Part shown: piece by piece, positions 1-64,000 of the stretch
Layout of the letters: each line of letters starts with the position of its first letter
How positions within the stretch are numbered: the first letter of the stretch is position 1
IMG/VR virus record: IMGVR_UViG_3300035670_000083
Coordinates: 1 to 64,000 of that record
From: a virus
Reading direction: 5' to 3' (one strand)
Length of the DNA stretch: 64,000 nt
Translations under genes and position numbers: made by a program
The notes under the pieces: model-generated
What the model saw: the letters and a program-made list of their open reading frames with translations, nothing else
What the model was told of the DNA's origin: nothing
Databases searched by the model: none

Positions 1-1
1 G

Positions 2-988
2 GATAAAAAAGTTGGTGATGAATGGCAACCAGTTGATGTATCTACTTCTGATTTTGCAGAAGTTAGAAATGATAAAGAGAATTATCGTTTAAGAAATAAT
101 AATCCAAGTGAATCTTTTTCTGAGTTCCGTGATGAGGGTCCAAGGGGTGGAGATGCTTTTCTTTTAGATACTAAAAAGGCATTATCACAAAATCAAATTG
201 GTCCTTCTTGGGATGCTTTTATTGAGTGTTTAAGAGAAGGTTCTTTATTTGCTATAATAACAGCAAGAGGACACGAACCCGAAACAATAAGAAAATCTGT
301 CGAGTATATAATAGATAATGTTTTATCTGAAGAAGATAGGTTTTTATTATACTCAAATTGTTTGAAACATGCTTATATTTTTGCACACGAAGAAGAATTT
401 GATAGAATACCTAAAGGAACTTTAACACAAACTCCACTTATTAAAACTTATTTGGATGAATGTTCTTATTATGGTGTTTCTTCAAATTCATTTGCAAGTG
501 AGTTTGGAGGTGGTAGTGCTTCTAATCCAGAGAAAGCAAAGGAATTGGCTCTTCAAAAATTTATAGACAAGTGTAATCAATTGGGTAAAAAAGTTGGTGC
601 TAAATCGGTTTCAATTGGTTTTTCTGATGATGATCCTAAGAATGTCGAGCATGTTAGAACATATTTCAAGGAAAGATCGGCTTTAGAAAATGAATTAATG
701 CCACATGATGTTAAGTTCAATTTATACAAAACCACGGATAGAAAATTAAAAGGTGGTGAAAGAACTAAATTTCATCCGGTAGAAGAAGCAGCAGATTCAT
801 CGATTGCTCCTGGAATGCAAACTTCAGTTATGGCATTTTCACAATTCAATAACATGAAAGATAGAATGTTTACTGATCCTAATGAGTATGATAAATCAAT
901 GGAATTAGGAACAAAACAATTGGCTAAGATGTCAAAGGAAAATACTAAATCTATTTCAAATAGAAGAAAAAAAAAGATTAAGAAATGA
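2..988 (+). CDS. HAD-like hydrolase-fold protein, 5'-truncated by the window edge
   Basis: Frame of ORF 362..988 is open back to position 2 (DKKVGDEWQPVDV...IITARGHEPE...FSDDD); TARG and DDD resemble HAD motifs II and IV. Confidence 0.5.
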   Translation, partial: DKKVGDEWQPVDVSTSDFAEVRNDKENYRLRNNNPSESFSEFRDEGPRGGDAFLLDTKKALSQNQIGPSWDAFIECLREGSLFAIITARGHEPETIRKSVEYIIDNVLSEEDRFLLYSNCLKHAYIFAHEEEFDRIPKGTLTQTPLIKTYLDECSYYGVSSNSFASEFGGGSASNPEKAKELALQKFIDKCNQLGKKVGAKSVSIGFSDDDPKNVEHVRTYFKERSALENELMPHDVKFNLYKTTDRKLKGGERTKFHPVEEAADSSIAPGMQTSVMAFSQFNNMKDRMFTDPNEYDKSMELGTKQLAKMSKENTKSISNRRKKKIKK

Positions 989-1641
989 AACACTTAAAAA
1001 GATTTGAAAATATGGAATCCAGAGATTCAATGTGTGATTATTTAAGCAAAAAATGTGGTTATGATATGACTGAATTAGAATCAATGTCAGACTCGGAATT
1101 GAAAGTTTGTTATGATAAAGAATGTGGAATGAATGAAAAAAAGAAAGAAAAATGGATTCAAGACGCAATAAAAAGTCCAGGTTCTTTAAGAAAGGAATTA
1201 AAGAAAAAAGAAGGTGAAAAAATCACTAAAGCTGAAATCAATCAAGAGTTGAATAAATTGAAAAAGAAAGACAAAGATCCAGATAAAAAAGGCGTTCAAG
1301 GTCTATCAAAGAGTGATTTAAAAAGATTCAAAAAATTAAATTTGGCTAAAACACTTAAAGGGATGAACGAAGGACATTCAGATACGAACAATTATATGTT
1401 CTTTGCAAATTTAGAGAATATTTGTAAAATGGCTCAAGAGATTTTAGAAATGGATAAAAGTAAAATTGACGAAATGTTAACACAAGGACACGATTGGGCG
1501 ACTGATCATATATCAGCTTCTAAAGAATCAATAGAACACGTTCACGATTGGTTAAATTCATCATCTGAAGATGTAGAATTTCACGAAGGTGATATAGAAA
1601 CAGAAAAAAATATAAAAGGATTCGATAATTTTGAAAATTAA
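985..1641 (+). CDS. Hypothetical protein with MKHLKRFE leader (probable virion protein)
   Basis: 218 aa ORF; N-terminal leader motif shared with many genes in the window. Confidence 0.6.
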   Translation: MKHLKRFENMESRDSMCDYLSKKCGYDMTELESMSDSELKVCYDKECGMNEKKKEKWIQDAIKSPGSLRKELKKKEGEKITKAEINQELNKLKKKDKDPDKKGVQGLSKSDLKRFKKLNLAKTLKGMNEGHSDTNNYMFFANLENICKMAQEILEMDKSKIDEMLTQGHDWATDHISASKESIEHVHDWLNSSSEDVEFHEGDIETEKNIKGFDNFEN

Positions 1642-1673
1642 AAAAAACCCACTCATTTGAGTGGGTTTTTTTT
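1640..1673. terminator. Bidirectional intrinsic terminator
   Basis: A-run-CCCACTCA-ttt-GAGTGGG-T-run between convergent genes. Confidence 0.85.
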
Positions 1674-2694
1674 ATGCAACTTCCATAACTTTTACAGACT
1701 CTACCGTATTAACTAATTTATTAACAATCTGATAAGGATCTGCATTTGAAGCAGGTCTTCTATCTTCTAAATATCCTTTCCAATTGTTTTGAGACATTGA
1801 AATTGGAATTCTGATTGAAGCTCCTCTGTCTGATACACCATATGAGAACATATCAATATGTTGCGTTTCGTGTAATCCAGTTAATCTTTGCTCGTTTGAT
1901 GATCCATATACTGCAATGTGATCCTTATGATTTTTTCTTAAAGTTTCACATATTTCATTGACATAATCTTCACCTCCTTCTTCTCTTAATCTTTTATTAG
2001 AAAAATTAACATGAAGTCCAGATCCATTCCAATCTCCTTTAACAGGCTTTGGATGAAATTCAACTTTGACACCATATTTTTCAGTTATTCTAAAAAGAAG
2101 GTAACGGCTTAACCAAAGATCATCTCCTGCTTGTTTTGTTCCCTTTCCTAAAATCTGATATTCCCATTGTCCTAACATAACTTCTGCATTAATTCCAGTA
2201 ATATTAAGTCCTGATTTTAAACAGATATTAAAATGTTCTTCAACAATATCTCTACCAGCAACATTATCGATTCCAACTGAACAATAATACATTCCTTGTG
2301 GACTTGGATATCCTCTTTCCGGGAATCCTAAAGGTCTTTCATTAAAAGTCAAAGTATATTCTTGTTCAAACCCAAACCAATAATCATCGTTATCTTTAAT
2401 TTGATTCCTTTTATTAGTTAGATGTGGTGTTCCGTCTGGATTTAATACCTCACACATAACTAAATAAGAAGGAATACCACCTTGATTTGTTCTCTCAATA
2501 TCCATAATAATTCTAACAGGATTTAAGATACAATCAGATGATTTTCCTTCTGCTTGTTTAGTTGAAGATCCGTCAAATGACCATTGTGGGCAATCTTCTA
2601 ATCCATTGAAATCATCTGTGATTACTTTTGTTTTGCTTCTTAGGTTAGCTTCTGGTTGGTATCCATCTAACCAAATATATTCGAGTTTTACCAT
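1672..2694 (-). CDS. glnII: Glutamine synthetase type II
   Basis: LEYIWLDG, WSFDGSST, FGFEQEY, NAEVMLGQWEYQ, HPKP..GDWNGSGLHVNFS, RLTGLHET, DRGASIRIP, YLEDRRPASNADPY; 340 aa fits GSII. Confidence 0.93.
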   Translation of the reverse strand: MVKLEYIWLDGYQPEANLRSKTKVITDDFNGLEDCPQWSFDGSSTKQAEGKSSDCILNPVRIIMDIERTNQGGIPSYLVMCEVLNPDGTPHLTNKRNQIKDNDDYWFGFEQEYTLTFNERPLGFPERGYPSPQGMYYCSVGIDNVAGRDIVEEHFNICLKSGLNITGINAEVMLGQWEYQILGKGTKQAGDDLWLSRYLLFRITEKYGVKVEFHPKPVKGDWNGSGLHVNFSNKRLREEGGEDYVNEICETLRKNHKDHIAVYGSSNEQRLTGLHETQHIDMFSYGVSDRGASIRIPISMSQNNWKGYLEDRRPASNADPYQIVNKLVNTVESVKVMEVA

Positions 2695-2737
2695 AAATTT
2701 TTGAGTTTTTTCTTTTTATTTGAAAAAAATCAAAAGT

Positions 2738-3481
2738 TTATATTTGTCTGAAAATATTTATTCCTAAAGCAACAAACTCACATCCTTCGTGATAAAAGTA
2801 ATGATCAGAGTGAAAGTGTCCATTATAAAATCCTTTTATATCATTCGACTTTTTTATCTCTGTATATAATTTAGTCATATTAGCTCTTTCTTCTCTAAGA
2901 TCTTGAAGTAAAGTAGGATCTCCTTGAGCATAAGAATAAACTAATCCATTAAATTTAATTGGTTGACAAAAATCTGGTGAAGTGTGACAAATTACTCTAT
3001 CAATTCCTCTGATATTTTTTGCGAACTCAAAATCAAAGTTTACTATTTCATCTTCCCAATAATATTTTGTAGAGTTTATAAGGTCTCTTTTTTTAGATTG
3101 TTCTCTATCAATAGATACTGCTCCTCCAATGAAAAGTATATTCTCACCATTTATATTTAAAACCGAATAATCTTCTACAAAAAGTATGTTTGTTAATTTA
3201 CTTTTAATTTCTTTGAAGTTCTCATTTTTAAACCAACTTGGATTATCGTGATTTCCTCTTATTACTAAAAGATGTGAATCAAATTCAACTAAACATTGAT
3301 TTAATATTAGTAAGTTCTTTTCATCAGTTTCTATAGAATCATATCCGATTCTAAAGTCTCCAACTTGAATATAACATATTTTATCCATTTGGATTTTAAG
3401 CAAGTGATTTACTATGACACGCCAAGCGCCATGTATATCACCCAAAAGGATTCTCATATTATATTCATTATAAAGTTTCAT
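2738..3481 (-). CDS. Calcineurin-like metallophosphoesterase
   Basis: GDIHG, VGDF, RGNHD, HTSP, GHFH motifs. Confidence 0.85.
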   Translation of the reverse strand: MKLYNEYNMRILLGDIHGAWRVIVNHLLKIQMDKICYIQVGDFRIGYDSIETDEKNLLILNQCLVEFDSHLLVIRGNHDNPSWFKNENFKEIKSKLTNILFVEDYSVLNINGENILFIGGAVSIDREQSKKRDLINSTKYYWEDEIVNFDFEFAKNIRGIDRVICHTSPDFCQPIKFNGLVYSYAQGDPTLLQDLREERANMTKLYTEIKKSNDIKGFYNGHFHSDHYFYHEGCEFVALGINIFRQI

Positions 3482-3486
3482 AACTA

Positions 3487-3494
3487 CAAATATA
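3487..3494 (-). promoter_or_regulatory. Bacteroidota-type -7 promoter element (TATATTTG)
   Basis: Matches TAnnTTTG immediately upstream of the phosphoesterase gene. Confidence 0.55.
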
Positions 3495-3533
3495 CAGAAA
3501 AGTTTGATAAGTTTAAAATTTTATATATAGATT

Positions 3534-5357
3534 ATGTTATCTTATTTAGAATTTTTAATAGAGAATAAATTAACTTTAAGTTTGTATTTTTCTACTGAAC
3601 TAAAGAAATTACTTAACAATATTAGTAAATCAAGTCAACCTGGTTATGAAATTGCTAAGTATCTTTTAAGTTGCCATAATCTTCCTAATAAGAGGTATGA
3701 AATGACATTTGTTGATATAACAGATAAAAATGATAAGATTAGTTTTTTACAGGTAAATAGAGCAAAAAGATTTTTTGATGAAAATGGTGATAAAAAGAAG
3801 ATTGATGATTGGGCTTTTGATCAATGGTATAATAAAACTTTAAATATGCCTGGTAAAGTTTGGAAAGAACAAAGATCTGAGATTGGAATAGGTAAATTCA
3901 CCAATAAGATATATCAGAATGATAAGAAGTCGATAACTTCAAAGGAATTAGAGAATTTTGTTAACCTTTATAAATCATTTTATGATTTGGAAAATAAATC
4001 TTTATCTAGATTTGAAGTTGTTTCAGGAGAAGATATAAAAAAATGGTATCTGAATGAGAATTACGCTGAACAAAAAGGTCAATTAGGTTCTTCTTGTATG
4101 AGACATAAATCATGTCAAAATTATTTTGGAATTTATACTCAGAATCCAGAAGTTGTTTCTTTAGTAATTCTTAAAAGTCCTGAAGATGATACTAAAATAG
4201 TTGGAAGAGCTTTACTTTGGAAAAGTGTTAAAGGAAATAAAATTATGGATAGAGTGTATTTCATAAATGACTCAGATAAAATACTTTTTGAAAAATTTGC
4301 TGAAAAAAATGGTTGGATATCAAAAGAAGATATGACTTGGGAAGAACTTGAAAAAAATCAAATACAATTGAAAAAATGGAAATTTGATTACTATCCTTAT
4401 TTAGATACATTTTGTTTTTTAAATAAAAGTACTGGTTTATTATCTACTGATGAAGACCTTTGGCCTGGGCAAGGATATATTAGACTACAATCTACTGGAG
4501 GTTATTTTGACGATGATGATGTGGTATGGGATGATTACAATGAGGAATATATTCCAAGAGAAGATGCTGCTTATTGTCAAAGAAGTGGTGAGTGGGTAAA
4601 CTCAGAGAATGCTATTTGGTTAGAGTATAGAGACGAATATGCTCACCCTGGTCGTGATGAAACTTGTTACTCTAAATATGACGACTCTAATTATTACCTT
4701 GATGATTGTATTTTTTCAGAAATTTTGAATGATTATTTTTTAAGTGACGATGTTATTGAGATAGTTATTGATAAGCATGCCTATAATGATTATGTTCATG
4801 TTGATTTAAAGAATTCTTTAGTAGATATAGAAATTGGTGGTACAACCTATAAAACTCTTGATTTATTAACTATGATAAACCCTATTACCGGAGTTAGAGG
4901 ATTCAAGGAAAATGTGATAAAAGAGATTAAGAATGATTATGAGATTGTAAGTGATGATGAATTGAATAATTACATAAGAAATTTAGATATTGATTTAAAT
5001 TTAAATGATTTGAATATTATATCTAATTATATTGATGATTACCATATAATAAATCAATTTAAATCAGATAAAAATGAATTTGTAAATATAATTAAACTTC
5101 TATTGATAACTTCACCAAAAAAGGGAGAGAGAAGTATGGATAATATTAATAGAAATGCACAAAAAGATGAAATATATTCCAAACTTAAAGAAGACACGAA
5201 AAGGAGAATTAAATCATATTTCTCGAGCTTTTCTTTGAACTATCTCAAATTGTCAGAATCACTTTTAATTAAGATTTTGAAAGATCCGCAGATGCTTGTG
5301 TCTTACATTACAAAAAAGAAATTGACATATTCTGATTTGAGAAAATTGGTTATTTAA
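3534..5357 (+). CDS. Conserved phage hypothetical protein with MLSYLEFLIE leader
   Basis: 607 aa; SSCMR, GRALLW, MDRVY, YPYLDT blocks; acidic aromatic C-terminal repeats. Confidence 0.6.
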   Translation: MLSYLEFLIENKLTLSLYFSTELKKLLNNISKSSQPGYEIAKYLLSCHNLPNKRYEMTFVDITDKNDKISFLQVNRAKRFFDENGDKKKIDDWAFDQWYNKTLNMPGKVWKEQRSEIGIGKFTNKIYQNDKKSITSKELENFVNLYKSFYDLENKSLSRFEVVSGEDIKKWYLNENYAEQKGQLGSSCMRHKSCQNYFGIYTQNPEVVSLVILKSPEDDTKIVGRALLWKSVKGNKIMDRVYFINDSDKILFEKFAEKNGWISKEDMTWEELEKNQIQLKKWKFDYYPYLDTFCFLNKSTGLLSTDEDLWPGQGYIRLQSTGGYFDDDDVVWDDYNEEYIPREDAAYCQRSGEWVNSENAIWLEYRDEYAHPGRDETCYSKYDDSNYYLDDCIFSEILNDYFLSDDVIEIVIDKHAYNDYVHVDLKNSLVDIEIGGTTYKTLDLLTMINPITGVRGFKENVIKEIKNDYEIVSDDELNNYIRNLDIDLNLNDLNIISNYIDDYHIINQFKSDKNEFVNIIKLLLITSPKKGERSMDNINRNAQKDEIYSKLKEDTKRRIKSYFSSFSLNYLKLSESLLIKILKDPQMLVSYITKKKLTYSDLRKLVI

Positions 5358-5386
5358 ACTTAGATAATTAATTATTATATCATGTT

Positions 5387-6574
5387 TTGATGGATATTAA
5401 TTATATAAAATCAGTTGTACAAAAAATTCTTAATAAAGAGTTTGCTAACTCCTATAAAAGACAGATTAAACCTTATGAGGATAGGATAAATTTCGCTTGT
5501 CCATATTGTGGAGATTCTCATAGTAATGTAAGATCCAAAAGAGGTAATATTTGGTTCAATAAATTGATTTATGTTTGTTTCAATTGTGATAAAAGAACTT
5601 CCTTTGATAGATTAGCAAAGGACTTTAATGAGATTTTAGATCCTGATAAAAAATTAGAAATAATCCATCATTTAGAATCTAATATAGATTATTCTGATTA
5701 TGAGAATGATTTTGTAGAAACTAGATTGGATGATTTGATAAGTTTGAAAGATCTTGAAGATGTTTTCAATGTTAAGAAATTGTCTCCAATATTTGATTTC
5801 AAACCTGTTCAATATAACAGCGGTATTTATAAATATCTAATAGGAAGAGGAATACCTCCTAATTTACATAAGGACATTTATCAGGCTAAATATTCTAAAG
5901 GTGATGAAGGATATGAACATATTATTGTTTTCTTAAATAGAAGAGAAGACAAAGTATTAGGTCTTCAGGTTAGAAATTTAAAAGGAGGAAAACGGAGATT
6001 TTTTGTTATTTATAACTGGGAGCATCTTTATCGATGGGTTAATGGAGAAGATGTTGAAATTGATTTAACAAAAAGTGTTATTTATAATAAATTGTCATAT
6101 TTTTTTAATATTCTTAATGTTAATTTTGAAAAAAAGATAACTCTATTTGAGGGATTCTTGGATTCTTTATTTTATCCTAATTCAATTGGTATGATTGGTG
6201 TTAATACTGATGATAGATTTTTAAGAAAAAATAATTTAGATTTACAATATTTCTATGATAATGATAGTACTGGTCATAAAAATTCTGCTTTTAAGATAAA
6301 GTCCGGTGATTCTGTTTTTCTCTGGAAAAAATTATTCAATGATATAGTTGAAAGAAAAAAGACTGATGATCCACATAAGTTACTTTATCGTATATCAAAA
6401 GTTAAAGACTTAAACAAATTGGCTGAGTTAATTCCCGATCCATATAAAAAGTTAAATCTCTCGAACTACTTTTCAGAAGATGAAACTGATATAAGATGGA
6501 TTCCAAAAATAGTTTGGGTTAAACGTGATGATGAGAAAGATTACAATAAGGAGTTTAAATTTAAAGATTGGTAA
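5387..6574 (+). CDS. DNA primase (T4 gp61-like)
   Basis: Zn ribbon CPYCGDS...CFNC; TOPRIM FEGFLDS and YFYDND. Confidence 0.88.
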   Translation: MMDINYIKSVVQKILNKEFANSYKRQIKPYEDRINFACPYCGDSHSNVRSKRGNIWFNKLIYVCFNCDKRTSFDRLAKDFNEILDPDKKLEIIHHLESNIDYSDYENDFVETRLDDLISLKDLEDVFNVKKLSPIFDFKPVQYNSGIYKYLIGRGIPPNLHKDIYQAKYSKGDEGYEHIIVFLNRREDKVLGLQVRNLKGGKRRFFVIYNWEHLYRWVNGEDVEIDLTKSVIYNKLSYFFNILNVNFEKKITLFEGFLDSLFYPNSIGMIGVNTDDRFLRKNNLDLQYFYDNDSTGHKNSAFKIKSGDSVFLWKKLFNDIVERKKTDDPHKLLYRISKVKDLNKLAELIPDPYKKLNLSNYFSEDETDIRWIPKIVWVKRDDEKDYNKEFKFKDW

Positions 6575-6578
6575 TAAG

Positions 6579-7052
6579 TTAAACAAAAGGTATTTTTTGA
6601 CTTTTATACTTTGGATTTTTCTGTTTTAAGTACTCAGTGAATTCTATATTTCCTCGTTCATTGTTACAATCAAAGCAACATACCATTAGATTAACTTGTG
6701 AATTATTTCCTCCTTCTGATATTGGTATGATATGATCAGTTGTAGCATTTTCTTCATTCAGTTCGCATTCACAATAGATACATTTAGCATTTCTATGTTT
6801 TTTAAGAAAATCTTTTGCGAATCCAGAGGTTCTTCTTTTAACATTTTTACCATTCCATTTTAATCCAATTACAATGAAATTTTTAAGATGTTTGTATTTT
6901 TTACGGTAAATTGTACAAGATCTATAATTTGGATTTCTCCAAATAAAAAATCTTAGAATCCATTTCCATTTTTTGAAATCATCTTCAGATACTGAAATAA
7001 AGTGCTGATGATTTGATTTATTTATAAGTTTTATTAACTTGACTATATTCAT
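6579..7052 (-). CDS. HNH endonuclease
   Basis: CIYC...TTDHIIPISEGG.N...NLMVCCFDCNNERG. Confidence 0.88.
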   Translation of the reverse strand: MNIVKLIKLINKSNHQHFISVSEDDFKKWKWILRFFIWRNPNYRSCTIYRKKYKHLKNFIVIGLKWNGKNVKRRTSGFAKDFLKKHRNAKCIYCECELNEENATTDHIIPISEGGNNSQVNLMVCCFDCNNERGNIEFTEYLKQKNPKYKSQKIPFV

Positions 7053-7111
7053 TTAATTGATAACATTTGTGTTATCTTCTTCTCTCTTTATATTAAACTA
7101 AATATTTAAGT

Positions 7112-7459
7112 TTATTTATTAGATTTTGTTAAAAAATCAATAACTTCGTCTATAGTCTTAAATTTCTTTTTATCAACATGGAACATTTCAGTTTCTGAAT
7201 AGAAATTGATTTTCTTACCATCATAATTAATTTGATTATTAACTACTTCGGTTCCTAATTTTTTTGCTAATTCATCAAGTAATTTATTTCCGATATATTC
7301 ATCTTCTTCCTCTAACATATCTGAGTCTTCTTCCATTTCTTGTAGCTCATCATATTTATCTGATGCTGCTTCTAAATCTTCTGTTGATATTTCATCTGCC
7401 TCTGGATTGATGTCCAGATCTTCTTTTATATAATTTTCAAACTTTTTTAAAATTTTCAT
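7112..7459 (-). CDS. Acidic hypothetical protein with MKILKKFE leader
   Basis: ORF preceded by TAATATATA motif; leader motif. Confidence 0.6.
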   Translation of the reverse strand: MKILKKFENYIKEDLDINPEADEISTEDLEAASDKYDELQEMEEDSDMLEEEDEYIGNKLLDELAKKLGTEVVNNQINYDGKKINFYSETEMFHVDKKKFKTIDEVIDFLTKSNK

Positions 7460-7491
7460 AATTGGTTAAATATTTTTTATTATATATTAAA

Positions 7492-7989
7492 TTATTTTTC
7501 TGTGTTTTTTATCTCATCAACTATATAATCTATAAATGAATCAAATTCATATTCTAATCCTTCTATAAAATCAAATATGTCATAAACTAATTCTCTATTT
7601 TTTTGTTTAATATTTTTATAGAATTCTACCGATATATTATTGTTTGAATAAACAATTATTTTACCCTGTAGTCTGCCTTCTATCTTGGATCCATTTTCAA
7701 AATTGATGTCTGGTGTATATAATATTCCTGAAATGTGAATTTCATCACCATAGTTTTTTATATCACTTAACTCAAATCTGAATCTATTGTAGTCGTCTTC
7801 AAAGATTATTTCACTTTCTCTGTATTTTAATTTCTTGTGTAACTCTTCTTGATTATTTTCTTTGTGAGAATCTAGAAAATCTTTTTCATCACTGGAGATT
7901 GAGTCTATACCATACTTAGATATTTTATCTAGTATTTCATCCAATCTCTCTTGTGATGAGAATCCTTCGTATCTCATTAGATGTTTCAT
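7492..7989 (-). CDS. Hypothetical protein with leader and LDEILDKISKYG..S...E..FL motif
   Basis: Motif repeated in 31376..31936 and 53812..54186. Confidence 0.6.
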   Translation of the reverse strand: MKHLMRYEGFSSQERLDEILDKISKYGIDSISSDEKDFLDSHKENNQEELHKKLKYRESEIIFEDDYNRFRFELSDIKNYGDEIHISGILYTPDINFENGSKIEGRLQGKIIVYSNNNISVEFYKNIKQKNRELVYDIFDFIEGLEYEFDSFIDYIVDEIKNTEK

Positions 7990-8007
7990 AATATCTATAT
8001 ATTTTAG

Positions 8008-8355
8008 TTATTTGTGTAGGAGATCAAAATAATTAATATCTTTTATGTTTTCTATTTTATTTTTTATTGATTTGAAAACAACATCTGTAAATCCGTGTGT
8101 TTGATAAAGCATAAGATAATTATTATTCAATTTATCAATAATATCTGAAAAATCTTTGATTTTTTTAGACTCTAATAAAGATTTGATTTTTTCATTTCTA
8201 TTGTGTTTTATTTCTTCCTCTTTCAATGAATCGAAGAAAACTACCATTATTCCATCTCTTCCATCATGTGGGTGATTCAAAATTCTTTTTAAATCAAATC
8301 CATCGTAATAATTTATTTTAAAATCTTTAATCTCAGAAGAAGTTATCAGTTTCAT
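8008..8355 (-). CDS. Hypothetical protein
   Basis: 115 aa ORF in a minus-strand run; RNEKI motif. Confidence 0.55.
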   Translation of the reverse strand: MKLITSSEIKDFKINYYDGFDLKRILNHPHDGRDGIMVVFFDSLKEEEIKHNRNEKIKSLLESKKIKDFSDIIDKLNNNYLMLYQTHGFTDVVFKSIKNKIENIKDINYFDLLHK

Positions 8356-8575
8356 CCAATATTTGATTTATTTTTTCATCTCTGAATTGACTTTTTATTA
8401 TTTTATCAATAAATGATTTGAATTCCTCCTTTTCTTCATATTTTGTTTTGAATTCGTTAAAGTAAGATTCAGATATTTTAAGTAGTTTTAATTCTCCTTC
8501 ACTCAAAGAGGATTTAAACTTTTTATATTCTAAGTATTTGGTGAAAATGTTATATAACCTATGATTTTTCATCAT
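8333..8575 (-). CDS. Hypothetical protein
   Basis: 80 aa ORF; C-terminal RDEKINQIL motif. Confidence 0.55.
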   Translation of the reverse strand: MMKNHRLYNIFTKYLEYKKFKSSLSEGELKLLKISESYFNEFKTKYEEKEEFKSFIDKIIKSQFRDEKINQILDETDNFF

Positions 8576-8592
8576 AGGTTATATATCATTCT

Positions 8593-10011
8593 TTAGAATC
8601 CCCCGAAAATATCAAGAACCACTGATAGTCTTTTAGTAATTTCTGGTAATCCCAATGGTTCTATAATAGAATTTATAGGTGAAAGAATTGATTTAGAAAA
8701 TTGTTCATCATAATCTATCTCAGGAGAAAATTCCATAGGATAAGATCCTCTTATGTAAGCAAAAGTGCTGTTAATTCTACTATTTTTAGTATAATAGTAT
8801 TTAATCTTTGTTCCTGATCTAATGAATTCATATTTTGCTTGTAATGATGGATTTTTTCTTAAAAGATAATTATGATAAGCTGATGCTTTTACCGCAAAAT
8901 GAGCACCACTTACAAAACTAAGTTTGTTTGTATCATCTAAAACCTTTGTTTCATAGTTTGATACAGATGATTGCATACTTATATCATCAATATCTGCTAG
9001 TTCAAATTCTTTTCTAAGGTCTTTAACTAACTTTAAGAGATCCTTTATGTTAAAAGTGTCTGGATGTGAGAAAAGATATTTTACAATGTGAACAATTTTT
9101 TCTCTTGCAAAAGCTGGTGTTGATGATCTTACAAGTTCTACTCCTTTAGGGAAAATATATGTTAATCTGTCAAATGGAATACCGTCTTCATAAACAATAT
9201 GTTGTATATACTTCTTCTTAGCTATATTGATTATAGATTCTGAGATTCTTTCGAGTTCGAAGTTTTCTCTGTTTTTAACTCCAAAACTTTCAGCATATTC
9301 TTCTAAACTTTTTCTAAAAAACTCTTCATATCTGAAGTAATCCATTCCTTGTATAAAGTCTAGTTCAGATGCCCAGTTCCAATCTACTCTGAAATTTGAA
9401 AGTATTTCCTTATTATCTTTCGAATTAAGTTCATAATCTTTAACAAAGAACCCATCAATTATAATTATTTCTGGTTTATTTTCTTTAAGAAATTCCATTA
9501 GATCTGAAACTTGTCTGAATTGTCCTAAACAATTTAAATTTGTTGTTCTAGTTTCCTGTCTTCTTTCTAAGATAACAAATGATTGATTTATCTCGTCAAC
9601 TTTTGATAAAGGAATGTTTCTCCATTCAGAATGTTGTATAGCAGGTTCAAAAGATACAAATAAAGAATCTGTATCAGCATAAATACTGACATTTTCATTT
9701 GTGGGAATCTCTGTTACGTTTTTTATTCCAAGTTTATTATGTAACTCAAAGTCTAAATGCCATTGGTTATGCCAATAGTCTTTATTTACTTTATCCATCT
9801 GTTTTGTTAAATCTCTTCCTTGTGCTGTGATGGTTCCAGCAACGTGTTCATTGAACAGGATGAAATATTGTGTGGCGAATGCGCCGTAACTTCCGTTCAG
9901 GATGAGTTTCAAAGCCAATTGAAGAGCGTTGTAATAATCCGCTTCTCTTTTTAGTTGTTCTGCTTTATTTCTAAGAAAGCTTAACTTATTTAATTTTTCT
10001 TCTTTAGTCAC
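8593..10011 (-). CDS. Family B DNA polymerase, C-terminal subunit (split polymerase)
   Basis: QLALKLILNGSYG (motif B), YADTDS (motif C), AKKKY, KGVELVRSSTP; no motif A or exonuclease domain; GTG start. Confidence 0.88.
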   Translation of the reverse strand: MTKEEKLNKLSFLRNKAEQLKREADYYNALQLALKLILNGSYGAFATQYFILFNEHVAGTITAQGRDLTKQMDKVNKDYWHNQWHLDFELHNKLGIKNVTEIPTNENVSIYADTDSLFVSFEPAIQHSEWRNIPLSKVDEINQSFVILERRQETRTTNLNCLGQFRQVSDLMEFLKENKPEIIIIDGFFVKDYELNSKDNKEILSNFRVDWNWASELDFIQGMDYFRYEEFFRKSLEEYAESFGVKNRENFELERISESIINIAKKKYIQHIVYEDGIPFDRLTYIFPKGVELVRSSTPAFAREKIVHIVKYLFSHPDTFNIKDLLKLVKDLRKEFELADIDDISMQSSVSNYETKVLDDTNKLSFVSGAHFAVKASAYHNYLLRKNPSLQAKYEFIRSGTKIKYYYTKNSRINSTFAYIRGSYPMEFSPEIDYDEQFSKSILSPINSIIEPLGLPEITKRLSVVLDIFGGF

Positions 10012-10067
10012 GTATTTAAACTATTTTTTCATTATATCATGATTTTTTTTATTTGTTCATGATTATA

Positions 10068-10862
10068 TTAGTTTAAAAGACTCCAATACTTATTAAATTT
10101 ATTCAACCTATCTTCGAGTCCGTGTGTTCCACCATTTACTCTTTTAGTTAATTTTGTTACTACATCTTCTGATGATCCCATATCACATATTTTCCATAGG
10201 TTATTTTTCTCAAAGAAAAAAGCTGCTGATGCAAGTGGATATTTATCACTTACAAGATCTGGATTTTCAACACAATCTTCTCCAATGAATTTTGAGAATT
10301 CTGAATAATTATCTTTACCTGTTAATTGTATATAACCTCTTCCTCTGAATTTCCATCCTTCTTTTGATTCTTCTGATCCATTTCCCATTCTGTTTGCGTA
10401 AACTCTTGATGCTATTTTTTCTGGATTTCTTGCATATTCAGAGGCTGGCGTATCTTTAAAATATTTACCAAAAATTGAAATTAGACCTGATTCAGAATAA
10501 TTAAGATTTTCTTTTATTAATTCAAAATTACCAGATTCGTGAGCACATTGTGATAAAAAATGAGCGAGTCTTAGCTTATTTGTTATAGAGAATTTTCCCA
10601 TAACTTCTGGTAGTTGTTTCAAAACTGATTCTTTGATTATTCCTTTCAAGGGGTTTAAATCTATATCTTGTTTTTTAATAGGAGGAAATAATTTATTCCA
10701 TGTTGAATCTCCTATGATACCATCTGGATTCAATCCATTTTCTATTTGCCATTTTTTAACTGATTTTTCGGTATTTGGTCCGAAATCACCATCAGCAGTT
10801 ATTCCTAATTTTTCTTGAATTAGTTTTACTTTTTCTCCTTTACTTCCTAATTTTATTACCAT
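10068..10862 (-). CDS. Endolysin: peptidoglycan-binding domain plus GH19-family glycosidase
   Basis: ADGDFGPNTE..VKKWQ..NGL.PDGIIG; AHFLSQCAHES, ENLNYS, FRGRGYIQLTGKDNY, VNGGTHGLEDR. Confidence 0.9.
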   Translation of the reverse strand: MVIKLGSKGEKVKLIQEKLGITADGDFGPNTEKSVKKWQIENGLNPDGIIGDSTWNKLFPPIKKQDIDLNPLKGIIKESVLKQLPEVMGKFSITNKLRLAHFLSQCAHESGNFELIKENLNYSESGLISIFGKYFKDTPASEYARNPEKIASRVYANRMGNGSEESKEGWKFRGRGYIQLTGKDNYSEFSKFIGEDCVENPDLVSDKYPLASAAFFFEKNNLWKICDMGSSEDVVTKLTKRVNGGTHGLEDRLNKFNKYWSLLN

Positions 10863-10894
10863 TTTCCATTATTATTTTTTTTTATATATAAAAA

Positions 10895-11326
10895 ATGAAA
10901 CACATTAAAATCTTCGAGTCAAAGACTTTAGTTGAGCAGAAAATGAATTTATTGGATAGTATTTTTTTAGAATTGTATGATGATGGTTTTGATTATAACA
11001 TCATAAAAGGAAGTAACAATTGGATGTCAATTCCAATTTTCAAAGATTCAAGTTTGGATAGAAATCTTTATCCATCATCTACCTCAGTAGGTGATGATCC
11101 AAAATATCGTAGGTATCATAATCTACCTTCTAAATTGATTTATGTAGTTGTGACTAAAGAAGTAAGAAGATTCTCTGATTCCGATGAAAAGAAATTAGAG
11201 GATTTTACTAAGTATTTAAGGCAAATGGGTATGCCTCCAAGAGGAGGAGTTGGAGGACACAATTTCAGAATATTTTATTTTGATAAGTGGGGAAAAATGA
11301 CGGATTCTAACCTTTTATCTCCTTGA
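10895..11326 (+). CDS. Hypothetical protein with MKHIKIFES leader
   Basis: ORF preceded by TTATATATA motif. Confidence 0.6.
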   Translation: MKHIKIFESKTLVEQKMNLLDSIFLELYDDGFDYNIIKGSNNWMSIPIFKDSSLDRNLYPSSTSVGDDPKYRRYHNLPSKLIYVVVTKEVRRFSDSDEKKLEDFTKYLRQMGMPPRGGVGGHNFRIFYFDKWGKMTDSNLLSP

Positions 11327-11501
11327 CTTTGTATTTCCATCCGGAGTCTGAATTTTTTTCGAAAGCAAGTGCAATTCTGTTTGCTTCTTCTTCATCCTGA
11401 AATTCCCAGACATCTTCAGCTCCATTTAGTAAAACAATTGATTGCTTTCTATTATTTGGTAGAATAATTTCTTTAATGATTATAAAGGTTGTTTTTTTCA
11501 T
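11307..11501 (-). CDS. Hypothetical protein
   Basis: 64 aa ORF following the clamp-like gene. Confidence 0.5.
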   Translation of the reverse strand: MKKTTFIIIKEIILPNNRKQSIVLLNGAEDVWEFQDEEEANRIALAFEKNSDSGWKYKVKEIKG

Positions 11502-11512
11502 TTATTTTAGAT

Positions 11513-12292
11513 TTAGTTATTAAAGTCTTGTTCAAATGATATCATAAGTTGACTTATATTATCTTTTAAAAGTATGAAAGTTTCAAAAACATGAAAATTA
11601 ATATCTCCTCCGTTATCATTAATTGATGATAAGAATTTTTTATTTATCATTAGGTGTTTATCATCTTCGGCTGTTTCATCAACTTCTAATTCCCATAGTT
11701 GTGATTCAGATATCATAACTTTAAAGTCTTCTACATTTATATGTAGTATTCTTCTTGTATCATCAGAATTTATTGAGGATAAGTTTTTTATATCAGAAAA
11801 GTCTGAATTTTTAACTCTGAAAGACCAATTTTTATTTTTTAAATTTAGTCTTTGTGCCAATTGTTCTTTTTCAATATTTCTTATTTCAGATGTTTCTCCT
11901 GTTTCTATTTGTAATTTCAATTTTCCATTATTTATTTTTACGTTTCTAGCTTCGGAATTTTGACTATCTTCTTCTTTATGTTGTATTAACATTTCTATCT
12001 TCTCATCTTTTTTAATGAATCCTAAATTCTTAACGAATTTTTTTGCATTTGTGATGATTATGTTTATACGATGTGTCAATTCTTGATTGATTATCATATA
12101 TTCTGAAGTATTTATCTCGTAGTTTTTAAAAGCTAATACCATAGTCTCACTTCCGAGCATTGAGTAAATAAAAATTGATTCATTGTCAATTTTCATTTTG
12201 ATAACATCTGAGATTTTAGTAAGATCTTTCAACTTTGATATAAAGTCATCAAATGTTGATTGGTTAAATTGAATTTTAAGCTTTTGGTTCAT
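11513..12292 (-). CDS. Possible sliding clamp (gp45/PCNA-like)
   Basis: 259 aa, two-fold alpha/beta pattern reminiscent of clamps, near polymerase and primase; no diagnostic motif. Confidence 0.35.
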   Translation of the reverse strand: MNQKLKIQFNQSTFDDFISKLKDLTKISDVIKMKIDNESIFIYSMLGSETMVLAFKNYEINTSEYMIINQELTHRINIIITNAKKFVKNLGFIKKDEKIEMLIQHKEEDSQNSEARNVKINNGKLKLQIETGETSEIRNIEKEQLAQRLNLKNKNWSFRVKNSDFSDIKNLSSINSDDTRRILHINVEDFKVMISESQLWELEVDETAEDDKHLMINKKFLSSINDNGGDINFHVFETFILLKDNISQLMISFEQDFNN

Positions 12293-12333
12293 TTTTAAGA
12301 ATTTATTAATTAATATATAACTTAAAATAGAAT

Positions 12334-13524
12334 TTGTTTTTTATGAAAGAACTTAAAGGAAAAAGAATAAGATTAGTAAGAATGGAAGATCCTTATACTA
12401 ATTTGAAAAAAGGTGATTTAGGAACTATAACTGGAATTGATGGTTTGAACCAAATATTAGTAAAATGGGATAATGGATCTACATTAAGCTTGATTCCAGA
12501 TGTTGATGAATATGAAATACTAGAAGTTGAAAGAAGAATTTATTCTTTCCAAAAGTTTTTAGAATTTGTTCAAGAAGAATCATATATTGATGCAAAATTA
12601 GAGGAATTGGAAGATCTTGTTTCTTCCTTCACCGAAGGAAAGGATTTGATGTATGAATGGGAAAATAAAAATGATCATCAAGTTATTATCACCTATCAAA
12701 TAAATGGAGATTCAACAAAATTTGAAATGGATTTAGATTCTAATTTAATAATCAAAACACACAATGATAAGATTGTTTTACAAGAGGAAATAGATTCTGT
12801 AGAATCTGGATTGGATATGATAGAAAAAGAAATACAATCTGATTTAGGAATATATGAAGGATATTCATCGCAATGGGATTCTTCAATAGAAGAAGATGAG
12901 GCTAATAGAATTGTTTATCAAATGAAAAAGTTTCAATCTAATTATAATCAAAGTGAAGAAATGGATGAGCAATTGGTTGAAGTTTTAAAAAGGAAACTTA
13001 AACATTATGATGAGATAAATATGGATTTTGTTATAGATGCTCTTTTATTTGATGATGCTTCAGATGAGACTGCTGAAAATATTATTAGAACTGGTGATAT
13101 CATAATGAATAAATTTGGAACAGAGCCTCAGATGGTTGTAAATGCTTTTGAAGATGCTTTCTCTGTTTTATCAAGTTATGTCAATATGTGGGATGATGAG
13201 AATGAAGATGATGAGGATGAAGATGATGAGGATGAAGTAGATAATAGGATAAGACATTCTGCATTTGAAAGAATCGAAGAAAAAAAGAAAGGAGGTCGTC
13301 CTAAGTCAGGAAGAACTGAAAGTGGTAGAAAGGTACCAGGTAAATACTTAACTAAAAATAGAAAAGCTATGAAAAAGGAAATAGAAAAGTATAGTGGTAC
13401 TGATACTTATAAGAAAGATTGGGATGCTGATTATAAGTCTGGAAAAGGTGGTGAAGGAAAAAGATATAAAACCAAAAAGTCGGCAGCTACGAAAGCTTAT
13501 CAAAAAAAATATGGAAAAAAATGA
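12334..13524 (+). CDS. DUF4314-like N-terminal domain protein with acidic and basic tails
   Basis: GKRIRLVRMEDPY...GTITGIDGLNQILVKWDNGSTLSLIP resembles DUF4314. Confidence 0.55.
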   Translation: MFFMKELKGKRIRLVRMEDPYTNLKKGDLGTITGIDGLNQILVKWDNGSTLSLIPDVDEYEILEVERRIYSFQKFLEFVQEESYIDAKLEELEDLVSSFTEGKDLMYEWENKNDHQVIITYQINGDSTKFEMDLDSNLIIKTHNDKIVLQEEIDSVESGLDMIEKEIQSDLGIYEGYSSQWDSSIEEDEANRIVYQMKKFQSNYNQSEEMDEQLVEVLKRKLKHYDEINMDFVIDALLFDDASDETAENIIRTGDIIMNKFGTEPQMVVNAFEDAFSVLSSYVNMWDDENEDDEDEDDEDEVDNRIRHSAFERIEEKKKGGRPKSGRTESGRKVPGKYLTKNRKAMKKEIEKYSGTDTYKKDWDADYKSGKGGEGKRYKTKKSAATKAYQKKYGKK

Positions 13525-13808
13525 AACACCTAAGAAAATTTAAATTATTTGAAGAATTTGATAAAGATGGATATGAATCACACTGGAAAAAATTTGTTGA
13601 TTGGTTAACCGGTGAAAAGGATTTTGATCTTTATGCAGGAGAAGAAGATTTAAAAAAGAACTTTTTAAAAATTGTAAATAATGATTCATATTCGGCTGAT
13701 GAAAAAGCTCAGAAGGTTGCAGCTTATTTAGATATGAAATGGGGTTTGCATGATGGATATTCAGAAGTGGTTGATTATTTGGAAAGTTTATTGATGGATG
13801 AGATTTAA
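13521..13808 (+). CDS. Hypothetical protein with MKHLRKFKLFEE leader
   Basis: ORF overlaps upstream stop (ATGA). Confidence 0.6.
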   Translation: MKHLRKFKLFEEFDKDGYESHWKKFVDWLTGEKDFDLYAGEEDLKKNFLKIVNNDSYSADEKAQKVAAYLDMKWGLHDGYSEVVDYLESLLMDEI

Positions 13809-13837
13809 ATCCTTATTTTTGTGAAAAATTAAAATAC

Positions 13838-14257
13838 ATGAATCTAAAAAGGTTAAAAATAAAAATTCTAAGATTTATAAAGTATTTAGATGCTAATAAT
13901 ATTAGATACAGACTTCCTAAAAATTTAAATCAGTCTCAAAAATTTTCAATTGGAATTTTTTTTAAAGTTCTTAAAAATCAAAGTACAGAACTTTATTATG
14001 ATCTTATTACCGGTGAATGTTATCTTTCAAATAATGAAATAAATGTTCATATTTTTATAGAAGATAACAATATAAAAGTTATAAATTCTATTTATAGTTA
14101 TGATATATCAATTGATCAACAAACAGAAAGATATCTAATTAGAAGATTTGAACTTGTGTTAAATAAAAGAAGAATAGATTTCAAAAATAGTATTATCTCA
14201 AAAACTGAACATCACTTACTACAAACGTATCAGAAAATATTGGATTATCGTCCTTGA
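13838..14257 (+). CDS. Hypothetical protein
   Basis: 139 aa ORF. Confidence 0.5.
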   Translation: MNLKRLKIKILRFIKYLDANNIRYRLPKNLNQSQKFSIGIFFKVLKNQSTELYYDLITGECYLSNNEINVHIFIEDNNIKVINSIYSYDISIDQQTERYLIRRFELVLNKRRIDFKNSIISKTEHHLLQTYQKILDYRP

Positions 14258-14385
14258 CCTTTATACTTTTTCTTGTAATTTTTGGATGATTTCAAACTTG
14301 AATGGTTCTTTTTTGAGTGAACTCCAGGTCTTTTAGTTTTGGTTTTATTAATTTTCCCGATAGAAGATTCTTTTTTACTTGCCAT
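14245..14385 (-). CDS. Small very basic protein (46 aa), absent from the ORF track
   Basis: MASKKESSIGKINKTKTKRPGVHSKKNHSSLKSSKNYKKKYKGQGR; TAATATATA just upstream on the minus strand. Confidence 0.7.
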   Translation of the reverse strand: MASKKESSIGKINKTKTKRPGVHSKKNHSSLKSSKNYKKKYKGQGR

Positions 14386-14460
14386 TTTTTCTTTTTATAT
14401 ATTAATCATAAAAATTGATTTTTTCAAATTAATATATACAATAAAGAAAAATAAATTAAT

Positions 14461-14838
14461 ATGGATAAATTAATGACTTTTGAATCCTTTTCAAATGAAT
14501 TGGATTATGAGAAATACTATCATTTAGTAGAAGATATAATTTTACTCGAAGAAGCAACTGCTGGATCGGTTGATAACCCTAATTCAAAGGCTGCGAAAAT
14601 GATCAAAAAGAAGTCTAAAGATAGTGGAATATCACAAGGTATTCTTAAACAGGTATATAAGCGTGGAAACGCGGCTTGGAATGCTGGACATCGCCCAGGA
14701 ACTCCACAAACAGCTTGGGCAACTGGTCGTGTAAATTCATTCATTACCGGTGCAGGAGGTGCAAGAAAAGCTGATGCGGATCTTTGGAAAAAAGCTAAAG
14801 AACAAAAAGCTAAAAAAAATAAGAAAAAGAAAAAATGA
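14461..14838 (+). CDS. Conserved viral protein (DUF5824-like) with leader
   Basis: LKQVYKRGNAAW..GHRPG.....WA.GRVNSF motif, recognised from large phage and giant virus proteins. Confidence 0.5.
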   Translation: MDKLMTFESFSNELDYEKYYHLVEDIILLEEATAGSVDNPNSKAAKMIKKKSKDSGISQGILKQVYKRGNAAWNAGHRPGTPQTAWATGRVNSFITGAGGARKADADLWKKAKEQKAKKNKKKKK

Positions 14839-15275
14839 AACATTTAAAAAGTTTTTTTGAAGCAGTAGAAGAAAAATTAGAAGAATCATCTTCAATTGAA
14901 GAGTGTATTGAAGCATGTAAAGAATGTATTGAAAAATGTGAAGAGTGTGCTGAATCCTGTGAAAAGGAAGGACATGATGAGTGTGCTAAGAGATGTAGAG
15001 AATGTGTAGAGGTTTGTAAACTATGTGTTTGGTCTATGGAAAATGATTCTCCTAATATGGATGAGATATGTGAGTTATGTGCAGAAGTTTGTGAATCTTG
15101 TGCTGATTGTTGTGAAGAAGATGGAATGGGTATTTGTGTTGAAGCTTGTAGAAAATGTTCTGAGCTTTGTCAGGAAGTTGAAGATTCTGTTGAAGAAATG
15201 GAAGATGAAATGGAGGATAGAGAGGAAGAGAGAGAAGATTTAGAAGAATCGGAAGATGAAGATTTAGAGGACTAA
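14835..15275 (+). CDS. Cys-rich four-helix bundle (Csp/DUF326 copper-binding-like) with MKHLKSFFE leader
   Basis: Repeated CxxxCxxC spacing (CIEACKECIEKCEECAESC...CAEVCESCADCC...CVEACRKCSELC). Confidence 0.7.
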   Translation: MKHLKSFFEAVEEKLEESSSIEECIEACKECIEKCEECAESCEKEGHDECAKRCRECVEVCKLCVWSMENDSPNMDEICELCAEVCESCADCCEEDGMGICVEACRKCSELCQEVEDSVEEMEDEMEDREEEREDLEESEDEDLED

Positions 15276-15988
15276 TCTAAAATTTGTCCTAATTTATAAT
15301 CTCTATTCTGAGTTATCAATGATTCGTTAAAGTATCCAACATTTTCTAAAATAAATACTTCTTTTGTTTCAGATGGAAATACGATCTTTGAAAGTTTGTA
15401 AGTTAGATTGATGAAATCAATTTTCTGAACGATAAAATCATTAGTTTCATCTCCTTTTATTGAAACTACTGTACCAACTGGAAATTTTATTTTTGATAAT
15501 TCATTATTTTCATCATCATATGAAAATAATTTAGAAATTATTTCTATTGTTTTTTCAATTAAAGAAACTATTAATATAATTTCTGTCAGTGTTTTATTTT
15601 TAAATACTAATTTTCGATTTATATAATCGGTTTTGTAGATTTTTAAATCACTTTCTTCAAAAATAGGCAAAGAAATATCTTCTTTTTTTAATTTATATCT
15701 AATGTCTTTACTATCAATTATAAAAAAATATTCATTTTCTAATAATTGTTCGCATATATTGTCAAATCTTTTGAGTGTTCTTTTAGCGACTGAATAAGTA
15801 AAAATAAAATCAATTCTTATATTACCAATTTTTTCAAAATTGGTAAATTGATTGAACTCAGTTTGTTTACGAAATATACTTAGTTTTATTCCATTACTTG
15901 TTGATAAAGGAATACTGGAAATTGACAGACCTGATTTATCAAGTCTGTCATTCCATTTTTCATTCCATTTTTCATTCACTTCAAACAT
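15272..15988 (-). CDS. Hypothetical protein
   Basis: 238 aa; C-terminal RDYKLGQIL motif. Confidence 0.55.
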   Translation of the reverse strand: MFEVNEKWNEKWNDRLDKSGLSISSIPLSTSNGIKLSIFRKQTEFNQFTNFEKIGNIRIDFIFTYSVAKRTLKRFDNICEQLLENEYFFIIDSKDIRYKLKKEDISLPIFEESDLKIYKTDYINRKLVFKNKTLTEIILIVSLIEKTIEIISKLFSYDDENNELSKIKFPVGTVVSIKGDETNDFIVQKIDFINLTYKLSKIVFPSETKEVFILENVGYFNESLITQNRDYKLGQILD

Positions 15989-17567
15989 AAAGCAATTCCT
16001 TTTTTTCTTTTGTTACTTTGGCTCTTTCTCTAATTTCCTCAAAAGTCCATTCTTTTGTGATAACACCATTGTTAAATACTTCAACCAATTCGTCTTGGTA
16101 TTTATCAAAATCTTCCTCAACTGATGTTACTGTTTTGTAACCACCTTCAGTTCTTACAAGTTTTGGAATTCCTCTTTTTGATTTTTTGAAGGATTTAACT
16201 TGGTTGAAGTTTTCATCAATCTCTGTTGGTGATTTAACAACATTTCTTTCCTCACCATCAATGATTGCATAACAAGCTTTGGTTGCAAAGTTCTGAGTAT
16301 CACGATCGATGTCAGCTTGAAGAAGTTTACCACCCATTCCAAAAACGATATTCTCTGCTGAAATTTTTTCTTTGATCAAAAAGTCATAGATTTCTTTGAT
16401 AGAGTTGATATTTACTCCATCGCCTTGGATAACTCTGATCTGTGGCGGTAGAACTTTGTATCCTTTTGAATTTGTTCTATATCCGAAGTTCTCAAAAAGT
16501 GAGTTAAATATCATTTTCAAAGTGTTAAGAACGTGTCCAGAGTCAGGTCTAATTACAAGTTGGTTTCCCGGTGTACCAGGTCTGCTAAGGATTTCAGCCT
16601 TTAGTTGTTTTCCCCAGTAGTTATTAACTGCGTTCATAATATCATAAGTATCAGAAACACATGCAACGATTCCATTTGGATACTTTTCCAAAACTCTTCT
16701 CATCATTTCTACTTCTCCTTCTACACCTTCTAAACACATGATAGAGTGTTCTGTTGCAGGAACGCTTTGTCCGAATACTTGAGTTGTATTGTAATTATCT
16801 CTGATGAGTTTGGATGCAGCTGTCGTATCAGATCCTCTGAAATTGACCAAGTGAGCAGATCCACCGATTTCTGCAGACTGAACAGAAGAAACTCCTCTGA
16901 AACCAAAGTCATTCAAAACATATTCCATAAGGAAATCTTTTGTTGCATCATCATAATCGGTAGTTGTATCAAATGCTGATTTTACCACCTTTTTAACTTC
17001 TCTTGATAGTGTAGCAACTGTGATTGGATACCAAATTTGAAGTATCAAAGTTTCAAGAAAGTTTGTAATCCAAGCACATTTTTCATCAGTATTCTCAATA
17101 TAAAGAAGTACATTCTTGGTACCTACCACTGTTCCTTCGGGAACTGCTTTGATTCTTACTGGAAGTCTTCCACCATGTTCTTCTACGATATAATCGAATT
17201 TAGTTCTATCGAACACATCTTCTCTTCCGAATACTCCGAATTTTGTTCCAAGGTATTCGTAGGCTTCGTCAACATCTTGTTTTGTAATGGCAACTCCTTT
17301 AAGGTATTTTTTCAGGAAAACTTGAAGTCCATAGAAAACGGTTTCTGAAAATCTTCCACCTCTTGATTCAAGGTAAGATCCCATCTTTGTCATTCCATCA
17401 AGATAGAATTTGTGGTGTGAATATTTATAAGCATCTCCGAGTAGAACCAGGTTGTTTGGTTTATCGAGTGCTTTTTCAATTAGTACTTCGATTTCTTTCA
17501 AAAGCGTGAAGTCTTGATTTTCAATTGCTTTTCTTAGTTGTCTTTTAATGTGTCTTTGTAAACTCAT
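15981..17567 (-). CDS. nadV: Nicotinamide phosphoribosyltransferase
   Basis: DAYKYSH, FYGLQ, AVPEGT, LETL, WYPITVATLS, DFGFRGVSS, PATEHS, VSDTYD, IRPDSG, IQGDGV, FGMGGKLLQ. Confidence 0.93.
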   Translation of the reverse strand: MSLQRHIKRQLRKAIENQDFTLLKEIEVLIEKALDKPNNLVLLGDAYKYSHHKFYLDGMTKMGSYLESRGGRFSETVFYGLQVFLKKYLKGVAITKQDVDEAYEYLGTKFGVFGREDVFDRTKFDYIVEEHGGRLPVRIKAVPEGTVVGTKNVLLYIENTDEKCAWITNFLETLILQIWYPITVATLSREVKKVVKSAFDTTTDYDDATKDFLMEYVLNDFGFRGVSSVQSAEIGGSAHLVNFRGSDTTAASKLIRDNYNTTQVFGQSVPATEHSIMCLEGVEGEVEMMRRVLEKYPNGIVACVSDTYDIMNAVNNYWGKQLKAEILSRPGTPGNQLVIRPDSGHVLNTLKMIFNSLFENFGYRTNSKGYKVLPPQIRVIQGDGVNINSIKEIYDFLIKEKISAENIVFGMGGKLLQADIDRDTQNFATKACYAIIDGEERNVVKSPTEIDENFNQVKSFKKSKRGIPKLVRTEGGYKTVTSVEEDFDKYQDELVEVFNNGVITKEWTFEEIRERAKVTKEKKELLYV

Positions 17568-17585
17568 GATTTCTGTTATTTATTG

Positions 17586-18509
17586 TTAATCACCAAAATT
17601 ATTATTCTTATCGTAAGATTTAAATTTGTTTAAAATGTCATGATGGTCGGGCATTATATCTGTTTCTTTGATTTTATCAATTTCAAACCACTTTAATTCC
17701 ATAATATCATCTGAGGCTTGTATTGCTCCCCATAGGTATTTAGAGGTAAAAAAGTTTGTCATTATTTTATCATTTTCTCCTCTGAATCTCCAATCATTTA
17801 CCTTAGTTGAAAATATCATTTTTATCTCACCACAGCTAATATTAATTCCTGCTTCTTTATGAATTACTCTTTTAACTGCAGATTCTAAGTTTTCATCTTC
17901 TACTTTCACAAATCCTCCGATGAATCTAAATTTTGATTCGTCATATTTTTTTGCTAATAGTACTTTATTATCATCAATTATTGCAACATCCACTGCTGGA
18001 ATAACTCTTGGATAAAGGTTGTAAGCATGGTATATGACACCACTTCTAAAATCCTGTGAATTTCTTACTTCTTCTGAAAGAATTTTTCTTACATCCGTTC
18101 CAGTAAACGTACCCAATGGTTTTAGTTCTTTAGTTTTAAATTTTCCTAAACCATCTATGTAATGTGGTATGAAAGAGTCTCGACTACCATACATAAGAAC
18201 TTCTCCATGTTGGTAAACTTCTCTGATTCTTCTATCTATCTCGTTTGCCCATCTGATATTATCAGATTGATCTGGGATTGCTAAAATAACTGTATTTGGA
18301 TAGTCACTTTGTATCATTCTTTTTCTTGTGTCAAAATCCAGTGGATTTCTTTTTGTTCCTACAAATTTAGGAACTCCCAAGAAAATAATTGTTTTTTTAT
18401 GTTTATCAGTTACTTGTTTGATAATGTGATGATGTCCTTCATGTAGTTCATGAACTTGGAATCTTGCTACAATTACACCGATTGAATACTCTTTTATTTT
18501 TTCGTCCAT
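17586..18509 (-). CDS. Bifunctional NMN adenylyltransferase / Nudix domain protein (NadM-Nudix, NatV-like)
   Basis: ARFQVHELHEGH (HxGH), NPLDF..R, GSRDSF; C-terminal Nudix-like GGFV...KRVIHKEAG, ASDD. Confidence 0.88.
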   Translation of the reverse strand: MDEKIKEYSIGVIVARFQVHELHEGHHHIIKQVTDKHKKTIIFLGVPKFVGTKRNPLDFDTRKRMIQSDYPNTVILAIPDQSDNIRWANEIDRRIREVYQHGEVLMYGSRDSFIPHYIDGLGKFKTKELKPLGTFTGTDVRKILSEEVRNSQDFRSGVIYHAYNLYPRVIPAVDVAIIDDNKVLLAKKYDESKFRFIGGFVKVEDENLESAVKRVIHKEAGINISCGEIKMIFSTKVNDWRFRGENDKIMTNFFTSKYLWGAIQASDDIMELKWFEIDKIKETDIMPDHHDILNKFKSYDKNNNFGD

Positions 18510-18532
18510 TTTGACGGAGTTTTAAGTTTATA

Positions 18533-18540
18533 CAAATATA
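18533..18540 (-). promoter_or_regulatory. Bacteroidota-type -7 promoter element for the NAD salvage operon
   Basis: TATATTTG about 24 nt upstream of the NMNAT start. Confidence 0.6.
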
Positions 18541-18544
18541 AAAA

Positions 18545-18850
18545 TTAAATATGGTTTACCAAAGTTTCTCTCAATAAATTTTCTATTATTTTAGCTTTCT
18601 TTCTTGTTGTCTTGACATCTATTTGTAGTCTCCACATTTTTTCTTCATCTTCGTCCTCATCTAAGGATTTTACTCTTATCTCAAATTTATCATCAATAGG
18701 TTCAATGAACTTCTCCAATAAAATGTGTGGAACTTTTATTTCCCCTGATTCTGTTTGTATATCGTATATTTCTTTCTGCTCGATTATACTTCCTTTTTTG
18801 AAAACTATTTGATTTAATATTTCAACATCTTTTATAATTTTATAAGTCAT
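18545..18850 (-). CDS. Hypothetical protein
   Basis: 101 aa ORF. Confidence 0.55.
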   Translation of the reverse strand: MTYKIIKDVEILNQIVFKKGSIIEQKEIYDIQTESGEIKVPHILLEKFIEPIDDKFEIRVKSLDEDEDEEKMWRLQIDVKTTRKKAKIIENLLRETLVNHI

Positions 18851-18925
18851 ACTAATAATATGACATTAATTATGAAAAGTTATGTTAATTTTTTAATATA
18901 TACTATTGAAAAAATAAATTAAATT

Positions 18926-19162
18926 ATGGTAAACATTAAAAAATTCAATGAGGAATGGCAAAGTAAAATTGATTCTTTGTTTCTTCAAGAAATTTCAGAT
19001 CGTTTGTATGGTCCAGATTCAGAATCTTACATAAAAGCAATAGAGGACTTGAACAAAACTCATAGAAAACGTGTTGGACGTGTTGGAAGTGAGTTCTATG
19101 ATGATTCTTTGGAACAGAAAAGAAAACAACGCGAGAGAGATATAATAAGTCAGTTTAAGTAA
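18926..19162 (+). CDS. Hypothetical protein with MVNIKKFNE leader
   Basis: TAATATATA upstream; leader motif. Confidence 0.6.
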   Translation: MVNIKKFNEEWQSKIDSLFLQEISDRLYGPDSESYIKAIEDLNKTHRKRVGRVGSEFYDDSLEQKRKQRERDIISQFK

Positions 19163-19170
19163 TTTTAAAA

Positions 19171-19434
19171 ATGATTGAATATTTAGCAATTTTTATTCTT
19201 CAGCTTTTCTTTAACATTTTAAAAGTTTATGAGATAAAGCACTCCTATGAGAAAAACACTTTACAATTGATAATAAACTCTATTTTAATGAATGGAATTG
19301 CTCTGATAAGCGTTTATTACTCACTTCAGATGATGTTTGATGGTGATTGGTTAGTTGTTGTAATATACATTATTGGAGCTGCGATTGGTAAATGGATAGC
19401 AACTACAAACTTTTTCAAAAAATCATCTTCCTAA
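19171..19434 (+). CDS. Small membrane protein
   Basis: Three hydrophobic segments in 87 aa. Confidence 0.55.
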   Translation: MIEYLAIFILQLFFNILKVYEIKHSYEKNTLQLIINSILMNGIALISVYYSLQMMFDGDWLVVVIYIIGAAIGKWIATTNFFKKSSS

Positions 19435-19914
19435 ATAGTTAAATAATTCAATTATGTGTTTAATCGTAAATTGAAGACTCTCTAAATTTTTAGAGGTTGA
19501 TCTCAAGAATTCAATATAATTATCAATTATTTCGATATTTCTACTTTCTTCTGCAATATGAGCTTCTACCATGATTCCTTTTTCGGTAGTATTCGTTTTA
19601 ACTCCGAAAGAAGTTGCATAATAAAGGAATTTATCTTGTCTTAATTTTTTTAATTTAACTTCTTGTTTACTTCTTTTATCCAAGAAAACTGATATCTCAT
19701 CACTTATTTTTTGTCTATATGTAAGTGCTAAAGATTGAGTTTGCATTATTTTTTTAGCAGACTCATTATTAAGATCTAATTTGAAAATTTCATTCAATGG
19801 TTCGATATTTGATCCCCATTCTTCTCTTCTACCTTTAAAAAATTCTTCTAATCTTTCATTGGTTTCCTTAACTTTATTAATTCTTTCGATTTCTTCTTTT
19901 GAATAGATTTGCAT
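19423..19914 (-). CDS. Possible UvsY-like recombination mediator
   Basis: Helical protein with K..YY and C-terminal YIEFL...LQFTIKHIIEL resembling T4 UvsY; uvsX present nearby. Confidence 0.45.
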   Translation of the reverse strand: MQIYSKEEIERINKVKETNERLEEFFKGRREEWGSNIEPLNEIFKLDLNNESAKKIMQTQSLALTYRQKISDEISVFLDKRSKQEVKLKKLRQDKFLYYATSFGVKTNTTEKGIMVEAHIAEESRNIEIIDNYIEFLRSTSKNLESLQFTIKHIIELFNYLGR

Positions 19915-19950
19915 ATAGTATCTATTAAAGAATACTTAGTTTGTTTAAGG

Positions 19951-20190
19951 TTATTTTATTGATTTTAAAAAATTTTGTATCTTTCTTAAATCTTCTAAGT
20001 CTAAATTGGATTCTGCTATTTCTAAACAGATTTCTTCTTTTAAATTGTTTATTCTACCTGTTATTTCTACAGGAGATGATGTTTGTTGAACATTCATATT
20101 TGTTCCTCCTTTGATTCCAGTGGAATTGAAGTTAGCTGAATCTGGACTTAATTCATTACCTGCAAAGAAATTTTCATACTTTTTTATCAT
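19951..20190 (-). CDS. Hypothetical protein with MIKKYENFF leader
   Basis: ATG at 20190 overlaps the PPK2 stop and gives the leader motif; preferred over 20220. Confidence 0.55.
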   Translation of the reverse strand: MIKKYENFFAGNELSPDSANFNSTGIKGGTNMNVQQTSSPVEITGRINNLKEEICLEIAESNLDLEDLRKIQNFLKSIK

Positions 20191-21752
20191 ACTAGAACAT
20201 TTATTACTTCTGGATACCAATTGGTTTGTGATTCATCTTTTCCTTCATAATCTACTTTATCAAGTACATATCTGATGGCATTCAATCTTCCTATCTTTTT
20301 ATCATTTGAGTTAACAATAACCCAAGGTGTCATTCGAGATGATGTTTTTTGAAACATCTCATTTTTGAAGTCCCCTATCATTTCAAATTTGTCTATTACT
20401 TTAGCATCATTTGGTGAGAATTTCCAATATTTAAGTGGGGATTCTTGTCTGATGTTAAACCTTTGTAATTGTTTTTCTTTTGTTATAGAAAACCAAAATT
20501 TTATAAGTATTGTTCCATTTCTGATAAGGTTTTGTTCCCAAGGAACTACTTTATTCATAAAGTCTTTATATTGTTCTTCAGTACAATAACCCATTGCTGG
20601 TTCAACTACTGCTCTATTATACCAACTTCTATCAAAGAAAACAATTTCACCTTCTTTAGGAAGTTCTTTTTCATATCTTTGAAACCAATTATTTTTCTCT
20701 TCTTCTGTTGGAATTCCCATTACAACAACTCTGAAATGTTTTGGATTCAAGTATTCAACAAATCTTTTAATTGTCGATCCTTTTCCTGCGGCATCTCTTC
20801 CTTCAAAAACTATAGCAACTTTCTTATTGTTTTTAACAACCCATTCTTGTAATTTTAATAGTTCAACCTGGAGGTTATATTTCTCTTTTTCGTATTTCTT
20901 CCTTGTGAGTAAAGAATATTCTTTATCGTATTCGTCAAAGTGATCATCATCACCGAATACTTCTTTTTGTTTTCTTATTCTTTTTTCTAAAGTATTGATA
21001 TAATTATCAATTTCTATTCTTATTGTTTTTCTAGCTGTTCTTTTTTTGAGAACTATTATTTGAAATATTTTTCTTAATAAAGCTTCAACATTCAATTCTC
21101 TGATAATATCTTCACCGAATTCTTCTTTTAAAAGATCCAATTCATCTTTTACATTGATATTTTCAAATCCTTCTTCAAATTCAAGTTTATTTGTTCTTAG
21201 ATTATATTTTATCAATTCCATTAACTTACTTTTAAATCTATTTAAATTCTCAACTATTTCTTCAACTACTTTATCTAGTTCATCGTCAGTTAATTTATTA
21301 AAATCATATGATTCGTTTCTTGAATCTGATGTGATAATTTGGAATTCTATTGACTTCGAATCAATAATTTTTTTATCAAGATATTTTATATCATTAATAC
21401 TTGTTTTATATAATTGTGTTCTATTCGGGAAAGTTCCCATCAGATTAAATTTGTACTGAAATCTCAGACCAATTGAATTTATATAATTCTCTAATTGTGT
21501 GAGTACTTCTATAAGTGCTTTTAATTTATCTTTATTAACTTCAATACCAACAGATAGAAAATCTGAATTTGTAAAACATTCTGTTGGTATATCTATATTA
21601 TAGTCTTTTTCATACTTTTTAAATTCGAAAGAAATTCCATAATCCGATATCTCATCGATTATTGATTCTATAATAGAAATATCATTATGATCAATATAAT
21701 TTTTTATAGATTCATTGGTTTTTAAAAAATTATTATAATATTTAATTCTCAT
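20187..21752 (-). CDS. ppk2: Polyphosphate kinase 2 with long N-terminal extension
   Basis: LQVELLKLQEW, FEGRDAAGKGSTIKR, FDRSWYNRAVVE, SPLKYWKFSPND, PWVIVNSNDKK. Confidence 0.92.
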   Translation of the reverse strand: MRIKYYNNFLKTNESIKNYIDHNDISIIESIIDEISDYGISFEFKKYEKDYNIDIPTECFTNSDFLSVGIEVNKDKLKALIEVLTQLENYINSIGLRFQYKFNLMGTFPNRTQLYKTSINDIKYLDKKIIDSKSIEFQIITSDSRNESYDFNKLTDDELDKVVEEIVENLNRFKSKLMELIKYNLRTNKLEFEEGFENINVKDELDLLKEEFGEDIIRELNVEALLRKIFQIIVLKKRTARKTIRIEIDNYINTLEKRIRKQKEVFGDDDHFDEYDKEYSLLTRKKYEKEKYNLQVELLKLQEWVVKNNKKVAIVFEGRDAAGKGSTIKRFVEYLNPKHFRVVVMGIPTEEEKNNWFQRYEKELPKEGEIVFFDRSWYNRAVVEPAMGYCTEEQYKDFMNKVVPWEQNLIRNGTILIKFWFSITKEKQLQRFNIRQESPLKYWKFSPNDAKVIDKFEMIGDFKNEMFQKTSSRMTPWVIVNSNDKKIGRLNAIRYVLDKVDYEGKDESQTNWYPEVINVLV

Positions 21753-21762
21753 ATTCTATATA

Positions 21763-22266
21763 TTATATTTTAAATGTAAAAGTAACTTCTTTACACCCAT
21801 TTAATCTTGAAAAATATCTGTCAAAAACTGTTTCATCAAATCCTGATGTACTTCCTTTATAGTATCCTGAAACATCTTCATAATCATATTGAAATTCAAT
21901 ATCAATTTGATTTGCATAATTTTCTAAATGTTTGAATACTTTTATTATAGTTTGCTTTTGTCTTTCATTCAATGTATTCATTTTATCATTTGGATTTGTT
22001 ATTAACATAACTCTTACGTATAGTTCAATGGGAATTCTTAATTTCCTTATTAATCTATGACCTAATAATTCAAGGTATGAAGAATCTCCCCAGTATTGAT
22101 CGCCACCAGGATTTGGATATATTTCAAATTCAATTCCATCATCTTTTAAATCCTCACATATAGACTCAATATCTCTTACAATTGATGATGCTTCATCATA
22201 TGCTTCCTGATCTTTTATTGATTCGTTAAATTGTTTATATTTTTTTATCAAATATGTAGAGATCAT
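21763..22266 (-). CDS. Hypothetical protein with IKKYKQFNES leader
   Basis: Leader motif near the start; true start probably the TTG just before it. Confidence 0.55.
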   Translation of the reverse strand: MISTYLIKKYKQFNESIKDQEAYDEASSIVRDIESICEDLKDDGIEFEIYPNPGGDQYWGDSSYLELLGHRLIRKLRIPIELYVRVMLITNPNDKMNTLNERQKQTIIKVFKHLENYANQIDIEFQYDYEDVSGYYKGSTSGFDETVFDRYFSRLNGCKEVTFTFKI

Positions 22267-23182
22267 AGATGTTATTGCCTTTAACTTTTTTTATGCTTTT
22301 TAAAACTTTACCAGTTGTAGAATCCAATACTTTAAAAACTCCTAAATTATTACCTTTTTCAGTTATCACCTTAACTGTATTACCAGGCTCTCCTAAAGCT
22401 CCTAAAATAGCTATGTATTGATTACCATAAATACTTTTCAAGAATGATATTCTAACATTTTCGGAGTCTTTTACATTATTTATATAAGCATTGTCTTTGA
22501 CATTAAGTAAATCTAATTTAGTATCAGTTGGTTTTACTCTAACGGTTGCAAATTTTCTTTCTTTAGTTCCTAAACTTATTTCTTCTCTGTTTTGTAGTAC
22601 ATTTTGTTGAACTAATTTTTGTTGATTTCTTCTGATTTGATTGAAATCCGCTCTCGCTATTATACCACCTCTCATACCTTTATCGTTCATATTATAACCC
22701 GCTGGTGGTAACCTATAAAATGATCCTGTAAATGTCATAGAAAGTATTCTATCTCCTCTGAAAAGTCTCCATATTTTATTAATATGTCTATTATTTGATA
22801 CTGACCATCCGTTTAAGTGCCAACCTCTTATTAATGTCTTGCCTTTAGAGGATCTACCAATTACCATAGGGTATATGACCCTTTCATGTCCGGCAAAGTT
22901 TTTATCTTTTTCTCCTTTATAATTGATAAGGAATATCAATCCATACTGAATAGCCATTATCATAATCTTTTCATCATATTTTATTGGCTCATTTACTGGA
23001 ATTTTTTCAAATCCTTTGAAGTTCTTTAAAGAAAATCTGGGAATGAATTCCTGATCTTCTTTCAAGTCGTTATATGATTCTCTTATAACATATTCTACGG
23101 GCTTATTATTGTAGTAAGATTTAGTTTGTGTGAAATTCATATTGTATATATAAAAAACAATTGTGCATAAAAAAACCTCCAT
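22235..23182 (-). CDS. WYL-like domain protein
   Basis: INYKG...ERVIYPMVIG.S..G..LIRGW...WRLFRGDRILS; likely start at MNFTQ. Confidence 0.5.
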   Translation of the reverse strand: MEVFLCTIVFYIYNMNFTQTKSYYNNKPVEYVIRESYNDLKEDQEFIPRFSLKNFKGFEKIPVNEPIKYDEKIMIMAIQYGLIFLINYKGEKDKNFAGHERVIYPMVIGRSSKGKTLIRGWHLNGWSVSNNRHINKIWRLFRGDRILSMTFTGSFYRLPPAGYNMNDKGMRGGIIARADFNQIRRNQQKLVQQNVLQNREEISLGTKERKFATVRVKPTDTKLDLLNVKDNAYINNVKDSENVRISFLKSIYGNQYIAILGALGEPGNTVKVITEKGNNLGVFKVLDSTTGKVLKSIKKVKGNNIYDLYIFDKKI

Positions 23183-23196
23183 AAAGGAGGTTTTTT
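23169..23196. terminator. Intrinsic terminator
   Basis: A-run-CCTCC-ataaa-GGAGG-T6. Confidence 0.75.
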
Positions 23197-23216
23197 AATT
23201 TCAATGTTTGCTAAAC

Positions 23217-23384
23217 TTATTCAGCTACAGTAGTATCAACTGCAGTTGTATCAACAACTTCAACTTCAACTTCAACTGGAAGCTCTACAGTTGTAGAATC
23301 GGTTTCTACTACGGCTTCTTCAGTTTGAGTTGTTCCACAAGAAGCTAAAAGTGTAACAAACAAGATTGTGAAAAGATTTTTCAT
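23217..23384 (-). CDS. Small lipoprotein (55 aa), absent from the ORF track
   Basis: MKNLFTILFVTLLASCGTTQTEEAVVETDSTTVELPVEVEVEVVDTTAVDTTVAE; lipobox LASC. Confidence 0.75.
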   Translation of the reverse strand: MKNLFTILFVTLLASCGTTQTEEAVVETDSTTVELPVEVEVEVVDTTAVDTTVAE

Positions 23385-23493
23385 AATTAAATTGTTTTAA
23401 AAGGTTTTATCGGAATATTCCGTATTACTATATATAATTAAATAATTACTTTGTTTTGATTTTTTTAAATATTTTAAAAATAATATATAGTAT

Positions 23494-24207
23494 ATGATTA
23501 AAAGTAGTGAAGATGCAAATAAGTATTATCAATTGGTAAACCAATTCATTGATGAATATGTTGAAAACCATAAAATACAACCTTCTAGATTAAGTAGGTA
23601 TCTTAAAAATAATGATAAACTTAAAAGATTTTTAGAAAGAAAGGGGTTGAATGACATTAAGAATATTAATAGAGTAATTGATGATGTGTTAGAGGATAGA
23701 GAAGGTATGGAAAAGGATGGGGTTATGACATTTGAGAATTTTCAAATTTTTGAATCTGATTTTTTTAAAATACTTAATATTAGAGAATGTTTATGGAAAG
23801 GAATAGAAAAGGCTAATATTCATCATGAAAAGATGTTAGCTAATCAATTTGGTGTTTCTTTAAGTAATATAAATGTAAGTAACTCTGATAAACACGAATT
23901 TGATGTTGATGATATCAATGATAAATTTGAATGTTTAGTATTTACTGAGTCAGAAGTAAGTATAATTACTGAAAATATAAAACAATATGCTTTTGATCAG
24001 GTTTTCAATAAGTCAATAAAATTAGAGGGTGTTGGAATCGGAATTGATGTCAATATTAAAGACTTTATAGATAAGGAAAAATTTGAAAAACATATTTCAG
24101 AAAAGATTGATGAAGAAAAAGTTAAACAAATAATTGGTTGGTTAACTAGTTGTGAGGAAATAATTACAAAAGAAGGATTCATAGGAATAAATCCTTCTAA
24201 TTCCTAG
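23494..24207 (+). CDS. Hypothetical protein
   Basis: 237 aa; TAATATATA upstream; internal VMTFENFQIFES leader-like motif. Confidence 0.6.
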   Translation: MIKSSEDANKYYQLVNQFIDEYVENHKIQPSRLSRYLKNNDKLKRFLERKGLNDIKNINRVIDDVLEDREGMEKDGVMTFENFQIFESDFFKILNIRECLWKGIEKANIHHEKMLANQFGVSLSNINVSNSDKHEFDVDDINDKFECLVFTESEVSIITENIKQYAFDQVFNKSIKLEGVGIGIDVNIKDFIDKEKFEKHISEKIDEEKVKQIIGWLTSCEEIITKEGFIGINPSNS

Positions 24208-24944
24208 ACTTTGGGAAAAAATTTAAATACCGATTCATAAATTTCATCTGGATGTTTTTGTATTTCGTTTTTGAAATCTATTGTTTCTTTACATTCTAAA
24301 AGATTGTTTATCTTTTCATCGCGTTCAATTTGTTTATTATTTTCTATTTCCTCCCATCCTCTATCCATTAATTTATATTTTCTGTGTAAAGCTCTTTTAT
24401 CTGAATACATTAAAGCTTTCATATTTGTTATGAAAACTTTATTTTGACAATGTAGGATAGAATTAGGAAAATTTTGATATAGGTATGTACCGTCATAAGA
24501 AACCGCGCAACAAGAATAATCTACATTTTGTATTAAATTAACAAAATTATTTTTATATTCTCTTTGTTTATCGAAAAAAGAACCTTTTTTATTAGTCAAA
24601 AGCCTAGGTCTTATTAGTTGAACCACTTTATCATTTTTAGTGAAAGTGTGTGGTTCACTTATTACTTTTAATTCTTCATATGCTACTTGAATATCTTTTC
24701 CTGATAATTTTTTTTGAAAAAAGTATCCATTTTCTTTTAGGACTTTTTTAGCCCAATGAAAGGTATCGCTACCAACCAATATATCTATATCATTTATTTT
24801 ATCGCCTGATATAATATCTCTAATAGCTCCACCAAAAACTCTAATTAATAAATTATTGGGAGTGTCATAAGAAGGTATAGGTGTGAGTAAAAGGCTCGAA
24901 TCGAATTCTAAATACTCATCTAGTTTGTTTTTGATTAATTCCAT
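24204..24944 (-). CDS. Nucleotidyltransferase (CCA/poly(A) polymerase head-domain-like)
   Basis: VFGGAIRD...DIDI motif; VDYSCC at the usual RDFT position. Confidence 0.65.
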   Translation of the reverse strand: MELIKNKLDEYLEFDSSLLLTPIPSYDTPNNLLIRVFGGAIRDIISGDKINDIDILVGSDTFHWAKKVLKENGYFFQKKLSGKDIQVAYEELKVISEPHTFTKNDKVVQLIRPRLLTNKKGSFFDKQREYKNNFVNLIQNVDYSCCAVSYDGTYLYQNFPNSILHCQNKVFITNMKALMYSDKRALHRKYKLMDRGWEEIENNKQIERDEKINNLLECKETIDFKNEIQKHPDEIYESVFKFFPKV

Positions 24945-25179
24945 TTAATTCTTGTTTATAAAAATCTTTAATATTCTTTCTACTAACATCAGGTGTTTTC
25001 TTTATCATTAGTTTTATGATTTCGTCCTCCGTGAGTGTTCGTGTATCAATAGTTGCATTACTTCTTTTGGATTTTTGTATGAATATTTTATTATCGTAAA
25101 TGTGATAATTTTTAAGTTCTTTGTTGAGAACTTTTTTGGTTAATATACTTTCTATTGTGGCTTTTGTGAATAAATTCAT
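24916..25179 (-). CDS. Hypothetical protein
   Basis: 87 aa ORF. Confidence 0.45.
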   Translation of the reverse strand: MNLFTKATIESILTKKVLNKELKNYHIYDNKIFIQKSKRSNATIDTRTLTEDEIIKLMIKKTPDVSRKNIKDFYKQELNGINQKQTR

Positions 25180-25209
25180 GTAACATCATGATATACTATT
25201 AATTAATTT

Positions 25210-25431
25210 CTAAATCCCTAAAGACTTTAATTTTTCATTTCTTTTCCATTGTAAATCCCTATCCAGTTGATTTACTGGTACGCTCATTGTCCTTCCTGTC
25301 AAAATGTCATTAACTCTTGTGTAATAATCATTTTCTAAGGTGTCATTTACTATTTCGCATTGTATATGTAGTCCGTCTCCTATACAATTAACGATTTCTC
25401 CTTTTTTGAATTTTATTTTTCCTAAGTTCAT
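25210..25431 (-). CDS. Hypothetical protein
   Basis: 73 aa; C-terminal RNEKLKSLGI motif. Confidence 0.55.
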   Translation of the reverse strand: MNLGKIKFKKGEIVNCIGDGLHIQCEIVNDTLENDYYTRVNDILTGRTMSVPVNQLDRDLQWKRNEKLKSLGI

Positions 25432-26042
25432 CCTTCGTGGTGATCTACGGGTTTAATAACTTTCTTGTTCATAATCTCTTTGATTGTTTGATAAGATACT
25501 GGTGTGTAATCCCAACCGTTACAACCCATGTCTAAGACTTTTCTCTCGTAAAACCAAGCCATTTCAGGGTTTTGTTTTAGTGATTGGTGAGAATGTCCGT
25601 GTAGATGCCAACTTCCGTAATGTCCTTTGTTCCAAGAAAGTATAGCATAGTGACAAAGGATTATATCTTGATAACCTCTGTTTGCGTCCTTGTCTTTGAT
25701 TTGGATTGTAGCACCTCCTAATGATGTTTCATTCCCGTGAATTTTTTCAAAACGATCAAGTTTTTTAATGTCTCGGTATCTATCGTGGTTTCCCATTATG
25801 AAGTGTATTTTACCATTGAGACTATCTACGAATTCTTTTGCCATTTCAAATGGACAGCGGTAGAATAAATCACCTAAGTAGAATACTGTATCATCATCAG
25901 AAACTACTGAGTTCCATCTTTTGATTAGTTCTTGATTCATTTCTTCAACTGAAGAAAAGGGTCTTTTATCAAATTTAATCACATTAGCGTGTCCAACGTG
26001 ATAATCTGATGTGAAGTGTATGTTTTGTGTTTCTATTTTCAT
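25428..26042 (-). CDS. Calcineurin-like phosphoesterase
   Basis: FTSDYHVGH, YLGD, GNHD, LCHYA, LHGHSH; TATCTTTG promoter element at 26047-26054. Confidence 0.88.
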   Translation of the reverse strand: MKIETQNIHFTSDYHVGHANVIKFDKRPFSSVEEMNQELIKRWNSVVSDDDTVFYLGDLFYRCPFEMAKEFVDSLNGKIHFIMGNHDRYRDIKKLDRFEKIHGNETSLGGATIQIKDKDANRGYQDIILCHYAILSWNKGHYGSWHLHGHSHQSLKQNPEMAWFYERKVLDMGCNGWDYTPVSYQTIKEIMNKKVIKPVDHHEG

Positions 26043-26093
26043 ATCACAAAGATAATATTATTTTCTTAAATAAAAAAATTAATATATAAATTC

Positions 26094-26363
26094 ATGGATA
26101 ATATACAAGGGTTTTCTGAATTCAACCCAAAATATAAATTAACAGCACAATCTTATGTGGAGAATAATATACGCCAATTGATACAACTTATGAATATTGA
26201 AGAAGATGAGTTTGAATCTTTAGATGAGGTAAAAGATGTTTTGATTACTTATTTCACAAAATACCCAGATCAGAAAACAAATTACCAATTAAAGACTACA
26301 GGTTATCCTAAACATATGAATTTATCTACAAATAATATAGGAGGTGTTATAAAATATAGGTAA
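26094..26363 (+). CDS. Hypothetical protein with MDNIQGFSEF leader
   Basis: TAATATATA upstream. Confidence 0.55.
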   Translation: MDNIQGFSEFNPKYKLTAQSYVENNIRQLIQLMNIEEDEFESLDEVKDVLITYFTKYPDQKTNYQLKTTGYPKHMNLSTNNIGGVIKYR

Positions 26364-26364
26364 T

Positions 26365-26396
26365 AAAAAAACCCAGTTAATTTCTCAACTGGGTTT
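26365..26396. terminator. Probable terminator hairpin
   Basis: AAACCCAGTT...AACTGGGTTT between convergent genes. Confidence 0.6.
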
Positions 26397-26586
26397 CTTT
26401 CATTTTTTTTATTACTCCTCTTTCAAATAATTCTTTTATTACAGATTGACAAGTATAGGGCTTATCATGATAATATTCAATGTTATCCATTATATTTTCC
26501 ATTCCTGCTTTATATAATAAATCGATATTATAATTTTTCTTTTCGAAATTATATTGATTTATTAGATTAAAAATTAGATGTTTCAT
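26377..26586 (-). CDS. Hypothetical protein
   Basis: 69 aa ORF. Confidence 0.45.
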   Translation of the reverse strand: MKHLIFNLINQYNFEKKNYNIDLLYKAGMENIMDNIEYYHDKPYTCQSVIKELFERGVIKKMKETQLRN

Positions 26587-26603
26587 AGTTTTTAATATAA
26601 TTT

Positions 26604-27821
26604 TTACTCAAAAAGATCACCTGCATCAAATTCTTCACTTTCTATTACGTCATCTTCATCAGATTCAGTCAATTCATTGAATTTTTTCTCAACTTCTTCA
26701 ACTTCATCTATTGATTTGAATCTAAAATAGTCATTTACTATCGGCTCCATTGATTTTAGAACATCTATGTTAAAAATCTCTTGAGTGAATAATTGTTTTG
26801 TTGTTACAGATTTATTCAAATGTCTTATATACCATCTATTTCCACCAGGTTTAAAGGTAATTTCACCTGTTTCTTTATCAACTTCTTCTTTTCCTTTGGC
26901 TATTCCTATCTGTTCAAAGAATTCTGGACGACAGAAAGCATCTAATCCAGTGAATGGATTCATACCATGAATGAATGAAATATCAAATCTTATTTTCTTT
27001 GGTTTAGCTAATCTATTTTTCATGGTTTTGAATAGTACAGTAATACCTGATTGTCCTAAGTCCATATCATCTTCTTCACCACTTTTCAATTTTGATTTTG
27101 ACATAAATCCAATTACTGAAGCTGAATAAAGAAGTGCGTTACCACCTTTTAGTTTTTCTTGAGAGAAAAGATCTAGTGTTTGGTATGTATGGTTACAAAC
27201 AATCATTGGTATCTCTAAATAACCTAAATCTGTATTAATTGATCTGAACATTGATCCTAAAGCTTTTGCTTTTGTCATATCTGTTTTGATATCACCTTTC
27301 AAAAGATCTGCTTTTTCTTTGTTAGATGCCATTTGTCCTAAAGAATCGAGTACTATCATTAATTTTGGTATTTCACCTCCATTCAGTTTTTCTTCTTTCA
27401 ATTCATCAATCAATTGTGTTAAAAGTATATTTACATCTTCTACTTTATTAGAAGATATTAATCTTAATTTATCTAATGAATTATCTACTCCAAATTTAGG
27501 GAAATCTTCTAAATCTATTGCTTCTTCTGTATCAATATAAATTATTGAGTATCCTTCTTTTTGAGCATTTCTTGCACAAGAGTAAGCTAAGAATGATTTA
27601 CCACTTCCAGATTCACCAGCGAATGCAGTTATTCTATTGTTAGCAACTCCTCCATTCAACAATTTCCCTGATAGTGCTGCATCTAATAGATAAACACCAG
27701 TTGAGATAAATACTTTTTCTTTAATTTCTTTTTTTATTTGAATTGGAACTGTTTTAGCTATATTATCTAAAATGGATCCTATTTTAGTGAATTCAAACTT
27801 TTTTTCTGTTTTCTTTGCCAT
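26604..27821 (-). CDS. uvsX: RecA-like recombinase (UvsX)
   Basis: ISTG, Walker A AGESGSGKS, YIDTE, VLDSLG, DMTKAK, CNHTY, GGNALLYSAS. Confidence 0.88.
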   Translation of the reverse strand: MAKKTEKKFEFTKIGSILDNIAKTVPIQIKKEIKEKVFISTGVYLLDAALSGKLLNGGVANNRITAFAGESGSGKSFLAYSCARNAQKEGYSIIYIDTEEAIDLEDFPKFGVDNSLDKLRLISSNKVEDVNILLTQLIDELKEEKLNGGEIPKLMIVLDSLGQMASNKEKADLLKGDIKTDMTKAKALGSMFRSINTDLGYLEIPMIVCNHTYQTLDLFSQEKLKGGNALLYSASVIGFMSKSKLKSGEEDDMDLGQSGITVLFKTMKNRLAKPKKIRFDISFIHGMNPFTGLDAFCRPEFFEQIGIAKGKEEVDKETGEITFKPGGNRWYIRHLNKSVTTKQLFTQEIFNIDVLKSMEPIVNDYFRFKSIDEVEEVEKKFNELTESDEDDVIESEEFDAGDLFE

Positions 27822-27855
27822 ATTTTAATTCTTTTTTTTATTATATATTAAAGTA

Positions 27856-27906
27856 TTTTCTCCCCCTTTCAATTTTATTTTAAATGATTTTGAAAGGGGG
27901 AGAAAA
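27856..27906. repeat. Inverted repeat in a divergent promoter region
   Basis: TTTTCTCCCCCTTTCAA ... TTGAAAGGGGGAGAAAA (17 bp arms). Confidence 0.8.
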
Positions 27907-27924
27907 TTAGTCTATATATAGACT

Positions 27925-28611
27925 ATGAAAAAGAAGGAATTTTTAGAAAAAAGTAGAAATATACATGGTTATAAATATGATTATCTTGATTTGAAAGATA
28001 ATTTCAGTGTAAAAGATAAAATTATAATTTTATTTGAGGGAGAAAAGTACTTACAAACAGTTGAAAAACATTTGATGGGTAGGTGTCCTGAGAAGAATTT
28101 TGACAAATTGACTACAAAAGATTTCATAGAAAGATCCAAAAAAATATTTGGAGATAAATATGATTATTCTGAGACTGAATATAAAGGATCTTTGAATGAA
28201 GTTAAAATTATTTTGGATGGGTTTGTTTATTATCAGAGAGCTCAATCACACTTAGAGGGAATTAGTCCAGAATATAACAAAAATGATTTAAGATCAAAAG
28301 TTAAGAAGGTTGAGTTTAATCCGAAAAAAGAAATAGAAGAATTTTTAGATGAGTATGAGTTTCTATATGAAAAAAATCAACGTATATCAGGATTTAACTT
28401 TTCTTTTTATTTATTGGATTTTAGATTGGTTATTGAATATTATTCAGAGCCTTATTTCAATGATTCTTATTTGATTAAGGAAAGAATAAACAAACGAGAT
28501 TATTGTGAGGATGATTTTATTGATTATATAGAATTCACTTATAAAGATAAGAATATTCTTTGGGAGTTACTTTTTCAAAATCTTATACATTTGTCTGATA
28601 ATAAGCGTTGA
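27925..28611 (+). CDS. Homing-endonuclease-like protein (DUF723-like repeats plus degenerate PD-(D/E)xK domain)
   Basis: Two F.E.S..I.G.KYDY repeats; C-terminal FSFYL.DF.LVIEY lacks the usual Asp and His. Confidence 0.55.
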   Translation: MKKKEFLEKSRNIHGYKYDYLDLKDNFSVKDKIIILFEGEKYLQTVEKHLMGRCPEKNFDKLTTKDFIERSKKIFGDKYDYSETEYKGSLNEVKIILDGFVYYQRAQSHLEGISPEYNKNDLRSKVKKVEFNPKKEIEEFLDEYEFLYEKNQRISGFNFSFYLLDFRLVIEYYSEPYFNDSYLIKERINKRDYCEDDFIDYIEFTYKDKNILWELLFQNLIHLSDNKR

Positions 28612-28648
28612 TATAATTTAATATATAAAACAAATTTTATTTTCCATA

Positions 28649-31120
28649 ATGTCAAAAAATAAAGGAACCTTAGTATCATCACCAATAAGACCACTCTCAA
28701 GTGGAATGCAAATACCTACAGCATTTTCAAATGAACTGTTAGGAGGATATCATACAGTTGTAGATATAACTGAAAGAAACAATATATCTTTAGAGAGAAG
28801 ACAATTCGGTATGCTAGTTTATGTGGTAAATGATAATGATTTTTATCAATTATTACAAGTTAGTAGTGTTAATTTATCAGATAATTCCAATTGGCAACAG
28901 ATAAACATTTCTGGTGTGCCTACAACTACAGAATGGTTAGATTCGGTAATTGCCCGTTCTACTACACCTCCTTTACTACCTTCGATTTCTGATAGGTATT
29001 TAGTTACAGTTGGTACAGGATCTTGGTCAGGTTTGGATGATTTGATTGTGGAATGGGATGGGTCAAATTGGAATCCAACTATACCGTCAGAAGGAACCAC
29101 TTTGAGGGTGGATAACGAAATTAAGGGTATTTACTCTTATTTAGATATAGGTACTATATCACCACAATGGATATTTCAGGAGTTTGTTTCCGATCCTTTT
29201 TTTGTTAAGCATAGTGTCACTGCTAGTGAAACTATAAATGTTGGTACTAATTCACATTATTTAGTATATGGTAATTTAAATGTAGATGGACAGATTAACA
29301 ATTGGGGTAAAGTAGTAGTTTTGAATGGTACTGTTAGTGGTACTGGAACTGTAAGTAATTTTGGAAGTGGAATTTTACAACAAGCTGAACTTTTAACTGA
29401 TGTTACTTCTGGTATAGGAATAACAATTTCTTCTCCAACTTTAGGAACAAGAGTAGTTTCGACTAATTTATCTGCTGGTAGTGGAATAACTTTTTCTACC
29501 GGAACTGGATCTGAATTGATAATTTCACAAATTCCTCCTACTTTTCCAGGTGGAAGACCTAAATACTTAATACAGGCGGGTGAGACTGTTTCTGTTCCAA
29601 ATTATGAAGAATATTATATTTATGGTGATTTAGAAGTACAAGGTGTTTTAGATATAGCAACATTTGGAAAAGTGGTTGTTACAAATGGTAATTTGATTTC
29701 AGCTTCTGGATCAATTATAAATAATATTGGCAATGTTGAGATTTATGATCTTTTGACAGTAGCTGATGATAATTTAAAGGTTGATATATCTGAAATAAAG
29801 TATGGTAAAGAGGGAAGAATTCTTTTTGAAAGCGAATTGAAATATATTCCGATCATTGGCACTTCAGCCAGAGTTGTAACTGAATCTGATGATTTAGTTT
29901 ATGCTACTTCATCGGCTTATACTACATCAACTACATCAACTACATTTGATAGATATTTAGGATTATCAACTGATGATCCACAAAAGAAATTACATATTGT
30001 GAATTCTGGTATCTTGATAGATGGTATTGAATCAGAGCAAGATGAGAGTTTAGGAGATTCTAATTGGGCGAGATTTGTTATTGATACATCTACTTCTAAT
30101 ACTAATACTTTAATGGATTTAAGAAATGATCAAGGAAGGGTACTTTATGTAGATGGTGATATTATTGGTGGATTAAGGCATCCATCAGTTTCAATTGGAA
30201 GAACTGCATCTGGTACAATATTTAATGTTTCTGATTATTATGGAAATGATTATTTCTCAATAGGAGCAACTGGCAGTTTAAGTATAGGTACTATATCAAA
30301 TGATAATACAGTTGATAAAATAATAGGTTGGGATTCATCTACATCAGAAGTGAAATATATTTCTGCTTCATTAGAAGATACTGGATGGGTTGATTTAGAA
30401 GGATTTGATTTCTATACAGGAACTGTAGCCAAGCCACAAGTAAGAAGAATAGGTAAAGTTTTACATTTTAGAGGAAAATTATATGTACCGATTGCTGATT
30501 CTGTAACTGGAGAGCCTATTAGCTTGGTCAATTCTAATTCCTATTTATCAGTAGCCAGTGCTACTCCTTCTCAAACGGGAACAGGTTCAGTGTCAGTAAA
30601 TAATTTTGGAAGCTTGACATTTAACCAAGGATCGTCAGTAATACCATCTTCTGTTTTTAGTGGTTCTTTAGATAATGATTATTTTATACAGAATATTGGA
30701 TTGAGACCTATTAATGTTTCTACAGGATCAACTTGTTTGTCAACTTTTGTTCGTATAATAATTTTGACAAATGGAAGGCTTCTTATACAAACTATTTTTG
30801 ATAGTGAGGATACTACTGGTACTCCTGCATTATATATCGGAAGTTCACATTTGAGGTTAATCATTTCTAGAGTTAGATCTGGTGAATATTTACCTGCTTA
30901 TGGTGGTACTCAACCTGGTTCTGGTCTTGCAAATAGAGGAGAGGGAGTAGGTGGATCTAATACTTCTTATATTCACAGTTTTACTCAATCAAATACTTTA
31001 ACAAATTTACAGGCTGATACTTGGAATGTTACCTATCCTTTTGACTGTGACGCTGGAGATCCTAATTTCTTAGGAGGTTTCTTGTTTGATTTGGACAGTT
31101 TAAAGGCATTTATTAATTAA
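28649..31120 (+). CDS. Virion structural protein (tail fibre/baseplate-like)
   Basis: 823 aa, G/S/T-rich beta-strand composition, DUF2793-like RYLV..GTGSWSG.D..IVEWDG segment, internal repeats. Confidence 0.6.
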   Translation: MSKNKGTLVSSPIRPLSSGMQIPTAFSNELLGGYHTVVDITERNNISLERRQFGMLVYVVNDNDFYQLLQVSSVNLSDNSNWQQINISGVPTTTEWLDSVIARSTTPPLLPSISDRYLVTVGTGSWSGLDDLIVEWDGSNWNPTIPSEGTTLRVDNEIKGIYSYLDIGTISPQWIFQEFVSDPFFVKHSVTASETINVGTNSHYLVYGNLNVDGQINNWGKVVVLNGTVSGTGTVSNFGSGILQQAELLTDVTSGIGITISSPTLGTRVVSTNLSAGSGITFSTGTGSELIISQIPPTFPGGRPKYLIQAGETVSVPNYEEYYIYGDLEVQGVLDIATFGKVVVTNGNLISASGSIINNIGNVEIYDLLTVADDNLKVDISEIKYGKEGRILFESELKYIPIIGTSARVVTESDDLVYATSSAYTTSTTSTTFDRYLGLSTDDPQKKLHIVNSGILIDGIESEQDESLGDSNWARFVIDTSTSNTNTLMDLRNDQGRVLYVDGDIIGGLRHPSVSIGRTASGTIFNVSDYYGNDYFSIGATGSLSIGTISNDNTVDKIIGWDSSTSEVKYISASLEDTGWVDLEGFDFYTGTVAKPQVRRIGKVLHFRGKLYVPIADSVTGEPISLVNSNSYLSVASATPSQTGTGSVSVNNFGSLTFNQGSSVIPSSVFSGSLDNDYFIQNIGLRPINVSTGSTCLSTFVRIIILTNGRLLIQTIFDSEDTTGTPALYIGSSHLRLIISRVRSGEYLPAYGGTQPGSGLANRGEGVGGSNTSYIHSFTQSNTLTNLQADTWNVTYPFDCDAGDPNFLGGFLFDLDSLKAFIN

Positions 31121-31379
31121 GTGAATTCAATAAATTTTCCAAGTTATCTTTATTGAATCCATGTAGTGGTTTTCCTCCTAGTTTAAGGTATTCTTGATAT
31201 AATTGGTTGTAATCATCCCAAGTATATAATTGTCCAGTTATTTCTGAATAAATAACTCCTGTATCATTTTGAGTTATGGTTTTATTTTGTAATTTAGTAT
31301 TACCATAATTTGGACCGACTTGTCCTATAAGTTCTGTACCAGATATTGATTCTTTGAATTGTTTGAAATTTTTAATCAT
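31113..31379 (-). CDS. Hypothetical protein with MIKNFKQFKES leader
   Basis: Leader motif. Confidence 0.6.
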   Translation of the reverse strand: MIKNFKQFKESISGTELIGQVGPNYGNTKLQNKTITQNDTGVIYSEITGQLYTWDDYNQLYQEYLKLGGKPLHGFNKDNLENLLNSLN

Positions 31380-31852
31380 TTTTCAACTGGTATTTTTTCA
31401 TAGAATTCATCTACTTCTTCTAATGAATAAAAATCTTTATCAAAGTTATAATTTAGTTCATAAAAGAAATTATCCTTTAGCTCTATTTCTTCTCCATTTG
31501 ATAGTTCAATAAAAGTTTTGTCCAATTCGTAATTATTGTAAATAGATTTAATAGGTAAACTAATTTTACCATTTCTATCTATCAGATTACAAATTATTTT
31601 AATATTAGATTCAATTAGTTCTAATATTTTAGTGAAGGTTGAATCTTTTGTCATCATTTTGTAATCTTTGAAATCTTCATCACTTGTTTTATCAAATTCA
31701 CTTAAAAAACTTTGTTCTCTTTTAGAGATTCTTAGTCCTTTGTTCATTTTATCCAATATTTGATTCAGTCTAGTTTCTTTGAAACTGGACTCATTTATGT
31801 TCAAATATTTTAGGAATTTCTTAAATGACATAATATTAGTTTTATTTTCCAT
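31376..31852 (-). CDS. Hypothetical protein with leader and LNQILDK motif
   Basis: Start at MENKTN follows TAATATATA; IMSFKKFLKYLNINE leader. Confidence 0.55.
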   Translation of the reverse strand: MENKTNIMSFKKFLKYLNINESSFKETRLNQILDKMNKGLRISKREQSFLSEFDKTSDEDFKDYKMMTKDSTFTKILELIESNIKIICNLIDRNGKISLPIKSIYNNYELDKTFIELSNGEEIELKDNFFYELNYNFDKDFYSLEEVDEFYEKIPVEK

Positions 31853-31911
31853 TAAGTATATATTAAGGATTGGATTTAAATTTATATATAGAATATAATT
31901 AAAAGTTAGAA

Positions 31912-34900
31912 ATGGATCAAAGACTCTTAGACGCACTTAATAATTTATCATTAGCCTTAGAGGAACTTAATGAATCACTCGATAAAACAAAATCAGGTGA
32001 GGCAAAAAGTGATGTGGGAACTACTTTACAATCTGGAGATTTTGGTAACACTTTGAAAGAAATAAGTGTTGGTATTAAATCTATCAAAGATGATACTAAA
32101 AAGATTTTAGATAATCAACAAACTTTGATTAAAATGCAAAAAGAACAATCATCTTCTGAAACAAAAGTATTTGAAGAATCAGGAGGTGGGAAAACCAAAC
32201 AAATGATTAAAGACGGAGTAGCAGTTATCGGTTTAATTGCTGGAGCTGTTCTTGCCATTGGGTTGGCTTTTAAAATAATAGGAAATGTTGATTTTGTTTC
32301 AGTTATCGCTTTATCCTTATCATTACCTCTCATAGCAAAGGCTTTTGCTATGGTTAGTGAGATAGAAAATTTAGATATTGGAACGATTGGTTTAGTTAGT
32401 TTTGCTTTGGTAACAATGTCTTTAGGATTGATGTTATCTTCTCATATTTTATCTGCTGTTGCTCCTGTTGGATTCTTACAATTGATTACTGTTATAGGTA
32501 TTTCAGCCGCATTTGGAGCAGCTTCTTTAGGTTTAGGTAAATTAATAAATTCTATCGGAAAAATGAATCCTGCTATGGCGATTGCTGCTTCTTTCTTGAT
32601 GCCGATAGTTTTAGTGGCTTTCAGTTATGCAGTAATGTTATCATCTAATATATTGAATCAAGTTCAGCCTATTGGATTAGCACAGGCTTTCACTACTATA
32701 CTTATTTCGGTTGCTTTTGGAGCGGCGGCTTTTGGGCTTGGAAAATTAGTAGAGGGTCTTGGTAAGTTGAACCCTGCTATGGCGATAAATGCTGCTTTGA
32801 TAATGCCAATTGTTTTGGTGGCTTTAAGTGCTGCTATAGTAGCTTCTTCTTATTTATTAAGTGCTGTTCAACCAATTGGGTTTACACAGGCTTTAACAGC
32901 AATATTCATTTCAGCTATGTTTGTTGTTTTATCTTATTCTGTTAAGCCTCTTTTAGAGGGAGTTAATGGTGTAAATTATGTAGATATAGAGAAGGGTGTT
33001 TTAGTTATTTTGGCATTAGTTACTGCTGTTTCTTTAGCATCTGGAATAATAAATAGTTTATATTCACCAGTTTCTATTGGAACTACTTTTAATATGGCTA
33101 TATTTTCAATCGGTGTTATGATAAGTACATTGACTTTAGGTTTGGCCGTAAAAGGACTTACTATGTTAGGGATTACTAATCCTGCTACTTTACTCAAAGG
33201 TGCTTTTGCGATAGTTGTTTTAGCTGGAGTTATTGCATTGAGCTCTCATGTATTGGGAATGGGTAGTTATGGAAATTATCCCAGTTTAGATTGGGCATTG
33301 GGTGTTTCTTTGAGTTTACTTTCATTTGGTATTGGAGTTGCGGCTTTGGGGTTGATTGTAATGTCGGGTATTGGTGCAGTTGCTTTAGTTGCTGGTGCGG
33401 CAGCAATAGTTGGCGTTGCTGGAACTATTGTTTTAGTTTCGGGAATATTATCTAAAGGAGTTTATGAAAATTTTCCAAGTTTAGAATGGGCTAAAGGAGT
33501 TGGGACTTCCTTACTTATGTTTGCTTCTGCTATAGTAGTTTTGGGTGTTATAAATAGTGTTGGTGGTATTGCTGAAACATTGACTTTTGGAGTAGTAGAT
33601 AATCCAATCGAATCAGGAATATCGGCTATATTAATGATTGCATCATCTATGGTTTTGGTTGCTAATATATTATCCTCAGGTGATTATTCTAATTATCCAG
33701 ATTTGTCTTGGTCTTTAGGAGTCGGAACTTCATTGATGGTATTTGCTTCTCAAATGATGTTATTTTCTATGATATCACCTTTTGTTGTACCAGGAATTTT
33801 TGTTGTAAATATGTTAGTATCTACAATTTCTCATATTGACAATATTTTTTCAACTGGTGATTTTAATACTTATCCTGGTGAAGATTGGATAGATTCTTCT
33901 GTATCGATTTTGGGTAAATTTGCAAATTTATCATATAGATTGAGTGATATGTTACTTCCAATAATACTTGGTAATATTGTATTATTAGACATATCTAGAT
34001 TAGTTTCTAATGTAGATATATTATTTTCTAAAGGAAACTGGGAAATATTCCCTAAAGATGAATGGACTGAATCTACAATACTTTTATTTGGTGAATATGC
34101 TAAACTATCTGTTATGTTAGGAATATTTGCTATTCCTATAAGTATTGGTAATATTATTACCTTGGGTATGGCATCTATGATATCAATTATTGATTTTATT
34201 TTCAGTAAAGGAAACTGGGAAACTTATCCAAATAACGAGTGGGTAGATTCTACAATATTTGGTTTAGTCAGTTATGCTAAACTTTCTACTTTTTTAACTA
34301 TGTCAGCTGGATCAATTATATTCGGTTCATTTATTGGAAATTTATTAGCCTATTCTATATTGAATATAGATAAGATATTTTCACAAGGAAATTGGGATTC
34401 TTTACCTGAAAGAAAATGGATAGAAGATTTGGAATATGTTTTTGTTCGTTTTTCTAATTTGATGAATACAGATTTTGATTTAGGATTTTTAGGTTTTGGA
34501 TTATTCACAGGTACTTATAAATTAGAAAAAATGGCTAATACTATATTAGATATCGATAAGATATTTTCACAAGGTAATTTCAATAATTTCCCTACTAAGA
34601 ATTGGATCGATGGTATATTCGAATCATTGTTAAGTTTAAATAAATGGTTATCTAAGATGTCAGATGATGATTTAGATATGAAATCTGGTATTCTTGATAA
34701 AAGTTCGGTTAGTTTGATGGTTGGTAATATAACTAGTTTGGCTATGGGTTTTGATATGTTATCTAATTCAATATCCAAGTTCTCTCAGTCAGTTAATGGT
34801 ATAAACTTAGAAAATATTGAAGCTATTAAGTCTATGACATCAAATGTTATTCTACTTTCTTTGATGGATCCTGATATGTTTGAAGAAGTCATGGAAAAAT

Positions 34901-35397
34901 TAGAAGAAAAGGGTGGAGTTTTTCGTGACCTGGTAAATAATTTTGAAGAACAGAAAAAAGGAGGAGGAATCAGTATAGGTTCTGCTGTTTCTGGTGGTTC
35001 ACCGAAAGCTGATCCAAATTTAACTCAATTACAAGAAATGAACAAAAAATTAGACACAATGACTGCTGTTCTTTCTAATATATCAAATGTTGTTTCTGGT
35101 GATTTAAGAACTTATCTTTTGGAAAATCAAAATAACTCACAGAATATACAAACAACCTCAAGGTCTGATAAAAGATTAAAGAATATAATCAGAAAAGTAG
35201 GTGTATCAGAATTAGGAATTAATATTTATGAGTTCACATATAAGTTCAATAGTCATCAAATTTATCAAGGTGTAATAGCTCAAGAGTTGATAGGAACTGA
35301 ATTTGAATCAGCTCTTGTTACAGATAAGAATGGTTACTATTCTGTTGATTACACTAAATTAGATGTTGACTTTAAAAAATTAAACAAACTTAAATAA
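31912..35397 (+). CDS. Tape-measure-like protein with C-terminal intramolecular chaperone (peptidase S74) domain
   Basis: 1161 aa; long Ala/Gly/Leu hydrophobic repeats; C-terminal RSDKRLKNII...YQGVIAQE...YSVDY. Confidence 0.6.
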   Translation: MDQRLLDALNNLSLALEELNESLDKTKSGEAKSDVGTTLQSGDFGNTLKEISVGIKSIKDDTKKILDNQQTLIKMQKEQSSSETKVFEESGGGKTKQMIKDGVAVIGLIAGAVLAIGLAFKIIGNVDFVSVIALSLSLPLIAKAFAMVSEIENLDIGTIGLVSFALVTMSLGLMLSSHILSAVAPVGFLQLITVIGISAAFGAASLGLGKLINSIGKMNPAMAIAASFLMPIVLVAFSYAVMLSSNILNQVQPIGLAQAFTTILISVAFGAAAFGLGKLVEGLGKLNPAMAINAALIMPIVLVALSAAIVASSYLLSAVQPIGFTQALTAIFISAMFVVLSYSVKPLLEGVNGVNYVDIEKGVLVILALVTAVSLASGIINSLYSPVSIGTTFNMAIFSIGVMISTLTLGLAVKGLTMLGITNPATLLKGAFAIVVLAGVIALSSHVLGMGSYGNYPSLDWALGVSLSLLSFGIGVAALGLIVMSGIGAVALVAGAAAIVGVAGTIVLVSGILSKGVYENFPSLEWAKGVGTSLLMFASAIVVLGVINSVGGIAETLTFGVVDNPIESGISAILMIASSMVLVANILSSGDYSNYPDLSWSLGVGTSLMVFASQMMLFSMISPFVVPGIFVVNMLVSTISHIDNIFSTGDFNTYPGEDWIDSSVSILGKFANLSYRLSDMLLPIILGNIVLLDISRLVSNVDILFSKGNWEIFPKDEWTESTILLFGEYAKLSVMLGIFAIPISIGNIITLGMASMISIIDFIFSKGNWETYPNNEWVDSTIFGLVSYAKLSTFLTMSAGSIIFGSFIGNLLAYSILNIDKIFSQGNWDSLPERKWIEDLEYVFVRFSNLMNTDFDLGFLGFGLFTGTYKLEKMANTILDIDKIFSQGNFNNFPTKNWIDGIFESLLSLNKWLSKMSDDDLDMKSGILDKSSVSLMVGNITSLAMGFDMLSNSISKFSQSVNGINLENIEAIKSMTSNVILLSLMDPDMFEEVMEKLEEKGGVFRDLVNNFEEQKKGGGISIGSAVSGGSPKADPNLTQLQEMNKKLDTMTAVLSNISNVVSGDLRTYLLENQNNSQNIQTTSRSDKRLKNIIRKVGVSELGINIYEFTYKFNSHQIYQGVIAQELIGTEFESALVTDKNGYYSVDYTKLDVDFKKLNKLK

Positions 35398-35412
35398 TTT
35401 CATATATATTTT

Positions 35413-35835
35413 ATGAGCATAGTTAAAGATTTGCGATTATATTTTTCGTATAAAAGTATCATAAAGAAAAATCGAGTTAGGTTAGAATCCGATTTCAATA
35501 TAAGGATTGATGGTGCTGATAGATTATATACGGTTATTAATGTTCCACCTGATTTAATTGGTGAAGCTTATGATTTGAAAAAATCAGATATTGATCGAAT
35601 ATCTGAATCGTATATAAAGGATTATCTTTCTAAAATTGGAAGATATCTGAATAGTATTGGTTTGGCTGAATTATATGATTTTTATGAGCCTATAAAAAAA
35701 GTCGATAAATTATCTTATCTTATTGTTTTAGGATTTAAACCATTGAATTCTGTTGAGATAAATACGATTATTTATAGAATATTATTACCAATAATTGGAA
35801 TTTCTATTATAATAGGATTATTTGTATTTCTGTAA
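35413..35835 (+). CDS. Hypothetical protein with C-terminal transmembrane helix
   Basis: ILLPIIGISIIIGLFVFL at the C-terminus. Confidence 0.55.
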   Translation: MSIVKDLRLYFSYKSIIKKNRVRLESDFNIRIDGADRLYTVINVPPDLIGEAYDLKKSDIDRISESYIKDYLSKIGRYLNSIGLAELYDFYEPIKKVDKLSYLIVLGFKPLNSVEINTIIYRILLPIIGISIIIGLFVFL

Positions 35836-35882
35836 TAAACAAATATACATTTTTATTTTATAATAAAAAAATAATTTTAATT

Positions 35883-36308
35883 ATGAGTAAATTTTATGAA
35901 ATTTCCGAGGATACCATTGAGACGTTCAATGAAGTATTTCTAACAAAATCATTTCCTATTAAAGTAGATTTTCAATTTATAGGAGCCGAAAAACAAAAAC
36001 AATTAATCAAGATTGCGAAGTTACCAGATCAGTATTCTTTTCTTTTGAATAAGGAACTTTTAGTAACTATTAATGAAGATTTATTGAATGTTTTTGATGA
36101 AGAGTCTATCAAGATATTGATAGAACAAGAATTAGATAAGGTTTCTATTGATATAGATAGTGGTAAAATTAAAATGATAAGACCAGATTTAACAACTTTT
36201 GCTTCTATCATAAACAAATATGGAATTGAAAAAGTGAGTAGAGCTAATCAAGTTGAAGAATTGTATCATCAGCAGAAATCTGACGGAGCTGAAGAATTAA
36301 TTTTCTAA
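35883..36308 (+). CDS. Hypothetical protein
   Basis: 141 aa ORF. Confidence 0.55.
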   Translation: MSKFYEISEDTIETFNEVFLTKSFPIKVDFQFIGAEKQKQLIKIAKLPDQYSFLLNKELLVTINEDLLNVFDEESIKILIEQELDKVSIDIDSGKIKMIRPDLTTFASIINKYGIEKVSRANQVEELYHQQKSDGAEELIF

Positions 36309-36330
36309 AATAAAAAATAAAAAAAAAGAT

Positions 36331-36543
36331 ATGAATCAAAAATACTATGAAGCTTTGAAATTAAGATTTGAAGCTAAAATGAAAGAAGCCGAGGCTAATC
36401 TAAGCATTTATCTATCTACCGATAATTTGGCTGCTATCGGAGAACATTCAGATTTAATGGAAGAACAAGAGAAATGGATTGAAGTTTGGGTAGATTCCAA
36501 AGATAAACTCGAATCTTTAAAAGAGTTAAAAAAAATAATATAA
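36331..36543 (+). CDS. Hypothetical protein
   Basis: 70 aa; AAIGEHSDL motif. Confidence 0.55.
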   Translation: MNQKYYEALKLRFEAKMKEAEANLSIYLSTDNLAAIGEHSDLMEEQEKWIEVWVDSKDKLESLKELKKII

Positions 36544-36547
36544 TAAT

Positions 36548-37210
36548 ATGAGTAATGATAAAAAATTCGAAAGTTTAACTGTAAAACCAGATGTAAATTT
36601 CTTTGAAAATGAAGAAATGTTTAGAGTCTTAGACTTTGATGTTGAAGCTAACTTGGATTCTAAGGTAGAATCTGTTGAAAATTACATGATGGAAAATACA
36701 GGTGAAGGAAAAACTGAGCAAGAGAAAGATTCTCTTTATGCAAATGCTCAACAACTATATCTTGAATATAAAAATGAATTAAGAGAAGCTAAATTCAATT
36801 TTTTCTTTAATCGACCACAATATAACTTATTGACTGATTTACTATTGAAAAAATTGGAGTATGATGTTAATACCTTATTCATAGCTTTGGAACTTAATGA
36901 AATGTTAAATTCAATTCATGGAACTAAATTTAAAAATGATAACGATTTAGCTGAAATTAAACTAACAGCAACTGAATTAACTTATGTTTATCATTTGATA
37001 CAAACACATAAAGTTAAAGGTTTGACTCAACAAGCTTTTACTTTCGCTTCTCTTTTGACTAGAATTGGAGACGCATCAAAAATCATAAACTATTATGATG
37101 CGAAGGCAAAAACTTTAGTTGAAGAGATTCAAAAATGGGCTTTGTCATTAGATGGTGGTCAACTATTGATGTCAGAAGTTTTACCAAGTCAAGAAACCAA
37201 TGAAGGATAA
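36548..37210 (+). CDS. Hypothetical protein
   Basis: 220 aa ORF. Confidence 0.55.
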   Translation: MSNDKKFESLTVKPDVNFFENEEMFRVLDFDVEANLDSKVESVENYMMENTGEGKTEQEKDSLYANAQQLYLEYKNELREAKFNFFFNRPQYNLLTDLLLKKLEYDVNTLFIALELNEMLNSIHGTKFKNDNDLAEIKLTATELTYVYHLIQTHKVKGLTQQAFTFASLLTRIGDASKIINYYDAKAKTLVEEIQKWALSLDGGQLLMSEVLPSQETNEG

Positions 37211-37412
37211 CATAAAAGACTTAGTTAGTAGAATTAAAGGATTGAGGCGATTGAGAAATGCCTCAATCCGATATTCTGAATATATTTCGGGATCCTTGGA
37301 TAAAAGCATTTCTTACTCTGATTATTTATCAGATTTGAGTGATTCTTATGGTCCTGATGCAATATCCTATTCAAGTTATTTATCAGAAAATGTTGAAAAA
37401 TCAACTAAGTGA
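37200..37412 (+). CDS. Hypothetical protein with YS(E/D/S)YLS repeats
   Basis: Three copies of I.YS.Y(I/L)S in 70 aa. Confidence 0.4.
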   Translation: MKDNIKDLVSRIKGLRRLRNASIRYSEYISGSLDKSISYSDYLSDLSDSYGPDAISYSSYLSENVEKSTK

Positions 37413-37618
37413 TTAAAATTTTCTTTTATTTTCTGAGGTAGGTTTTTGTGTTTTGTTTTTGCAAAATCTCTTAAAGCTTTTTTACCTTTCTTTTTTCCTT
37501 TTTTCATAAAGGATTTAGCTACTTTTTTTATTTCTTCTGGAACATCTTTAGTTTGTCCTGTTGCGTAAGCATAGGCTGCTCCCATAAGTCTTTGTTGTGA
37601 TTTAGATTTAGAAGGCAT
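37376..37618 (-). CDS. DUF3008-like small basic protein
   Basis: MPSKSKSQQRLMGAA...LRDFAKTKHKNLP. Confidence 0.6.
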   Translation of the reverse strand: MPSKSKSQQRLMGAAYAYATGQTKDVPEEIKKVAKSFMKKGKKKGKKALRDFAKTKHKNLPQKIKENFNHLVDFSTFSDK

Positions 37619-37645
37619 ATAATTTGAGATATTTTTTATTATATA

Positions 37646-38260
37646 TTAAATTGGACAATGTGATGCGGAGTAAATGAATTTCCAATTTCTTTTAATATTC
37701 AATCCTAATGATTCTGCTGTTGTTATAATATCCTCTAAACACTCAGAATCTGATCCTCCAACGATTTCAATATTTTCACCTTTTAATTTTTGAAAAATTT
37801 CATAAAGTTTTTTTGGTAAATGGAACCATTTATGATTATTGCCAATATAAACTATTATAGTTCCTTCTTTTGTTGGAAAGAATTCACCTTTTTTCAATAA
37901 ATTTTTATTTTCTTTTTCTTTTATGTTGTTATAAACTTTTTTATCCAGTATTTTTTTATAGAAATCGGCATTAACATCATAATTGTATCTTTTTTCAATT
38001 AGTTCTTTTTGATTTGTAAAGTGATATAGATCATCATGGATAGGTATTTCGGGTTCTTCGTGATAAAGGTAATCTTTATCTACATTCTTACCTTCTACGT
38101 GGTTGTCCCAAATTTGATAAACATTTTCAAAGTTATTACAATGCTTCTTTAATTCGTTTAAATAAAGTTCTGTAAAGAATTTAGAGAATGACTTTTGTAC
38201 ATCAACAATTATAAGTGAAGTTTTAATATTGTGACTTTCAAATGTTTTAAGATATTTCAT
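37646..38260 (-). CDS. Isochorismatase/cysteine-hydrolase-like protein with MKYLKTFES leader
   Basis: LIIVDVQKSF, IEKRY, VGGSDSECL (Asp-Lys-Cys triad pattern). Confidence 0.6.
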   Translation of the reverse strand: MKYLKTFESHNIKTSLIIVDVQKSFSKFFTELYLNELKKHCNNFENVYQIWDNHVEGKNVDKDYLYHEEPEIPIHDDLYHFTNQKELIEKRYNYDVNADFYKKILDKKVYNNIKEKENKNLLKKGEFFPTKEGTIIVYIGNNHKWFHLPKKLYEIFQKLKGENIEIVGGSDSECLEDIITTAESLGLNIKRNWKFIYSASHCPI

Positions 38261-38274
38261 ACTATTATATATTT

Positions 38275-38303
38275 AAAAACCCACTAAAAATTAGTGGGTT
38301 TTT
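38275..38303. terminator. Intrinsic terminator
   Basis: AAAAACCCACTAA-aaa-TTAGTGGGTTTTT. Confidence 0.8.
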
Positions 38304-38327
38304 AAATAATTTAAAATTTTGTTTTGA

Positions 38328-38975
38328 TTAAAGTGGAAGTTCTTCTTCTCCTTCTTCACCTTCTGTTTCTTCTCCTTCTATTTCCTCGAATTCTCCTTGT
38401 CCCTGAGCTTGTCCTTGCATCTGAGTTTGTCCCTGAGCTTGTCCTTGCATCTGAGCTTGTCCCTGAGCTTGTCCTTGCATCTGAGCTTGTCCCTGAGCTT
38501 GTCCTTGTCCTTGAGCTTGTCCTTGCATCTGAGATTGTCCTTGCATCTGAGTTTGTCCTTGAGATTGTCCTTGCATTTGAGGTTCTTCTTGCATCTGTCC
38601 CTGTCCTTGCATTTGACCTTGTGGTTGTGCTTCCACTTGAATCTGTGCTTGTTGACCTTGAGGTTGAGTCTGTACTTCTCCTTGTCCTTGTGCATCACCA
38701 GTTAAAGCTCCTGCTGGAATTTGATCAACATTTAAGAAGTTCTGTGTTATATATTTTACAACTTCTTCAGCTATATCAACATCACCAAAGAATTGTCTTA
38801 GGTTTTTACCAGTGTTGTCTTTCACTTTCTTAACATAAGCGTTAATCATTGATTGTGGTATGTCAATCATTGTTCTCACCTTATAGATGTCGTTAACTTG
38901 TAGAACAGATTCTTTAATGATCTCTTCTTTTCTTTTTTTGGTTTGATAGTTTCCAAATTTTCTAATATGTTTCAT
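38328..38975 (-). CDS. Protein with MKHIRKF leader and Gln/Gly-rich repeat tail
   Basis: QGQAQMQGQAQ repeats; acidic end. Confidence 0.7.
   Translation of the reverse strand: MKHIRKFGNYQTKKRKEEIIKESVLQVNDIYKVRTMIDIPQSMINAYVKKVKDNTGKNLRQFFGDVDIAEEVVKYITQNFLNVDQIPAGALTGDAQGQGEVQTQPQGQQAQIQVEAQPQGQMQGQGQMQEEPQMQGQSQGQTQMQGQSQMQGQAQGQGQAQGQAQMQGQAQGQAQMQGQAQGQTQMQGQAQGQGEFEEIEGEETEGEEGEEELPL
38395..38580. repeat. Coding tandem repeat (QGQAQMQGQA, about 30 bp unit)
   Basis: CCCTGAGCTTGTCCTTGCATCTGAGCTTGT and variants in tandem. Confidence 0.85.
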
Positions 38976-39026
38976 ATTAATAGATAATTTTTTATATACT
39001 ATATATTAGTTAAAAAAACTCACTTT

Positions 39027-39584
39027 TTACCGAGTTCCGAAGAATATTCCAAGAACAATTGCTGCTGCTGTGGCAACTCCTGTTGTTGTCCATCCTATTA
39101 TTTTTTGGGTATTTGATTTATTGAGATCTTTTTTTAATCCTTCGATAATCTCATCTTTATTTTCTATTTGTTGATTTGTTAAATCTAATTCTAAAATCTT
39201 TGAGGCAACTTGTTGTTTAAGATTGTTTATCTGTGACTTTTGATTATTTAGTTGTTGATTCAAATTTTCAATTTTTACTTCCTGTATATGTATTTTTCTA
39301 TCTTGTTCATCAATAACAGCGACAAAATATGAATCTAAAGAATCACATTTCATGCCTTTTTTCTCAAAAAGTTCTAATAGATCAGTGTTGTTATCTAATA
39401 TTTGAAGTTGTTTTACTGTTATTATTACTCCTATTGTATCACCATTTTGTACAAAGTATTCTGGTAAATTTTCTTTATTGAAAACAACTGATTCTGTATT
39501 TGTTTCAGTAGATATTGTATCTATTTCTTGTGAGAAAACATTTATTGTGATAAAGAGTGATAAGATTAAAAAAATTGTTCTCAT
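39027..39584 (-). CDS. Secreted/membrane coiled-coil protein (possible spanin component)
   Basis: N-terminal signal peptide, coiled coil, C-terminal hydrophobic segment. Confidence 0.4.
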   Translation of the reverse strand: MRTIFLILSLFITINVFSQEIDTISTETNTESVVFNKENLPEYFVQNGDTIGVIITVKQLQILDNNTDLLELFEKKGMKCDSLDSYFVAVIDEQDRKIHIQEVKIENLNQQLNNQKSQINNLKQQVASKILELDLTNQQIENKDEIIEGLKKDLNKSNTQKIIGWTTTGVATAAAIVLGIFFGTR

Positions 39585-39588
39585 TTTG

Positions 39589-40038
39589 TTATTTTGTTTT
39601 TTCTTTGATTGAATCTAATAAAGATTTTCCAGTTCTATTTGGTGGATTTTTTTTAAATTCTTCAATATCTTTATTTAATTTTTCTTTTTCTGATAAGGCA
39701 TCTTTCAATTCTTTGTTTTTTCTCATCAGGTTTTTATCAACTTGTATCAATCTAAGGTTCAATTCTTCGTATTCTGATTCAAGTTTTACTAGTTTGATAG
39801 AATCTTTTTCAAATTTCATAAGAAGTGTTTCATATTCTTTTCTTATCTTGTTTTTCTCTTTTTCAATTAATCTATTTTCTTTTTCAAGTTCTTTTCTTTG
39901 TTCTTTGTGAGTATTTCCATCTAACATTGCTTTTGTATAGAAAACTCCACATACTATAAATAGTATAATAATAATAACTGATTTTAGATCTAATCTAGCG
40001 ACGAATGTTGTTCCGAACTCTTTTAGGTTTTCTTTCAT
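39589..40038 (-). CDS. Membrane-anchored coiled-coil protein (possible i-spanin)
   Basis: N-terminal TM (VIIIILFIVCGVFY) followed by a long coiled coil. Confidence 0.4.
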   Translation of the reverse strand: MKENLKEFGTTFVARLDLKSVIIIILFIVCGVFYTKAMLDGNTHKEQRKELEKENRLIEKEKNKIRKEYETLLMKFEKDSIKLVKLESEYEELNLRLIQVDKNLMRKNKELKDALSEKEKLNKDIEEFKKNPPNRTGKSLLDSIKEKTK

Positions 40039-40116
40039 GATTTTTAATAATTTTTTGATTTAGTATTCAAAAAAATAACTATATTTGTAAATATATATCA
40101 AAAATAAAACTCCCTA

Positions 40117-40644
40117 ATGATTAAAAGAATTGTATCATATGACTTTGATGGAACTTTATGTTTCACACCTGAACCTATTGAAGGTGAAAAAGTTTGGAAA
40201 AAAGAAACTGGAACCGATTGGCCTTATACTGGTTGGTGGTCAAAAAAAGAAACATTGGATTTGAATATTTTTGATATTCCTGTTAATCAATTTGTTTATA
40301 GGAAATATCTTGATGATATGGCTCGTAAAGAGGAAAAGAATGATACTTTTGTATTGTTGGCAACTGGTAGACTTGAAAGATTAAGAAAAGAAGTTGAAAA
40401 AGTTCTGAATCATCATAACTTATCATTTGATAAGGTTTCTCTTAATACAGGTGGAGATACTTATACATTCAAGAAAAGACTTTTTGAGGATTTGATTAAA
40501 GAATATAATCCTGAGGTTTTTGTTATGTATGATGATAGGCATGAGCATTTGGTAAAATTTGAAGAATGGGCGAAAACACAACCTTGTCGTGTAGAAATCA
40601 TAGATGTTACTAAGAGTAATAAAACACCAAAAATTATAAATTAA
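40117..40644 (+). CDS. HAD-superfamily phosphatase
   Basis: YDFDGTL, ATGR, K, YDDR; TATATTTG at 40080-40087 upstream. Confidence 0.8.
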   Translation: MIKRIVSYDFDGTLCFTPEPIEGEKVWKKETGTDWPYTGWWSKKETLDLNIFDIPVNQFVYRKYLDDMARKEEKNDTFVLLATGRLERLRKEVEKVLNHHNLSFDKVSLNTGGDTYTFKKRLFEDLIKEYNPEVFVMYDDRHEHLVKFEEWAKTQPCRVEIIDVTKSNKTPKIIN

Positions 40645-40648
40645 AAAT

Positions 40649-40930
40649 ATGAGTACAATAACAGAAAAAAAATCAAAATCAAAAGTAGATGAAATACTTT
40701 CAAAGCCATTTAAGTTGATTCTTCACAACGATGATTATAATTCCTTCGAATGGGTAATAACTTGTTTGATTAAAGTTTGTGGACATGATCATCAACAAGC
40801 TGAGCAGTGTGCTCATATAGTTCATTTTAACGGTGAATGTGATGTTAAAAGAGGTGATTATGAGAAACTATCTGTGATGAAGGAGAAATTACAGAATGCT
40901 GGTTTGTCAGTTACTATAGAATCAAATTAG
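40649..40930 (+). CDS. clpS: ATP-dependent Clp protease adaptor ClpS
   Basis: LILHNDDYNSFEWVITCL..VCGH...QAEQCAHIVHFNG...VK.G. Confidence 0.9.
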   Translation: MSTITEKKSKSKVDEILSKPFKLILHNDDYNSFEWVITCLIKVCGHDHQQAEQCAHIVHFNGECDVKRGDYEKLSVMKEKLQNAGLSVTIESN

Positions 40931-40951
40931 TAAAGTATATCAAGAAATAGA

Positions 40952-40982
40952 CTGAACCTCACATTACATATACATCTTGTTA
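40952..40982. repeat. Site S0: truncated attC-like site (right arm only)
   Basis: CTGAACCTCACATTACATATACATCTTGTTA is nearly identical to the right arm of S4 (43349-43379). Confidence 0.7.
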
Positions 40983-41117
40983 TATTCAGTAATTTTTAAA
41001 TTATTTTCAAAAAATCGTTTTTTTTTTTTATTAATATATAGAATATAAATATTATCAGAAGAAATGAAAAATGTAAAACTATATAAAGTGGATACGTATT
41101 AATTTTTTTATTACACA

Positions 41118-41160
41118 TAACGTTCCGATTATTTGCGTTCGGTGGGGCGTTACACCACCA
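41118..41160. repeat. Site S1: degenerate attC-like site (left core only)
   Basis: TTATTACACATAACG is identical to the approach to S9; no matching right arm. Confidence 0.55.
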
Positions 41161-41171
41161 ATGATTATTAT

Positions 41172-42004
41172 ATGAGTAAAGAAATGAGAAGGTTAATAGT
41201 TACTTTTAATAAGTTTGTTATTAAAGAAAAGTCTAATAATATTAAAAAATAGTTTCAAAATATGATGCTCCGTATGGAATTATTTTTGATGGGGAAAACA
41301 AAATATTAGTTGGTGATATGCACCAAACACCAGTTGAATTATCTAAAAAACTTGAAAATAAAGTAGTTAATGTTGCAAACAAATATGGTTATTATGGTGA
41401 AGGTATTGGTTTGGAACATAACGAAGCAATCACCAAATCATCTTTTTATGAAAGATTAGACCCCAAAAAACATTATGGTTCTTGGGATAGAAAATTAATT
41501 GAAAGTGGTGAAGTACCTGAAGATAAAAAATATTTTTTTTTGTATGCTTTGTTTTCAAATCCAAAAGAAAATCATAGATTAGAAAAATTATTGGAAAATA
41601 CGGAAGAAGAAGATACAATTTTTTATGTCTTACTAAAAACTATACCCGATTGGTCAGCAGATATGGGTAAATTTAGTTTAGGACAAAAAGAACTAAATAA
41701 ATTTCTTAAAGAAATAAGTGAAAATGGAATTGATTTTATTCAAATGTCACAACAAAAAGCAGATGAAAAATCATTATCAGAATTTTTAGATTTAGGAGAA
41801 AAATTACAATGGCCTGAAAAAAATTGGCAAGATTATCCAAATATGGCAGGTAAATTTGCAAGAGTGGCGACAACCATTAGAGACCAATTTTTAATTAATG
41901 CTGGACCTGGGGTTTATTTTGTCGGTGCGGGACATCTTAAAGATATTGTAAAAATGGGCAAAGAAAAAAAATTATCTTTAATAGGGGGCGAAAAAATCAT
42001 GTAA
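41172..42004 (+). pseudogene. Frameshifted cassette gene (leader MSKEMRRLIVTFNKFVIKE)
   Basis: ATG at 41172 stops at TAG 41250; adding one A to the run at 41244-41249 joins it in frame to ORF 41318..42004. Confidence 0.65.
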
Positions 42005-42017
42005 AAAATATTGTGTA

Positions 42018-42065
42018 TAACGTCCGATGATAAACAATCGCTTTAATGTTGTTTATCATTTGTTA
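42018..42065. repeat. Site S2: attC-like hairpin
   Basis: TAAC-GTCCG-ATGATAAACAA-loop-TTGTTTATCAT-TT-GTTA; perfect 11 bp stem. Confidence 0.9.
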
Positions 42066-42143
42066 TATTCAGTTAAATTTTTTCAATTATTTCAAAAAAC
42101 CGTTTTCTTTATTAATATATAAAAGAAAAATAATATTAAAACT

Positions 42144-42818
42144 ATGAAACATATAAAAAAATATGAAACTTTTCTAGAAAAAAAATGGATACTAGGAATA
42201 AATGAAAACATTTTTGATAAAATTGAATCACTAGTTAAGGGAAAATCAGACTCTGGTAAAATTATATCCGAATTCTTAACTAAGAACGGAATTAAAGAAA
42301 CTGGGACTGCATATTCAATTCTCTATTTGGGCGGTGCTAATCCAGGCAAATCCGAATTAAGTCACCCATTTGATTATTTACATTATACACCAGGTATCGC
42401 TAAGATTACAGAAGATGGTGTTTTAGTATTAAATGATGAAAAATCTAAATCATTAAAAACACCAGATACATTATCATTTCTAGCAATTATTGAAAAAGAT
42501 GATATTGTTAAAAATTGGACATTTGGATTAAAACAAGGGTGTAGTGTAAATAAAAATGATTATACTTTTGATTTAACAAAGGATATTTCAACTCTAACTT
42601 TTAAAAAATCTATGTGGTCAATGTTGAAACAAACTTGGATTAAAGGAGAAGATGAAGTTGTAGAACTTGATAATGATATTACTGAACTTAAAGAGGAAGA
42701 TACTATATCCTTCAAAACCCCTATGAATATGATAACTCTACAACAATGGGTTGATAAGTTGAATGAGACAGGATGGGTTAAAGAAAATAGTAAATATTTT
42801 AAAGAATATATAAAGTAG
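42144..42818 (+). CDS. Cassette gene, hypothetical, MKHIKKYETFLE leader
   Basis: Single ORF between S2 and S3 with own TAATATATA (42113-42121). Confidence 0.75.
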   Translation: MKHIKKYETFLEKKWILGINENIFDKIESLVKGKSDSGKIISEFLTKNGIKETGTAYSILYLGGANPGKSELSHPFDYLHYTPGIAKITEDGVLVLNDEKSKSLKTPDTLSFLAIIEKDDIVKNWTFGLKQGCSVNKNDYTFDLTKDISTLTFKKSMWSMLKQTWIKGEDEVVELDNDITELKEEDTISFKTPMNMITLQQWVDKLNETGWVKENSKYFKEYIK

Positions 42819-42901
42819 GCAATAATCCACAAATAAAAAACACCAATTCGTTAAGTGAAATTGATTATTTTATATCCACAATTGGAAAACGAAACAGAAC
42901 T

Positions 42902-42949
42902 TAACGGTTGAGAATATGTGTTCGTTTTAATGACACATATTCTTTGTTA
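42902..42949. repeat. Site S3: attC-like hairpin
   Basis: TAAC-GGTTG-AGAATATGTGT-loop-ACACATATTCT-TT-GTTA; same geometry and nearly the same loop as S2, different stem sequence. Confidence 0.9.
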
Positions 42950-42975
42950 TATTTAGTATCAAAAATTTTATACAA

Positions 42976-43218
42976 ATGAAAAAATGTAAATGTATTAAAG
43001 AATCTTCTTGGTTTTTAATTGATGATTCCTTCGATAAGAATTCTAAATTAAATGGTGGTGGATTTTCTTTTCAAGTAGGTAGTGAATATGATTATTTTGA
43101 AGAAGATACACCATTTGGAAATGGTATGTCGGTTATCCATCCTAAACATGGGAAAGAAAATCCTACTGGTTTTGATGAAAGAAGATTCTACGAACACTTT
43201 GAAATAATAAACTCATAA
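42976..43218 (+). CDS. Cassette gene, hypothetical 80 aa
   Basis: Single ORF between S3 and S4. Confidence 0.7.
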   Translation: MKKCKCIKESSWFLIDDSFDKNSKLNGGGFSFQVGSEYDYFEEDTPFGNGMSVIHPKHGKENPTGFDERRFYEHFEIINS

Positions 43219-43236
43219 AATTTTTGATATTGAACC

Positions 43237-43379
43237 TAACGATACTCAGATATATTTAGGTTTTCTTTTTAATGTAGTGTGAGATTTGAAACACTACCTG
43301 TCAATATACCAACAAACTCTATTAGAAGCACTTACCTTCAATTAACCACCGAATCTCACATTACATATACACCTTGTTA
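43237..43379. repeat. Site S4: chimeric attC-like site
   Basis: Left 37 nt identical to S6 left arm; remainder is a different hairpin (GTAGTGTGAGATT...AATCTCACATTAC) ending ACATATACACCTTGTTA like S8. Confidence 0.8.
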
Positions 43380-43488
43380 TGTGTAGGTGTGATTATTTAC
43401 CACCAAACTCTATTCGGAGAACTGAAAGAAAATTTTAGAAAAAAGAAGGGAGGGAAATTTAATTCAGAATATTTTATATATATCATCT

Positions 43489-44304
43489 ATGATACTCAAA
43501 TTTAATCAGTTTATAACTGAAAGACTTTCCTATTCTGAAGATGTTGAGATGATCTCAAAGATTATAATTGAATACTTATATGGTAAAGAAAACTGGGAAT
43601 CAGAAGAAGTGATAAAAATAGATAATTCGGTTATAAATGAAGTAAGAATACAATTCATAGATAATTTAAGTAAGTTAGGAAAAAAATCATCATTTAATCC
43701 AAATAAATCAGATTATAATAATCGTATGATATTTTTAGAATTTGATCCAGATGAAATCACCGAAGGATTGTTAAATCATGAAGTATTTCATGGGTGGGAA
43801 TGGATTCGAAATGAAGGAAAACATTTAACTAATTCTTTTCAATTCGCAATTATTCAATTAAATAATTACTTTGAAGAAGATGAAAACATATCTGAAATTA
43901 TTCAACTATTTTATTTAATGTCAGATGCTGAAATTAGATCTCATTTAAATAGTGATATATTTGAATTTAAAAGATGGAAAGAGGATAAAAATACCACTTC
44001 GATGGAAGAAATAGATTTATTAATAGAGGAAACAGATACATTTCAAAATTATCAATTTGTGAAAAAATTTAATCTAAACGAATATTTAAATAAATTGAGT
44101 ACTGAGAAATTAGATGAATTTATATCAGCAGTTGAACAAATGAAGTATATGAAAGATGGTGAAGAGTCTGAAATTATGGTGAAGAGATTTTCTGATTTAG
44201 AGAGAAGTAAATTTATACAAAAGTTAAATATTATACACAAACAACAAAGTGAAAAAATTACTAAATATTTAGGAAAATTAATATTATATTTCAGAAACTC
44301 TTAA
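43489..44304 (+). CDS. Cassette gene, putative zinc metallopeptidase with MILKFNQFITE leader
   Basis: LNHEVFHG (HExxH) plus downstream DAEIRSH glutamate. Confidence 0.6.
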   Translation: MILKFNQFITERLSYSEDVEMISKIIIEYLYGKENWESEEVIKIDNSVINEVRIQFIDNLSKLGKKSSFNPNKSDYNNRMIFLEFDPDEITEGLLNHEVFHGWEWIRNEGKHLTNSFQFAIIQLNNYFEEDENISEIIQLFYLMSDAEIRSHLNSDIFEFKRWKEDKNTTSMEEIDLLIEETDTFQNYQFVKKFNLNEYLNKLSTEKLDEFISAVEQMKYMKDGEESEIMVKRFSDLERSKFIQKLNIIHKQQSEKITKYLGKLILYFRNS

Positions 44305-44345
44305 ATTTTTTTTAGAAAAAATTTATTTGATACATTTTTAATTAC

Positions 44346-44353
44346 TATATTTG
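44346..44353 (+). promoter_or_regulatory. Bacteroidota-type -7 promoter element
   Basis: TATATTTG 20 nt upstream of ATG 44373; TTTG at 44326-44329. Confidence 0.6.
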
Positions 44354-44372
44354 CGTATATAATAAAAATAAA

Positions 44373-44626
44373 ATGGAAAATCTCAAACAAGAAAATAACT
44401 ACGAAAAATTTGTTATCAGACAGAAGGTGGTTGGGTATTAAAAGAAGGCGTGGCTAAAAAGGAAGAGATAAGTTTTTTTGTTGTTAGTCCTGATGGTAAA
44501 GAACTTACTTGTTTAGATGGTTCAAATATATTCTCTTCTGTTGATAAATCTGATTTGTTAGAATCGTTTAATATGAGGTTTAAAACAAACTGTGTTAGTG
44601 TAGAAAGACCAAATGTTTTTGAATAA
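44373..44626 (+). pseudogene. Frameshifted cassette gene (about 84 aa if repaired)
   Basis: MENLKQENNYEKFVI then one base missing near 44418, then TEGGWVLKEGVAKKEEISFFVVSPDG...RPNVFE*. Confidence 0.6.
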
Positions 44627-44652
44627 GAAAATAATTGAAAAATAATTCAATA

Positions 44653-44732
44653 TAACGGTTGCAAATATGAGAAGTAAATTTTTTCCATAAAAAAATAGAA
44701 AAATCAAAATTTATTTCTTATATTTGTTGTTA
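44653..44732. repeat. Site S5: attC-like hairpin
   Basis: TAAC-GGTTG-21 bp stem with two G:T pairs-TT-GTTA. Confidence 0.88.
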
Positions 44733-44758
44733 TATTTAGTAAAAATTAATTTATACAT

Positions 44759-44938
44759 ATGAAATACGAAGCACTTAAAAAAGAATATTATGCAGTTTAT
44801 GAAAAAGAACCAAGACACCAGAATGAAAAGAATGGTGTGATACTTGCACCATATAACACGAAAGAAGAAGCTGAACAAGCGAGAATTAAATATGGTTATA
44901 GTGATGATAACTACTATGTTGATAAACTCATAAATTAA
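44759..44938 (+). CDS. Cassette gene, hypothetical 59 aa, absent from the ORF track
   Basis: MKYEALKKEYYAVYEKEPRHQNEKNGVILAPYNTKEEAEQARIKYGYSDDNYYVDKLIN fills the S5-S6 interval. Confidence 0.7.
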   Translation: MKYEALKKEYYAVYEKEPRHQNEKNGVILAPYNTKEEAEQARIKYGYSDDNYYVDKLIN

Positions 44939-44951
44939 TTTTTATTGAATA

Positions 44952-45073
44952 TAACGATACTCAGATATATTTAGGTTTTCTTTTTAATATATACTAAAAA
45001 CAATTTATGAAAGATAATAAACACATAAAAAGTTTCAACGATCATCAAGAAAACTTGAATATATCTGATGTTA
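44952..45073. repeat. Site S6: attC-like hairpin with promoter and gene start in the loop
   Basis: TAAC-GATAC-TCAGATATATTTAGGTTTTCTT...AAGAAAACTTGAATATATCTGA-T-GTTA; 22 bp stem, two G:T; TAATATATA at 44985-44993, ATG at 45007. Confidence 0.9.
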
Positions 45074-45288
45074 GTGGTAGTGAAATATTAAAATATCTTG
45101 ATGATAAATATCATGTAAAAGATAATCTAATGATTGTTGGTAGATTTGATAAGAACAAAAAATATAATTATATTCAATTGTCTAATGAAATATCAAAGGT
45201 ATTTGGTTTGTCAACACAACAATCATTAGATTTAGTAGAAAAGTGGAAAGATATTAGATTTGAGAAAATTATGAAAAATAGATTTTAA
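45007..45288 (+). CDS. Cassette gene beginning inside site S6
   Basis: MKDNKHIKSFNDHQENLNISDV-SGS...; the Val codon is the GTT core. Confidence 0.75.
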   Translation: MKDNKHIKSFNDHQENLNISDVSGSEILKYLDDKYHVKDNLMIVGRFDKNKKYNYIQLSNEISKVFGLSTQQSLDLVEKWKDIRFEKIMKNRF

Positions 45289-45302
45289 TATTTAATTATC
45301 AC

Positions 45303-45350
45303 TAACGTCCGATGATAAACAATCGTTTTAATGTTGTTTATCATTTGTTA
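45303..45350. repeat. Site S7: attC-like hairpin
   Basis: Identical to S2 except one loop base. Confidence 0.9.
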
Positions 45351-45461
45351 TGTGTAGGTGTGGATTATTTACTACTAAACTTCAATCGGAGAACTGAACA
45401 AAAATTTTAAAACAAAAAGAAGGGTGGGTTTTTTAATCTTACTATTTATATATAAAAGAAA

Positions 45462-45890
45462 ATGATGAAAGATTTGAGACAGTTTATTAAAACAACCATA
45501 CGTGAGTTTTTGAATGAAGCATACATTGATGAGGATGGTAATTTAAAAGACTTTAATGATAAAATATTCTATGATTTTGATAAAATTAAAAAGTTTGTAG
45601 ATTGGTTTCAAAGTGAATATAGTGATTATACTCATAAACAGGGTTGGTCTATATTCGATTCTGATACAGAAGCACCTAATGAAAAATATCATAGTGAAAG
45701 AACTTTTAATGGTAAAAAATTGAATGGATATTATTGGCAAGTTCAAAGATTAGATTCACCAAGTGATGACGAAGCATTATTTGGGAAATTACCAAATGAT
45801 TATAAGGCTGATGATTTAGCAAGAAAGTTAGGTTTAATGGTTGATGAATACGGTGTGGTTTATGGTTGGGATGGACAATCTTTTTTATAG
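45462..45890 (+). CDS. Cassette gene, hypothetical, MKDLRQFIKTTIREFLNE leader
   Basis: Single ORF between S7 and S8 with TTATATATA upstream. Confidence 0.75.
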   Translation: MMKDLRQFIKTTIREFLNEAYIDEDGNLKDFNDKIFYDFDKIKKFVDWFQSEYSDYTHKQGWSIFDSDTEAPNEKYHSERTFNGKKLNGYYWQVQRLDSPSDDEALFGKLPNDYKADDLARKLGLMVDEYGVVYGWDGQSFL

Positions 45891-45960
45891 TGTGTGGGAT
45901 TTTTCTTTTAAAATTTTCAACCGAAATATTGATTAGAACGATGAATGGAACACTTACACA

Positions 45961-46050
45961 TAACGGATGGGTGTATATGTAGGTTTTTTAACTTTAAAAT
46001 TTAATATATACTTATGAACTGAATAAAAAACTTACATATACACCTTGTTA
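45961..46050. repeat. Site S8: attC-like hairpin with TAATATATA in the loop
   Basis: TAAC-GGATG-GGTGTATATGTAGGTTTTTTA...TAAAAAACTTACATATACACC-TT-GTTA; 21 bp stem, one G:T. Confidence 0.9.
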
Positions 46051-46081
46051 TGTGTTAGTAAAAAATAAAAGGAAAAAGAAT

Positions 46082-46387
46082 ATGAAAAGATTAAAATACA
46101 TTAAAAGATTCAATGAATCAAATGAAATGGATATTGAAATTGAATTAATTGGTCCTGATATAGATGATATTTTAGATGCAATTAACTTCATAAACAATAA
46201 CTATGATGTGAGTGTAAATCCAACAGATTTTCAAGAAGGTTCTGATATGCCTTATGCTCATAAAAGAAATCAAAATTATTCAATTTTTGTTAAGTTAAAT
46301 CCTAGTGGTGATGAAAAAAGTCATATCAGATTTATTAATGATTTGTTGGATGAAAACGGATTCTCTTGTAGGTTGTATATGATTTAA
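46082..46387 (+). CDS. Cassette gene, hypothetical, MKRLKYIKRFNES leader
   Basis: ATG at 46082 preferred over the GTG at 46052. Confidence 0.75.
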   Translation: MKRLKYIKRFNESNEMDIEIELIGPDIDDILDAINFINNNYDVSVNPTDFQEGSDMPYAHKRNQNYSIFVKLNPSGDEKSHIRFINDLLDENGFSCRLYMI

Positions 46388-46414
46388 TGATATTATTTAT
46401 TTTCTTATTACACA

Positions 46415-46544
46415 TAACGATACTCAGATATATTTAGGTTTTCATTTTTAATATATAAACAAAAATAATTTAACAACATGAAAAGTTCAAATAATGTAAA
46501 AAGTTTCAAAGAGTTCAATGAAAACTTGAATATATCTGATGTTA
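46415..46544. repeat. Site S9: attC-like hairpin with promoter and gene start in the loop
   Basis: Same family as S6 with compensatory change (TTTTCATT/AATGAAAA versus TTTTCTT/AAGAAAA); TAATATATA at 46449-46457, ATG at 46478. Confidence 0.9.
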
Positions 46545-46708
46545 GTGATAGTTTTTTGTCACCCGAAGAATTTTTAATTGATTGGGAAGGTAAAGATGAT
46601 TCAACACACCCCAATCAAGATATTAGAGACGAATGGACTAAAAGAATTAATCAATTAAAAATTTATTCAAAAATGGTTCTTGATAACACTTTAAAAAATT
46701 ATCACTAA
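46478..46708 (+). CDS. Integrase-proximal cassette gene beginning inside site S9
   Basis: MKSSNNVKSFKEFNENLNISDV-SDS...; its stop TAA is part of the terminal TAAC core. Confidence 0.75.
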   Translation: MKSSNNVKSFKEFNENLNISDVSDSFLSPEEFLIDWEGKDDSTHPNQDIRDEWTKRINQLKIYSKMVLDNTLKNYH

Positions 46709-46745
46709 CTATATTATATATGTAATGACCTATAAATAATTGATT
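46706..46745. other. Site S10: candidate attI-like primary integration site
   Basis: Last TAAC core, followed by T rather than G and by no hairpin; 36 nt before the integrase ATG. Confidence 0.6.
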
Positions 46746-47549
46746 ATGAATGAAAAGGGTAAGTCAACTTTAAAGATTTGTGAACAAAAACTTAATTATC
46801 TAAATTATTCTAAAAGAACGATTGATAATTATTTATCACATATTAATAGATTTTTAAAATCACAAAATAAATCATGTTTGCATTTATCATCTAATGATTT
46901 TCAGTCATATTTAGATAATTACAAATTTACTTCTATATCGCAACAAAACCAAGTTATTAATTCTATTCGATTTCTTTATAAAGAAGTTCTCGGTAAAAAG
47001 TATGATAAAGTCTCTTTCAAAAGACCTAAATCTGAAAAGAAACTTCCACAGGTTATAGATGGTGATTATATAAAATCACAATTATCTAAAATTGATAATC
47101 TTAAACATAAGGCAATCCTCACACTAACATACTCGGTTGGATTAAGGGTTTCTGAAATAACCAATCTTAAAATTGAAGACATTGATTCAAAAAGAATGAT
47201 CATTCATATAAAAAATGCAAAAGGAAAGAAAGATAGGATTGTTCCACTTTCTGAAAATGTTTTAAATTTGCTTAGATATTATTGGAAACAATATAAACCA
47301 AAAGAATACCTTTTCAATGGATTATCCGGTAGATATTCAATTCAATCCTGTCAGAAAATATACAAAAAATATATTGATGAAAAATCATCATTTCATACAT
47401 TAAGACATTCTTCATTTACTAATTTACTTGAGTCAGGAACAGATTTGCGGATAATACAGAAAATAGCAGGTCATTCAAGCTCAAAAACAACCGAAATATA
47501 TACTCACGTTTCAAATCAAATTTTAAGGAAAGTTAAATTACCCATCTAA
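46746..47549 (+). CDS. Tyrosine recombinase, integron-integrase-like but without the IntI insertion
   Basis: SAM-like N-domain (YSKRTIDNY, SISQQNQVINSIRFLYKEVL), KKLPQVI, catalytic GLRVSE, AKGKKDR, HTLRHS, AGHSS, TEIYTH all intact. Confidence 0.92.
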   Translation: MNEKGKSTLKICEQKLNYLNYSKRTIDNYLSHINRFLKSQNKSCLHLSSNDFQSYLDNYKFTSISQQNQVINSIRFLYKEVLGKKYDKVSFKRPKSEKKLPQVIDGDYIKSQLSKIDNLKHKAILTLTYSVGLRVSEITNLKIEDIDSKRMIIHIKNAKGKKDRIVPLSENVLNLLRYYWKQYKPKEYLFNGLSGRYSIQSCQKIYKKYIDEKSSFHTLRHSSFTNLLESGTDLRIIQKIAGHSSSKTTEIYTHVSNQILRKVKLPI

Positions 47550-49748
47550 TCCCCAAGATTTTCTAGCTTCTACCATCCTTCTATTATAAGAGATTTTATT
47601 TCTTCTTATATCCAGTAATTGTTTATAATCAACTCCTTCTTCATATGATATTTTATTTAAAATATCATCAACTTTATTTCTTATCTGTATATCTTCTAAA
47701 TTATCAAAATAATCATCTACCATCCCTCTGAAATCATTCTTACCAAAAATAGATGTTAGGTTAACCAAAGTCATAACCGTATCATCATTTTTATTACCAT
47801 CAGCTTTATAAGTAATATTTCCAGTTCTTGTTGTATGTTTTATAAATGTTGTCATTTCATCTATATTTTCGTTATTATAAATAATAATTGATCTATCTTG
47901 CATTTTTTCTTGGTAATCTTTCACCATTAGGTTTTTATTCTCACCAACTTTTAATCCTATTTTTTCATCTAACGCATCTACTCTGTGTTTAAATCTAAAG
48001 AATATAGATGATCCATAGTTGTTATTTCCTTCAAATACATTCGGTAAGTGAGCAAGTAACTCATATCCGTATGTATTGACTTCTAATACAGCTTTTAAAT
48101 TATCTGTATCAAAATGATCAAAAGCTAAAACATAAAGTAATTCTGATAATTCATTGACGGATATAAGATTGCTTCTATACATTCCTATTTGTTCAAGTTG
48201 AATAAAGTCAAGTATGTTTCTATAATTCTTATTTTGTCTTTCTATTAGATCTATCGGCTTTGATTTTAATTTGAAAATATTTATCACCGTATAGTCCTGT
48301 CCTAATCCTTCAGATACATCTATACTTAATAGTATCCGATAATTTTTTCTTATTTGTGGATTATAAATTTCTTTATTCGGATGCCATTTTAGATCTTTGT
48401 AAGAGAATTTAAGTTTTTCTTCTATTTCAGGAATTTCCTGCCATTCAAATAATGTTTTTCTATCAGTTAATTCTTTTATTAATCCATCATCTAATAATGA
48501 TCTAGATGAGTTAATAAACTTCAAGTCAAATTCTTGGTTAAAAGCTTCTTCACCACCAATATCTTTGATTGTTTGTTTTTTCCAAGTTGTTATTTCAGCA
48601 ATTTCTGGTAATTTAATATCATTTATTGTTTCTTTAATGATATCTTCTTCCTGACAATCATCAGAATTAAAAACATGAACAACCCACTTATTTAACTCGT
48701 CATCAAATCTCAGCTCTGATTTATTTTTTGGAAAAGATTCTTTAATCCTACTTAAAACATCTTCTGGTTTGACATTGTAGTGATCTAATTTCTTTTGATT
48801 CAATCTTATGTATGTCACGAATCTTTTCGGAACTTGCCACCAATAAACTCTTTTTGCCACATAAGATGATTTTTCGCCTTCAGGCTTTTCAGCTTCTATT
48901 AAAAGTTTGTGAAATAAATTAAATCCGTTTGGAGTAGAGGTTATTATAATTTTAGAATTATCGATGTTGGCAATAGTAGGAAACACCGATTTGTAGAATT
49001 TATCTGCAATATTATCTGGTAGATAAGCAAACTCATCTAAATATAAAAAGTCAGCAGATTGACCGATAGAAGCGGTTTTTGTTGTTGCAAATCCTTTTAT
49101 ACGACTTTTATTTTCAAATGACATGAATTTCTCATTCCACTTTTTAATACCTTGTTGTAAGAAAAATGGAAGTCTTTGGTATATTTCTTTCATTTTATCA
49201 AGGATCTCAGTTGCTGTATCCAACTTATTTGCTGTTACAAGAACGTTTTTGTTATTATTAAAAAGAACAAAATGTAATATGGTTATTGCTGATGTGATAG
49301 TATTATGTGATAAAATACCATTTGTATAATATCTATGATTTGGATGATCAATAGATAAATCAAACATAGATAGTTTATGATTTGTTTTTTCTATCATTTT
49401 AACTTTTGATATTCCTTGATCAGTTTGTATGTAATCGCCTATTTTTAAATCTTTTATGTATATTTGATTAAAGTCCACATCAAATAAAATGTGATTATCA
49501 GCACCGTTAAGAAATAGTCCATTTTCTAGTTTTAAATTATATTCACTATAAGGTTGTGTTATATGTATTTGCGGAGCTATTTCATAACCAGTGTCTGTTT
49601 TCACTGATAAGTTGCAACTTATTGTATTCAATATCTTTTTGGATATATCATGTTCATTCAAATCTAAATTTCTGTATTCGAAAACTTCTATATACTCAAT
49701 TAATTTTTTTATTAAATATATTATGATAAGAGTAAAAAATCTAAACAT
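47538..49748 (-). CDS. terL: Terminase large subunit, C-terminal part preceded by C-intein
   Basis: Intein blocks then SHN|TITSA; LYLDEFA (Walker B), IITSTPNG, SIDVSEGLGQDY, NDDTVM. Confidence 0.9.
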   Translation of the reverse strand: MFRFFTLIIIYLIKKLIEYIEVFEYRNLDLNEHDISKKILNTISCNLSVKTDTGYEIAPQIHITQPYSEYNLKLENGLFLNGADNHILFDVDFNQIYIKDLKIGDYIQTDQGISKVKMIEKTNHKLSMFDLSIDHPNHRYYTNGILSHNTITSAITILHFVLFNNNKNVLVTANKLDTATEILDKMKEIYQRLPFFLQQGIKKWNEKFMSFENKSRIKGFATTKTASIGQSADFLYLDEFAYLPDNIADKFYKSVFPTIANIDNSKIIITSTPNGFNLFHKLLIEAEKPEGEKSSYVAKRVYWWQVPKRFVTYIRLNQKKLDHYNVKPEDVLSRIKESFPKNKSELRFDDELNKWVVHVFNSDDCQEEDIIKETINDIKLPEIAEITTWKKQTIKDIGGEEAFNQEFDLKFINSSRSLLDDGLIKELTDRKTLFEWQEIPEIEEKLKFSYKDLKWHPNKEIYNPQIRKNYRILLSIDVSEGLGQDYTVINIFKLKSKPIDLIERQNKNYRNILDFIQLEQIGMYRSNLISVNELSELLYVLAFDHFDTDNLKAVLEVNTYGYELLAHLPNVFEGNNNYGSSIFFRFKHRVDALDEKIGLKVGENKNLMVKDYQEKMQDRSIIIYNNENIDEMTTFIKHTTRTGNITYKADGNKNDDTVMTLVNLTSIFGKNDFRGMVDDYFDNLEDIQIRNKVDDILNKISYEEGVDYKQLLDIRRNKISYNRRMVEARKSWGLDG
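49302..49748 (-). mobile_element. Split intein, C-terminal fragment
   Basis: Block B-like ADNH, IKDLKIGD, block F MFDLSI...YYTNGI, block G SHN followed by Thr. Confidence 0.88.
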
Positions 49749-50677
49749 TTTTGTATTGTTTCTTTTTTATTCTTACGATATTCAGAATCCCATATTACTA
49801 GAACTTCAAATCCGTGAGATTTTGCTACATCTAACTTTATTTTATCTTTTTCCCAAATTTCTTCCGATTTTCTTCCCTTTCTGAAAGGATGTGGATAATC
49901 ATCACTTTTAAAAATATTTGGATTGGCATGATACTGATCACCATTATATTCAATTATCTTTTTATTTTTAAGATAAACAAAATCATACATCCAGATACCA
50001 CCACCATTCTTAGGTAGTCTAAATTCACCACCATTTGTAGCATATAGAGAATCTTTTTTGTTTATACTAATGGAATCAAATAGTTGCTGGCTACTTTTTG
50101 AGTATCCTTGTTTAAGATTTCCATTTTTAAGTAAAGAATTTTGCCATTTAATCTGCCTTTCTGTAAAAATTCTTTCACCATCCTCAGTTCCATATTTTTC
50201 TATACACTTATCTAAGTTAAATGTAGTTTGTCTTTCTCTTCTTTTTTCAATTGATTCATCTTCTGTAAATCCTTTATCTATCCAATATTCTAATTTTGTA
50301 GGATTTGGTTTTTCTTCGTTAACTGATTTTATAAAATTTAATCTTTCTTCATCAGATTCATAATTTTTGAATTCTTTTGAAAACGGACTTCTACTTTTTC
50401 TTTCTTCAGATGTAGTATTTGACTTGTGATTAGGATTTTTTTCACCAGAGAACATATCAGAGAACATCTTTTTATATTTTTCTTCTTTCATGTGTTTTCC
50501 GGAGTTTTTAGTAGTTTGTTTTAAATCTGATTTACACATTAATGGTGATCCCGGAAAAAGTTTTTTATATTCTTTTGATGACATTCCATTGTGCTTATGT
50601 TTTAAGTGTTTACCATATATCCTTTTGCATTTTTCACCACAAATTCTACAAGTTATTAAGTTATCTATTTCTTCCAT
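49721..50677 (-). CDS. Free-standing homing endonuclease (Vsr/DUF559-like C-terminal domain)
   Basis: CRIC...HLKHKH zinc finger; YDF....KIIEYNGDQYHANP...KDKIK...GFEVLVIWDSEY; sits between the terL halves. Confidence 0.8.
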   Translation of the reverse strand: MEEIDNLITCRICGEKCKRIYGKHLKHKHNGMSSKEYKKLFPGSPLMCKSDLKQTTKNSGKHMKEEKYKKMFSDMFSGEKNPNHKSNTTSEERKSRSPFSKEFKNYESDEERLNFIKSVNEEKPNPTKLEYWIDKGFTEDESIEKRRERQTTFNLDKCIEKYGTEDGERIFTERQIKWQNSLLKNGNLKQGYSKSSQQLFDSISINKKDSLYATNGGEFRLPKNGGGIWMYDFVYLKNKKIIEYNGDQYHANPNIFKSDDYPHPFRKGRKSEEIWEKDKIKLDVAKSHGFEVLVIWDSEYRKNKKETIQKCLDFLLLS

Positions 50678-50691
50678 ATTTTATATATTAT

Positions 50692-51198
50692 TTATGGCTT
50701 CTCACCAATTAGGTAAAGTATATCATATAGTTTTATTTTTATTCTTTCTAATAAAGTTAGATCTCTTTCCAATGATGTTAGAAAATAGTATAATCTACCA
50801 ATACGAGTGTGTATTTCTATATCATTATCCTTCAGAATAATTTCCGTATTAAATGATATACATTTTCCGGTCTGACGGCTGGCCATTAGTATATTGAATC
50901 TGTTGTTAAAAAAATTATCTAAAATTTCTTCTTGATAATCTCTTAATTTAATTTTTACTGGAGATCCTTTTTCTCCCTTTACCCAACAATAATTCTCAGC
51001 GAAATAATGAATATCCATTTTACATTTAATGTATTCATCGATTTCATGTGGAGTCATTTTAAATGAAAGTCCAGATTTTCTCAATCCTATTACCTTTTCA
51101 TGAAAGGGATTTTCGACATTTTTCAATATCTCACCCATGTTCAACATTTCTATCTTTTCATTTACTAATTTAGTTGTCCATATTATTTGTTTCGACAT
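50692..51198 (-). CDS. terL: Terminase large subunit, N-terminal part followed by N-intein
   Basis: EYIKC..DIHYFAENY, LRDYQ (adenine-binding motif), ASRQTGK Walker A. Confidence 0.9.
   Translation of the reverse strand: MSKQIIWTTKLVNEKIEMLNMGEILKNVENPFHEKVIGLRKSGLSFKMTPHEIDEYIKCKMDIHYFAENYCWVKGEKGSPVKIKLRDYQEEILDNFFNNRFNILMASRQTGKCISFNTEIILKDNDIEIHTRIGRLYYFLTSLERDLTLLERIKIKLYDILYLIGEKP
50695..50862 (-). mobile_element. Split intein, N-terminal fragment (56 aa)
   Basis: RQTGK|CISFNTEIIL: block A cysteine immediately after the Walker A lysine. Confidence 0.85.
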
Positions 51199-51355
51199 AA
51201 ACTTTGATTATTTTTCTTGATTCTTTCAAGTGTTTCTTTATTAACTTGTTGACCAAGTGAGATCTATTGATAGAATTTTCTTCACAGAACTTTTTCAAAT
51301 CATTTGAAACTTCTTTATCCAGCGAGAATCCTATATTTTCTTTGTTTAATCCCAT
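51170..51355 (-). CDS. Ribbon-helix-helix DNA-binding protein
   Basis: IGFSLDKEV...LKKFCEENSINRSHLVNKLI pattern. Confidence 0.6.
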   Translation of the reverse strand: MGLNKENIGFSLDKEVSNDLKKFCEENSINRSHLVNKLIKKHLKESRKIIKVYVETNNMDN

Positions 51356-51424
51356 AATGTATATATAATTAAGTAAAAATGGTATTTTTCAGTTTAATAT
51401 ATATAAGTAAATAAATTTAATCTT

Positions 51425-52024
51425 ATGACTAAAAAAGAAAAAGAAATGAATAGATTGACAGATGAGTTTGATCTTATACAAGAAGACACCTCTGATTTTG
51501 ATATAAGCCAGCACTTAGCAACAATGGATGATCTTCCCGACTTAGGACAGATAGAGTTATATGATTATGATGCGGATATTAAAACAGCTTCTAAAAAAGG
51601 TAATGAGGTATTAGAATCATTAGTTGATCTTTACTTGGGAGAGTTTCCGGAGTTGAAAAATAATCAATATATTAGAAATAAGATGAAGGAAGATGCTTTG
51701 GTTTATGCTGAAACACTTTTCTTACAGAAAATGACAAGAAAAAACTTTTTATCACAATTAAGACAAGTTGATAATGGTGATAATTCAGCAAGAATGCACG
51801 AAGTTATAAATCAAACTATTAAGGAAGTAAGAGAAAACTCTAAATTTGCTTCAACAATGAGAAGTGATCTTGAGAAATTCTATAAAGAGTTGAGAACAGA
51901 TATAACTGAAGGAATTGTTTCAAAAGGAGATAAAACAAAAGAAGATGATTTTGATGGTGAGATAGTAAATACTTCTCAATTGAATGATCTTATTAATGAA
52001 GCAATAATGAAGAAAAGGGATTAA
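51425..52024 (+). CDS. Hypothetical helical protein divergent from terL
   Basis: 199 aa; TAATATATA upstream. Confidence 0.55.
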   Translation: MTKKEKEMNRLTDEFDLIQEDTSDFDISQHLATMDDLPDLGQIELYDYDADIKTASKKGNEVLESLVDLYLGEFPELKNNQYIRNKMKEDALVYAETLFLQKMTRKNFLSQLRQVDNGDNSARMHEVINQTIKEVRENSKFASTMRSDLEKFYKELRTDITEGIVSKGDKTKEDDFDGEIVNTSQLNDLINEAIMKKRD

Positions 52025-52872
52025 TCTAAAAATTTGAAATTTTCAAAAGTTTTTATAACATTTGAAAACTCTAAAGGAATCAAAGTTTCTTCAAATTTAT
52101 TTGACTTATTGTGTGTGTAAAATTTACATACAACTAAATTTTCTGCATTTCTTATTTTATCTTTAACGATCATTTTAACCTCTTTTTCACTTTTTAAAAG
52201 TAAGTTTTCCAATAATGTGTTTATGTTCTTAGTTAATTCTATTGATTTCTTATCATCGTCATAAAAATAAACCTTTTCATAATCAGTTATTTCCTCTGAT
52301 GTTATTTTATCATTTTGGGTTTTAAGTCCTATTAGGTGTTGTAATAGTAATTTAACTTTCTTGTAAGCAATATCATCTTTATCCTTATTATAAAATGTTT
52401 CAGATAGAAAATAATAATCTTTAACTTTTAATCCTATTGATATAAGTTCCTCTTCAATTTTATCTAAGTGTTTTTGATAGTATTTCTTTTTATTCTTACC
52501 GCATATTATGTAAATATCATCATCGGTATTTATTATGTTATTAAACACTTCCATATCAATCTCAGAATCAATCTTTTCAATTATTGATGGATTCAAATAT
52601 TCTTGCATTGAAATAGCAAGATTTGATATGTCTTGTTTATATTTTTTTGATTTTATTTTTAGTTTATTCATAAAATCATTTGGTAGCCAAAAATTTTCAC
52701 CATTAAATGATATTTTATTATTATGGCTTCTGAATATTCCTGACTTGAATGATTTAAATTGATATGGTTCAATTTTCATTATAGGAATGTTTGGATTATC
52801 TTTTGATACAATCCAAGGTTTAGTTTTCATATCCAATATTATATCTAAATCTATAAAATGTGCAGATCTCAT
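52021..52872 (-). CDS. Hypothetical protein, possibly HAD-fold derived
   Basis: Likely start MRSAHFIDLD; YFYDDD; C-terminal VIKTFENF leader-like motif. Confidence 0.45.
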   Translation of the reverse strand: MRSAHFIDLDIILDMKTKPWIVSKDNPNIPIMKIEPYQFKSFKSGIFRSHNNKISFNGENFWLPNDFMNKLKIKSKKYKQDISNLAISMQEYLNPSIIEKIDSEIDMEVFNNIINTDDDIYIICGKNKKKYYQKHLDKIEEELISIGLKVKDYYFLSETFYNKDKDDIAYKKVKLLLQHLIGLKTQNDKITSEEITDYEKVYFYDDDKKSIELTKNINTLLENLLLKSEKEVKMIVKDKIRNAENLVVCKFYTHNKSNKFEETLIPLEFSNVIKTFENFKFLD

Positions 52873-52884
52873 ACTACTATATAT

Positions 52885-52914
52885 AAAAAAACCCACTTAA
52901 TTAAGTGGGTTTTT
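52885..52914. terminator. Intrinsic terminator
   Basis: AAAAACCCACTTAATTAAGTGGGTTTTT. Confidence 0.8.
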
Positions 52915-52919
52915 AGTTT

Positions 52920-53366
52920 TTAAGCTATTTCTTTTTCTAAGGCAAAATTATAAAGTGTTGCCAAGTTAAGATATTTGATAAATCCTTCTCTTATGTCTTT
53001 GAATGTTTTTGATTTTTTTATAATAGAATAAACTAATATTCCAAATTCTTCTTGGAATTTCAAATAACATTCTCCCCAGTTACATTTATATTCCTCACCA
53101 AATCTCCATTCTTTATCACCACCAGAAAGCCAGTATAACGATTTTGAGGGTTCTATATCATAATAATTTATTTCATCGATTTTAATGTTCCATACTGGAT
53201 CGTTCCAATTTTTCATTTGTAACATTATAGCTATTGCCTCGCCAATATCAGATGTCATTTCATTGCCAATTTCAAAATGATAACTATTATATTCTTTACT
53301 TATCTTAATCAATTCTGAGTTCCAAACGTTGTTGGGTCTCATCACAGTCACTTTTTTTCTTCTCAT
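52920..53366 (-). CDS. Hypothetical protein
   Basis: 148 aa ORF. Confidence 0.55.
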   Translation of the reverse strand: MRRKKVTVMRPNNVWNSELIKISKEYNSYHFEIGNEMTSDIGEAIAIMLQMKNWNDPVWNIKIDEINYYDIEPSKSLYWLSGGDKEWRFGEEYKCNWGECYLKFQEEFGILVYSIIKKSKTFKDIREGFIKYLNLATLYNFALEKEIA

Positions 53367-53377
53367 TTTTGTTTTGA

Positions 53378-53683
53378 TTAATTTTTATATCCTTCAGATT
53401 GTAGATTTATACCGGAGTACCATTTACCCTTGAAAACTCCGTTTTCAAATATTCCATTTATAAAATTTCCGTAAAATGATCCACCTTTAAATATTCCATA
53501 GTGCCAGTCTCCGGTGAAATAATTACCAGAGTGCCAAATTAAAGTATTATTCTTAATCTCGATATTGGCTTCTTCAAATTCTGAATCTATAAGCCAGTAG
53601 AGCTTAAACTCTTTTAAAATAGAGTTTATTTGTTTTTCCGATTTGATTGATTTATTATCAATTATTAGTTGAGTGAATCTCAT
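53378..53683 (-). CDS. Hypothetical protein with G-x-(W/F)-x-x repeats
   Basis: GNYFTGDWHYGIFKGGSFYGNFINGIFENGVFKGKW. Confidence 0.55.
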   Translation of the reverse strand: MRFTQLIIDNKSIKSEKQINSILKEFKLYWLIDSEFEEANIEIKNNTLIWHSGNYFTGDWHYGIFKGGSFYGNFINGIFENGVFKGKWYSGINLQSEGYKN

Positions 53684-53762
53684 AGTTAGAACATAAATTC
53701 TTGTTTTTATATATTAAAACATGATTTTCAGAATACTTCTGATATGGATTTTTTAGGAAAAT

Positions 53763-53792
53763 AAAAAAACCCGACTAAATTTAGTCGGGTTT
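53763..53792. terminator. Intrinsic terminator
   Basis: A-run-CCCGACTAAATTTAGTCGGGTTT, downstream of a minus-strand gene. Confidence 0.75.
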
Positions 53793-53811
53793 GTATTTAC
53801 TTTAATCTACA

Positions 53812-54186
53812 TTAGAATTTGTGAAGGTATTCAAACTCTTCCATGGTAAGTGAGTTTCTACCGTATTTTGAAACTTTTTCTAAGATTGAATCAAGTTCTA
53901 AAACAACTGGAAGTTCCAATTCTTCCATACCTTCTATCATCTCAAAGAAACTTGGATCATCGCCAATTCTGAATTCGCCTTCAATCTCAATATCATCAAT
54001 AAATACTTTATCATTTTTATTGATTCTCAAAAACTCAATAAGATTTTTATCATCACCTTCGGCAAAAACTACAACTTTATCTCCATTCATTTTACAATCA
54101 TTTAAGAGACTTAGTGGTATTTTATATTCAGAGAAAATAAATTCAAGTTGAATGAGTGGTTTAGTCAAGTCTATTTTGAATCGCAT
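53812..54186 (-). CDS. Hypothetical protein with C-terminal LDSILEKVSKYG..SL..EE..YL motif
   Basis: TATATTTG promoter element at 54208-54215. Confidence 0.6.
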   Translation of the reverse strand: MRFKIDLTKPLIQLEFIFSEYKIPLSLLNDCKMNGDKVVVFAEGDDKNLIEFLRINKNDKVFIDDIEIEGEFRIGDDPSFFEMIEGMEELELPVVLELDSILEKVSKYGRNSLTMEEFEYLHKF

Positions 54187-54278
54187 TGTCTTAGTTTGTT
54201 TGTTTTACAAATATAATAATTTTTTATCAAAAAAAGAAATTTAATTTTAATATATAAAAAAAATTAAATTGTTTCCTA

Positions 54279-56741
54279 ATGCGAAAAATACTAACAAGAA
54301 ATCAGTTTTTAGATACTGTAAGAACGCAATCATATACAAAATATACTGGAATTGGTAAAACAAATGAAGCTTTTGCTAATGATGTGAATTGGGGAGATTC
54401 TTGGGTTGGTATATTAATCAGTTCTTTGAATAGAAAAGTTAAAACCAAAAGAAATCTTAAAAAGATGGATGGTGTTATAAAATTGATAAAAGAGAAATTT
54501 GATGAATTGGTAGATTTGTGTAAGATAGAAGTTGACGAGATTACTGAAGCAGTTACAATAACAGCATATTATCTAGATGAACTTGAAAGATCTATCATTA
54601 ATAAGATGGAGGTTTCTGAGATTATTATAATTTGTAATCGTCTTATCACATTTATTAATGATTCTGATATTTTTACTGATAAGGATTATCTTTTGAAGCC
54701 AATAAATAATTTCCTTAATTTTTTGAAGACTATCAAAGTTTCTGACTCTGATGACTCTAATGATGACTCTGATGTTGCTTCTGATGATGACTCAGAAAAA
54801 TCTACAGTCAACCCAGAAGATGATAAATTGATCAATGAGATACTTGCTCTTGATGTTGCTAAGAAAAATCCTTTACAATTAAAGCCTTATGTTGAAAAGG
54901 TAAAAAACTCGATTCAGATAGTTGAAGATCGATTAAAATCACCATCAAAGGTTAAAAGTGGTGTCGATGAAAAAGAGATATCAAAGATTTTTAATGAGAT
55001 TATTAAATTAGTTCATCCAGATACTAAACATCCTTTATTTCCAGAAGAAAAATCAACAGATTTTAAAGTAAAGGCTGATGAATTTAAGAAAAAATATGAC
55101 TTAGAAAACTTGAAAAATCTTCTTATACAAGTTAAATTGATAATCAAACAAATTGAGATTTATAATAAATTAAAAGAAGGTGATAAAAAAGCAATCCAAA
55201 GTGAGTTTGATAAAAAAGTTGAATCTATTTACCAAGAATTAGTTAAAAAAGAGAAAGAAAAACAAAAAAAGGCAGGTAAAAATACCAATCTAGGTGAGGG
55301 AACAAGAAAAAGATTACGTAGAGATGCTGAAGAAATGGCTAGAAAGAAAGAATTAGTTAGCTCTAATGAATCTAAAATATCAAATTACTTAGATTTTATT
55401 ATTGAAAAAGACTTGGTTCCTTATAAGAAGTCAGAAATTGTTAAATCCGAAGGATCTGATAAATCAGACGATTCAAGTGATAAATCAGGAAAAGCAGAAA
55501 AGAATAAAACCGAAAAAACAGATATTTATGTAGAAATTGATGCTAAATTTAATGAATTTTTCACAGATGAAATAAGATCCAAATTTGAAGTTGACGAGGA
55601 AACTGGCGAATATATTAAGAAGCAAGGTAAAGTAACTGAAAGTTTCACACTTACTAATGAGAATCAGATAATTGAATTGGTGAGGTTATTTATGAGAGCT
55701 TGGAGAATTCATACACCAGGTAGAATACCATCGGGTAGAACAGGTGGTAAGGTTGCTGGAAGAGTTTTCGACCAATATGAGTATGTGGGTAAAGGTAATG
55801 AGGGTACTCCAGATGCTCCAGGTCCGGGACCATATAGGAATATTGAAATATATCAAAAATTTGAAACAGCTATGTTTGATATAATGGCTGATACAAAATA
55901 TACATCAACAATTTTTAGTGATGATGCTAAGTTTTATTTCAGTGAAGACAAAAAATCTCCAATAAAATTGTCAGAAGTTACTGTTGAGAAATTAGGAAGT
56001 CGTGGATATAATTCAGAGGATTATATGAAGGCGGCTAAACCTCTAGGTAAGATATTATTAAGGTTTATTAGAAATATGATTGACAATCCACAAATGTATA
56101 GGGAAGGTTCCATTGGTAAGTTTTTGAATGAGTATTTTGGCATTGGTGGTGATATGAAGGAATCTGAATTACAATTTAAAGGATTTGATGATGTTGATAA
56201 AAATGCTGAAACAACTGGAAATCAGAGAGATAAGATGAGAGCAAAGTTTGTCAAAATTAATGATCAAGAAGAATATAAATCAATAGAAGAAAAAGTCAGA
56301 AACGAAAAGGATAAGAATTTTTTATTGAAATTAAAATTCAAAGGAGAGAAAAAAAATACTTACTTGCTTTATTTAGGTTTTTTTAATAAGAACTATTACT
56401 TCTTTAAGACACAAAGTAACGAGATACTTGATAAAAATGGAAGTAGTATTGATATTGAAAAACTACCTTTTGAAAAATTAAATACTATTTATATTATCGA
56501 AACTGAAGATATTAAAGAATTGAAGAGTCGGGGTAATTTTAAATTTAAACAATCTGGTAATCTTAAAGATAAAGATTCTCTTGACAATTTCAAATTTGAA
56601 GATTATCAAATAGAAGGTAATAAACCATTCATAGAACAGGATATAGAGATATTAGTGGGATTTAAAGATGAAGAGCCGCTTAATGATATAAGTTTTGGTA
56701 AACAATACAATTCTATTTTTGAAAAAAAGGTTAAAAAATAA
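54279..56741 (+). CDS. Large putative virion protein containing an HPD motif
   Basis: 820 aa; TAATATATA upstream; IFNEIIKLVHPDT; internal ISNYLDFIIE leader-like motif. Confidence 0.55.
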   Translation: MRKILTRNQFLDTVRTQSYTKYTGIGKTNEAFANDVNWGDSWVGILISSLNRKVKTKRNLKKMDGVIKLIKEKFDELVDLCKIEVDEITEAVTITAYYLDELERSIINKMEVSEIIIICNRLITFINDSDIFTDKDYLLKPINNFLNFLKTIKVSDSDDSNDDSDVASDDDSEKSTVNPEDDKLINEILALDVAKKNPLQLKPYVEKVKNSIQIVEDRLKSPSKVKSGVDEKEISKIFNEIIKLVHPDTKHPLFPEEKSTDFKVKADEFKKKYDLENLKNLLIQVKLIIKQIEIYNKLKEGDKKAIQSEFDKKVESIYQELVKKEKEKQKKAGKNTNLGEGTRKRLRRDAEEMARKKELVSSNESKISNYLDFIIEKDLVPYKKSEIVKSEGSDKSDDSSDKSGKAEKNKTEKTDIYVEIDAKFNEFFTDEIRSKFEVDEETGEYIKKQGKVTESFTLTNENQIIELVRLFMRAWRIHTPGRIPSGRTGGKVAGRVFDQYEYVGKGNEGTPDAPGPGPYRNIEIYQKFETAMFDIMADTKYTSTIFSDDAKFYFSEDKKSPIKLSEVTVEKLGSRGYNSEDYMKAAKPLGKILLRFIRNMIDNPQMYREGSIGKFLNEYFGIGGDMKESELQFKGFDDVDKNAETTGNQRDKMRAKFVKINDQEEYKSIEEKVRNEKDKNFLLKLKFKGEKKNTYLLYLGFFNKNYYFFKTQSNEILDKNGSSIDIEKLPFEKLNTIYIIETEDIKELKSRGNFKFKQSGNLKDKDSLDNFKFEDYQIEGNKPFIEQDIEILVGFKDEEPLNDISFGKQYNSIFEKKVKK

Positions 56742-56752
56742 TAATATATTAA

Positions 56753-58150
56753 ATGTCTGATATTAAAAAAATAAATGAATTTTTCAGCAAAAACTACGAA
56801 TTTGATAAGAGAGCTAAAGAAGTTTTTCAGAAATTGATAAAATCTATAGATTCTTTAGATGTTATTAAATATGGTGATCATAAAAGAGAAGTTTCTGTGA
56901 ATGGTTCTAATCCTAAATCAAAATCTGATCCAACTCCTAAGCCAAATCCTGATCCCGAACCAAATCCATTACCTGTATCTCCAAAGCCATTGCCACCTGG
57001 ACCTGTGACTCCAAAGCCATTGCCACCTGGACCTGTACCTCCAAAGCCATTGCCACCTGGACCTGTACCTCCAAAGCCATTGCCACCTGGACCTGTACCT
57101 CCAAAGCCATTGCCACCTGGACCTGTGCCTCCAAAGCCTTCACCATTTGAAGAGATAAAGAATTTCAATAGAAATGGGCAAATAGCTTATGTTCTATCAA
57201 AATTTGGTGATGATTGGGATATAACTAAATATACAAAAAAGAAAATTCCACCTCGTGGTAAGTTCAGTGATAATTATATTAAGAAAATAATTTCTGATAA
57301 AGAAACTAGTAAAGATTTAAGAGATTTATTGAAAATCATTTTATATTTTAGAAAAAGTGATTCTAAACAAGATAGATTTTTGAGATTCATTGAAAGTCAA
57401 TTTGAAGGAATCGAATTCGGAAAAAGAGTTAAGGCAATATCAACAAGACCTGCAGTTGATACTGCAGCACCTATAGGTGATAGTTTTAAATATAATGAAT
57501 ATGAACTTTTAAATGAAAATAATAAAGAGACGTTTAATAAATTTTTAGAAAATCATCCAATAAGTGAAAAGATTTTAAATAAAAACAAAATCTTAATTTT
57601 AGGACTTATTTCATCTATGTATAGATCAAAGAAAAATCCTAACTATTCTATAGAAATAAAAGGTTTGGATAAAGAAAGTCTTGATAAGGTTGAGCGTTTT
57701 GCTTTTTCTGATTTAAGTCGTAAAAATTATATCTTTCTTGATGAATCTAAAGTATTCAAATTCTCACAATTTAACGAAAAAATAGATAGTAAATTTAGAG
57801 ATAGGGTAGGGACTAAAAAAACAAAAATAGTAAATACCACAAAAAAGGTAATAGATAGCACTATTAAAGATAATGAAACTCAAGTAGTTGTTCATAAAAA
57901 CAAAGGTGGTGGAAGAGATTGGAGATTATTCAATGGATCAAGTGATAATTATGTTCTGGTAATAAATGGTGAGCACATGATTGACGGTGAAGGTAATCCG
58001 AAAGTAAATCCTAAAATAACTAAGGTTTTCTGGGAATTTTTAGATTCTTTAAAAGATATTCAATACTCTTATAAAAAGAAAAACTTGAGTGATAAAGAGT
58101 ATAAGGATAAACTAAATCAATTGAAAACCTCATTCCAGAACAAAATTTAG
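56753..58150 (+). CDS. Putative virion protein with proline-rich tandem repeat
   Basis: PKPLPPGPVP x5; MSDIKKINEF leader. Confidence 0.6.
   Translation: MSDIKKINEFFSKNYEFDKRAKEVFQKLIKSIDSLDVIKYGDHKREVSVNGSNPKSKSDPTPKPNPDPEPNPLPVSPKPLPPGPVTPKPLPPGPVPPKPLPPGPVPPKPLPPGPVPPKPLPPGPVPPKPSPFEEIKNFNRNGQIAYVLSKFGDDWDITKYTKKKIPPRGKFSDNYIKKIISDKETSKDLRDLLKIILYFRKSDSKQDRFLRFIESQFEGIEFGKRVKAISTRPAVDTAAPIGDSFKYNEYELLNENNKETFNKFLENHPISEKILNKNKILILGLISSMYRSKKNPNYSIEIKGLDKESLDKVERFAFSDLSRKNYIFLDESKVFKFSQFNEKIDSKFRDRVGTKKTKIVNTTKKVIDSTIKDNETQVVVHKNKGGGRDWRLFNGSSDNYVLVINGEHMIDGEGNPKVNPKITKVFWEFLDSLKDIQYSYKKKNLSDKEYKDKLNQLKTSFQNKI
56981..57138. repeat. 30 bp coding tandem repeat, five full copies plus a partial
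   Basis: CCAAAGCCATTGCCACCTGGACCTGTACCT. Confidence 0.95.
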
Positions 58151-58174
58151 GATGTAAAATTTTATATATAGAGT

Positions 58175-58780
58175 ATGAAATGGTTAAAGAAATACTCTAT
58201 TTTCTTAGAACAAGATGAAACTTCTGATGATATCAATTCAACAGAAGAAACTTCTTTGATAGATGATAATGACAAAACAAATCAAGAATCGTTAGATCTC
58301 ATTCAAAAAGATTTATCAGAATTTGGATCAAAAAAAGGAGTTGTTGAGGATATTTTATCTGATATGGAGAAGAATGATTCTCAAATTGATTCTGAATTAC
58401 AACAAAAGGTTTTTAACAATCAAAGAGAAGATTCTAAAAGAAATAAGTATCTAAGAATGTTAGTATCTCTTCATAAATTAAAAAGAAGAACAGATAAACT
58501 TGCTTTAGCTATTGAAACTGATGTAGAAAAAAAGTCAGAAGTTCAAAAGCAAATCTCAGATCTTATAGAAAGATTCAATCAATTAGAAAATCCATCTCAG
58601 AAAGTCAAAGTTGATTCACAGAGAAAGAAATCAGAAGAATATCTGAAGGAATTGAATCTGAAAATCAATGATAATAAAAAGGAATTGGCTTTATCAGAAA
58701 AGAACTATGATAAGAAAAAAGAAGATTTTGAGAAACAAATGAAAATAGAAGAGGAAAAGATAAAATCATTACAAAAATAG
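58175..58780 (+). CDS. Coiled-coil protein with MKWLKKYSIFLE leader
   Basis: TTATATATA upstream; heptad pattern. Confidence 0.6.
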   Translation: MKWLKKYSIFLEQDETSDDINSTEETSLIDDNDKTNQESLDLIQKDLSEFGSKKGVVEDILSDMEKNDSQIDSELQQKVFNNQREDSKRNKYLRMLVSLHKLKRRTDKLALAIETDVEKKSEVQKQISDLIERFNQLENPSQKVKVDSQRKKSEEYLKELNLKINDNKKELALSEKNYDKKKEDFEKQMKIEEEKIKSLQK

Positions 58781-58838
58781 AAAAATATGGTTTTTTTCTT
58801 TTTATATATACCAATAAATAAAAAATAATTATAAGAAT

Positions 58839-61800
58839 ATGGCAATTCAAATCGGTAAATACAAAAGACCAGGCATCTTTATTGAAGAGTTTGATCAATC
58901 AGTGATTTCAAGCCCTACAGTTGAAGGAATAACAAATACTGTAATTGGTGTTTCGAGAAAAGGACCAGTTAATACTCCAATTCGTTTAACTAATGTTGCG
59001 GATTTAGAAAGAGTATTTGGACAACTTGATAGACAATTGGAAAGAAAGGGTTCTTTCTTCCATAGAACAATATCTAAAATGTTGGAAGCATCTCCAGTTT
59101 TCGCAATCAATTTACTTCTAACTGATGATACTTTGGATACTATTGAGTATCAATCATTATCTTGTGCTACTACAGAACAAAACGATATTGAAAGAGAAGG
59201 ACCTTATAGAAGATTTTTCGATACTACAGGTTTCTGGAGAAGAGATACTGAATCTTTTATAAATCTAACAAAAAATAACGTTGGTTATGAAAATAGACTA
59301 TTGAATTTTACAAACTTATCTGATAAGTATGTTACTATTTTTGTTTTCAAATCTGAAAGAACTGGATTCGATATCTCTTTATTGGATTGGTATGGTGCTC
59401 AAGAAAAAGTACCTCCATATGTAAATCCAAAGGATTTAGCATCTGATTATTTAGTTGATGTTGTTGTTATTGCCGGTGATTATTCTGATTATAGAAATCT
59501 TTCTGTAGATCCAAGATTTTCACAATATTTCTCACCAAGTGGTCTTAGAAAAGATCAAGTTAGAAATTTCTCTAATGATAGAAATGTTACAACATTGGCT
59601 TACGCTGAAGGACTCTCATTGATTCCTTATTTCAGAGATTTGAATGGTAATAATATTTTTATTGAAACTGTTATTAATAGAGGAACTGATCAACACGGTG
59701 TATTCTGTGCTTTCAACGTTGATTTATTTGAGACTGATTATCCAAATGGATTAGTTGATTTAATTGGTAATAACTTTGTTGGAGATGATTTGACAGCAAA
59801 TCCACCAACATCAGGATTTACTAACTACGGAGAACTTGATTCAAATGATGGTACTTCAGATGGTGAGGTTAAAATCAACTTCCTTTCTTATAATGAGACT
59901 ATTACTGAAAGTAATCCTTTCCAAACAACAGTATTGGATAGACCAGGTAATGTTATGGCTTTGTTTAGTGGTACTTCATCAAATCCAAGTTCTATAAGTA
60001 CACATACATTGAATCCAAACAGTGGTTCATTAGGTGGATATTTACAAGGTTATCCAAAAGATGTTGCTGGTAAATATGAAAGAACTTATTGGTTTAATGA
60101 AGATTATGTTAATGATGTTTATGTTTCTTCTACGGCATCTACTGGACAAACTATATCAGTAACTTATGATGTTGCTACTGATAATGGATACGTTGTTATA
60201 GGTGGTGAATATGTTTCTATAACTGACACATCTTCACAAGGAGGTTTGAATGGTCAGATTGATTTAGTTTCAACTTACTATTCATCTTCATTGACAGTTA
60301 CTCAATCTTATGTAGCTGCTTTTGTTGTTGATTCTAATGGACAGATTAAGTCTGTTCAGACAACTACACCAGGTGTAAATCCACTTGTAAACGCTACTGA
60401 TGTTGTTTTAGGATATGCTACATTCAGTTGTTTTGCTGGAACTTTCTCTGGTGTTAACTTCGTTCCAGTTTCTATTGATTTTGATACAACTTTGAGTAGT
60501 GGTGGTGATTCTGCTTATTTACCTTTGGTATATGGAGTAGGTGGTGACTACTATTACACTGTTAATGGTTCACAATCATTGACTGTAACCTTTGATGATA
60601 CAAATCAATCAATATCACCAAGAGATTATGAAAGATATAGAAGGTTAAAGACATTCAATCATATGGTAGATTATTTATCTTCTGATACAGGAGTTTTACT
60701 TTTAGATCCAAATGGTTTATTGGGAGGTGAACAAGAAAAATTAGATTTATCTTTTGTTGAGATAGATAACATAATTAATACTAATACACAAAATAGATCA
60801 TTTGATTTATTGGTTGATGTTCCAGTGACAAATCCATCTACAAATACAGTTGTTGAGGATAATTACGTTGATAATTATTTTGCAACAAACTCTGATGTAA
60901 TCACATTAGCGACTGCTTCTATACCACTTGTTATATATAAGGTAGATGATGAATTCATTCTTGGTAAAGAAAGTGCTATCACTAAATCTACTCCTGCTGG
61001 ATTAACTCAAGGAGTAGTTGCAAGGTACTCTACAATGTACCAAAGATACGAACAAGGTTTAATAAACAGCACTGATGTTATTTATCAAAAGGTTAATTAC
61101 TCACCAGTTCAAGTACAATTCATTGCTGGTGAATCTGTAACTGCTTCTCTATCAGGATATGATTATATCGTATTCGGTGTAAATCAAAACGAAGAAGATT
61201 ACTTAGGAAATCCTAGAACTGATATAATAAATCAGAATGATGCTTTCTTTACTGATGTAAATGATTTGTCTGGATATAAATTCTTATTATCAACTCCTGA
61301 TAATAGTGGTGTATTCACTTACAAATCAGATGAAGGTTTAAATACAACAATTAATACACTGTTGACTTTACCAGCACCATACAACGGATTTGGAAATAAC
61401 TATACATCAGAACAAAGAGCGGATTTATTAGACACTTTATCTGGACAAGCTTTTGGATTCAGTGCTTCAGCTACTTACTCTTATTACGCCTTTGAGGTGA
61501 ATGAGAATATCACAGAAGAATTTGTAAATGCTGTTAATAACATATTCTCTTATAATTCAAACTTAGCCGATGCTCCAATTTACTTGGATATGCACTTAGA
61601 TAATGAATTAAATATGGTTGTTACTTTTGAAGATAATCTTTTACAATCTTCAGTGCCATTTGATAGTGTAGTGACATCTACTACTCCAGAACCACTATGG
61701 GCAAACTCAACAATAGTAGTTAAATCTTTGGATTCTAATTACAGACAATCTGTTGAAGTTGAATACCCTGCAAACTGGACTCCAGAGCCTAATAAGATTC

Positions 61801-63092
61801 TTGTAAGAGCTAGTAGATATACAGAATTGAGTGTAGGTGATTATTTAGAAGCATTCTATGATGAGTCATCACTTCAACCAAATGAAATGCCAAGAAAGCT
61901 TACAAGAGTTCTTAGAAAAAGACTTTGGAGTGGAGATTCTACTCTAGCTGAAATAACTTGTGATGCAGAAATCAAAATATCTGACTTCGGATCAGGTGAT
62001 AAGCAAACATTTATGTACACTCAACTTGATGACTATGTTTCTACTTATAAAGCTATTAGTTTGAAAGGATTTAGAATAAGACAAGATTCTTTACCAGATG
62101 GTACAGAAACTAAACAATCACAGATTCTTGATTTAGTTGCTAAGGGAACTCCACTTTTCAAAGCAGCTACAAACAAAGAAGCTTTTGATTTCAGATACTT
62201 GATAGATTCATTCGGATTAGGATTGACTGAAAGAAGTAAGCAACAATTAGTTGATATTTGTGGAGAAAGATTGGATTGTTTCGGTATATTGAATATGCCA
62301 TCAATGAGATCATTCAAGAATTCTTCATCTCCATCATTTGTTAATAATGAAGGAGTTCTACAAACATCATTTATAGCATCAGGTGGTGATCCTAATTCAT
62401 CTCCAGCTTTCCTTTACTCTTTAGGTGATGGAAGAGGTGTTTCCTCAGTTGGTTATTTCACACCATACTTGACTGTAAATGACAATGGAAGACCTATTGA
62501 TGTTCCACCATCAGCTTATGTTGGATTGACTTATATGAGAAAACATAACTCAACAGTTACTAATATTGTTCCTTGGACAATTGCGGCTGGTGTTACAAAT
62601 GGTAGAATTACTAATATCGCAGGACTTGAACAGGATTTCAATCCTGAAGATATTGAGAACTTTAATCAGGCTCAAATGAATCCAATTGTATTCAAGAGAA
62701 ATAGAGGATTCACAATTGAAACTGAGAATACAGCTCAAACTCTATATTCATCAGCACTTTCTTTCATTCACGTTAGAGAAGTTCTTATTGAACTTGAAAG
62801 AGAGTTGTCTAGAATGTTACTTGATTTCCAATGGAGATTCAATACTCCTGAGGTTAGAGCAGAAATTAAGTTGAGAGCTGATGTTATCTGTGAGAGATAT
62901 GTATCAAGAAATGGACTTTATAACTACTTTAACAAGTGTGATGAAGAAAATAACACTAACGAGATAATAGATAATCAAATAGGTGTACTTGATACTTATG
63001 TGGAGCCAATAAAGGGTATGGGTATTATAGTTAACAATATCACTATTCTTAGAACTGGAGCTATTCAAGCAGGTGGATTTATCCAACAGTAA
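58839..63092 (+). CDS. Contractile tail sheath protein
   Basis: N-terminal RPGIFIEEFDQS...G.SRKGPVN.P; C-terminal VPPSAYV, PW..AAG...G, IHVREVL, FNT, CDEENNT.EIID, VEPIKG. Confidence 0.9.
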   Translation: MAIQIGKYKRPGIFIEEFDQSVISSPTVEGITNTVIGVSRKGPVNTPIRLTNVADLERVFGQLDRQLERKGSFFHRTISKMLEASPVFAINLLLTDDTLDTIEYQSLSCATTEQNDIEREGPYRRFFDTTGFWRRDTESFINLTKNNVGYENRLLNFTNLSDKYVTIFVFKSERTGFDISLLDWYGAQEKVPPYVNPKDLASDYLVDVVVIAGDYSDYRNLSVDPRFSQYFSPSGLRKDQVRNFSNDRNVTTLAYAEGLSLIPYFRDLNGNNIFIETVINRGTDQHGVFCAFNVDLFETDYPNGLVDLIGNNFVGDDLTANPPTSGFTNYGELDSNDGTSDGEVKINFLSYNETITESNPFQTTVLDRPGNVMALFSGTSSNPSSISTHTLNPNSGSLGGYLQGYPKDVAGKYERTYWFNEDYVNDVYVSSTASTGQTISVTYDVATDNGYVVIGGEYVSITDTSSQGGLNGQIDLVSTYYSSSLTVTQSYVAAFVVDSNGQIKSVQTTTPGVNPLVNATDVVLGYATFSCFAGTFSGVNFVPVSIDFDTTLSSGGDSAYLPLVYGVGGDYYYTVNGSQSLTVTFDDTNQSISPRDYERYRRLKTFNHMVDYLSSDTGVLLLDPNGLLGGEQEKLDLSFVEIDNIINTNTQNRSFDLLVDVPVTNPSTNTVVEDNYVDNYFATNSDVITLATASIPLVIYKVDDEFILGKESAITKSTPAGLTQGVVARYSTMYQRYEQGLINSTDVIYQKVNYSPVQVQFIAGESVTASLSGYDYIVFGVNQNEEDYLGNPRTDIINQNDAFFTDVNDLSGYKFLLSTPDNSGVFTYKSDEGLNTTINTLLTLPAPYNGFGNNYTSEQRADLLDTLSGQAFGFSASATYSYYAFEVNENITEEFVNAVNNIFSYNSNLADAPIYLDMHLDNELNMVVTFEDNLLQSSVPFDSVVTSTTPEPLWANSTIVVKSLDSNYRQSVEVEYPANWTPEPNKILVRASRYTELSVGDYLEAFYDESSLQPNEMPRKLTRVLRKRLWSGDSTLAEITCDAEIKISDFGSGDKQTFMYTQLDDYVSTYKAISLKGFRIRQDSLPDGTETKQSQILDLVAKGTPLFKAATNKEAFDFRYLIDSFGLGLTERSKQQLVDICGERLDCFGILNMPSMRSFKNSSSPSFVNNEGVLQTSFIASGGDPNSSPAFLYSLGDGRGVSSVGYFTPYLTVNDNGRPIDVPPSAYVGLTYMRKHNSTVTNIVPWTIAAGVTNGRITNIAGLEQDFNPEDIENFNQAQMNPIVFKRNRGFTIETENTAQTLYSSALSFIHVREVLIELERELSRMLLDFQWRFNTPEVRAEIKLRADVICERYVSRNGLYNYFNKCDEENNTNEIIDNQIGVLDTYVEPIKGMGIIVNNITILRTGAIQAGGFIQQ

Positions 63093-63111
63093 TAAGTTAT
63101 TGAAATAAATT

Positions 63112-63148
63112 AAATCCCTTCAAATTTGATTTGAAGGGATTTTTTTTT
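63112..63148 (+). terminator. Intrinsic terminator after the sheath gene
   Basis: AAATCCCTTCAAAT-ttg-ATTTGAAGGGATTT followed by a T-run. Confidence 0.85.
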
Positions 63149-63237
63149 CAAACATATATCGGTATATTTAATATAGGGATCTGGTAATAAAAAAATGGTT
63201 TTTTTTTTAATATATAACAAAAAGATAATTTAAAATT

Positions 63238-63618
63238 ATGAAACATTTAAGAAAATTCAATGAAGGTTTTATGGACATCTTTAAGAAAAAGAAAAAAGAA
63301 GAAGATCCTAAAGAAAATTTGGAAAAAATAAGAGTTACTGATTGTGATTTTTGGGCAGAAAAAGGTCGATCCGAAGATACCTACTATATCTATCATGGTT
63401 GGGGATTTGGTGCTAAGCCAATGGGATATGTTAAAGAAATTGATGGAAACTTAATTCTTAATATGAGAGATTATTTTGGAAATGGTATAAATAAAGTAAA
63501 AGTTAAAAGTGTGGAGCAAGCTCTTAAATACTTGGATAAATTAAACAAAGAGAAGAAACAAAAATATAGAGAGGAAGAAAAAAGATTTGATAAGGATATA
63601 TCAGATGAAGAACTTTAG
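63238..63618 (+). CDS. Hypothetical protein with MKHLRKFNE leader
   Basis: TAATATATA upstream. Confidence 0.65.
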   Translation: MKHLRKFNEGFMDIFKKKKKEEDPKENLEKIRVTDCDFWAEKGRSEDTYYIYHGWGFGAKPMGYVKEIDGNLILNMRDYFGNGINKVKVKSVEQALKYLDKLNKEKKQKYREEEKRFDKDISDEEL

Positions 63619-63646
63619 AAAAAACCTCCCTTTAAGGGAGGTTTTT
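63619..63646. terminator. Bidirectional intrinsic terminator
   Basis: A6-CCTCCCTT-t-AAGGGAGG-T6 between convergent genes. Confidence 0.85.
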
Positions 63647-63650
63647 TATT

Positions 63651-63998
63651 TTAAAAACTTTCCATAAACACTGAATCAAACTTTTTAAATTCATAATGTT
63701 GATAAGCATCTTCCGCTAAGAATGGTGTCATTGGTGCTAATACTTTCATCATTTTTTCTGCACAATCTTTTAAAACATATTGACAATCCATTCTTTCATT
63801 TGAATCAAGTTCATATTCATAAAGGAATGATTTCGTAACATCATCTAAGTAAAAAGATGATACTTCTGATACCCATTTCATAACTTCTCTAAGAACAAAT
63901 TTGAAATCATAATCATCATAATATTTCATACAATTTTCATACATTTCTTGATTCATATCTAAACACTTTCTATCCCTCTCAGATAGTCTAGGTTCATA
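63651..63998 (-). CDS. Class Ia aminoacyl-tRNA synthetase anticodon-binding domain (IleRS-like), truncated by the window edge
   Basis: Frame open to the edge (YEPRLSERDRKCLDM...); SSFYLD, R..CQYVL, LAPMTPFLAEDAYQ, DSVF. Confidence 0.7.
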   Translation of the reverse strand, partial: YEPRLSERDRKCLDMNQEMYENCMKYYDDYDFKFVLREVMKWVSEVSSFYLDDVTKSFLYEYELDSNERMDCQYVLKDCAEKMMKVLAPMTPFLAEDAYQHYEFKKFDSVFMESF

Positions 63999-64000
63999 TC

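Follow-up and report, generated by a model that had tools for sequence, protein, structure and literature searches.

A probable gene-cassette platform with an integron-like layout and an Xer-like recombinase in a very large phage

Integrons, taken here as the reference, comprise the integrase IntI, the site attI and cassettes bounded by attC sites; we compared class 1 integrons and the chromosomal integron of Vibrio cholerae with its integrase VchIntIA (PDB 2a3v). Xer enzymes can also act on folded DNA: XerCD uses attP(+) of the CTX phage, a forked hairpin that resembles a two-arm dif site whose centre is unpaired. We know of no Xer system that manages gene-cassette arrays. In phages, attC clusters without an integrase (CALINs) have been found with IntegronFinder/HattCI, including in Polaribacter phage P12002L; they flank accessory genes, for example DNA methyltransferases, in virulent phages, one of which has a flavobacterial host, and some of their sites served as IntI1 substrates in E. 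coli (PMC9892861). The T4-type phages carry PeSLs, repeats composed of a promoter and a stem-loop located between ORFans in the hyperplastic regions of these large lytic phages (PMC2839356, PMC4122927).

The locus described here occupies positions 40952–47549 of the window, the 64-kb stretch of DNA that was analysed. The window belongs to a record of 100,284 bp, about 18% of a phage whose size is estimated at roughly 0.5 Mb. In our judgement the locus is probably a site-specific-recombination gene-cassette platform, an analogue of the integron. A literature search found no paper on this cassette system, which is apparently not yet in print.

Sites and cassettes of the array

Sites were sought with a hairpin finder (TAAC, 0–8 nt, stem ≥9 bp with ≤1 mismatch, loop, stem, 0–4 nt, GTTA; span at most 160 nt). 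In the window and in the whole record it returns the same seven complete sites of the form TAAC-G-N4-stem-loop-stem-T(T)-GTTA, all on the plus strand between 42018 and 46544 (starts at 42018, 42902, 44653, 44952, 45303, 45961 and 46415). The minus strand of the 100,284-bp record has none, and shuffled sequence has on average 1.5 sites, counting every geometry (50 shuffles). The left spacer is 5 nt and the right spacer 1–2 nt in all seven. This confirms the array of about ten small cassette genes noticed in an earlier sequence-only reading of the window; the flanking genes named there, clpS (40649–40930), the recombinase gene and terL (47538–49748, minus strand), were recovered with Pfam. Beside the complete sites there are one chimeric, two decayed and one terminal site. 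The word TTGTTATRTKYAG has six copies in the record, all on the plus strand and all within 40977–45357, and the pattern TAACG-N20-50-TTGTTAT has four matches against 0.26 expected. The parts of the array are as follows (an arrow within a motif marks the crossover or break).

40952..40989, plus: right half-site at the distal array end, with right stem arm, TT, GTTAT and flank, without TAAC or left arm (repeat families D8, D15)
40990..41121, plus: first cassette, short, with promoter-like TTAATATATA at 41031, only a tiny ORF, and its TAAC end at 41118–41121
41118..41270, plus: decayed leader-encoding site (aligned with the intact sites of loci L041, L069 and L042 and with window sites 44952 and 46415)
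41318..42004, plus: cassette gene, 228 aa, no known family
42018..42065, plus: site S2, with TAAC, G-TCC-G, 11-bp stem, 11-nt loop TCGCTTTAATG, stem, TT, GTTA
42144..42818, plus: cassette gene, 224 aa, no known family
42902..42949, plus: site S3, with a 40-nt interior and the S2 loop, but a different, compensated 11-bp stem
42976..43218, plus: cassette gene, 80 aa
43237..43379, plus: chimeric site S4, left half of the leader-type family, right half of the GGTGTATATGTA family (repeats D2, D15)
43489..44626, plus: long cassette, with a 271-aa gene (43489–44304) and a 58-aa ORF (44450–44626)
44653..44732, plus: site S5, stem of about 21 bp with G.T pairs (fold −15.3 kcal/mol on the plus strand against −11.7 on the minus strand)
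44759..44938, plus: cassette gene, 59 aa
44952..45073, plus: leader-encoding site S6, with TTAATATATA and ATG 45007 in its loop (repeat I19, finder, fold)
45007..45288, plus: cassette gene, 93 aa
45303..45350, plus: site S7, 98% identical to the S2 40-nt hairpin, both flanks different (repeat D4, finder)
45462..45890, plus: cassette gene, 142 aa
45961..46050, plus: site S8, 21-bp stem (fold −21.6 kcal/mol, z = −6.8; minus strand −18.3)
46082..46387, plus: cassette gene, about 101 aa, ATG 46082
46415..46544, plus: leader-encoding site S9, paralogue of S6, ATG 46478 in its loop (repeat I15, finder, fold)
46478..46708, plus: last cassette gene, 76 aa, its stop codon overlapping the terminal TAAC
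46706..46722, plus: terminal site TAAC↓TATATTATATATG, attI-analogous, 18 nt before the recombinase ORF
46740..47549, plus: Xer-like tyrosine recombinase gene, 269 aa from TTG, 267 aa from ATG 46746 (Pfam)

Three positions had been listed as partial sites. The one at 40952, which begins 22 nt past the clpS stop codon, comprises just a right half-site, and it matches the sites at 43348 and 46024 in their right halves. Position 41118 is partial through decay: the alignment reveals mutations in both arms, no GTTA core and a broken leader ORF. The third, 46706, is not a partial site and corresponds to the conserved terminal site of the family. The description of 44952 and 46415 as complete was correct, their right arms lying within the 5' coding region of the next gene; in S6 the right arm and GTTA core are translated as ..ENLNISDV, and the genes starting at 45007 and 46478 have only their first 25 residues in common. 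Site 43237 is chimeric, as had been said, and folds poorly (z = −2.0), the inner 13–15-bp stem alone being left. S2 (DNA fold −9.9 kcal/mol, z = −4.1) is a member of the common 40-nt hairpin family; S8 has the best fold among the window sites. No site separates the 271-aa gene from the 58-aa ORF in the long cassette.

The conserved geometry claimed for the stems stands, with a range of 11–21 bp in the window instead of 11–23 bp. Their sequences do differ, but they are not free-form: 280 unique sites form 148 sequence clusters, and a single 40-nt hairpin was found 56 times.

The recombinase and its related loci

The recombinase has the catalytic motifs GLRVSE, KGKKDR, HTLRHS, GHSS and EIYTHV. 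The insertion typical of IntI is absent, with 36 residues where VchIntIA has 85; the score against TIGR02249 is 160, below the cut-off of 265. The nearest solved structure is that of archaeal XerA (PDB 4a8e, E = 8e-33), over a continuous alignment. Judged by its sequence, the enzyme is not an IntI, and the earlier description of a non-canonical integrase holds. For these reasons, and given the promoter-like motifs and the leader-encoding sites, the array is not a true integron.

Relatives of the recombinase number 207 in viral contigs, of which 80 loci were fetched for comparison (58–81% identity). These loci contain 334 sites upstream of and co-oriented with the recombinase gene (478 kb) versus 15 downstream (678 kb), with 0 to 19 sites per array. 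The terminal motif (A/C)TAAC↓TAnnATATATA closes the array 35–45 nt before the recombinase start in essentially every related locus whose upstream DNA is long enough to include it. Neither clpS nor terL is near the recombinase in any of the 80 loci, and no further gene is conserved next to it in the related loci. The comparison of the clpS–terL locus in relatives, which the sequence-only reading had proposed, came down to the only backbone relative, whose interval has no array and no recombinase, and so lacks the whole platform.

The median unit is 391 nt long, and its longest ORF is on the plus strand in 315 of 341 units. The 293 cassette proteins fall into 233 families. In about one third of the sites, the sequence includes a start codon and codes for an N-terminal leader. 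The promoter-like TTAATATATA occurs 19 times in the window against 1.6 expected, five of these within the array, and the cassettes seem to bring this phage motif with them for their own expression.

Folding, breakpoints and possible mechanism

The inner stem is 99.7% paired, with compensatory changes at 9 of 11 pairs. Stem mismatches are G.T (363), A.C (25) and other (42); the preponderance of G.T over A.C identifies the sense strand as the strand that folds. The G.T pairs are position-specific (stem position 13–14 and both sides of the bulge), and wherever both strands of a site were folded (six sites), the plus strand gave the better fold.

The two ends of a cassette are complementary, with 9.8 of 16 positions paired and at least 12 paired in 57%. 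In the window this applies to the cassettes of the 80-aa gene (26-nt inverted repeat I11, 85% complementary, 42946–42971 / 43215–43240), the 59-aa gene (26 nt, 92%, repeat I8, 44729–44754 / 44930–44955) and the gene of about 101 aa (23 nt, 83%, repeat I24). The two flanks of a single site pair at 5.5 of 16 positions, versus 5.6 in random sequence. The cassette-specific outer arms described earlier are thus the cassette's own two ends, without pairing across the site in the array. We interpret complementary cassette ends together with non-pairing site flanks as the footprint of a circular intermediate.

Near-identical phages have the same cassettes in different order. A 960-nt TAAC...TAAC block is the last before the recombinase in L011 and L012 and lies mid-array in L029, the blocks flanking it being 99.6–100% identical. 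The 3' end of the 142-aa-gene cassette is also present in L012, L024, L039, L049 and L080, joined there to different hairpins. Homology ends exactly at TAAC↓G or, in fewer cases, at TT↓GTTA, the shared sequence being just 4–5 bases. Breakpoint pairs are identical upstream (60/60) as far as TAACG and unrelated beyond; the break directly follows TAACG in 13 of 22 such pairs, which are not phylogenetically independent, so that the counts overstate the number of events. Among the 56 near-identical sites of the hairpin family, homologous and site-specific exchange are indistinguishable. The main crossover appears to be the left core TAAC↓G, the reverse of attC; the hairpin would therefore usually move with the downstream gene. 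Two crossover points per site are not predicted by the classical one-strand integron model. Among cultured relatives, Polaribacter phage Freya_10 differs from Freya_1 by a 4.9-kb multi-gene insert between 100% identical flanks, positioned exactly at ...ACAAC↓, upstream of a recombinase homologue.

The linkage, shuffling, breakpoints and paired ends largely support the proposal that a non-canonical integrase serves a platform for gene capture and shuffling. Each unit consists of one small gene and a folded site 5' of it, with the sense-strand consensus 5'-ATTnnnnATAAC / G-nTT-n / stem-loop-stem / TT / GTTATnnnnAGT. On folding, the site forms two duplex arms of 11–13 bp each, whose sequences are similar and dyad-related; TAAC/GTTA closes the outer R arm, and a small bulge with flanking G.T pairs lies between this arm and the other, the inner stem. 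The folded site mimics the two-arm core site of an Xer-type recombinase. The adjacent recombinase would cut and exchange strands at the TAAC core, mostly at TAAC↓G and sometimes at TT↓GTTA, and recombination between two sites would free the cassette as a circle, in which the complementary ends rebuild a perfect outer arm. Reinsertion of the circle could take place at another site or next to the recombinase gene, at the terminal TAAC↓TATnATATATA site; leader-encoding sites (about one third) would supply the start codon and N-terminal leader to the cassette gene. We infer the recombinase as catalyst, ssDNA or extruded DNA as substrate, and the existence of circles; dependence on the integrase is suggested by their association. 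Action on folded DNA is an extrapolation, since the enzyme fails the IntI family tests.

The repeats could instead be regulatory cassettes (promoter and RNA stem-loop) like PeSLs, the genes being shuffled by general or short-homology recombination beside an unrelated recombinase such as a lysogeny integrase. G.T pairs are tolerated on the sense strand, as they would be in an RNA structure, the hairpins are located between genes, and the genome-wide promoter-like TTAATATATA is present in loops and leaders. Moreover, PeSLs shuffle ORFans and form mini-circles without a dedicated recombinase (PMC2839356, PMC4122927), and the members of one hairpin family have the length and similarity needed for homologous exchange. 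We nevertheless consider this explanation unlikely. The TAAC↓G breaks occur between sites with only 4–5 common bases, and the sites are confined to the array in the 100-kb record, whereas the promoter motif also occurs outside it. No terminator was called on the plus strand at the sites, whose stems are A+T-rich, with loops of at least 11 nt and no T run; invariant TAAC/GTTA cores and dyad-related arms would be useless to a terminator. In the 80 loci the array is tied to the recombinase gene and a conserved terminal core in different genome contexts.

It is very unlikely that the enzyme is an ordinary phage integrase with the terminal TAAC as attP, and the cassettes morons piled up by occasional off-target events. 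Lysogeny is unusual in phages of roughly 0.5 Mb. Up to 19 ordered, co-oriented sites obey one grammar with covarying stems, each cassette has complementary ends, and rearrangements occur within arrays and not at the terminal site alone. The terminal site does lie directly upstream of the recombinase gene, like many attP sites, and the isolators of Freya, Ingeline and Leef saw in the integrase a hint that lysogeny might be possible (PMC8776804). The enzyme could integrate the phage as well. That the genes with GTTAT...ATAAC inverted repeats are small transposon-like elements, moved by an unidentified transposase or nuclease with hairpins as preferred targets, is hardly credible: the payload segments have terminal inverted repeats of 12–26 nt and exchanges at both ends, but a circular cassette with one palindromic site leaves exactly such inverted ends, target-site duplications are absent, no transposase or other conserved gene is near the arrays, and the units, restricted to arrays in the 100-kb record, all have the same orientation in ordered arrays that end at the recombinase.

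Comparison with described systems

The phage platform shares with CALINs the attC-like sites flanking accessory genes in phages. However, the CALIN work is based on classical attC/IntI models, with two to few sites per phage, and does not name a non-IntI recombinase encoded by a phage, a terminal site or cassette turnover (PMC9892861). Stem-loops and promoter-like motifs between small genes, shuffled modules and, as a PeSL feature, mini-circles are the points of resemblance to PeSLs. These have no dedicated recombinase, invariant crossover core or terminal site and exchange by repeat homology (PMC2839356, PMC4122927), whereas in the phage array, which is linked to a recombinase gene, 4–5 shared bases suffice for a break. 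The forked-hairpin, two-arm geometry of the phage sites is that of CTX attP(+), but Xer systems serve to resolve dimers of the chromosome or to insert whole elements at a single dif site.

As in integrons, the cassettes are mostly one-gene, co-oriented and highly diverse, with mostly unknown functions. The sites, imperfect palindromes with AAC...GTT cores, keep their structure better than their sequence; folding favours one strand, the crossover falls within the core, and the complementary cassette ends allow a circle to rebuild the site. A distinct terminal site adjoins a tyrosine recombinase of the Xer/IntI branch. The sites are nevertheless unlike classical attC, as the sequence-only reading held. 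They cross over mainly at the left core, which leaves the hairpin attached to the downstream gene; the preference is for the sense (top) strand; and their asymmetry resides in a 3–5-nt bulge flanked by G.T pairs, not in extrahelical bases. Many encode the gene start and a leader, and the cassettes come with a promoter-like motif of their own. The IntI-specific insertion is missing from the recombinase, whose gene is co-oriented at the 3' end of the array, whereas that of integrons is divergent at the 5' end. The platform, finally, is located in a virus: an integron layout in a very large phage, in which both the enzyme and the site rules are different.

Sites and locus in the window

The cassette region lies between clpS and the convergent gene for the large terminase (terL), and is closed by a gene for a tyrosine recombinase.

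Main features of the clpS–terL region
40649–40930, clpS, 5′ boundary of the region
46706–46722, terminal site of the array, 5′ of the recombinase gene
46740–47549, gene for a tyrosine recombinase of 269 amino acids, closing the region
47538–49748, minus strand, terL, convergent, the other boundary of the region

The terL product has 736 amino acids and a weak Pfam intein-splicing match at residues 113–149; the 3′ ends of the terL and recombinase genes overlap by 12 nt.

The search pattern ran from TAAC to GTTA and required between them a stem of at least 9 bp closed by a loop, with a short spacer on either side. Exactly seven sites fit it, the count being the same for the window and for the whole record (42018, 42902, 44653, 44952, 45303, 45961 and 46415), all on the plus strand, with left spacers of 5 nt and right spacers of 1–2 nt. 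The same finder returned none on the minus strand of the window or the whole record, and shuffled sequence gave a mean of 1.5. The integron-like sites that the sequence-only reading had placed between clpS and terL are thereby confirmed, with uniform spacers and on one strand. The sites at 44952 and 46415, taken there as complete, are so, with their right arms inside the first codons of the next gene, and the site at 43237, called chimeric, does join two site families. Three others had been listed as partial: that at 41118 is a decayed site, that at 40952 consists of a right half only, and that at 46706 was misread, being the terminal site of the array. No Rfam family matched in the window.

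The 251 unique sites that have the main geometry give the consensus 5′-ATTnnnn(A/C)TAAC G nTTn (stem) loop (stem) TT GTTA TnnnnAGT, in which TAAC, GTTA and the G following TAAC are essentially invariant. The inner stem is 10–12 bp long with a loop of 11 nt in the short class, and 17–22 bp long with loops of 33–36 or 62–79 nt in the long classes. The short-class stem is 99.7% paired, and compensatory double changes were found at nine of its 11 pairs. The inner and outer arms are alike in inverted order (for example, TTACACATAAC resembles CTTACATATACACC, and GTTATGTGTAG resembles GGTGTATATGTAG), so that once folded the site resembles a core site of two arms whose centre is unpaired. Stem mismatches are mainly G.T (363, against 25 A.C and 42 others), and the G.T pairs have fixed places: on both sides of a 3-nt bulge, at stem position 13–14 and at outer-arm position 11. 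Six sites were folded on both strands, and in all six the plus strand folds better than the minus. Selection for folding acts on the sense strand.

One hairpin family (L034:2290–2360 and 2680–2750, in a comparison locus) has an interior with two GGTTCGA(C/T)TCC motifs resembling a tRNA T-arm. A tRNA-like 3′ end upstream of two sites of that locus raised the possibility of cassettes encoding tRNAs, which was rejected because ARAGORN called none in any of the arrays.

The record is 100,284 bp long, the window being its first 64 kb, and is about 18% complete according to CheckV, which implies a phage genome of roughly half a megabase. The nearest GenBank records are uncultured phages of 460–640 kb, whose similarity to the window is only at the level of clpS. 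A search with terL gave one backbone relative (L171; terL 65% and clpS 75% identical). Between its terL and clpS there is one unrelated ORF of 251 amino acids (L171:3411–4227), and recombinase and array are both absent from this interval. The whole 6.6-kb block (window 40931–47537) would thus be an insertion or a replacement in the phage studied here.

The recombinase and its linked arrays

The recombinase matches the Pfam families Phage_int_SAM_4 (E = 4.6e-13) and Phage_integrase (E = 6e-34). Its SAM-like N-terminal domain, catalytic domain and R-K-H-R-H-Y residues place it in the Xer/IntI branch of the tyrosine recombinase superfamily; the motifs are GLRVSE (134), KGKKDR (161), HTLRHS (219), GHSS (244) and EIYTHV (252). 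The alignment with archaeal XerA (4a8e) is continuous over residues 22–264. That with VchIntIA (2a3v) falls into two pieces, with 36 residues of the query (176–211) opposite 85 of IntI (175–259), and the IntI-specific additional domain, the I2 helix insertion between the catalytic patches, is missing. This domain is described as necessary for IntI activity (Messier & Roy 2001, as cited in PMC4889954). Both NCBIfam cut-offs for integron integrases are missed (TIGR02249, 160.3 bits in two stretches against 265; NF011946, 98.8 bits against 435), and the best-scoring model is XerA_Arch (175.8 against a cut-off of 220). Judged by these alignments and scores, the phage enzyme is Xer-like and not an IntI.

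We found 207 relatives of the recombinase in IMG/VR and took 80 loci, with 58–81% identity, for comparison. Upstream of the recombinase gene there are 334 co-oriented sites in 478 kb, and downstream 15 sites in 678 kb, most of which belong to second arrays in three loci. Array size ranges from none to 19 sites. The second arrays (L009:18273–20559, L072:8947–10886 and one in L060) lie 8–10 kb downstream on the same strand and run to the end of the locus. Each main array ends in a terminal site, in which (A/C)TAAC is followed by TAnnATATATA in place of the hairpin, 35–45 nt before the start codon of the recombinase; it is present in all loci whose sequence extends far enough upstream of the gene. 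Immediately 5′ of the terminal TAAC, four loci (L007, L014, L016 and L036) carry 'empty cassettes' of the form GTTAT-n4-TCGTTTTAATG-n4-ATAAC. These are two cassette ends around only the 11-nt loop motif TCGTTTTAATG, which is also the loop of the common 40-nt hairpin.

Neither clpS nor terL is found near the recombinase in any of the 80 loci, and no conserved partner gene was found beside or downstream of it. Found in these loci without clpS and terL, and missing from the backbone relative, the cassette platform thus travels as one unit outside the core genome.

Among isolates, the nearest that carry a homologous recombinase (37–40% identity) are flavobacterial phages. Compared with Polaribacter phage Freya_1, Freya_10 has an extra 4.9-kb block of about twelve small genes, inserted exactly after ...TTTACAAC in front of the recombinase gene, between flanks that are 100% identical. 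In the paper on these phages, the integrase is mentioned only as a hint of lysogeny (PMC8776804). Bacterial homologues (41–52% identity) are also without the IntI insertion and have N-terminal extensions of 80–290 amino acids. Located 3′ of each is an array on the opposite strand, with sites of the form ATAAC-G-N4-stem..stem-T(T)-GTTAT, and successive sites are chained by complementary flanks, as in the phages. Examples come from a Desulfitobacterium chromosome, Flavobacterium cheonanense and Arundinibacter roseus.

Arrays beside bacterial homologues of the recombinase
L106:8001–16334, Desulfitobacterium sp. Sab5 chromosome
L158, L159, L138, L133, L095, L094 and L096, further bacterial loci

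Mobility and content of the cassettes

Three loci (L011, L012 and L029) have common blocks that are 99.6–100% identical and arranged in a different order. A unit of 960 nt, bounded by TAAC at either end, occupies the final position before the recombinase in two of these loci and a mid-array position in the third. Many pairs of sites are identical at 54–60 of the 60 upstream bases through TAACG and unrelated from the next base; the break falls exactly after TAACG in 13 of 22 such pairs. A rarer second break lies between TT and GTTA. In 34 pairs the hairpin stays with the downstream flank, and in two with the upstream one. The two ends of one cassette (16 bases inside) pair at 9.8 positions on average, compared with 5.5 for the two flanks of the same site and 5.6 for random pairs. 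Such complementary own ends and unpaired same-site flanks are what a circular cassette with one palindrome would leave when opened in the core. As in integrons, the cassettes are discrete mobile units found at varied positions and in various arrays, with breakpoints in the core, and the R″ and R′ halves of one cassette are complementary. From these patterns we infer that the recombinase catalyses the exchange, with folded DNA as substrate and circular cassettes as intermediates.

The median unit length is 391 nt, and the longest ORF is on the array strand in 315 of 341 units. The 293 cassette proteins fall into 233 families. About one-tenth of 150 representatives have Pfam matches, which include two DNA methyltransferases, Lar, an RNA ligase and an exoribonuclease; the ten cassette proteins of the window have none in Pfam or PHROGs.

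The motif TTAATATATA occurs 19 times in the window on both strands, versus 1.6 expected (12-fold), and is carried by cassettes. Its probable role is that of a promoter element in this phage, and cassettes bringing their own copy would probably make a common promoter needless. The terminal site before the recombinase resembles this motif.

Example positions of TTAATATATA in the window
12310, 26079, 41031, 42112, 44984, 46448 and 54247

Of 280 unique sites, 100 have the start of an ORF within their loop; the reading frame crosses the right arm and the GTTA core and continues into the payload, the coding part after the site. In these leader-type sites, of which the window has two (44952–45073 and 46415–46544), promoter-like motif and start codon both lie in the loop, and the right arm with the GTTA core encodes the last part of a shared N-terminal leader of about 20 residues (...ENLNISDV). 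The leaders belong to a few families, for example MKDLKHIKRFNESEENLNISDV, fused to unrelated payloads: the products of the window genes at 45007 and 46478 are alike in the first 25 residues and nowhere else, and the nucleotide homology of their units to other phages ends just past the site. Conservation of the leader is partly forced by the DNA arm. It is possible, if rather unlikely, that the site also serves as the beginning of the gene, exchange at GTTA joining a common leader in frame to interchangeable payloads, perhaps as a sorting or processing signal. With the leader as such a signal, the platform would serve to shuffle proteins that enter the cell along with the phage DNA; a candidate role of the leader would be virion packaging, as with the sequence that targets T4 internal proteins to the capsid.

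A second N-terminal family, M(E/K)LRKFI.TTI(K/R)E(Y/F)LNE, is found on otherwise different cassette proteins and is encoded after the site, outside the loop. A loose regular expression (MK..IKxF..E) matched 9% of cassette proteins versus 5% of control ORFs, a difference too weak to be of use.

Members of the second N-terminal family
window 45462–45890
L007:8839, L021:363 and L082:9443, in three comparison loci

Comparison with integrons

In the usual view, integrons belong to bacteria and are defined by IntI with its extra domain. The evidence supports the interpretation of the present region as an integron-like cassette platform with a Xer-like recombinase. The sequence-only proposal of a gene-capture and shuffling platform with a non-canonical integrase is upheld, with corrections, by the linkage, the moved cassettes, the breakpoints and the non-IntI enzyme.

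The main alternative is that the hairpins are regulatory repeats shuffled by homology, like the promoter and stem-loop (PeSL) cassettes of T4-type phages (PMC2839356). Those combine a strong host-type promoter with an effective terminator stem-loop and are exchanged by homology, a combination not found here: sigma-70-like promoters are not enriched, no terminator-like site was found on the plus strand and the hairpins are unlike terminators. The hairpins are also confined to the array, unlike the promoter motif, and the breakpoints need only 4–5 common bases, which argues against this alternative. A simple integron model, with the hairpin moving with the upstream gene and the bottom strand recombined, was rejected on the co-segregation, the breaks at TAACG and the G.T bias.

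Classical integrons and attC clusters, with two sites in a Polaribacter phage among them, were reported from phages in a survey of 2023 that used standard models; it contains no description of the present recombinase, terminal site or cassette turnover (PMC9892861). No paper describing the system was found in a literature search of incomplete coverage.

If the cassette platform reading is correct, the integron logic of single-gene cassettes stockpiled and reshuffled at folded DNA would operate in viruses, including half-megabase phages, beside a plain Xer-like recombinase. It would explain the turnover of the many ORFan accessory genes of large phages, a few of which are DNA methylases or a restriction-alleviation protein. 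Bacterial recombinases without the insertion, beside arrays of the same grammar, would be a sign that cassette platforms have an older or a parallel lineage. The system is open to experiment through cultured Polaribacter phages whose only differences are such cassettes. It would also serve as a natural test of what an integron cannot do without, since strand choice and crossover side differ and the I2 domain is absent.

With integrons the system shares the arrayed cassettes and, bounding each of them, an imperfect palindrome with AAC and GTT cores. The crossover in integrons falls between G and TT of R′ and attC stays with the upstream gene, whereas in the phages the main break follows TAACG and the hairpin stays with the downstream gene. 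The bottom strand is recombined in integrons; in the phages, the G.T pairs favour the top strand (363 versus 25). The integron integrase is divergent from its array, with attI and Pc at the integrase-proximal end, whereas the phage recombinase is co-oriented with the array and downstream of it. The phage system does have a terminal site, analogous to attI, but its promoter-like motif lies in the cassettes, unlike the common Pc of integrons.

Follow-up and report, generated by a model that had tools for sequence, protein, structure and literature searches.

Roughly a quarter of the genes on a huge-phage genome fragment start with a common peptide of about ten residues and, judged from sequence comparison, this leader is a genuine N-terminal module that is portable between unrelated payloads. 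The best single reading of the tag, at a probability of about 0.4, is a T4-like capsid-targeting role, because a T4-type head module (portal, protease-scaffold and Gp23 propeptide) is encoded on the same contig. The window (the whole stretch of 64,000 nucleotides that was analysed) contains a cassette array at 41172-46708, in which an earlier note had recognised seven leader-like N-termini and suggested a library of virion-packaged, injected effector proteins. The genome examined comprised 118 genes on a 100-kb fragment of a Bacteroidota-type huge phage of roughly 550 kb. Most genes of the array begin with the tag, which may serve to load proteins into the virus head in a T4-like manner.

A common N-terminal tag on a quarter of the genes

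The tag has the approximate consensus M-K-x-[IL]-[KR]-x-[FY]-[EN]-x-[FY] and is found at the N-terminus of 20-30 of the 118 genes, where about one would be expected. The strict pattern matches 20/118 genes, whereas its rate at arbitrary positions is 0.57% and just 2 of the 465 internal methionines match, which counts for a capsid role. A position matrix (PSSM) was trained on the 20 canonical leaders and its threshold set at the 99.9th percentile of 27,819 internal windows; 29-30 of the 118 N-termini score above it. Synonymous codon use of the leaders equals that of the genome, and I/L and F/Y swap freely. Conservation at the amino-acid level, but not at the codon level, indicates selection on the peptide. 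Families with bodies down to 23-47% identical have an invariant leader, which is kept where the family alignment has a deletion directly behind it and is retained in hundreds of orthologues. A common family among the tagged payloads was not found by family searches.

Leader frequency is 25% on this contig, 14-22% in LR745206, LR756501 and LR756500 (the consensus in LR756500 being MKYIxxYxxF[IL]xE) and 0-2% in Lak-A1 and the Tenacibaculum phage PTm1. Phages Freya and Ingeline, which have a related integrase type, reach only 0-7%. By these frequencies the tag is specific to a clade and extends to related phages of 460-735 kb. A TATATATA-type motif lies 5' of 21 of the 30 leader genes versus 34 of the 88 others (p = 0.005). 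That the same motif precedes the sheath and portal genes speaks for a capsid role, as does the lack of the tag on the recognised cytoplasmic enzymes UvsX, NAMPT, TerL, integrase, ClpS and glutamine synthetase.

Tagged genes outside the array point in both directions. A leader-bearing 201-aa gene (58175..58780, plus strand) lies directly upstream of the tail-sheath gene and is syntenic in LR745206.1. A core, non-cassette gene with the same leader (37646..38260, minus strand; 1226 homologues) represents a family in which the first 10 residues are conserved and followed by a variable linker of 3-5 residues and then the domain; at 70-77% identity across the clade this family has a housekeeping look, which argues against a capsid role, and so does the weak tag of a PPK2 enzyme (20187-21752). 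The notion that the tag is special to cassette cargo is contradicted by its presence on about a quarter of all genes, such core genes included. The earlier note had missed this spread of the leader through the genome. The array, with 4 leaders in 9 genes versus 26 in 109 for the rest of the contig, is not clearly richer.

A cassette array between attC-like hairpins

The array and its neighboring features described here all lie on the plus strand. Directly upstream, and given as context, is a ClpS homologue (40649..40930; Pfam ClpS, 4.7e-18). A 12-codon mini-ORF (41064..41102; repeat family D3/D11) with a TAATATATA motif upstream and the leader-like start MKNVKLYK... looks like a cassette made up of promoter and leader only. 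Eight hairpins with TAACG / GTTA[TCG] ends, as in attC sites, were found along the array (S1-S3 and S5-S9), all of which fold, S1 (41118..41153, TAACG...GTTAC) with paired ends. The first cassette starts with a 26-codon ORF carrying the leader variant MSKEMRRLIVTFNKFVIKE (41172..41252). The body of the gene lies beyond a frameshift in the A-run at 41244-41249, where contigs of two other studies (runs X4, X5) have one extra A. Family searches gave no family match for the body (41246..42004, 252 codons of open frame). Behind S2 (42018..42066; repeat D6; 98% identical to S7) lies a 224-aa cassette gene with the canonical leader MKHIKKYETFLE (42144..42818), which has 62 homologues in huge-phage contigs. 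These homologues (37-73% identity), ordinary genes elsewhere, all have M1, K2 and F10, and K5 is nearly invariant. S3 (42902..42950) precedes an 80-aa cassette gene that is devoid of a leader (42976..43218). The following site (43237..43380; repeats D4, D12 and D20) is composite or degenerate, its left arm resembling S6/S9 and its right arm S8, and did not form a single hairpin in the folding run.

Next comes a 271-aa cassette gene with the short leader MILKFNQFITE and an HEVFH motif (43489..44304). A possible second broken ORF was seen at 44373-44626. S5 (44653..44733) matches part of the 462-kb phage LR756500.1 at 87.6% identity and is followed by a 59-aa cassette gene lacking a leader (44759..44938), with a host-type TAnnTTTG motif upstream. 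S6 (44952..45074; inverted repeat I8, direct repeat D7) spans a TAATATATA motif and the beginning of a 93-aa cassette gene (45007..45288) whose leader is in the +3 register, MKDNKHIKSFND; the site takes in the ATG and the first 22 codons, which encode the leader and ENLNISDV. S7 (45303..45351) is the piece most widely shared among metagenome contigs, with a depth peak at 45112-45395. A 142-aa cassette gene (45462..45890) and S8 (45961..46051), with a TAATATATA-like motif in its loop, precede a 101-aa cassette gene, likewise with a +3-register leader, MKRLKYIKRFNE (46082..46387), for whose protein no relative was found among viral contigs. S9 (46415..46545; repeats D4 and D7) again includes a promoter motif, an ATG (46478) and the first 22 codons of the last, 76-aa cassette gene (46478..46708; repeat D7). 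The proteins encoded from 46478 and 45007 have their first ~24 residues in common and unrelated payloads. A 267-aa tyrosine recombinase (46746..47549; Pfam Phage_integrase, 6e-34, and SAM_4) forms the end of the array. It scores 160 bits with the integron-integrase model TIGR02249, whose cut-off is 265, and its best model is XerA-like, likewise below that model's own cut-off.

All seven N-termini quoted in the earlier note are present (41172, 42144, 43489, 45007, 45462/45465, 46082 and 46478). Four of them are clear leaders by PSSM (42144, 20.1 bits; 45007, 18.0; 46082, 15.4; 46478, 7.0), those at 43489 and 41172 are variants, and the one at 45462 drops out. Both 43489 (2.4 bits) and 45462 (-0.1) score below threshold. 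The N-terminus at 43489 is nevertheless taken as a real leader, since F5, F8 and E11 are invariant while the family is otherwise 23-47% identical. At 45462, residues 4-142, nearly the whole cassette protein, align at 69% identity with an internal stretch (residues 406-544) of a 634-aa protein from a different viral contig, and its N-terminus is rejected as a leader. As far as motif matches go, five of the seven ORFs are indeed preceded, at a distance of 6-23 nt, by a promoter-like motif of their own, TAATATATA or TATATATA, and two cassette ORFs have a host-type motif 5' of them. The label "late" is unproven for the former, because uvsX and a clamp-loader-like gene carry the motif too, an observation that weighs against a capsid role. 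The content of the array differs between related phages in metagenome contigs, in line with the exchangeability that had been supposed. Differing leader styles had been read as a hint of capture from other phage lineages; every such style recurs elsewhere in the same genome, and capture is not indicated because the cassette homologues belong to the same huge-phage clade.

The head module and a possible role of the tag

The T4-type head morphogenesis genes that a T4-style capsid-targeting sequence (CTS) needs are present on the contig. They include a portal (Portal_T4, 2e-57) and a Gp23 capsid protein (3e-27) with an N-terminal extension of ~86 residues containing KWTPVLE, LAE and INE. Upstream of Gp23, a 707-aa protein has ~12 mid-protein repeats containing [LI]AE and an N-terminal domain that matches Peptidase_S77 in 18/18 aligned members (17 orthologues and the protein itself), the best at 5e-6, below the Pfam cut-off but consistent. 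On this evidence we identify it as a gp21-like protease fused to a repeat scaffold. A strict [LI]-x-E at residues 6-20 is not enriched in leader genes (31% versus 24% of others, p = 0.30), and the [LI]AE form of the scaffold repeats and capsid propeptide is rare in leaders, which counts against a capsid role. In favor of it, 11 of 55 leader genes have the composite aromatic-x-x-aromatic-[LIVM]-(x)-E, versus 2 of 211 others. The T4 CTS, MKTYQEFIAE, fits the PSSM in 1 of 8 registers, within the top 0.6% of internal windows, a weak likeness.

If the tag targets capsids, the first ten or so residues of cassette proteins would be an address tag common to the clade, with basic residues, then an aromatic-x-x-aromatic pair and usually Glu. 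The tag would form a short helix, with a variable linker between it and the payload, and would dock the protein onto the prohead core, the gp21-like protease fused to the repeat scaffold; the docked protein would become enclosed in the head and leave later with the DNA. The array beside the recombinase would be an exchangeable subset of a far larger tagged cargo set, and S6 and S9, which themselves contain a promoter, an ATG and the tag, would each provide these to a different payload fused in frame. We infer that tagged proteins bind to the core and are packaged and ejected, perhaps after cleavage, and that they may act as effectors or against host defences. A heavy demand of the capsid role, and a point against it, is that a quarter of the genes would be cargo, amounting to >100 species in a roughly 550-kb genome; to our knowledge this far exceeds anything documented. 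An extension that we hold to be unlikely is a plug-and-play system for injected proteins, with hairpin sites encoding phage promoter, start codon and capsid-address tag and >100 further cargo proteins tagged genome-wide. Recombination that places an ORF in frame after one of these sites would bring about its expression together with the head genes, and its protein would be loaded into the prohead and delivered to the next host.

Possible, if somewhat doubtful, is a real peptide signal unconnected with the capsid, the cassette proteins acting in the cytoplasm of the infected cell; the tag might then recruit a phage chaperone, control stability through a protease adaptor or form a shared oligomerisation or membrane-contact helix. 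The presence of the tag on very conserved families and on the PPK2-domain enzyme would suit such a signal, as would its sheer frequency (~25% of genes), the failure to find a uniform protease site behind it, the ClpS homologue adjoining the array and a DnaK-like ORF on a related contig. The basic-hydrophobic pattern of the tag also resembles generic chaperone-binding peptides. What tells against it is that the tag tracks a clade with a particular T4-type protease-scaffold, whose C-terminal domain was found only in leader-positive genomes, a co-occurrence confounded by relatedness, and that tagged genes are neighbors of the sheath and portal genes, with a promoter motif in common.

Shared N-termini could also reflect a constraint on translation start or at the nucleotide level, the genome being AT-rich and the host making no use of Shine-Dalgarno sequences; they would then not serve as a protein signal. 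It is indeed general for codon 2 to be Lys (AAA) and for early codons to be A-rich, and in many genes the promoter motif lies 3-7 nt from the ATG, which suggests leaderless mRNAs dependent on their first codons. We regard this as very improbable given that conservation acts on amino acids, that interconversion at positions 7 and 10 (aromatic) and 4 (I/L) takes non-synonymous changes, that the motif persists on a contig of 36.5% G+C and that the tag is nearly absent (0-7%) from the other AT-rich Flavobacteriia phages PTm1, Freya and Ingeline. Less improbable, but still quite unlikely, is that the array is for the most part a dump, in which the recombinase has deposited fragments and genes in decay, rather than a curated effector library, in which case the tag would occur there only because a quarter of the phage genes have it. 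The leader frequency of the array, not clearly above background, agrees with this, and so do the frameshift in the first cassette, the leader-only mini-ORF at 41064, the chimeric site at 43237-43380, the cassette at 45462 that is a piece of a larger protein and the possible broken ORF at 44373-44626. Yet the ORFs of five cassettes are unbroken and each have a promoter-like motif, related strains have an undamaged copy of the frameshifted gene, and purifying selection acts on the 42144 and 43489 families, whose motifs are conserved across 23-73% identity.

Known systems and a probable zincin-like payload

T-even internal proteins are diverse, counter host defences and have only the CTS in common (PMC3012670), and the T4 CTS loads even foreign proteins into the head (PMC5694885). 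The tag described here resembles it as a short N-terminal peptide common to otherwise unrelated proteins, in the gp20, gp21 and gp23 type of head assembly, in the aromatic-x-x-aromatic-hydrophobic-x-Glu of a subset of leaders, and in its diverse, fast-changing payloads. It differs in a consensus about three residues longer at the N-terminus and weakly like MKTYQEFIAE, in the absence of a uniform terminal [LI]-x-E site and in being known from genes alone; it also stands on ~25% of genes, whereas the T4 CTS is borne by four proteins, IPI, IPII, IPIII and Alt, according to Mullaney and Black 1996 as cited in PMC5694885. The hypervariable internal-protein locus of T-even phages, as far as the account in PMC3012670 and its reference 23 goes, likewise holds diverse genes with only the CTS in common. 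Interchangeable small genes, own promoters and a common N-terminal tag link it to the array. There, exchange is by homologous recombination between flanks; here, it is apparently by a tyrosine recombinase on hairpin sites, two of which themselves encode the tag.

The array is also integron-like in its single-ORF units between imperfect palindromes whose end cores are conserved (TAACG ... GTTAT), in the tyrosine recombinase at one end, which has SAM_4 as its N-terminal domain, and in alternative junctions at the cores in metagenomes. Unlike in integrons, the recombinase scores below the integron-integrase cut-off, its gene is placed downstream in the array's own orientation, many cassettes have a promoter-like motif of their own where integron cassettes are mostly promoterless and depend on a common promoter, and the system resides in a lytic-type huge phage. 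In the giant phages phiKZ, 201phi2-1 and SPN3US, many head-internal proteins are cut after Glu by a gp21-related protease (PMC5694885). The propeptides of these ejection and inner-body proteins are long (often >100 residues), end in A/S/G-x-E and are backed by mass spectrometry, in contrast to the shared decapeptide predicted here from gene sequences.

The HExxH motif pointed out earlier is present as HEVFH at residues 97-101 of the 43489-44304 product, with H97, E98 and H101 invariant, and the protein is probably a small zincin-like peptidase domain followed by a helical bundle. In the AF2 model (mean pLDDT 90.6 overall, 87-95 per ten-residue block over residues 21-110), strands at 39-85 precede the HExxH-bearing helix at 92-107, and the leader is a separate helix (residues 5-12) with lower pLDDT than the body. 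The best zincin matches of the model in Foldseek (selecase, jannalysin and abylysin) are at E 0.17-0.5. VIA-align (Z <= 4.6) returned a list rich in zincins, among them M1, M2 and M3 peptidases, SPRTN, ArdC and VgrG2b.

Distribution and conservation of an N-terminal leader

The contig is linear and viral, measures 100,284 bp at 28.6% G+C, with the window forming its first 64 kb, and is ~18% complete according to CheckV. Its tail sheath (1417 aa) shares 52–55% identity with the sheaths of the uncultured 634–642-kb phages LR745206.1 and LR756502.1; a 735-kb phage, the Lak phages and Tenacibaculum phage PTm1 have more remote sheath relatives. These relationships identify the contig as a fragment of a huge myophage from the group that infects Bacteroidota. 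A short N-terminal leader peptide, hereafter also called tag, is widespread on this contig. The strict leader pattern is found at the N-terminus of 20 of the 118 called genes, whereas arbitrary positions match it at 0.57% and internal methionines in 2 of 465 cases. A position matrix was derived from the 20 contig genes matching ^M..[ILVM][KRMS].[FY], and every N-terminus was scored in nine registers, with 27,819 internal windows as background. With the 99.9th percentile as cut-off, 29–30 genes score above it, where about one would be expected. The consensus reads M-K-[HY]-[LI]-[KR]-[K/x]-[FY]-[EN]-[ENS]-[FY], with shorter and longer registers occurring as well. Products of tagged genes have a median length of 152 aa, compared with 202 aa for the others, and almost all of them lack a family match; Pfam and PHROGs searches with all cassette proteins and ten further tagged proteins returned no informative family.

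The earlier note had described such leaders on seven open reading frames (ORFs) of the cassette array and read them as a mark of cassette cargo. The observation is real but was wrongly scoped: four of nine array genes are tagged, against 26 of 109 in the remaining contig, so that the array is not clearly richer, and every leader style of the array is found again elsewhere on the contig. Leader frequencies are 25% on this contig, 16% in LR745206, 14% in LR756501 and 22% in LR756500 (consensus MKYIxxYxxF[IL]xE), falling to 2% in Lak-A1 and 0% in PTm1, and the small genes 5' of related integrases in Polaribacter phage Freya and Cellulophaga phage Ingeline carry no leader. Together, these distributions indicate that the tag belongs to a huge-phage clade, and neither to the recombinase system nor to Flavobacteriia phages in general. 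Among the papers that could be searched, none was found on such leaders in metagenomic phages.

Among the seven quoted cassette ORFs, those starting at 42144, 45007, 46082 and 46478 exceed the matrix cut-off, and no relative of 46082 was found among viral contigs. The HExxH protein starting at 43489 scores below it; its leader is nevertheless taken as real because the family keeps F5, F8 and E11, together with I42, invariant among nine clusters at 50% identity. H97, E98 and H101 are likewise invariant across seven longer sequences, which bears out the HExxH motif noticed previously as genuine and conserved. The 41172 leader sits on an ORF of 26 codons, where one A added in the run 41244–41249 restores the frame with the following 252 codons; exactly this extra A is present in contigs from two other studies, so that related phages have the gene whole, whereas on this contig it is either broken or wrongly assembled. 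Each of the seven quoted N-termini is present, but that of 45462 was rejected as a leader: the entire 142-aa protein (45462–45890) aligns at 69% identity with residues 406–544 of a 634-aa protein (L020:2786-4690) on a 154-kb IMG/VR viral contig. Its N-terminus is the beginning of a domain that is internal elsewhere, and cassettes can thus carry lone domains from larger phage genes.

Three features show that selection acts on the leader as a peptide. Synonymous codons within leaders follow genome usage (CAT makes up 64% and CAC 36% of His codons inside leaders as well as genome-wide, and four codons serve Leu), conserved positions exchange I with L and F with Y, swaps that need non-synonymous changes, and the motif is kept on a related contig of 36.5% G+C. 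The leader is also portable. In the non-cassette family of 37646–38260 (1226 members), ten conserved N-terminal residues precede a linker of 3–5 residues that varies in both length and sequence; the domain behind the linker is 70–77% identical. The 42144 family (62 members) holds M1, K2 and F10 invariant and K5 nearly so, and retains the leader in three members lacking the 10–30 residues directly after it. AF2 models the HExxH protein at a pLDDT of 90.6 and predicts its leader as a separate short helix of lower confidence (residues 5–12), followed by a loop.

Two tagged or weakly tagged proteins were noticed beside these families. A tagged 215-aa protein (38328–38975, minus strand), with an orthologue in LR745206.1, has a long (Q-G/A/M)n repeat tail encoded by 12- and 18-nt DNA repeats. 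A 521-aa protein (20187–21752, minus strand) joins a C-terminal polyphosphate kinase 2 domain (PPK2, 5e-78) to a 280-residue N-terminal extension with a weak leader-like start.

Layout, contents and possible turnover of the cassette array

Between 40.9 and 47.5 kb, small plus-strand ORFs stand in a row, separated by imperfect palindromes that start with TAACG and end with GTTA[TCG], and the row terminates at a tyrosine recombinase of 267 aa (46746–47549). Directly 5' of the array lies a phage-encoded ClpS adaptor homologue (40649–40930, Pfam 4.7e-18). Neither the integrase nor a 42144 homologue was found in LR745206.1, and a nucleotide search of the array against cultured-phage records gave a single match, of 97 nt, to a hairpin site in LR756500.1.

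Two hairpin sites, 44952–45074 and 46415–46545, each span a promoter-like motif together with the start codon ATG and codons 1–22, and ENLNISDV is encoded in their right arm. The ORFs starting there (45007 and 46478) are similar to a few bases beyond the GTTAG core and unrelated thereafter, as would be expected if a site-borne promoter-plus-tag module had been fused in frame to two different payloads. The claim that most of the seven quoted ORFs have their own late-type promoter motif holds for the motif, TAATATATA or TATATATA, which lies 6–23 nt 5' of the start in five of them; uvsX and a clamp-loader-like gene, however, have the motif in front of them as well, so that the label "late" is an assumption. 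Across the whole contig, the distance from TATATATA-type motifs to the ATG is bimodal, with 3–7 nt in 22 genes and 19–28 nt in 26 genes (examples lie 5' of 3534, 10895, 20187, 43489, 45462 and 58175). Should the motif work like the T4 late -10 element, transcripts of the 3–7-nt class would have no 5' untranslated region or almost none.

Metagenome contigs from three studies (four runs) were aligned to 40000–48500 at a likeness threshold of 90%, interpretation being confined to stretches with contig cover in the run concerned. Contig depth is highest at the hairpin sites, above all in bin 45112–45395, which contains site S7 (45303–45351), many loose contig ends begin at hairpin cores, and core-to-core joints such as 42067 to 45960 and 44733 to 45302 occur. 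Depth and joints agree with sites common to many different cassettes in related phages; as a sign of cassette turnover the joints are weak, since many have short sides (<30 nt) and likeness was set at 90%. Several units are broken or partial, namely the frameshifted 41172 gene, the mini-ORF at 41064 that consists of a leader only, the chimeric site 43237–43380 and the 45462 domain fragment. At 44373–44626, a 22-codon ORF after a host-type TATATTTG motif is followed by a 58-codon GTG ORF in another frame, which may be a second frameshifted cassette gene.

No cassette protein belongs to a Pfam or PHROG family. Structure prediction and Foldseek, proposed in the earlier note for the payloads and run on 43489, gave a four-stranded sheet, then the HExxH helix, then a helical bundle. 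Foldseek placed the minimal zincins selecase, jannalysin and abylysin on top, albeit weakly (E 0.17–0.5), and VIA-align filled its list with zincins of several families, again weakly (Z ≤ 4.6). The whole model retrieved only generic helical-bundle matches in both, and the protein atlas only unnamed viral clusters. The protein is probably a small metallopeptidase, and we assign nothing further. Homologues of 42144 occur solely on contigs of huge phages, the longest measuring 611 kb, and where the context is readable they are ordinary genes with no hairpin cores or integrase nearby. This argues that cassettes draw on the clade's own gene pool and, with the recurrence of all array leader styles on the same contig, speaks against the capture from other phage lineages previously suggested.

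T4-type head genes and the possible role of the tag

The contig encodes a Gp20-type portal (92637–94349, Pfam 2e-57) and a Gp23-type capsid protein (97908–99635) whose Pfam match starts at residue 87. Residues KWTPVLE in the capsid's N-terminal extension recall T4 gp23, and LAE and INE come after them. Directly 5' of the capsid gene and outside the window, a 707-aa protein (95742–97865; L005:11742-13865) has ~200 N-terminal residues matching Peptidase_S77 in all 18 aligned members (itself and 17 orthologues); the best E of 5e-6 is under Pfam's cut-off yet the match is unanimous, and one member matches S80 too. Profile searches against solved structures found nothing for this domain. The middle is taken up by some twelve repeats of 14 residues (YSEY[LI]AENLDKNI); beyond them lie an acidic stretch and a C-terminal domain that is conserved and that, among the genomes tested, was matched only in leader-positive ones. 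The 1515 homologues of the protein lie on contigs no longer than 598 kb. A gp21-like protease and an [LI]AE-rich scaffold in one protein would fit T4-style maturation with cutting after Glu.

In T4, internal proteins reach the core via a capsid-targeting sequence (CTS) of 10–20 residues, which gp21 removes and which is able to bring in foreign proteins as well (PMC5694885). The internal proteins of T-even phages form a diverse counter-defence set with the CTS as sole common feature (PMC3012670). The best single explanation for the present tag, to which we give a probability of roughly 0.4, is a T4-like capsid address that the phage uses very extensively; array proteins would then be the exchangeable, reshuffled part of a larger tagged cargo bound for the phage head. 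Consistent with this, 11 of 55 leader genes vs 2 of 211 others show the T4-like composite aromatic-x-x-aromatic-[LIVM]-(x)-E, most clearly in the HExxH family (FNxF[LI]xE). The sheath and portal genes have tagged genes as neighbours, recognizable cytoplasmic enzymes are without the tag, and the TATATATA-type motif, found 5' of sheath and portal, precedes 21 of 30 tagged vs 34 of 88 other genes (p = 0.005).

The main rival, only somewhat less probable in our estimate, is that the tag serves some other partner. Several observations count against a capsid address. Unlike the T4 CTS, the tag stands on about a quarter of genes without enriched [LI]-x-E behind it: plain [LI]-x-E is no commoner there than at other N-termini, and the [LI]AE form is rare. 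The T4 CTS itself scores like random sequence when aligned Met to Met and fits the matrix only if shifted by three residues, where it ranks no higher than the top 0.6% of background. To our knowledge, a quarter of a proteome as head cargo is without precedent. Some tagged families resemble conserved enzymes, for example that of 37646, and the PPK2 protein is weakly tagged; the motif 5' of uvsX and the clamp-loader-like gene counts on the same side. An isochorismatase-like assignment of the 37646 family was considered and is unsupported, profile searches against solved structures having found nothing.

Were the tag a capsid address, the DNA of Bacteroidota huge phages would enter the host together with a protein cargo of great size and rapid reshuffling. 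This would change the view of the first minutes of infection and of counter-defence in uncultured megaphages, and a simple rule on sequence would allow virion cargo to be predicted from metagenomes. With any other purpose, a signal borne by a quarter of the proteome would still lack an explanation in an abundant phage clade, where single tagged families have hundreds to more than a thousand homologues in public data.

Further genes of the contig deserve mention. The large terminase subunit (47538–49748, minus strand) matches the T4-type ATPase only from residue 150; its extra N-terminal part ends in a motif resembling a mini-intein junction (SHN/T), and no intein family was detected. At 15981–18509 (minus strand), NAMPT (PHROG 1.8e-140) adjoins a cytidylyltransferase-like plus NUDIX protein, a putative NAD salvage pair; such pairs are used by phages against NAD-depleting defence. 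A glutamine-synthetase-like protein with Gln-synt_N and Gln-synt_C domains is likewise phage-encoded (1672–2694, minus strand).

Follow-up and report, generated by a model that had tools for sequence, protein, structure and literature searches.

The window analysed here, a 64,000-nt stretch, belongs to the 100,284-bp genome of a lytic-type phage and contains an array of seven intact hairpins, which precedes the gene for a 267-aa Xer/IntI-like tyrosine recombinase (46746..47549, + strand; PF00589 and PF13495). A scan of the whole 100,284-bp genome under a strand-neutral rule, with an equal penalty for G:T and A:C, returns only seven TAAC...GTTA hairpins, all within 42018-46544. The complete array consists of ten sites in a row, and relatives possess up to 19 per locus among the matches listed.

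All sites are described on the + strand. The left end of the array is a half-site (40951..40983), located directly after a ClpS-like gene (40649-40930); it contains only the inner 3' arm, ATTACATATA..TT-GTTA, with 91% identity to the right half of site e. At 41106..41122, a cassette end, ATTACACATAAC, is followed by site b, which is degenerate and has no proper hairpin, and the left flank here matches the ATT-N-TAAC consensus. Three sites are short hairpins. Site c (42018..42065) forms an 11-bp stem with G:T pairs 42022:42061 and 42026:42060 on either side of the 3-nt bulge TCC, site d (42902..42949) carries G:T pairs 42906:42945 and 42910:42944, and site h (45303..45350, S7 in an earlier note on this DNA) shares 98% identity with site c, both flanks being different. 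Site e (43237..43379) is composite or fossil, a g-type left arm being fused with the right-hand portion of an i-type hairpin, and its remaining inner stem (about 43273-43287 with 43352-43366) retains the AGT/ATT wobble.

The longer hairpins are sites f, g, i and j (S5, S6, S8 and S9). In site f (44653..44732), the stem measures 21 bp and has G:T at its positions 8 and 13 (44669:44719 and 44674:44714), with further G:T pairs at 44657:44728 and 44661:44727. The 22-bp stem of site g (44952..45073) contains the wobbles 44972:45057 and 44974:45055, the 21-bp stem of site i (45961..46050) the conserved G:T at stem position 13 (45982:46032), and the 23-bp stem of site j (46415..46544) the wobbles 46435:46528 and 46437:46526. 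A genome-wide promoter-like motif occurs inside each of several cassettes; it is situated in the loops of g (TAATATATA, 44985), i (46002) and j (46449), and the loops of g and j also hold the starts of ORFs 45007-45288 and 46478-46708, respectively. The stems align gap-free over 11-26 bp, and the sole unpaired bases are a bulge of 3-4 nt on the AAC-bearing arm. These TAAC and GTTA cores with covarying stems correspond to the imperfect hairpins with RYYYAAC/GTTRRRY cores of integrons.

In and beside the stems of the seven intact sites, the non-Watson-Crick pairs number 19 G:T and 0 A:C on the + strand. A G:T adjoins the core at every one of these sites, and a second one follows the 3-nt bulge at most. 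The inner-stem mismatches that the earlier note had read as G:T throughout, in S5 (2), S6 (2), S8 (1) and S9 (2), are recovered by the scan as 7/7 G:T on the + strand and 0 A:C. Statistics from the window alone are modest, with p=0.016 for 7:0 and p=0.06 for the 5:0 that is left when the homologous g and j are collapsed. When both strands are folded with DNA parameters, as the same note had proposed, the + strand is favoured at 10/10 window sites, and at the circle junctions of the window its advantage over the − strand is 2-5 kcal/mol. The compensatory change noted between S6 and S9 also exists, stem position 21 being T-A in g and A-T in j, and is uninformative on which strand folds.

In addition, each cassette has complementary ends that form an outer arm; this arm exists only after circularisation of the cassette or when its ends otherwise come into contact. 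The start of cassette d>e (42946..42971) pairs with 43215-43240 over 26 bp, that of f>g (44729..44754) with 44930-44955 over 26 bp, that of g>h (45070..45094) with 45282-45306, that of h>i (45347..45361) with 45950-45964, and that of the last cassette (46541..46558) with 46692-46709. Position 11 of these arms is G42956:T43230, G44739:T44945, G45080:T45296, G45357:T45954 and G46551:T46699, respectively. The G:T at position 11 had been claimed for the five clear outer-arm pairs; it is seen in all five and in two weaker pairs, and hence in 7/10 window cassettes. The own two ends of a cassette pair at 8.96/11 positions, compared with 5.67/11 for shuffled partners and 5.69/11 for the two flanks of one site.

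Relatives of this system were collected from 80 of 210 confirmed viral loci, giving 401 sites, 318 of them unique; large phages with Bacteroidota-type hosts commonly carry the system. In this set, the inner stems of the 318 unique sites contain 456 G:T versus 44 A:C. Counted as distinct events in 132 clusters, the ratio is 206:34, and 101 clusters show the G:T bias versus 4 with the opposite (p about 1e-25); in the outer arms it is 182:6. Simultaneously, the + strand is more stable at 287/318 unique sites, with a mean ddG of -2.07 kcal/mol, and a 3-nt bulge is located on the 5' arm of the + strand in 393/401 sites. The G:T bias, the folding-energy bias and the bulge concur with the earlier proposal that the + strand folds, and better folding with more G:T is what characterises the recombined strand in integrons. 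The short 48-nt sites, which have no inner-arm wobble, show a small strand difference (ddG -0.33). As controls, hairpins that arise by chance in the + coding blocks of this phage genome give 25:27 G:T versus A:C, and base composition alone expects only 1.28:1.

The wobbles occupy fixed positions. The core-adjacent wobble (TAAC-G/T-GTTA) is present in 97-98%, the inner-stem wobble at about position 13 is G:U in 94/96 sequences, and outer-arm position 11 is T:G in 159/161 cassettes, while the adjacent positions take all four Watson-Crick pairs. Compensatory changes exist at 15/17 inner-stem pairs. Furthermore, the inner and outer arms contain the same 10-nt element as inverted copies, with the consensus A-T*-T-n-c-n-t-A-T-A, in which the starred residue is the wobble T paired with G, located at an identical offset in both. 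The wobbles are fixed design features and not drift.

Comparison of relatives places the crossover. In six distinct pairs with the same right flank (identity 1.0) and differing left flanks, the hairpin is the same and identity begins at TAAC; in pairs with the same left flank and differing right flanks, the hairpin differs in 17/18 and identity stops at TAACG. The break is thereby resolved down to the shared TAACG, not to one phosphodiester bond, and lies where the earlier note had put it, in the left-hand TAAC. The crossover is in the AAC/GTT core, as in integrons, and since it falls in the left TAAC of the 5' arm, the hairpin moves with the ORF on its right. In the cultured Polaribacter phages Freya_1 to Freya_10, the mutual differences are modules inserted at the same AAC core. 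At the right end of the array (46698..46725, + strand), the cassette end ATTATCACTAAC is followed by the conserved TATATTATATATG. This junction contains the attI-like site proposed earlier at 46706, conserved before the recombinase gene as TAAC|TATnATATAT and located about 35-45 nt 5' of the start codon in most of 52 distinct upstream sequences; 380/401 sites (80 of 210 loci) are upstream of the recombinase. When IntI acts on the folded bottom strand of attC, the cut falls in a 5'-AAC-3' of the 5' arm (Nivina 2016, PMC5027507), hence the name "bottom" strand, given to the + strand as seen from attI, is apt and matches the cleavage side.

The recombinase, with 267 aa, is shorter than the 315-position TIGR02249 model and the 320-aa VchIntIA chain. 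The match to TIGR02249 falls into two stretches with 160 bits, under the cut-off of 265; VchIntIA (2a3v) likewise aligns in two stretches, and XerA (4a8e) in one. By these alignments, the IntI-specific insertion in the catalytic domain, a feature by which integrons are recognised, is absent. A published survey describes this insertion as essential for integron function (PMC8138268). The scores of the recombinase against the NCBIfam XerC and XerD models are far under their cut-offs. The array does not fit Xer/dif chromosome-dimer resolution, for which a single duplex dif-type site is expected and 10 sites in a row are found.

The reading that we favour, with a probability of roughly 0.8, is that the TAAC...GTTA elements are attC-like sites of a phage integron-like cassette array, used as folded single + strand DNA; the use of single-stranded DNA is inferred. 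Sequence comparison supports the + strand, which is the sense of the recombinase gene and the cassette ORFs, as the folding strand. To judge from its anatomy, the folded + strand would rebuild an ordinary tyrosine-recombinase core site, consisting of two inverted 10-nt arms and, between them, an 8-bp central region with the bulge. The − strand has A:C in place of each wobble, and its fold loses the marks together with about 2 kcal/mol of stability. If the enzyme works as IntI does on the bottom strand of attC, and as XerCD does on folded DNA of CTX phage, it would cut the 5' arm at TAA|C, the single cut strand would be exchanged with the double-stranded attI-like site just upstream of the recombinase gene, and the junction would probably be resolved by replication. 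Every cassette would have its own promoter, in the hairpin or adjoining it.

Conventional recombination of double-stranded DNA, possibly with extruded cruciforms, is the best-surviving alternative and has a small chance of being right; the asymmetry between ATT and ACT arms would set directionality and the G:T pairs would be a by-product. Unequal arms do set directionality in other tyrosine-recombinase sites, each core is situated between inverted 10-bp elements (11-bp spacer on the left, 8-bp on the right), and the enzyme is Xer-like without the IntI insertion. However, an 11-nt spacer at the core of the crossover is unusually long for a duplex site, and the variable stem positions covary over 20-25 bp, far past the 10-nt element. 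Each cassette's ends are complementary to each other and not to the neighbouring flank, and G:T pairs also occur at non-conserved positions (e.g. stem positions 7-12), which duplex recombination leaves unexplained.

Somewhat less probable still are hairpins that function only in RNA, as mRNA stabilisers, processing sites or translational controls, with any recombination acting on double-stranded DNA. G:U in RNA is as acceptable as G:T in DNA and would explain the bias, and both arms are possible in read-through transcripts. The cassette ORFs aim towards attI and are on the + strand in 276/283 phage cassettes (80 of 210 loci), so that folding and transcript share one strand, and the phage data alone leave room for an RNA role. 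The caveat of the earlier note that G:U pairs in mRNA would give the same bias thus stands within the phages, but is answered by bacterial relatives (12 loci, recombinases 42-52% identical). There, sites of this type (TAAC-GGTTG) are oriented antisense to the ORFs in 29/31 cassettes, and G:T versus A:C is 48:10 on this antisense strand; provided that the phage and bacterial sites are homologous, the bias follows the site and is a feature of DNA, not mRNA. In addition, the left arms of g, i and j are upstream of the cassette's own promoter-like motif, which is in the loop, and a cassette's own transcript therefore lacks the left arm. The outer arms pair just between the ends of one cassette, the invariant wobble stands at a set distance from the crossover, and the wobble positions track the two-fold symmetry of the recombinase site. 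Among the window hairpins there is no Rfam family match and none is terminator-like. The GC skew of the array + strand (+0.13 to +0.33) might point to an artefact of mutation or composition, produced by a coding strand rich in G and poor in C, but this is already contradicted by the composition and chance-hairpin controls, the position-specific wobbles and the bias on the non-coding strand in bacteria.

Among known systems, the IntI/attC ones (class 1 IntI1 and Vibrio cholerae VchIntIA) come close to this array. In both, single-gene cassettes lie between imperfect hairpins with AAC/GTT cores, the recombinase gene has an attI-like site next to it, loop length varies widely, and the crossover is at the AAC that the favoured fold has on its 5' arm. 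For classical attC, an excess of G:T on the recombined strand has been published before, with 1.24 versus 0.39 G:T pairs, a bottom strand 2.12 kcal/mol more stable (2.07 in the phages) and cutting in 5'-AAC-3' (PMC5027507). However, the phage recombinase differs from IntI in having no insertion, and the phage stems have no extrahelical bases opposite the cleaved AAC; instead, a 3-nt bulge is located on the AAC-bearing arm and the wobbles are position-fixed. Phage cassettes also bear 14-26 bp inverted repeats at their ends, probably have a promoter each and reside in a lytic-type phage, unlike the promoterless cassettes of classical integrons, read outward from an attI/intI promoter. The phage ORFs are inverted relative to the site, so that the folding strand is the coding strand.

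In the integration of CTX phage, Xer recombinases act on folded single-stranded phage DNA and double-stranded dif; a single pair of strands is exchanged, and the reaction is believed to be completed by replication (PMC3442271), as proposed here. Both systems have a Xer-type enzyme without the IntI insertion and a strand-specific hairpin that mimics a duplex core with an irregular centre, which in our case is inferred. In CTX, host enzymes put the whole phage genome into one chromosomal site, whereas here the enzyme is phage-encoded and a many-site array bounds cassettes. Bacterial arrays of the present kind adjoin NF040815-type recombinases in Bacteroidota, Nitrospirota and Desulfitobacterium genomes. 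They share with the phages the TAAC-GGTTG bulge, the wobbles at stem positions 8 and 13 and the absence of the IntI insertion; unlike in the phages, they are downstream of the recombinase gene, and their ORFs are on the strand opposite to the one that folds, the polarity of classical integrons.

Integrons and attC clusters (CALINs) in phage genomes, found by classical attC models and tested with IntI1, are described by Qi et al. 2023 (PMC9892861); its cases, like ours, include cassette-type sites in virulent phages, a Polaribacter phage among them, and words beginning with Flavobacter or Bacteroid, and the name Cellulophaga, have zero matches in its text. No published account was found of wobbles that are fixed in position in a system with neither bulged bases nor the IntI insertion. 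In Bacteroidetes, hardly any integrons are listed by IntegronFinder 2.0 (PMC9024848), and related arrays that occur in bacterial genomes are largely missed by standard integron definitions.

A joint reading can be offered tentatively, at rather less than even odds: the wobble geometry encodes strand choice, excised circles are favoured, and transcription or replication licenses movement. On the folded strand, a recombinase that has no insertion would recognise a single T:G per binding arm, with an identical offset in the two, and this would replace the classical solution of extrahelical bases and insertion. The strong outer arm needs both ends of the same cassette to come together, so that circles, once excised, would serve far better as substrates than sites within the array; since it is the non-template strand that folds, movement of cassettes could be licensed by transcription or by replication of the phage. 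Cassette orientation is set by which strand of a hairpin site the recombinase takes, and this choice is therefore the central question in the mechanics of integrons. The classical ones make it via bulged bases read by a dedicated protein insertion; in these phages, fixed G:T wobbles appear to solve it without either.

The window covers the first 64 kb of a genome that consists of a single contig of 100,284 bp with a G+C content of 28%, and the genes for a DNA polymerase, a UvsX-like recombinase and a large terminase identify it as a phage. From 40.95 to 46.71 kb, a row of small + strand ORFs is arranged with TAAC...GTTA hairpins between them; none of these ORFs has a Pfam match, and a megablast search with the array had no match among GenBank phages. 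The array ends 37 nt before the start of a tyrosine recombinase of 267 aa (46746-47549, + strand), with the domains PF00589 and PF13495. Its match to the integron-integrase model is split in two pieces and scores under the model cut-off, and archaeal XerA aligns with it in one piece, indicating a recombinase without the insertion specific to IntI, the classical integron integrase. The distal end of the array (40951-40983) is a half-site, consisting of a 3' arm and GTTA only, situated just past a ClpS-like gene (40649-40930).

Hairpins were scanned over the whole genome with G:T and A:C treated alike; the reverse complement of TAAC...GTTA is identical to it, so a single pass takes in both polarities. 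The 100,284 bp hold seven such sites, every one within the array, and this rules out dispersed elements of the REP or MITE kind. Two of the successive elements, b (41118) and e (43237), are degenerate or composite, failed the scan and were excluded from the counts. Site e (43237-43384) is a fusion, in which a g-type left arm and loop start meet an i-type 5' arm at the junction of TTTTTAAT and GTAGTG, and looks like the product of a deletion that took out one cassette. As the earlier note had claimed, the transition mismatches in the inner stems (the hairpins within single sites) of f (44653-44732; two), g (44952-45073; two), i (45961-46050; one) and j (46415-46544; two) are each G:T on the + strand. 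At each of the seven sites, TAAC-G pairs with T-GTTA to form a core-adjacent G:T, and in most of them another G:T follows a bulge of 3 nt in the 5' arm; in all, the window has 19 G:T and 0 A:C. The proposed compensatory change between g and j was located at stem position 21 (T-A to A-T), and folding of both strands with DNA parameters found the + strand more stable at 10/10 window sites. The outer arms, inverted repeats at the two ends of one cassette, are 15-26 bp long in the window, and 7/10 cassettes, among them the five clear pairs on which the claim was based, have the expected G:T at the eleventh position from the core G (position 11). The window-only statistics are modest (p=0.016; 0.06 once the homologous g and j are collapsed).

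The viral relatives turn this modest result into a decisive one. Related loci were reached through the recombinase protein only, for which the viral contig collection gave 210 confirmed relatives; 80 of them (60-84% identity, on contigs mostly of 50-360 kb) formed the family sample, and the same scan on their loci gave 401 sites, 318 of them unique. Among these 80 relatives, 380 of the 401 sites are situated upstream of the recombinase, and in 393 the bulge falls in the 5' arm when the site is folded on the recombinase-sense strand. The inner stems of the 318 unique sites contain 5102 Watson-Crick, 456 G:T, 44 A:C and 73 other pairs. After collapse to 132 sequence clusters, 206 distinct G:T events stand against 34 A:C events, and 101 clusters favour G:T compared with four favouring A:C (p about 1e-25). 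The + strand is the more stable at 287 of the 318 unique sites, with a mean advantage of 2.07 kcal/mol. Chance inverted repeats in the + coding blocks of the same genome contain 25 G:T and 27 A:C, and the G:T to A:C ratio expected from composition is 1.28:1; a compositional or mutational bias is therefore ruled out as the source of the excess. Beyond the recombinase gene, at a downstream distance of several kb, some of the related viral contigs carry a further array with the same polarity (L006 18274-20606; L069 8947-11608; L058 12264-13168).

The wobbles are fixed features of the sites. In the class of 85-93-nt sites, compensatory changes occur at 15 of the 17 predicted pairs, stem position 13 is G:U in 94/96 sequences (aligning with 45982:46032 and 44674:44714 on the + strand of the window), and stem position 8 is G:U in 53/96. 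A G directly follows TAAC in 97% of sites, and a T directly precedes GTTA in 98%. Among the 184 unique cassettes whose end repeats measure at least 10 bp, outer-arm position 11 is T:G in 159/161, the positions beside it use all four Watson-Crick pairs, and the outer arms altogether hold 182 G:T versus 6 A:C. The two ends of a cassette pair at 8.96 of 11 positions, compared with 5.67 for shuffled partners and 5.69 for the two flanks of one site; thus, the outer helix is cassette-specific and needs that cassette's own ends together. Aligned on the wobble T, the outer 5' arm and the inner 3' arm have in common A-T-T-n-c-n-t-A-T-A (the first T being the wobble T) with identical spacing. With this 10-nt element in both arms, the folded + strand looks like an ordinary tyrosine-recombinase site, with two inverted 10-nt arms around an 8-bp central region. 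The T:G wobble is located at the same offset in each arm, and the central region contains two further wobbles and the 3-nt bulge. Folded as circle junctions, the + strands of the window cassettes attain -16 to -27 kcal/mol, an advantage of 2-5 kcal/mol over the - strand and of 1-9 kcal/mol over the array-context site. In the 48-nt sites, the strand difference is close to nil (ddG -0.33 kcal/mol) and the inner wobble is absent. These sites possess a near-invariant 11-nt loop, TCG(C/T)TTTAATG (42037-42047, 42921-42931 and 45322-45332), common to many relatives, within which the A-T of the inner-arm element is unpaired.

Around the core, flank comparisons among the relatives bear on the crossover, which had been placed in the left-hand TAAC. 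Six distinct pairs with identical right flanks (1.0) and differing left flanks have the same hairpin in 6/6, identity starting at TAAC; where the left flank is the same and the right differs, the hairpin is different in 17/18 pairs and identity stops at TAACG. The hairpin therefore goes with the ORF to its right, and the left core is where the crossover takes place, as proposed, mapped to a 5-nt shared core at best. In nine looser pairs (right-flank identity 0.85-0.91), the hairpin is different or merely intermediate, and these pairs probably share just the conserved promoter and leader family. The attI-like site suggested beside the recombinase gene recurs as a cassette end ATT-N-TAAC joined to TATnATATAT in most of 52 distinct upstream sequences, some 35-45 nt 5' of the recombinase start codon. 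An inverted second binding arm, sought in this site, is present at some loci (TATATGTAAT) without consistency. The conserved TATnATATAT of the window (46710-46722) is similar to a genome-wide promoter motif, and it may simply be, or double as, the recombinase promoter. IntI cuts the bottom strand of attC, the classical cassette site, in 5'-AAC-3' on the 5' side of the fold (PMC5027507); by analogy, this geometry fits the + strand here and would make it the bottom strand, as previously read.

Cultured Polaribacter phages, Freya_1 to Freya_10 (43,978-48,920 bp), encode an integrase 37% identical to the recombinase, listed by Bartlau et al. 2021 merely as a sign of temperate lifestyle (PMC8776804). 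Freya_10 has about 5 kb of additional modules compared with Freya_1; the insertion starts after TTTACAAC, followed by G, and ends with ATTGTTGCTAAC, followed by ACCCC, beside the integrase. Three hairpins (124, 124 and 188 nt) lie within it; their 5' arms have the larger unpaired stretch, and G:T outnumbers A:C by 6 to 0. From L001 1-4147 set against Freya_1 and Freya_10 (L083/L084), isolates of the same phage species differ by multi-gene modules that are inserted at a (T/C)AAC core beside the integrase.

In classical attC, the recombined strand has 1.24 versus 0.39 G:T pairs and a stability advantage of 2.12 kcal/mol (PMC5027507), so the principle of a G:T excess with a gain of about 2 kcal/mol is known. 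Position-fixed wobbles in both arms, unpaired bases on the cleaved arm, long end repeats specific to each cassette, ORFs in inverted orientation to the site, a phage as replicon and the joint absence of extrahelical bases and the IntI insertion were not found in the searched literature. Classical attC clusters in phages are described by Qi et al. 2023 (PMC9892861), and integrons are nearly absent from Bacteroidetes according to IntegronFinder 2.0 (PMC9024848). The nearest precedent for hairpin use by an insertion-less enzyme is the integration of folded single-stranded CTX-phage DNA by Xer enzymes (PMC3442271).

The same bias would arise from G:U pairs if the hairpins were only mRNA structures. 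Since 276/283 phage-family cassettes have + ORFs, the phages by themselves cannot decide between DNA and RNA; reversed ORFs, sought within the family to separate the two, amount to one doubtful cassette in 283, so bacterial relatives are needed. Rfam at E<=1 gave no relevant family for the array hairpins, and a terminator-consensus scan flagged none of them. GC skew tracks gene orientation with no replication-direction signal, so that it cannot support an argument from leading and lagging strands. A motif made of a T-rich stretch and TAATATATA occurs in roughly 36 genome copies (on both strands, such as 12311, 14430, 18894, 28619, 51395, 54248 and 63208), about 20-25 nt 5' of many start codons and with a distance to the ATG of about 22 nt, and probably represents a phage promoter whose leaders are very short. 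In g, i and j, this motif is situated within the loop; a cassette's own transcript would therefore be without the left arm, which argues for a DNA role of the hairpins. The wobbles, which track the symmetry of a recombinase site centred on the crossover, likewise argue for DNA. In g (44952-45090) and j (46415-46552), the loop spans the motif, the start codon and some 25 codons, translation covers the right arm and the GTTAG core, and the two ORFs have a common N-terminal peptide up to ..ENLNISDVS, diverging exactly past the core.

Bacterial recombinases 42-52% identical to that of the phage also have no IntI insertion, and occur in Flavobacterium cheonanense, Arundinibacter roseus, Pseudopedobacter, Desulfitobacterium and Nitrospirae MAGs. 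Three were tested against NF040815 (cut-off 220 bits); two reach it (226.5 and 225.4) and the third scores 211.4. Their arrays are situated downstream of the recombinase gene, and their sites are built alike (TAAC-GGTTG; wobbles at positions 8 and 13 of the stem) on the opposite strand. Such arrays, of the same site type and 3' of the recombinase, lie at L151 9862-12279, L159 10650-15186, L101 9732-16334 and L132 11003-16393, from F. cheonanense, A. roseus, Desulfitobacterium sp. and a Bacteroidetes MAG, respectively, whose insertion-less, NF040815-type recombinases (344-558 aa) have N-terminal extensions. In 29/31 bacterial cassettes, the ORF is antisense to the folding strand, and on that strand G:T exceeds A:C by 48 to 10; hence, the bias follows the site and not transcription. 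On the premise that homologous sites work alike, the bacterial relatives constitute a natural experiment which argues against the mRNA alternative raised in the earlier note and for folded DNA, in the phage the single-stranded + strand, as the putative substrate of recombination.
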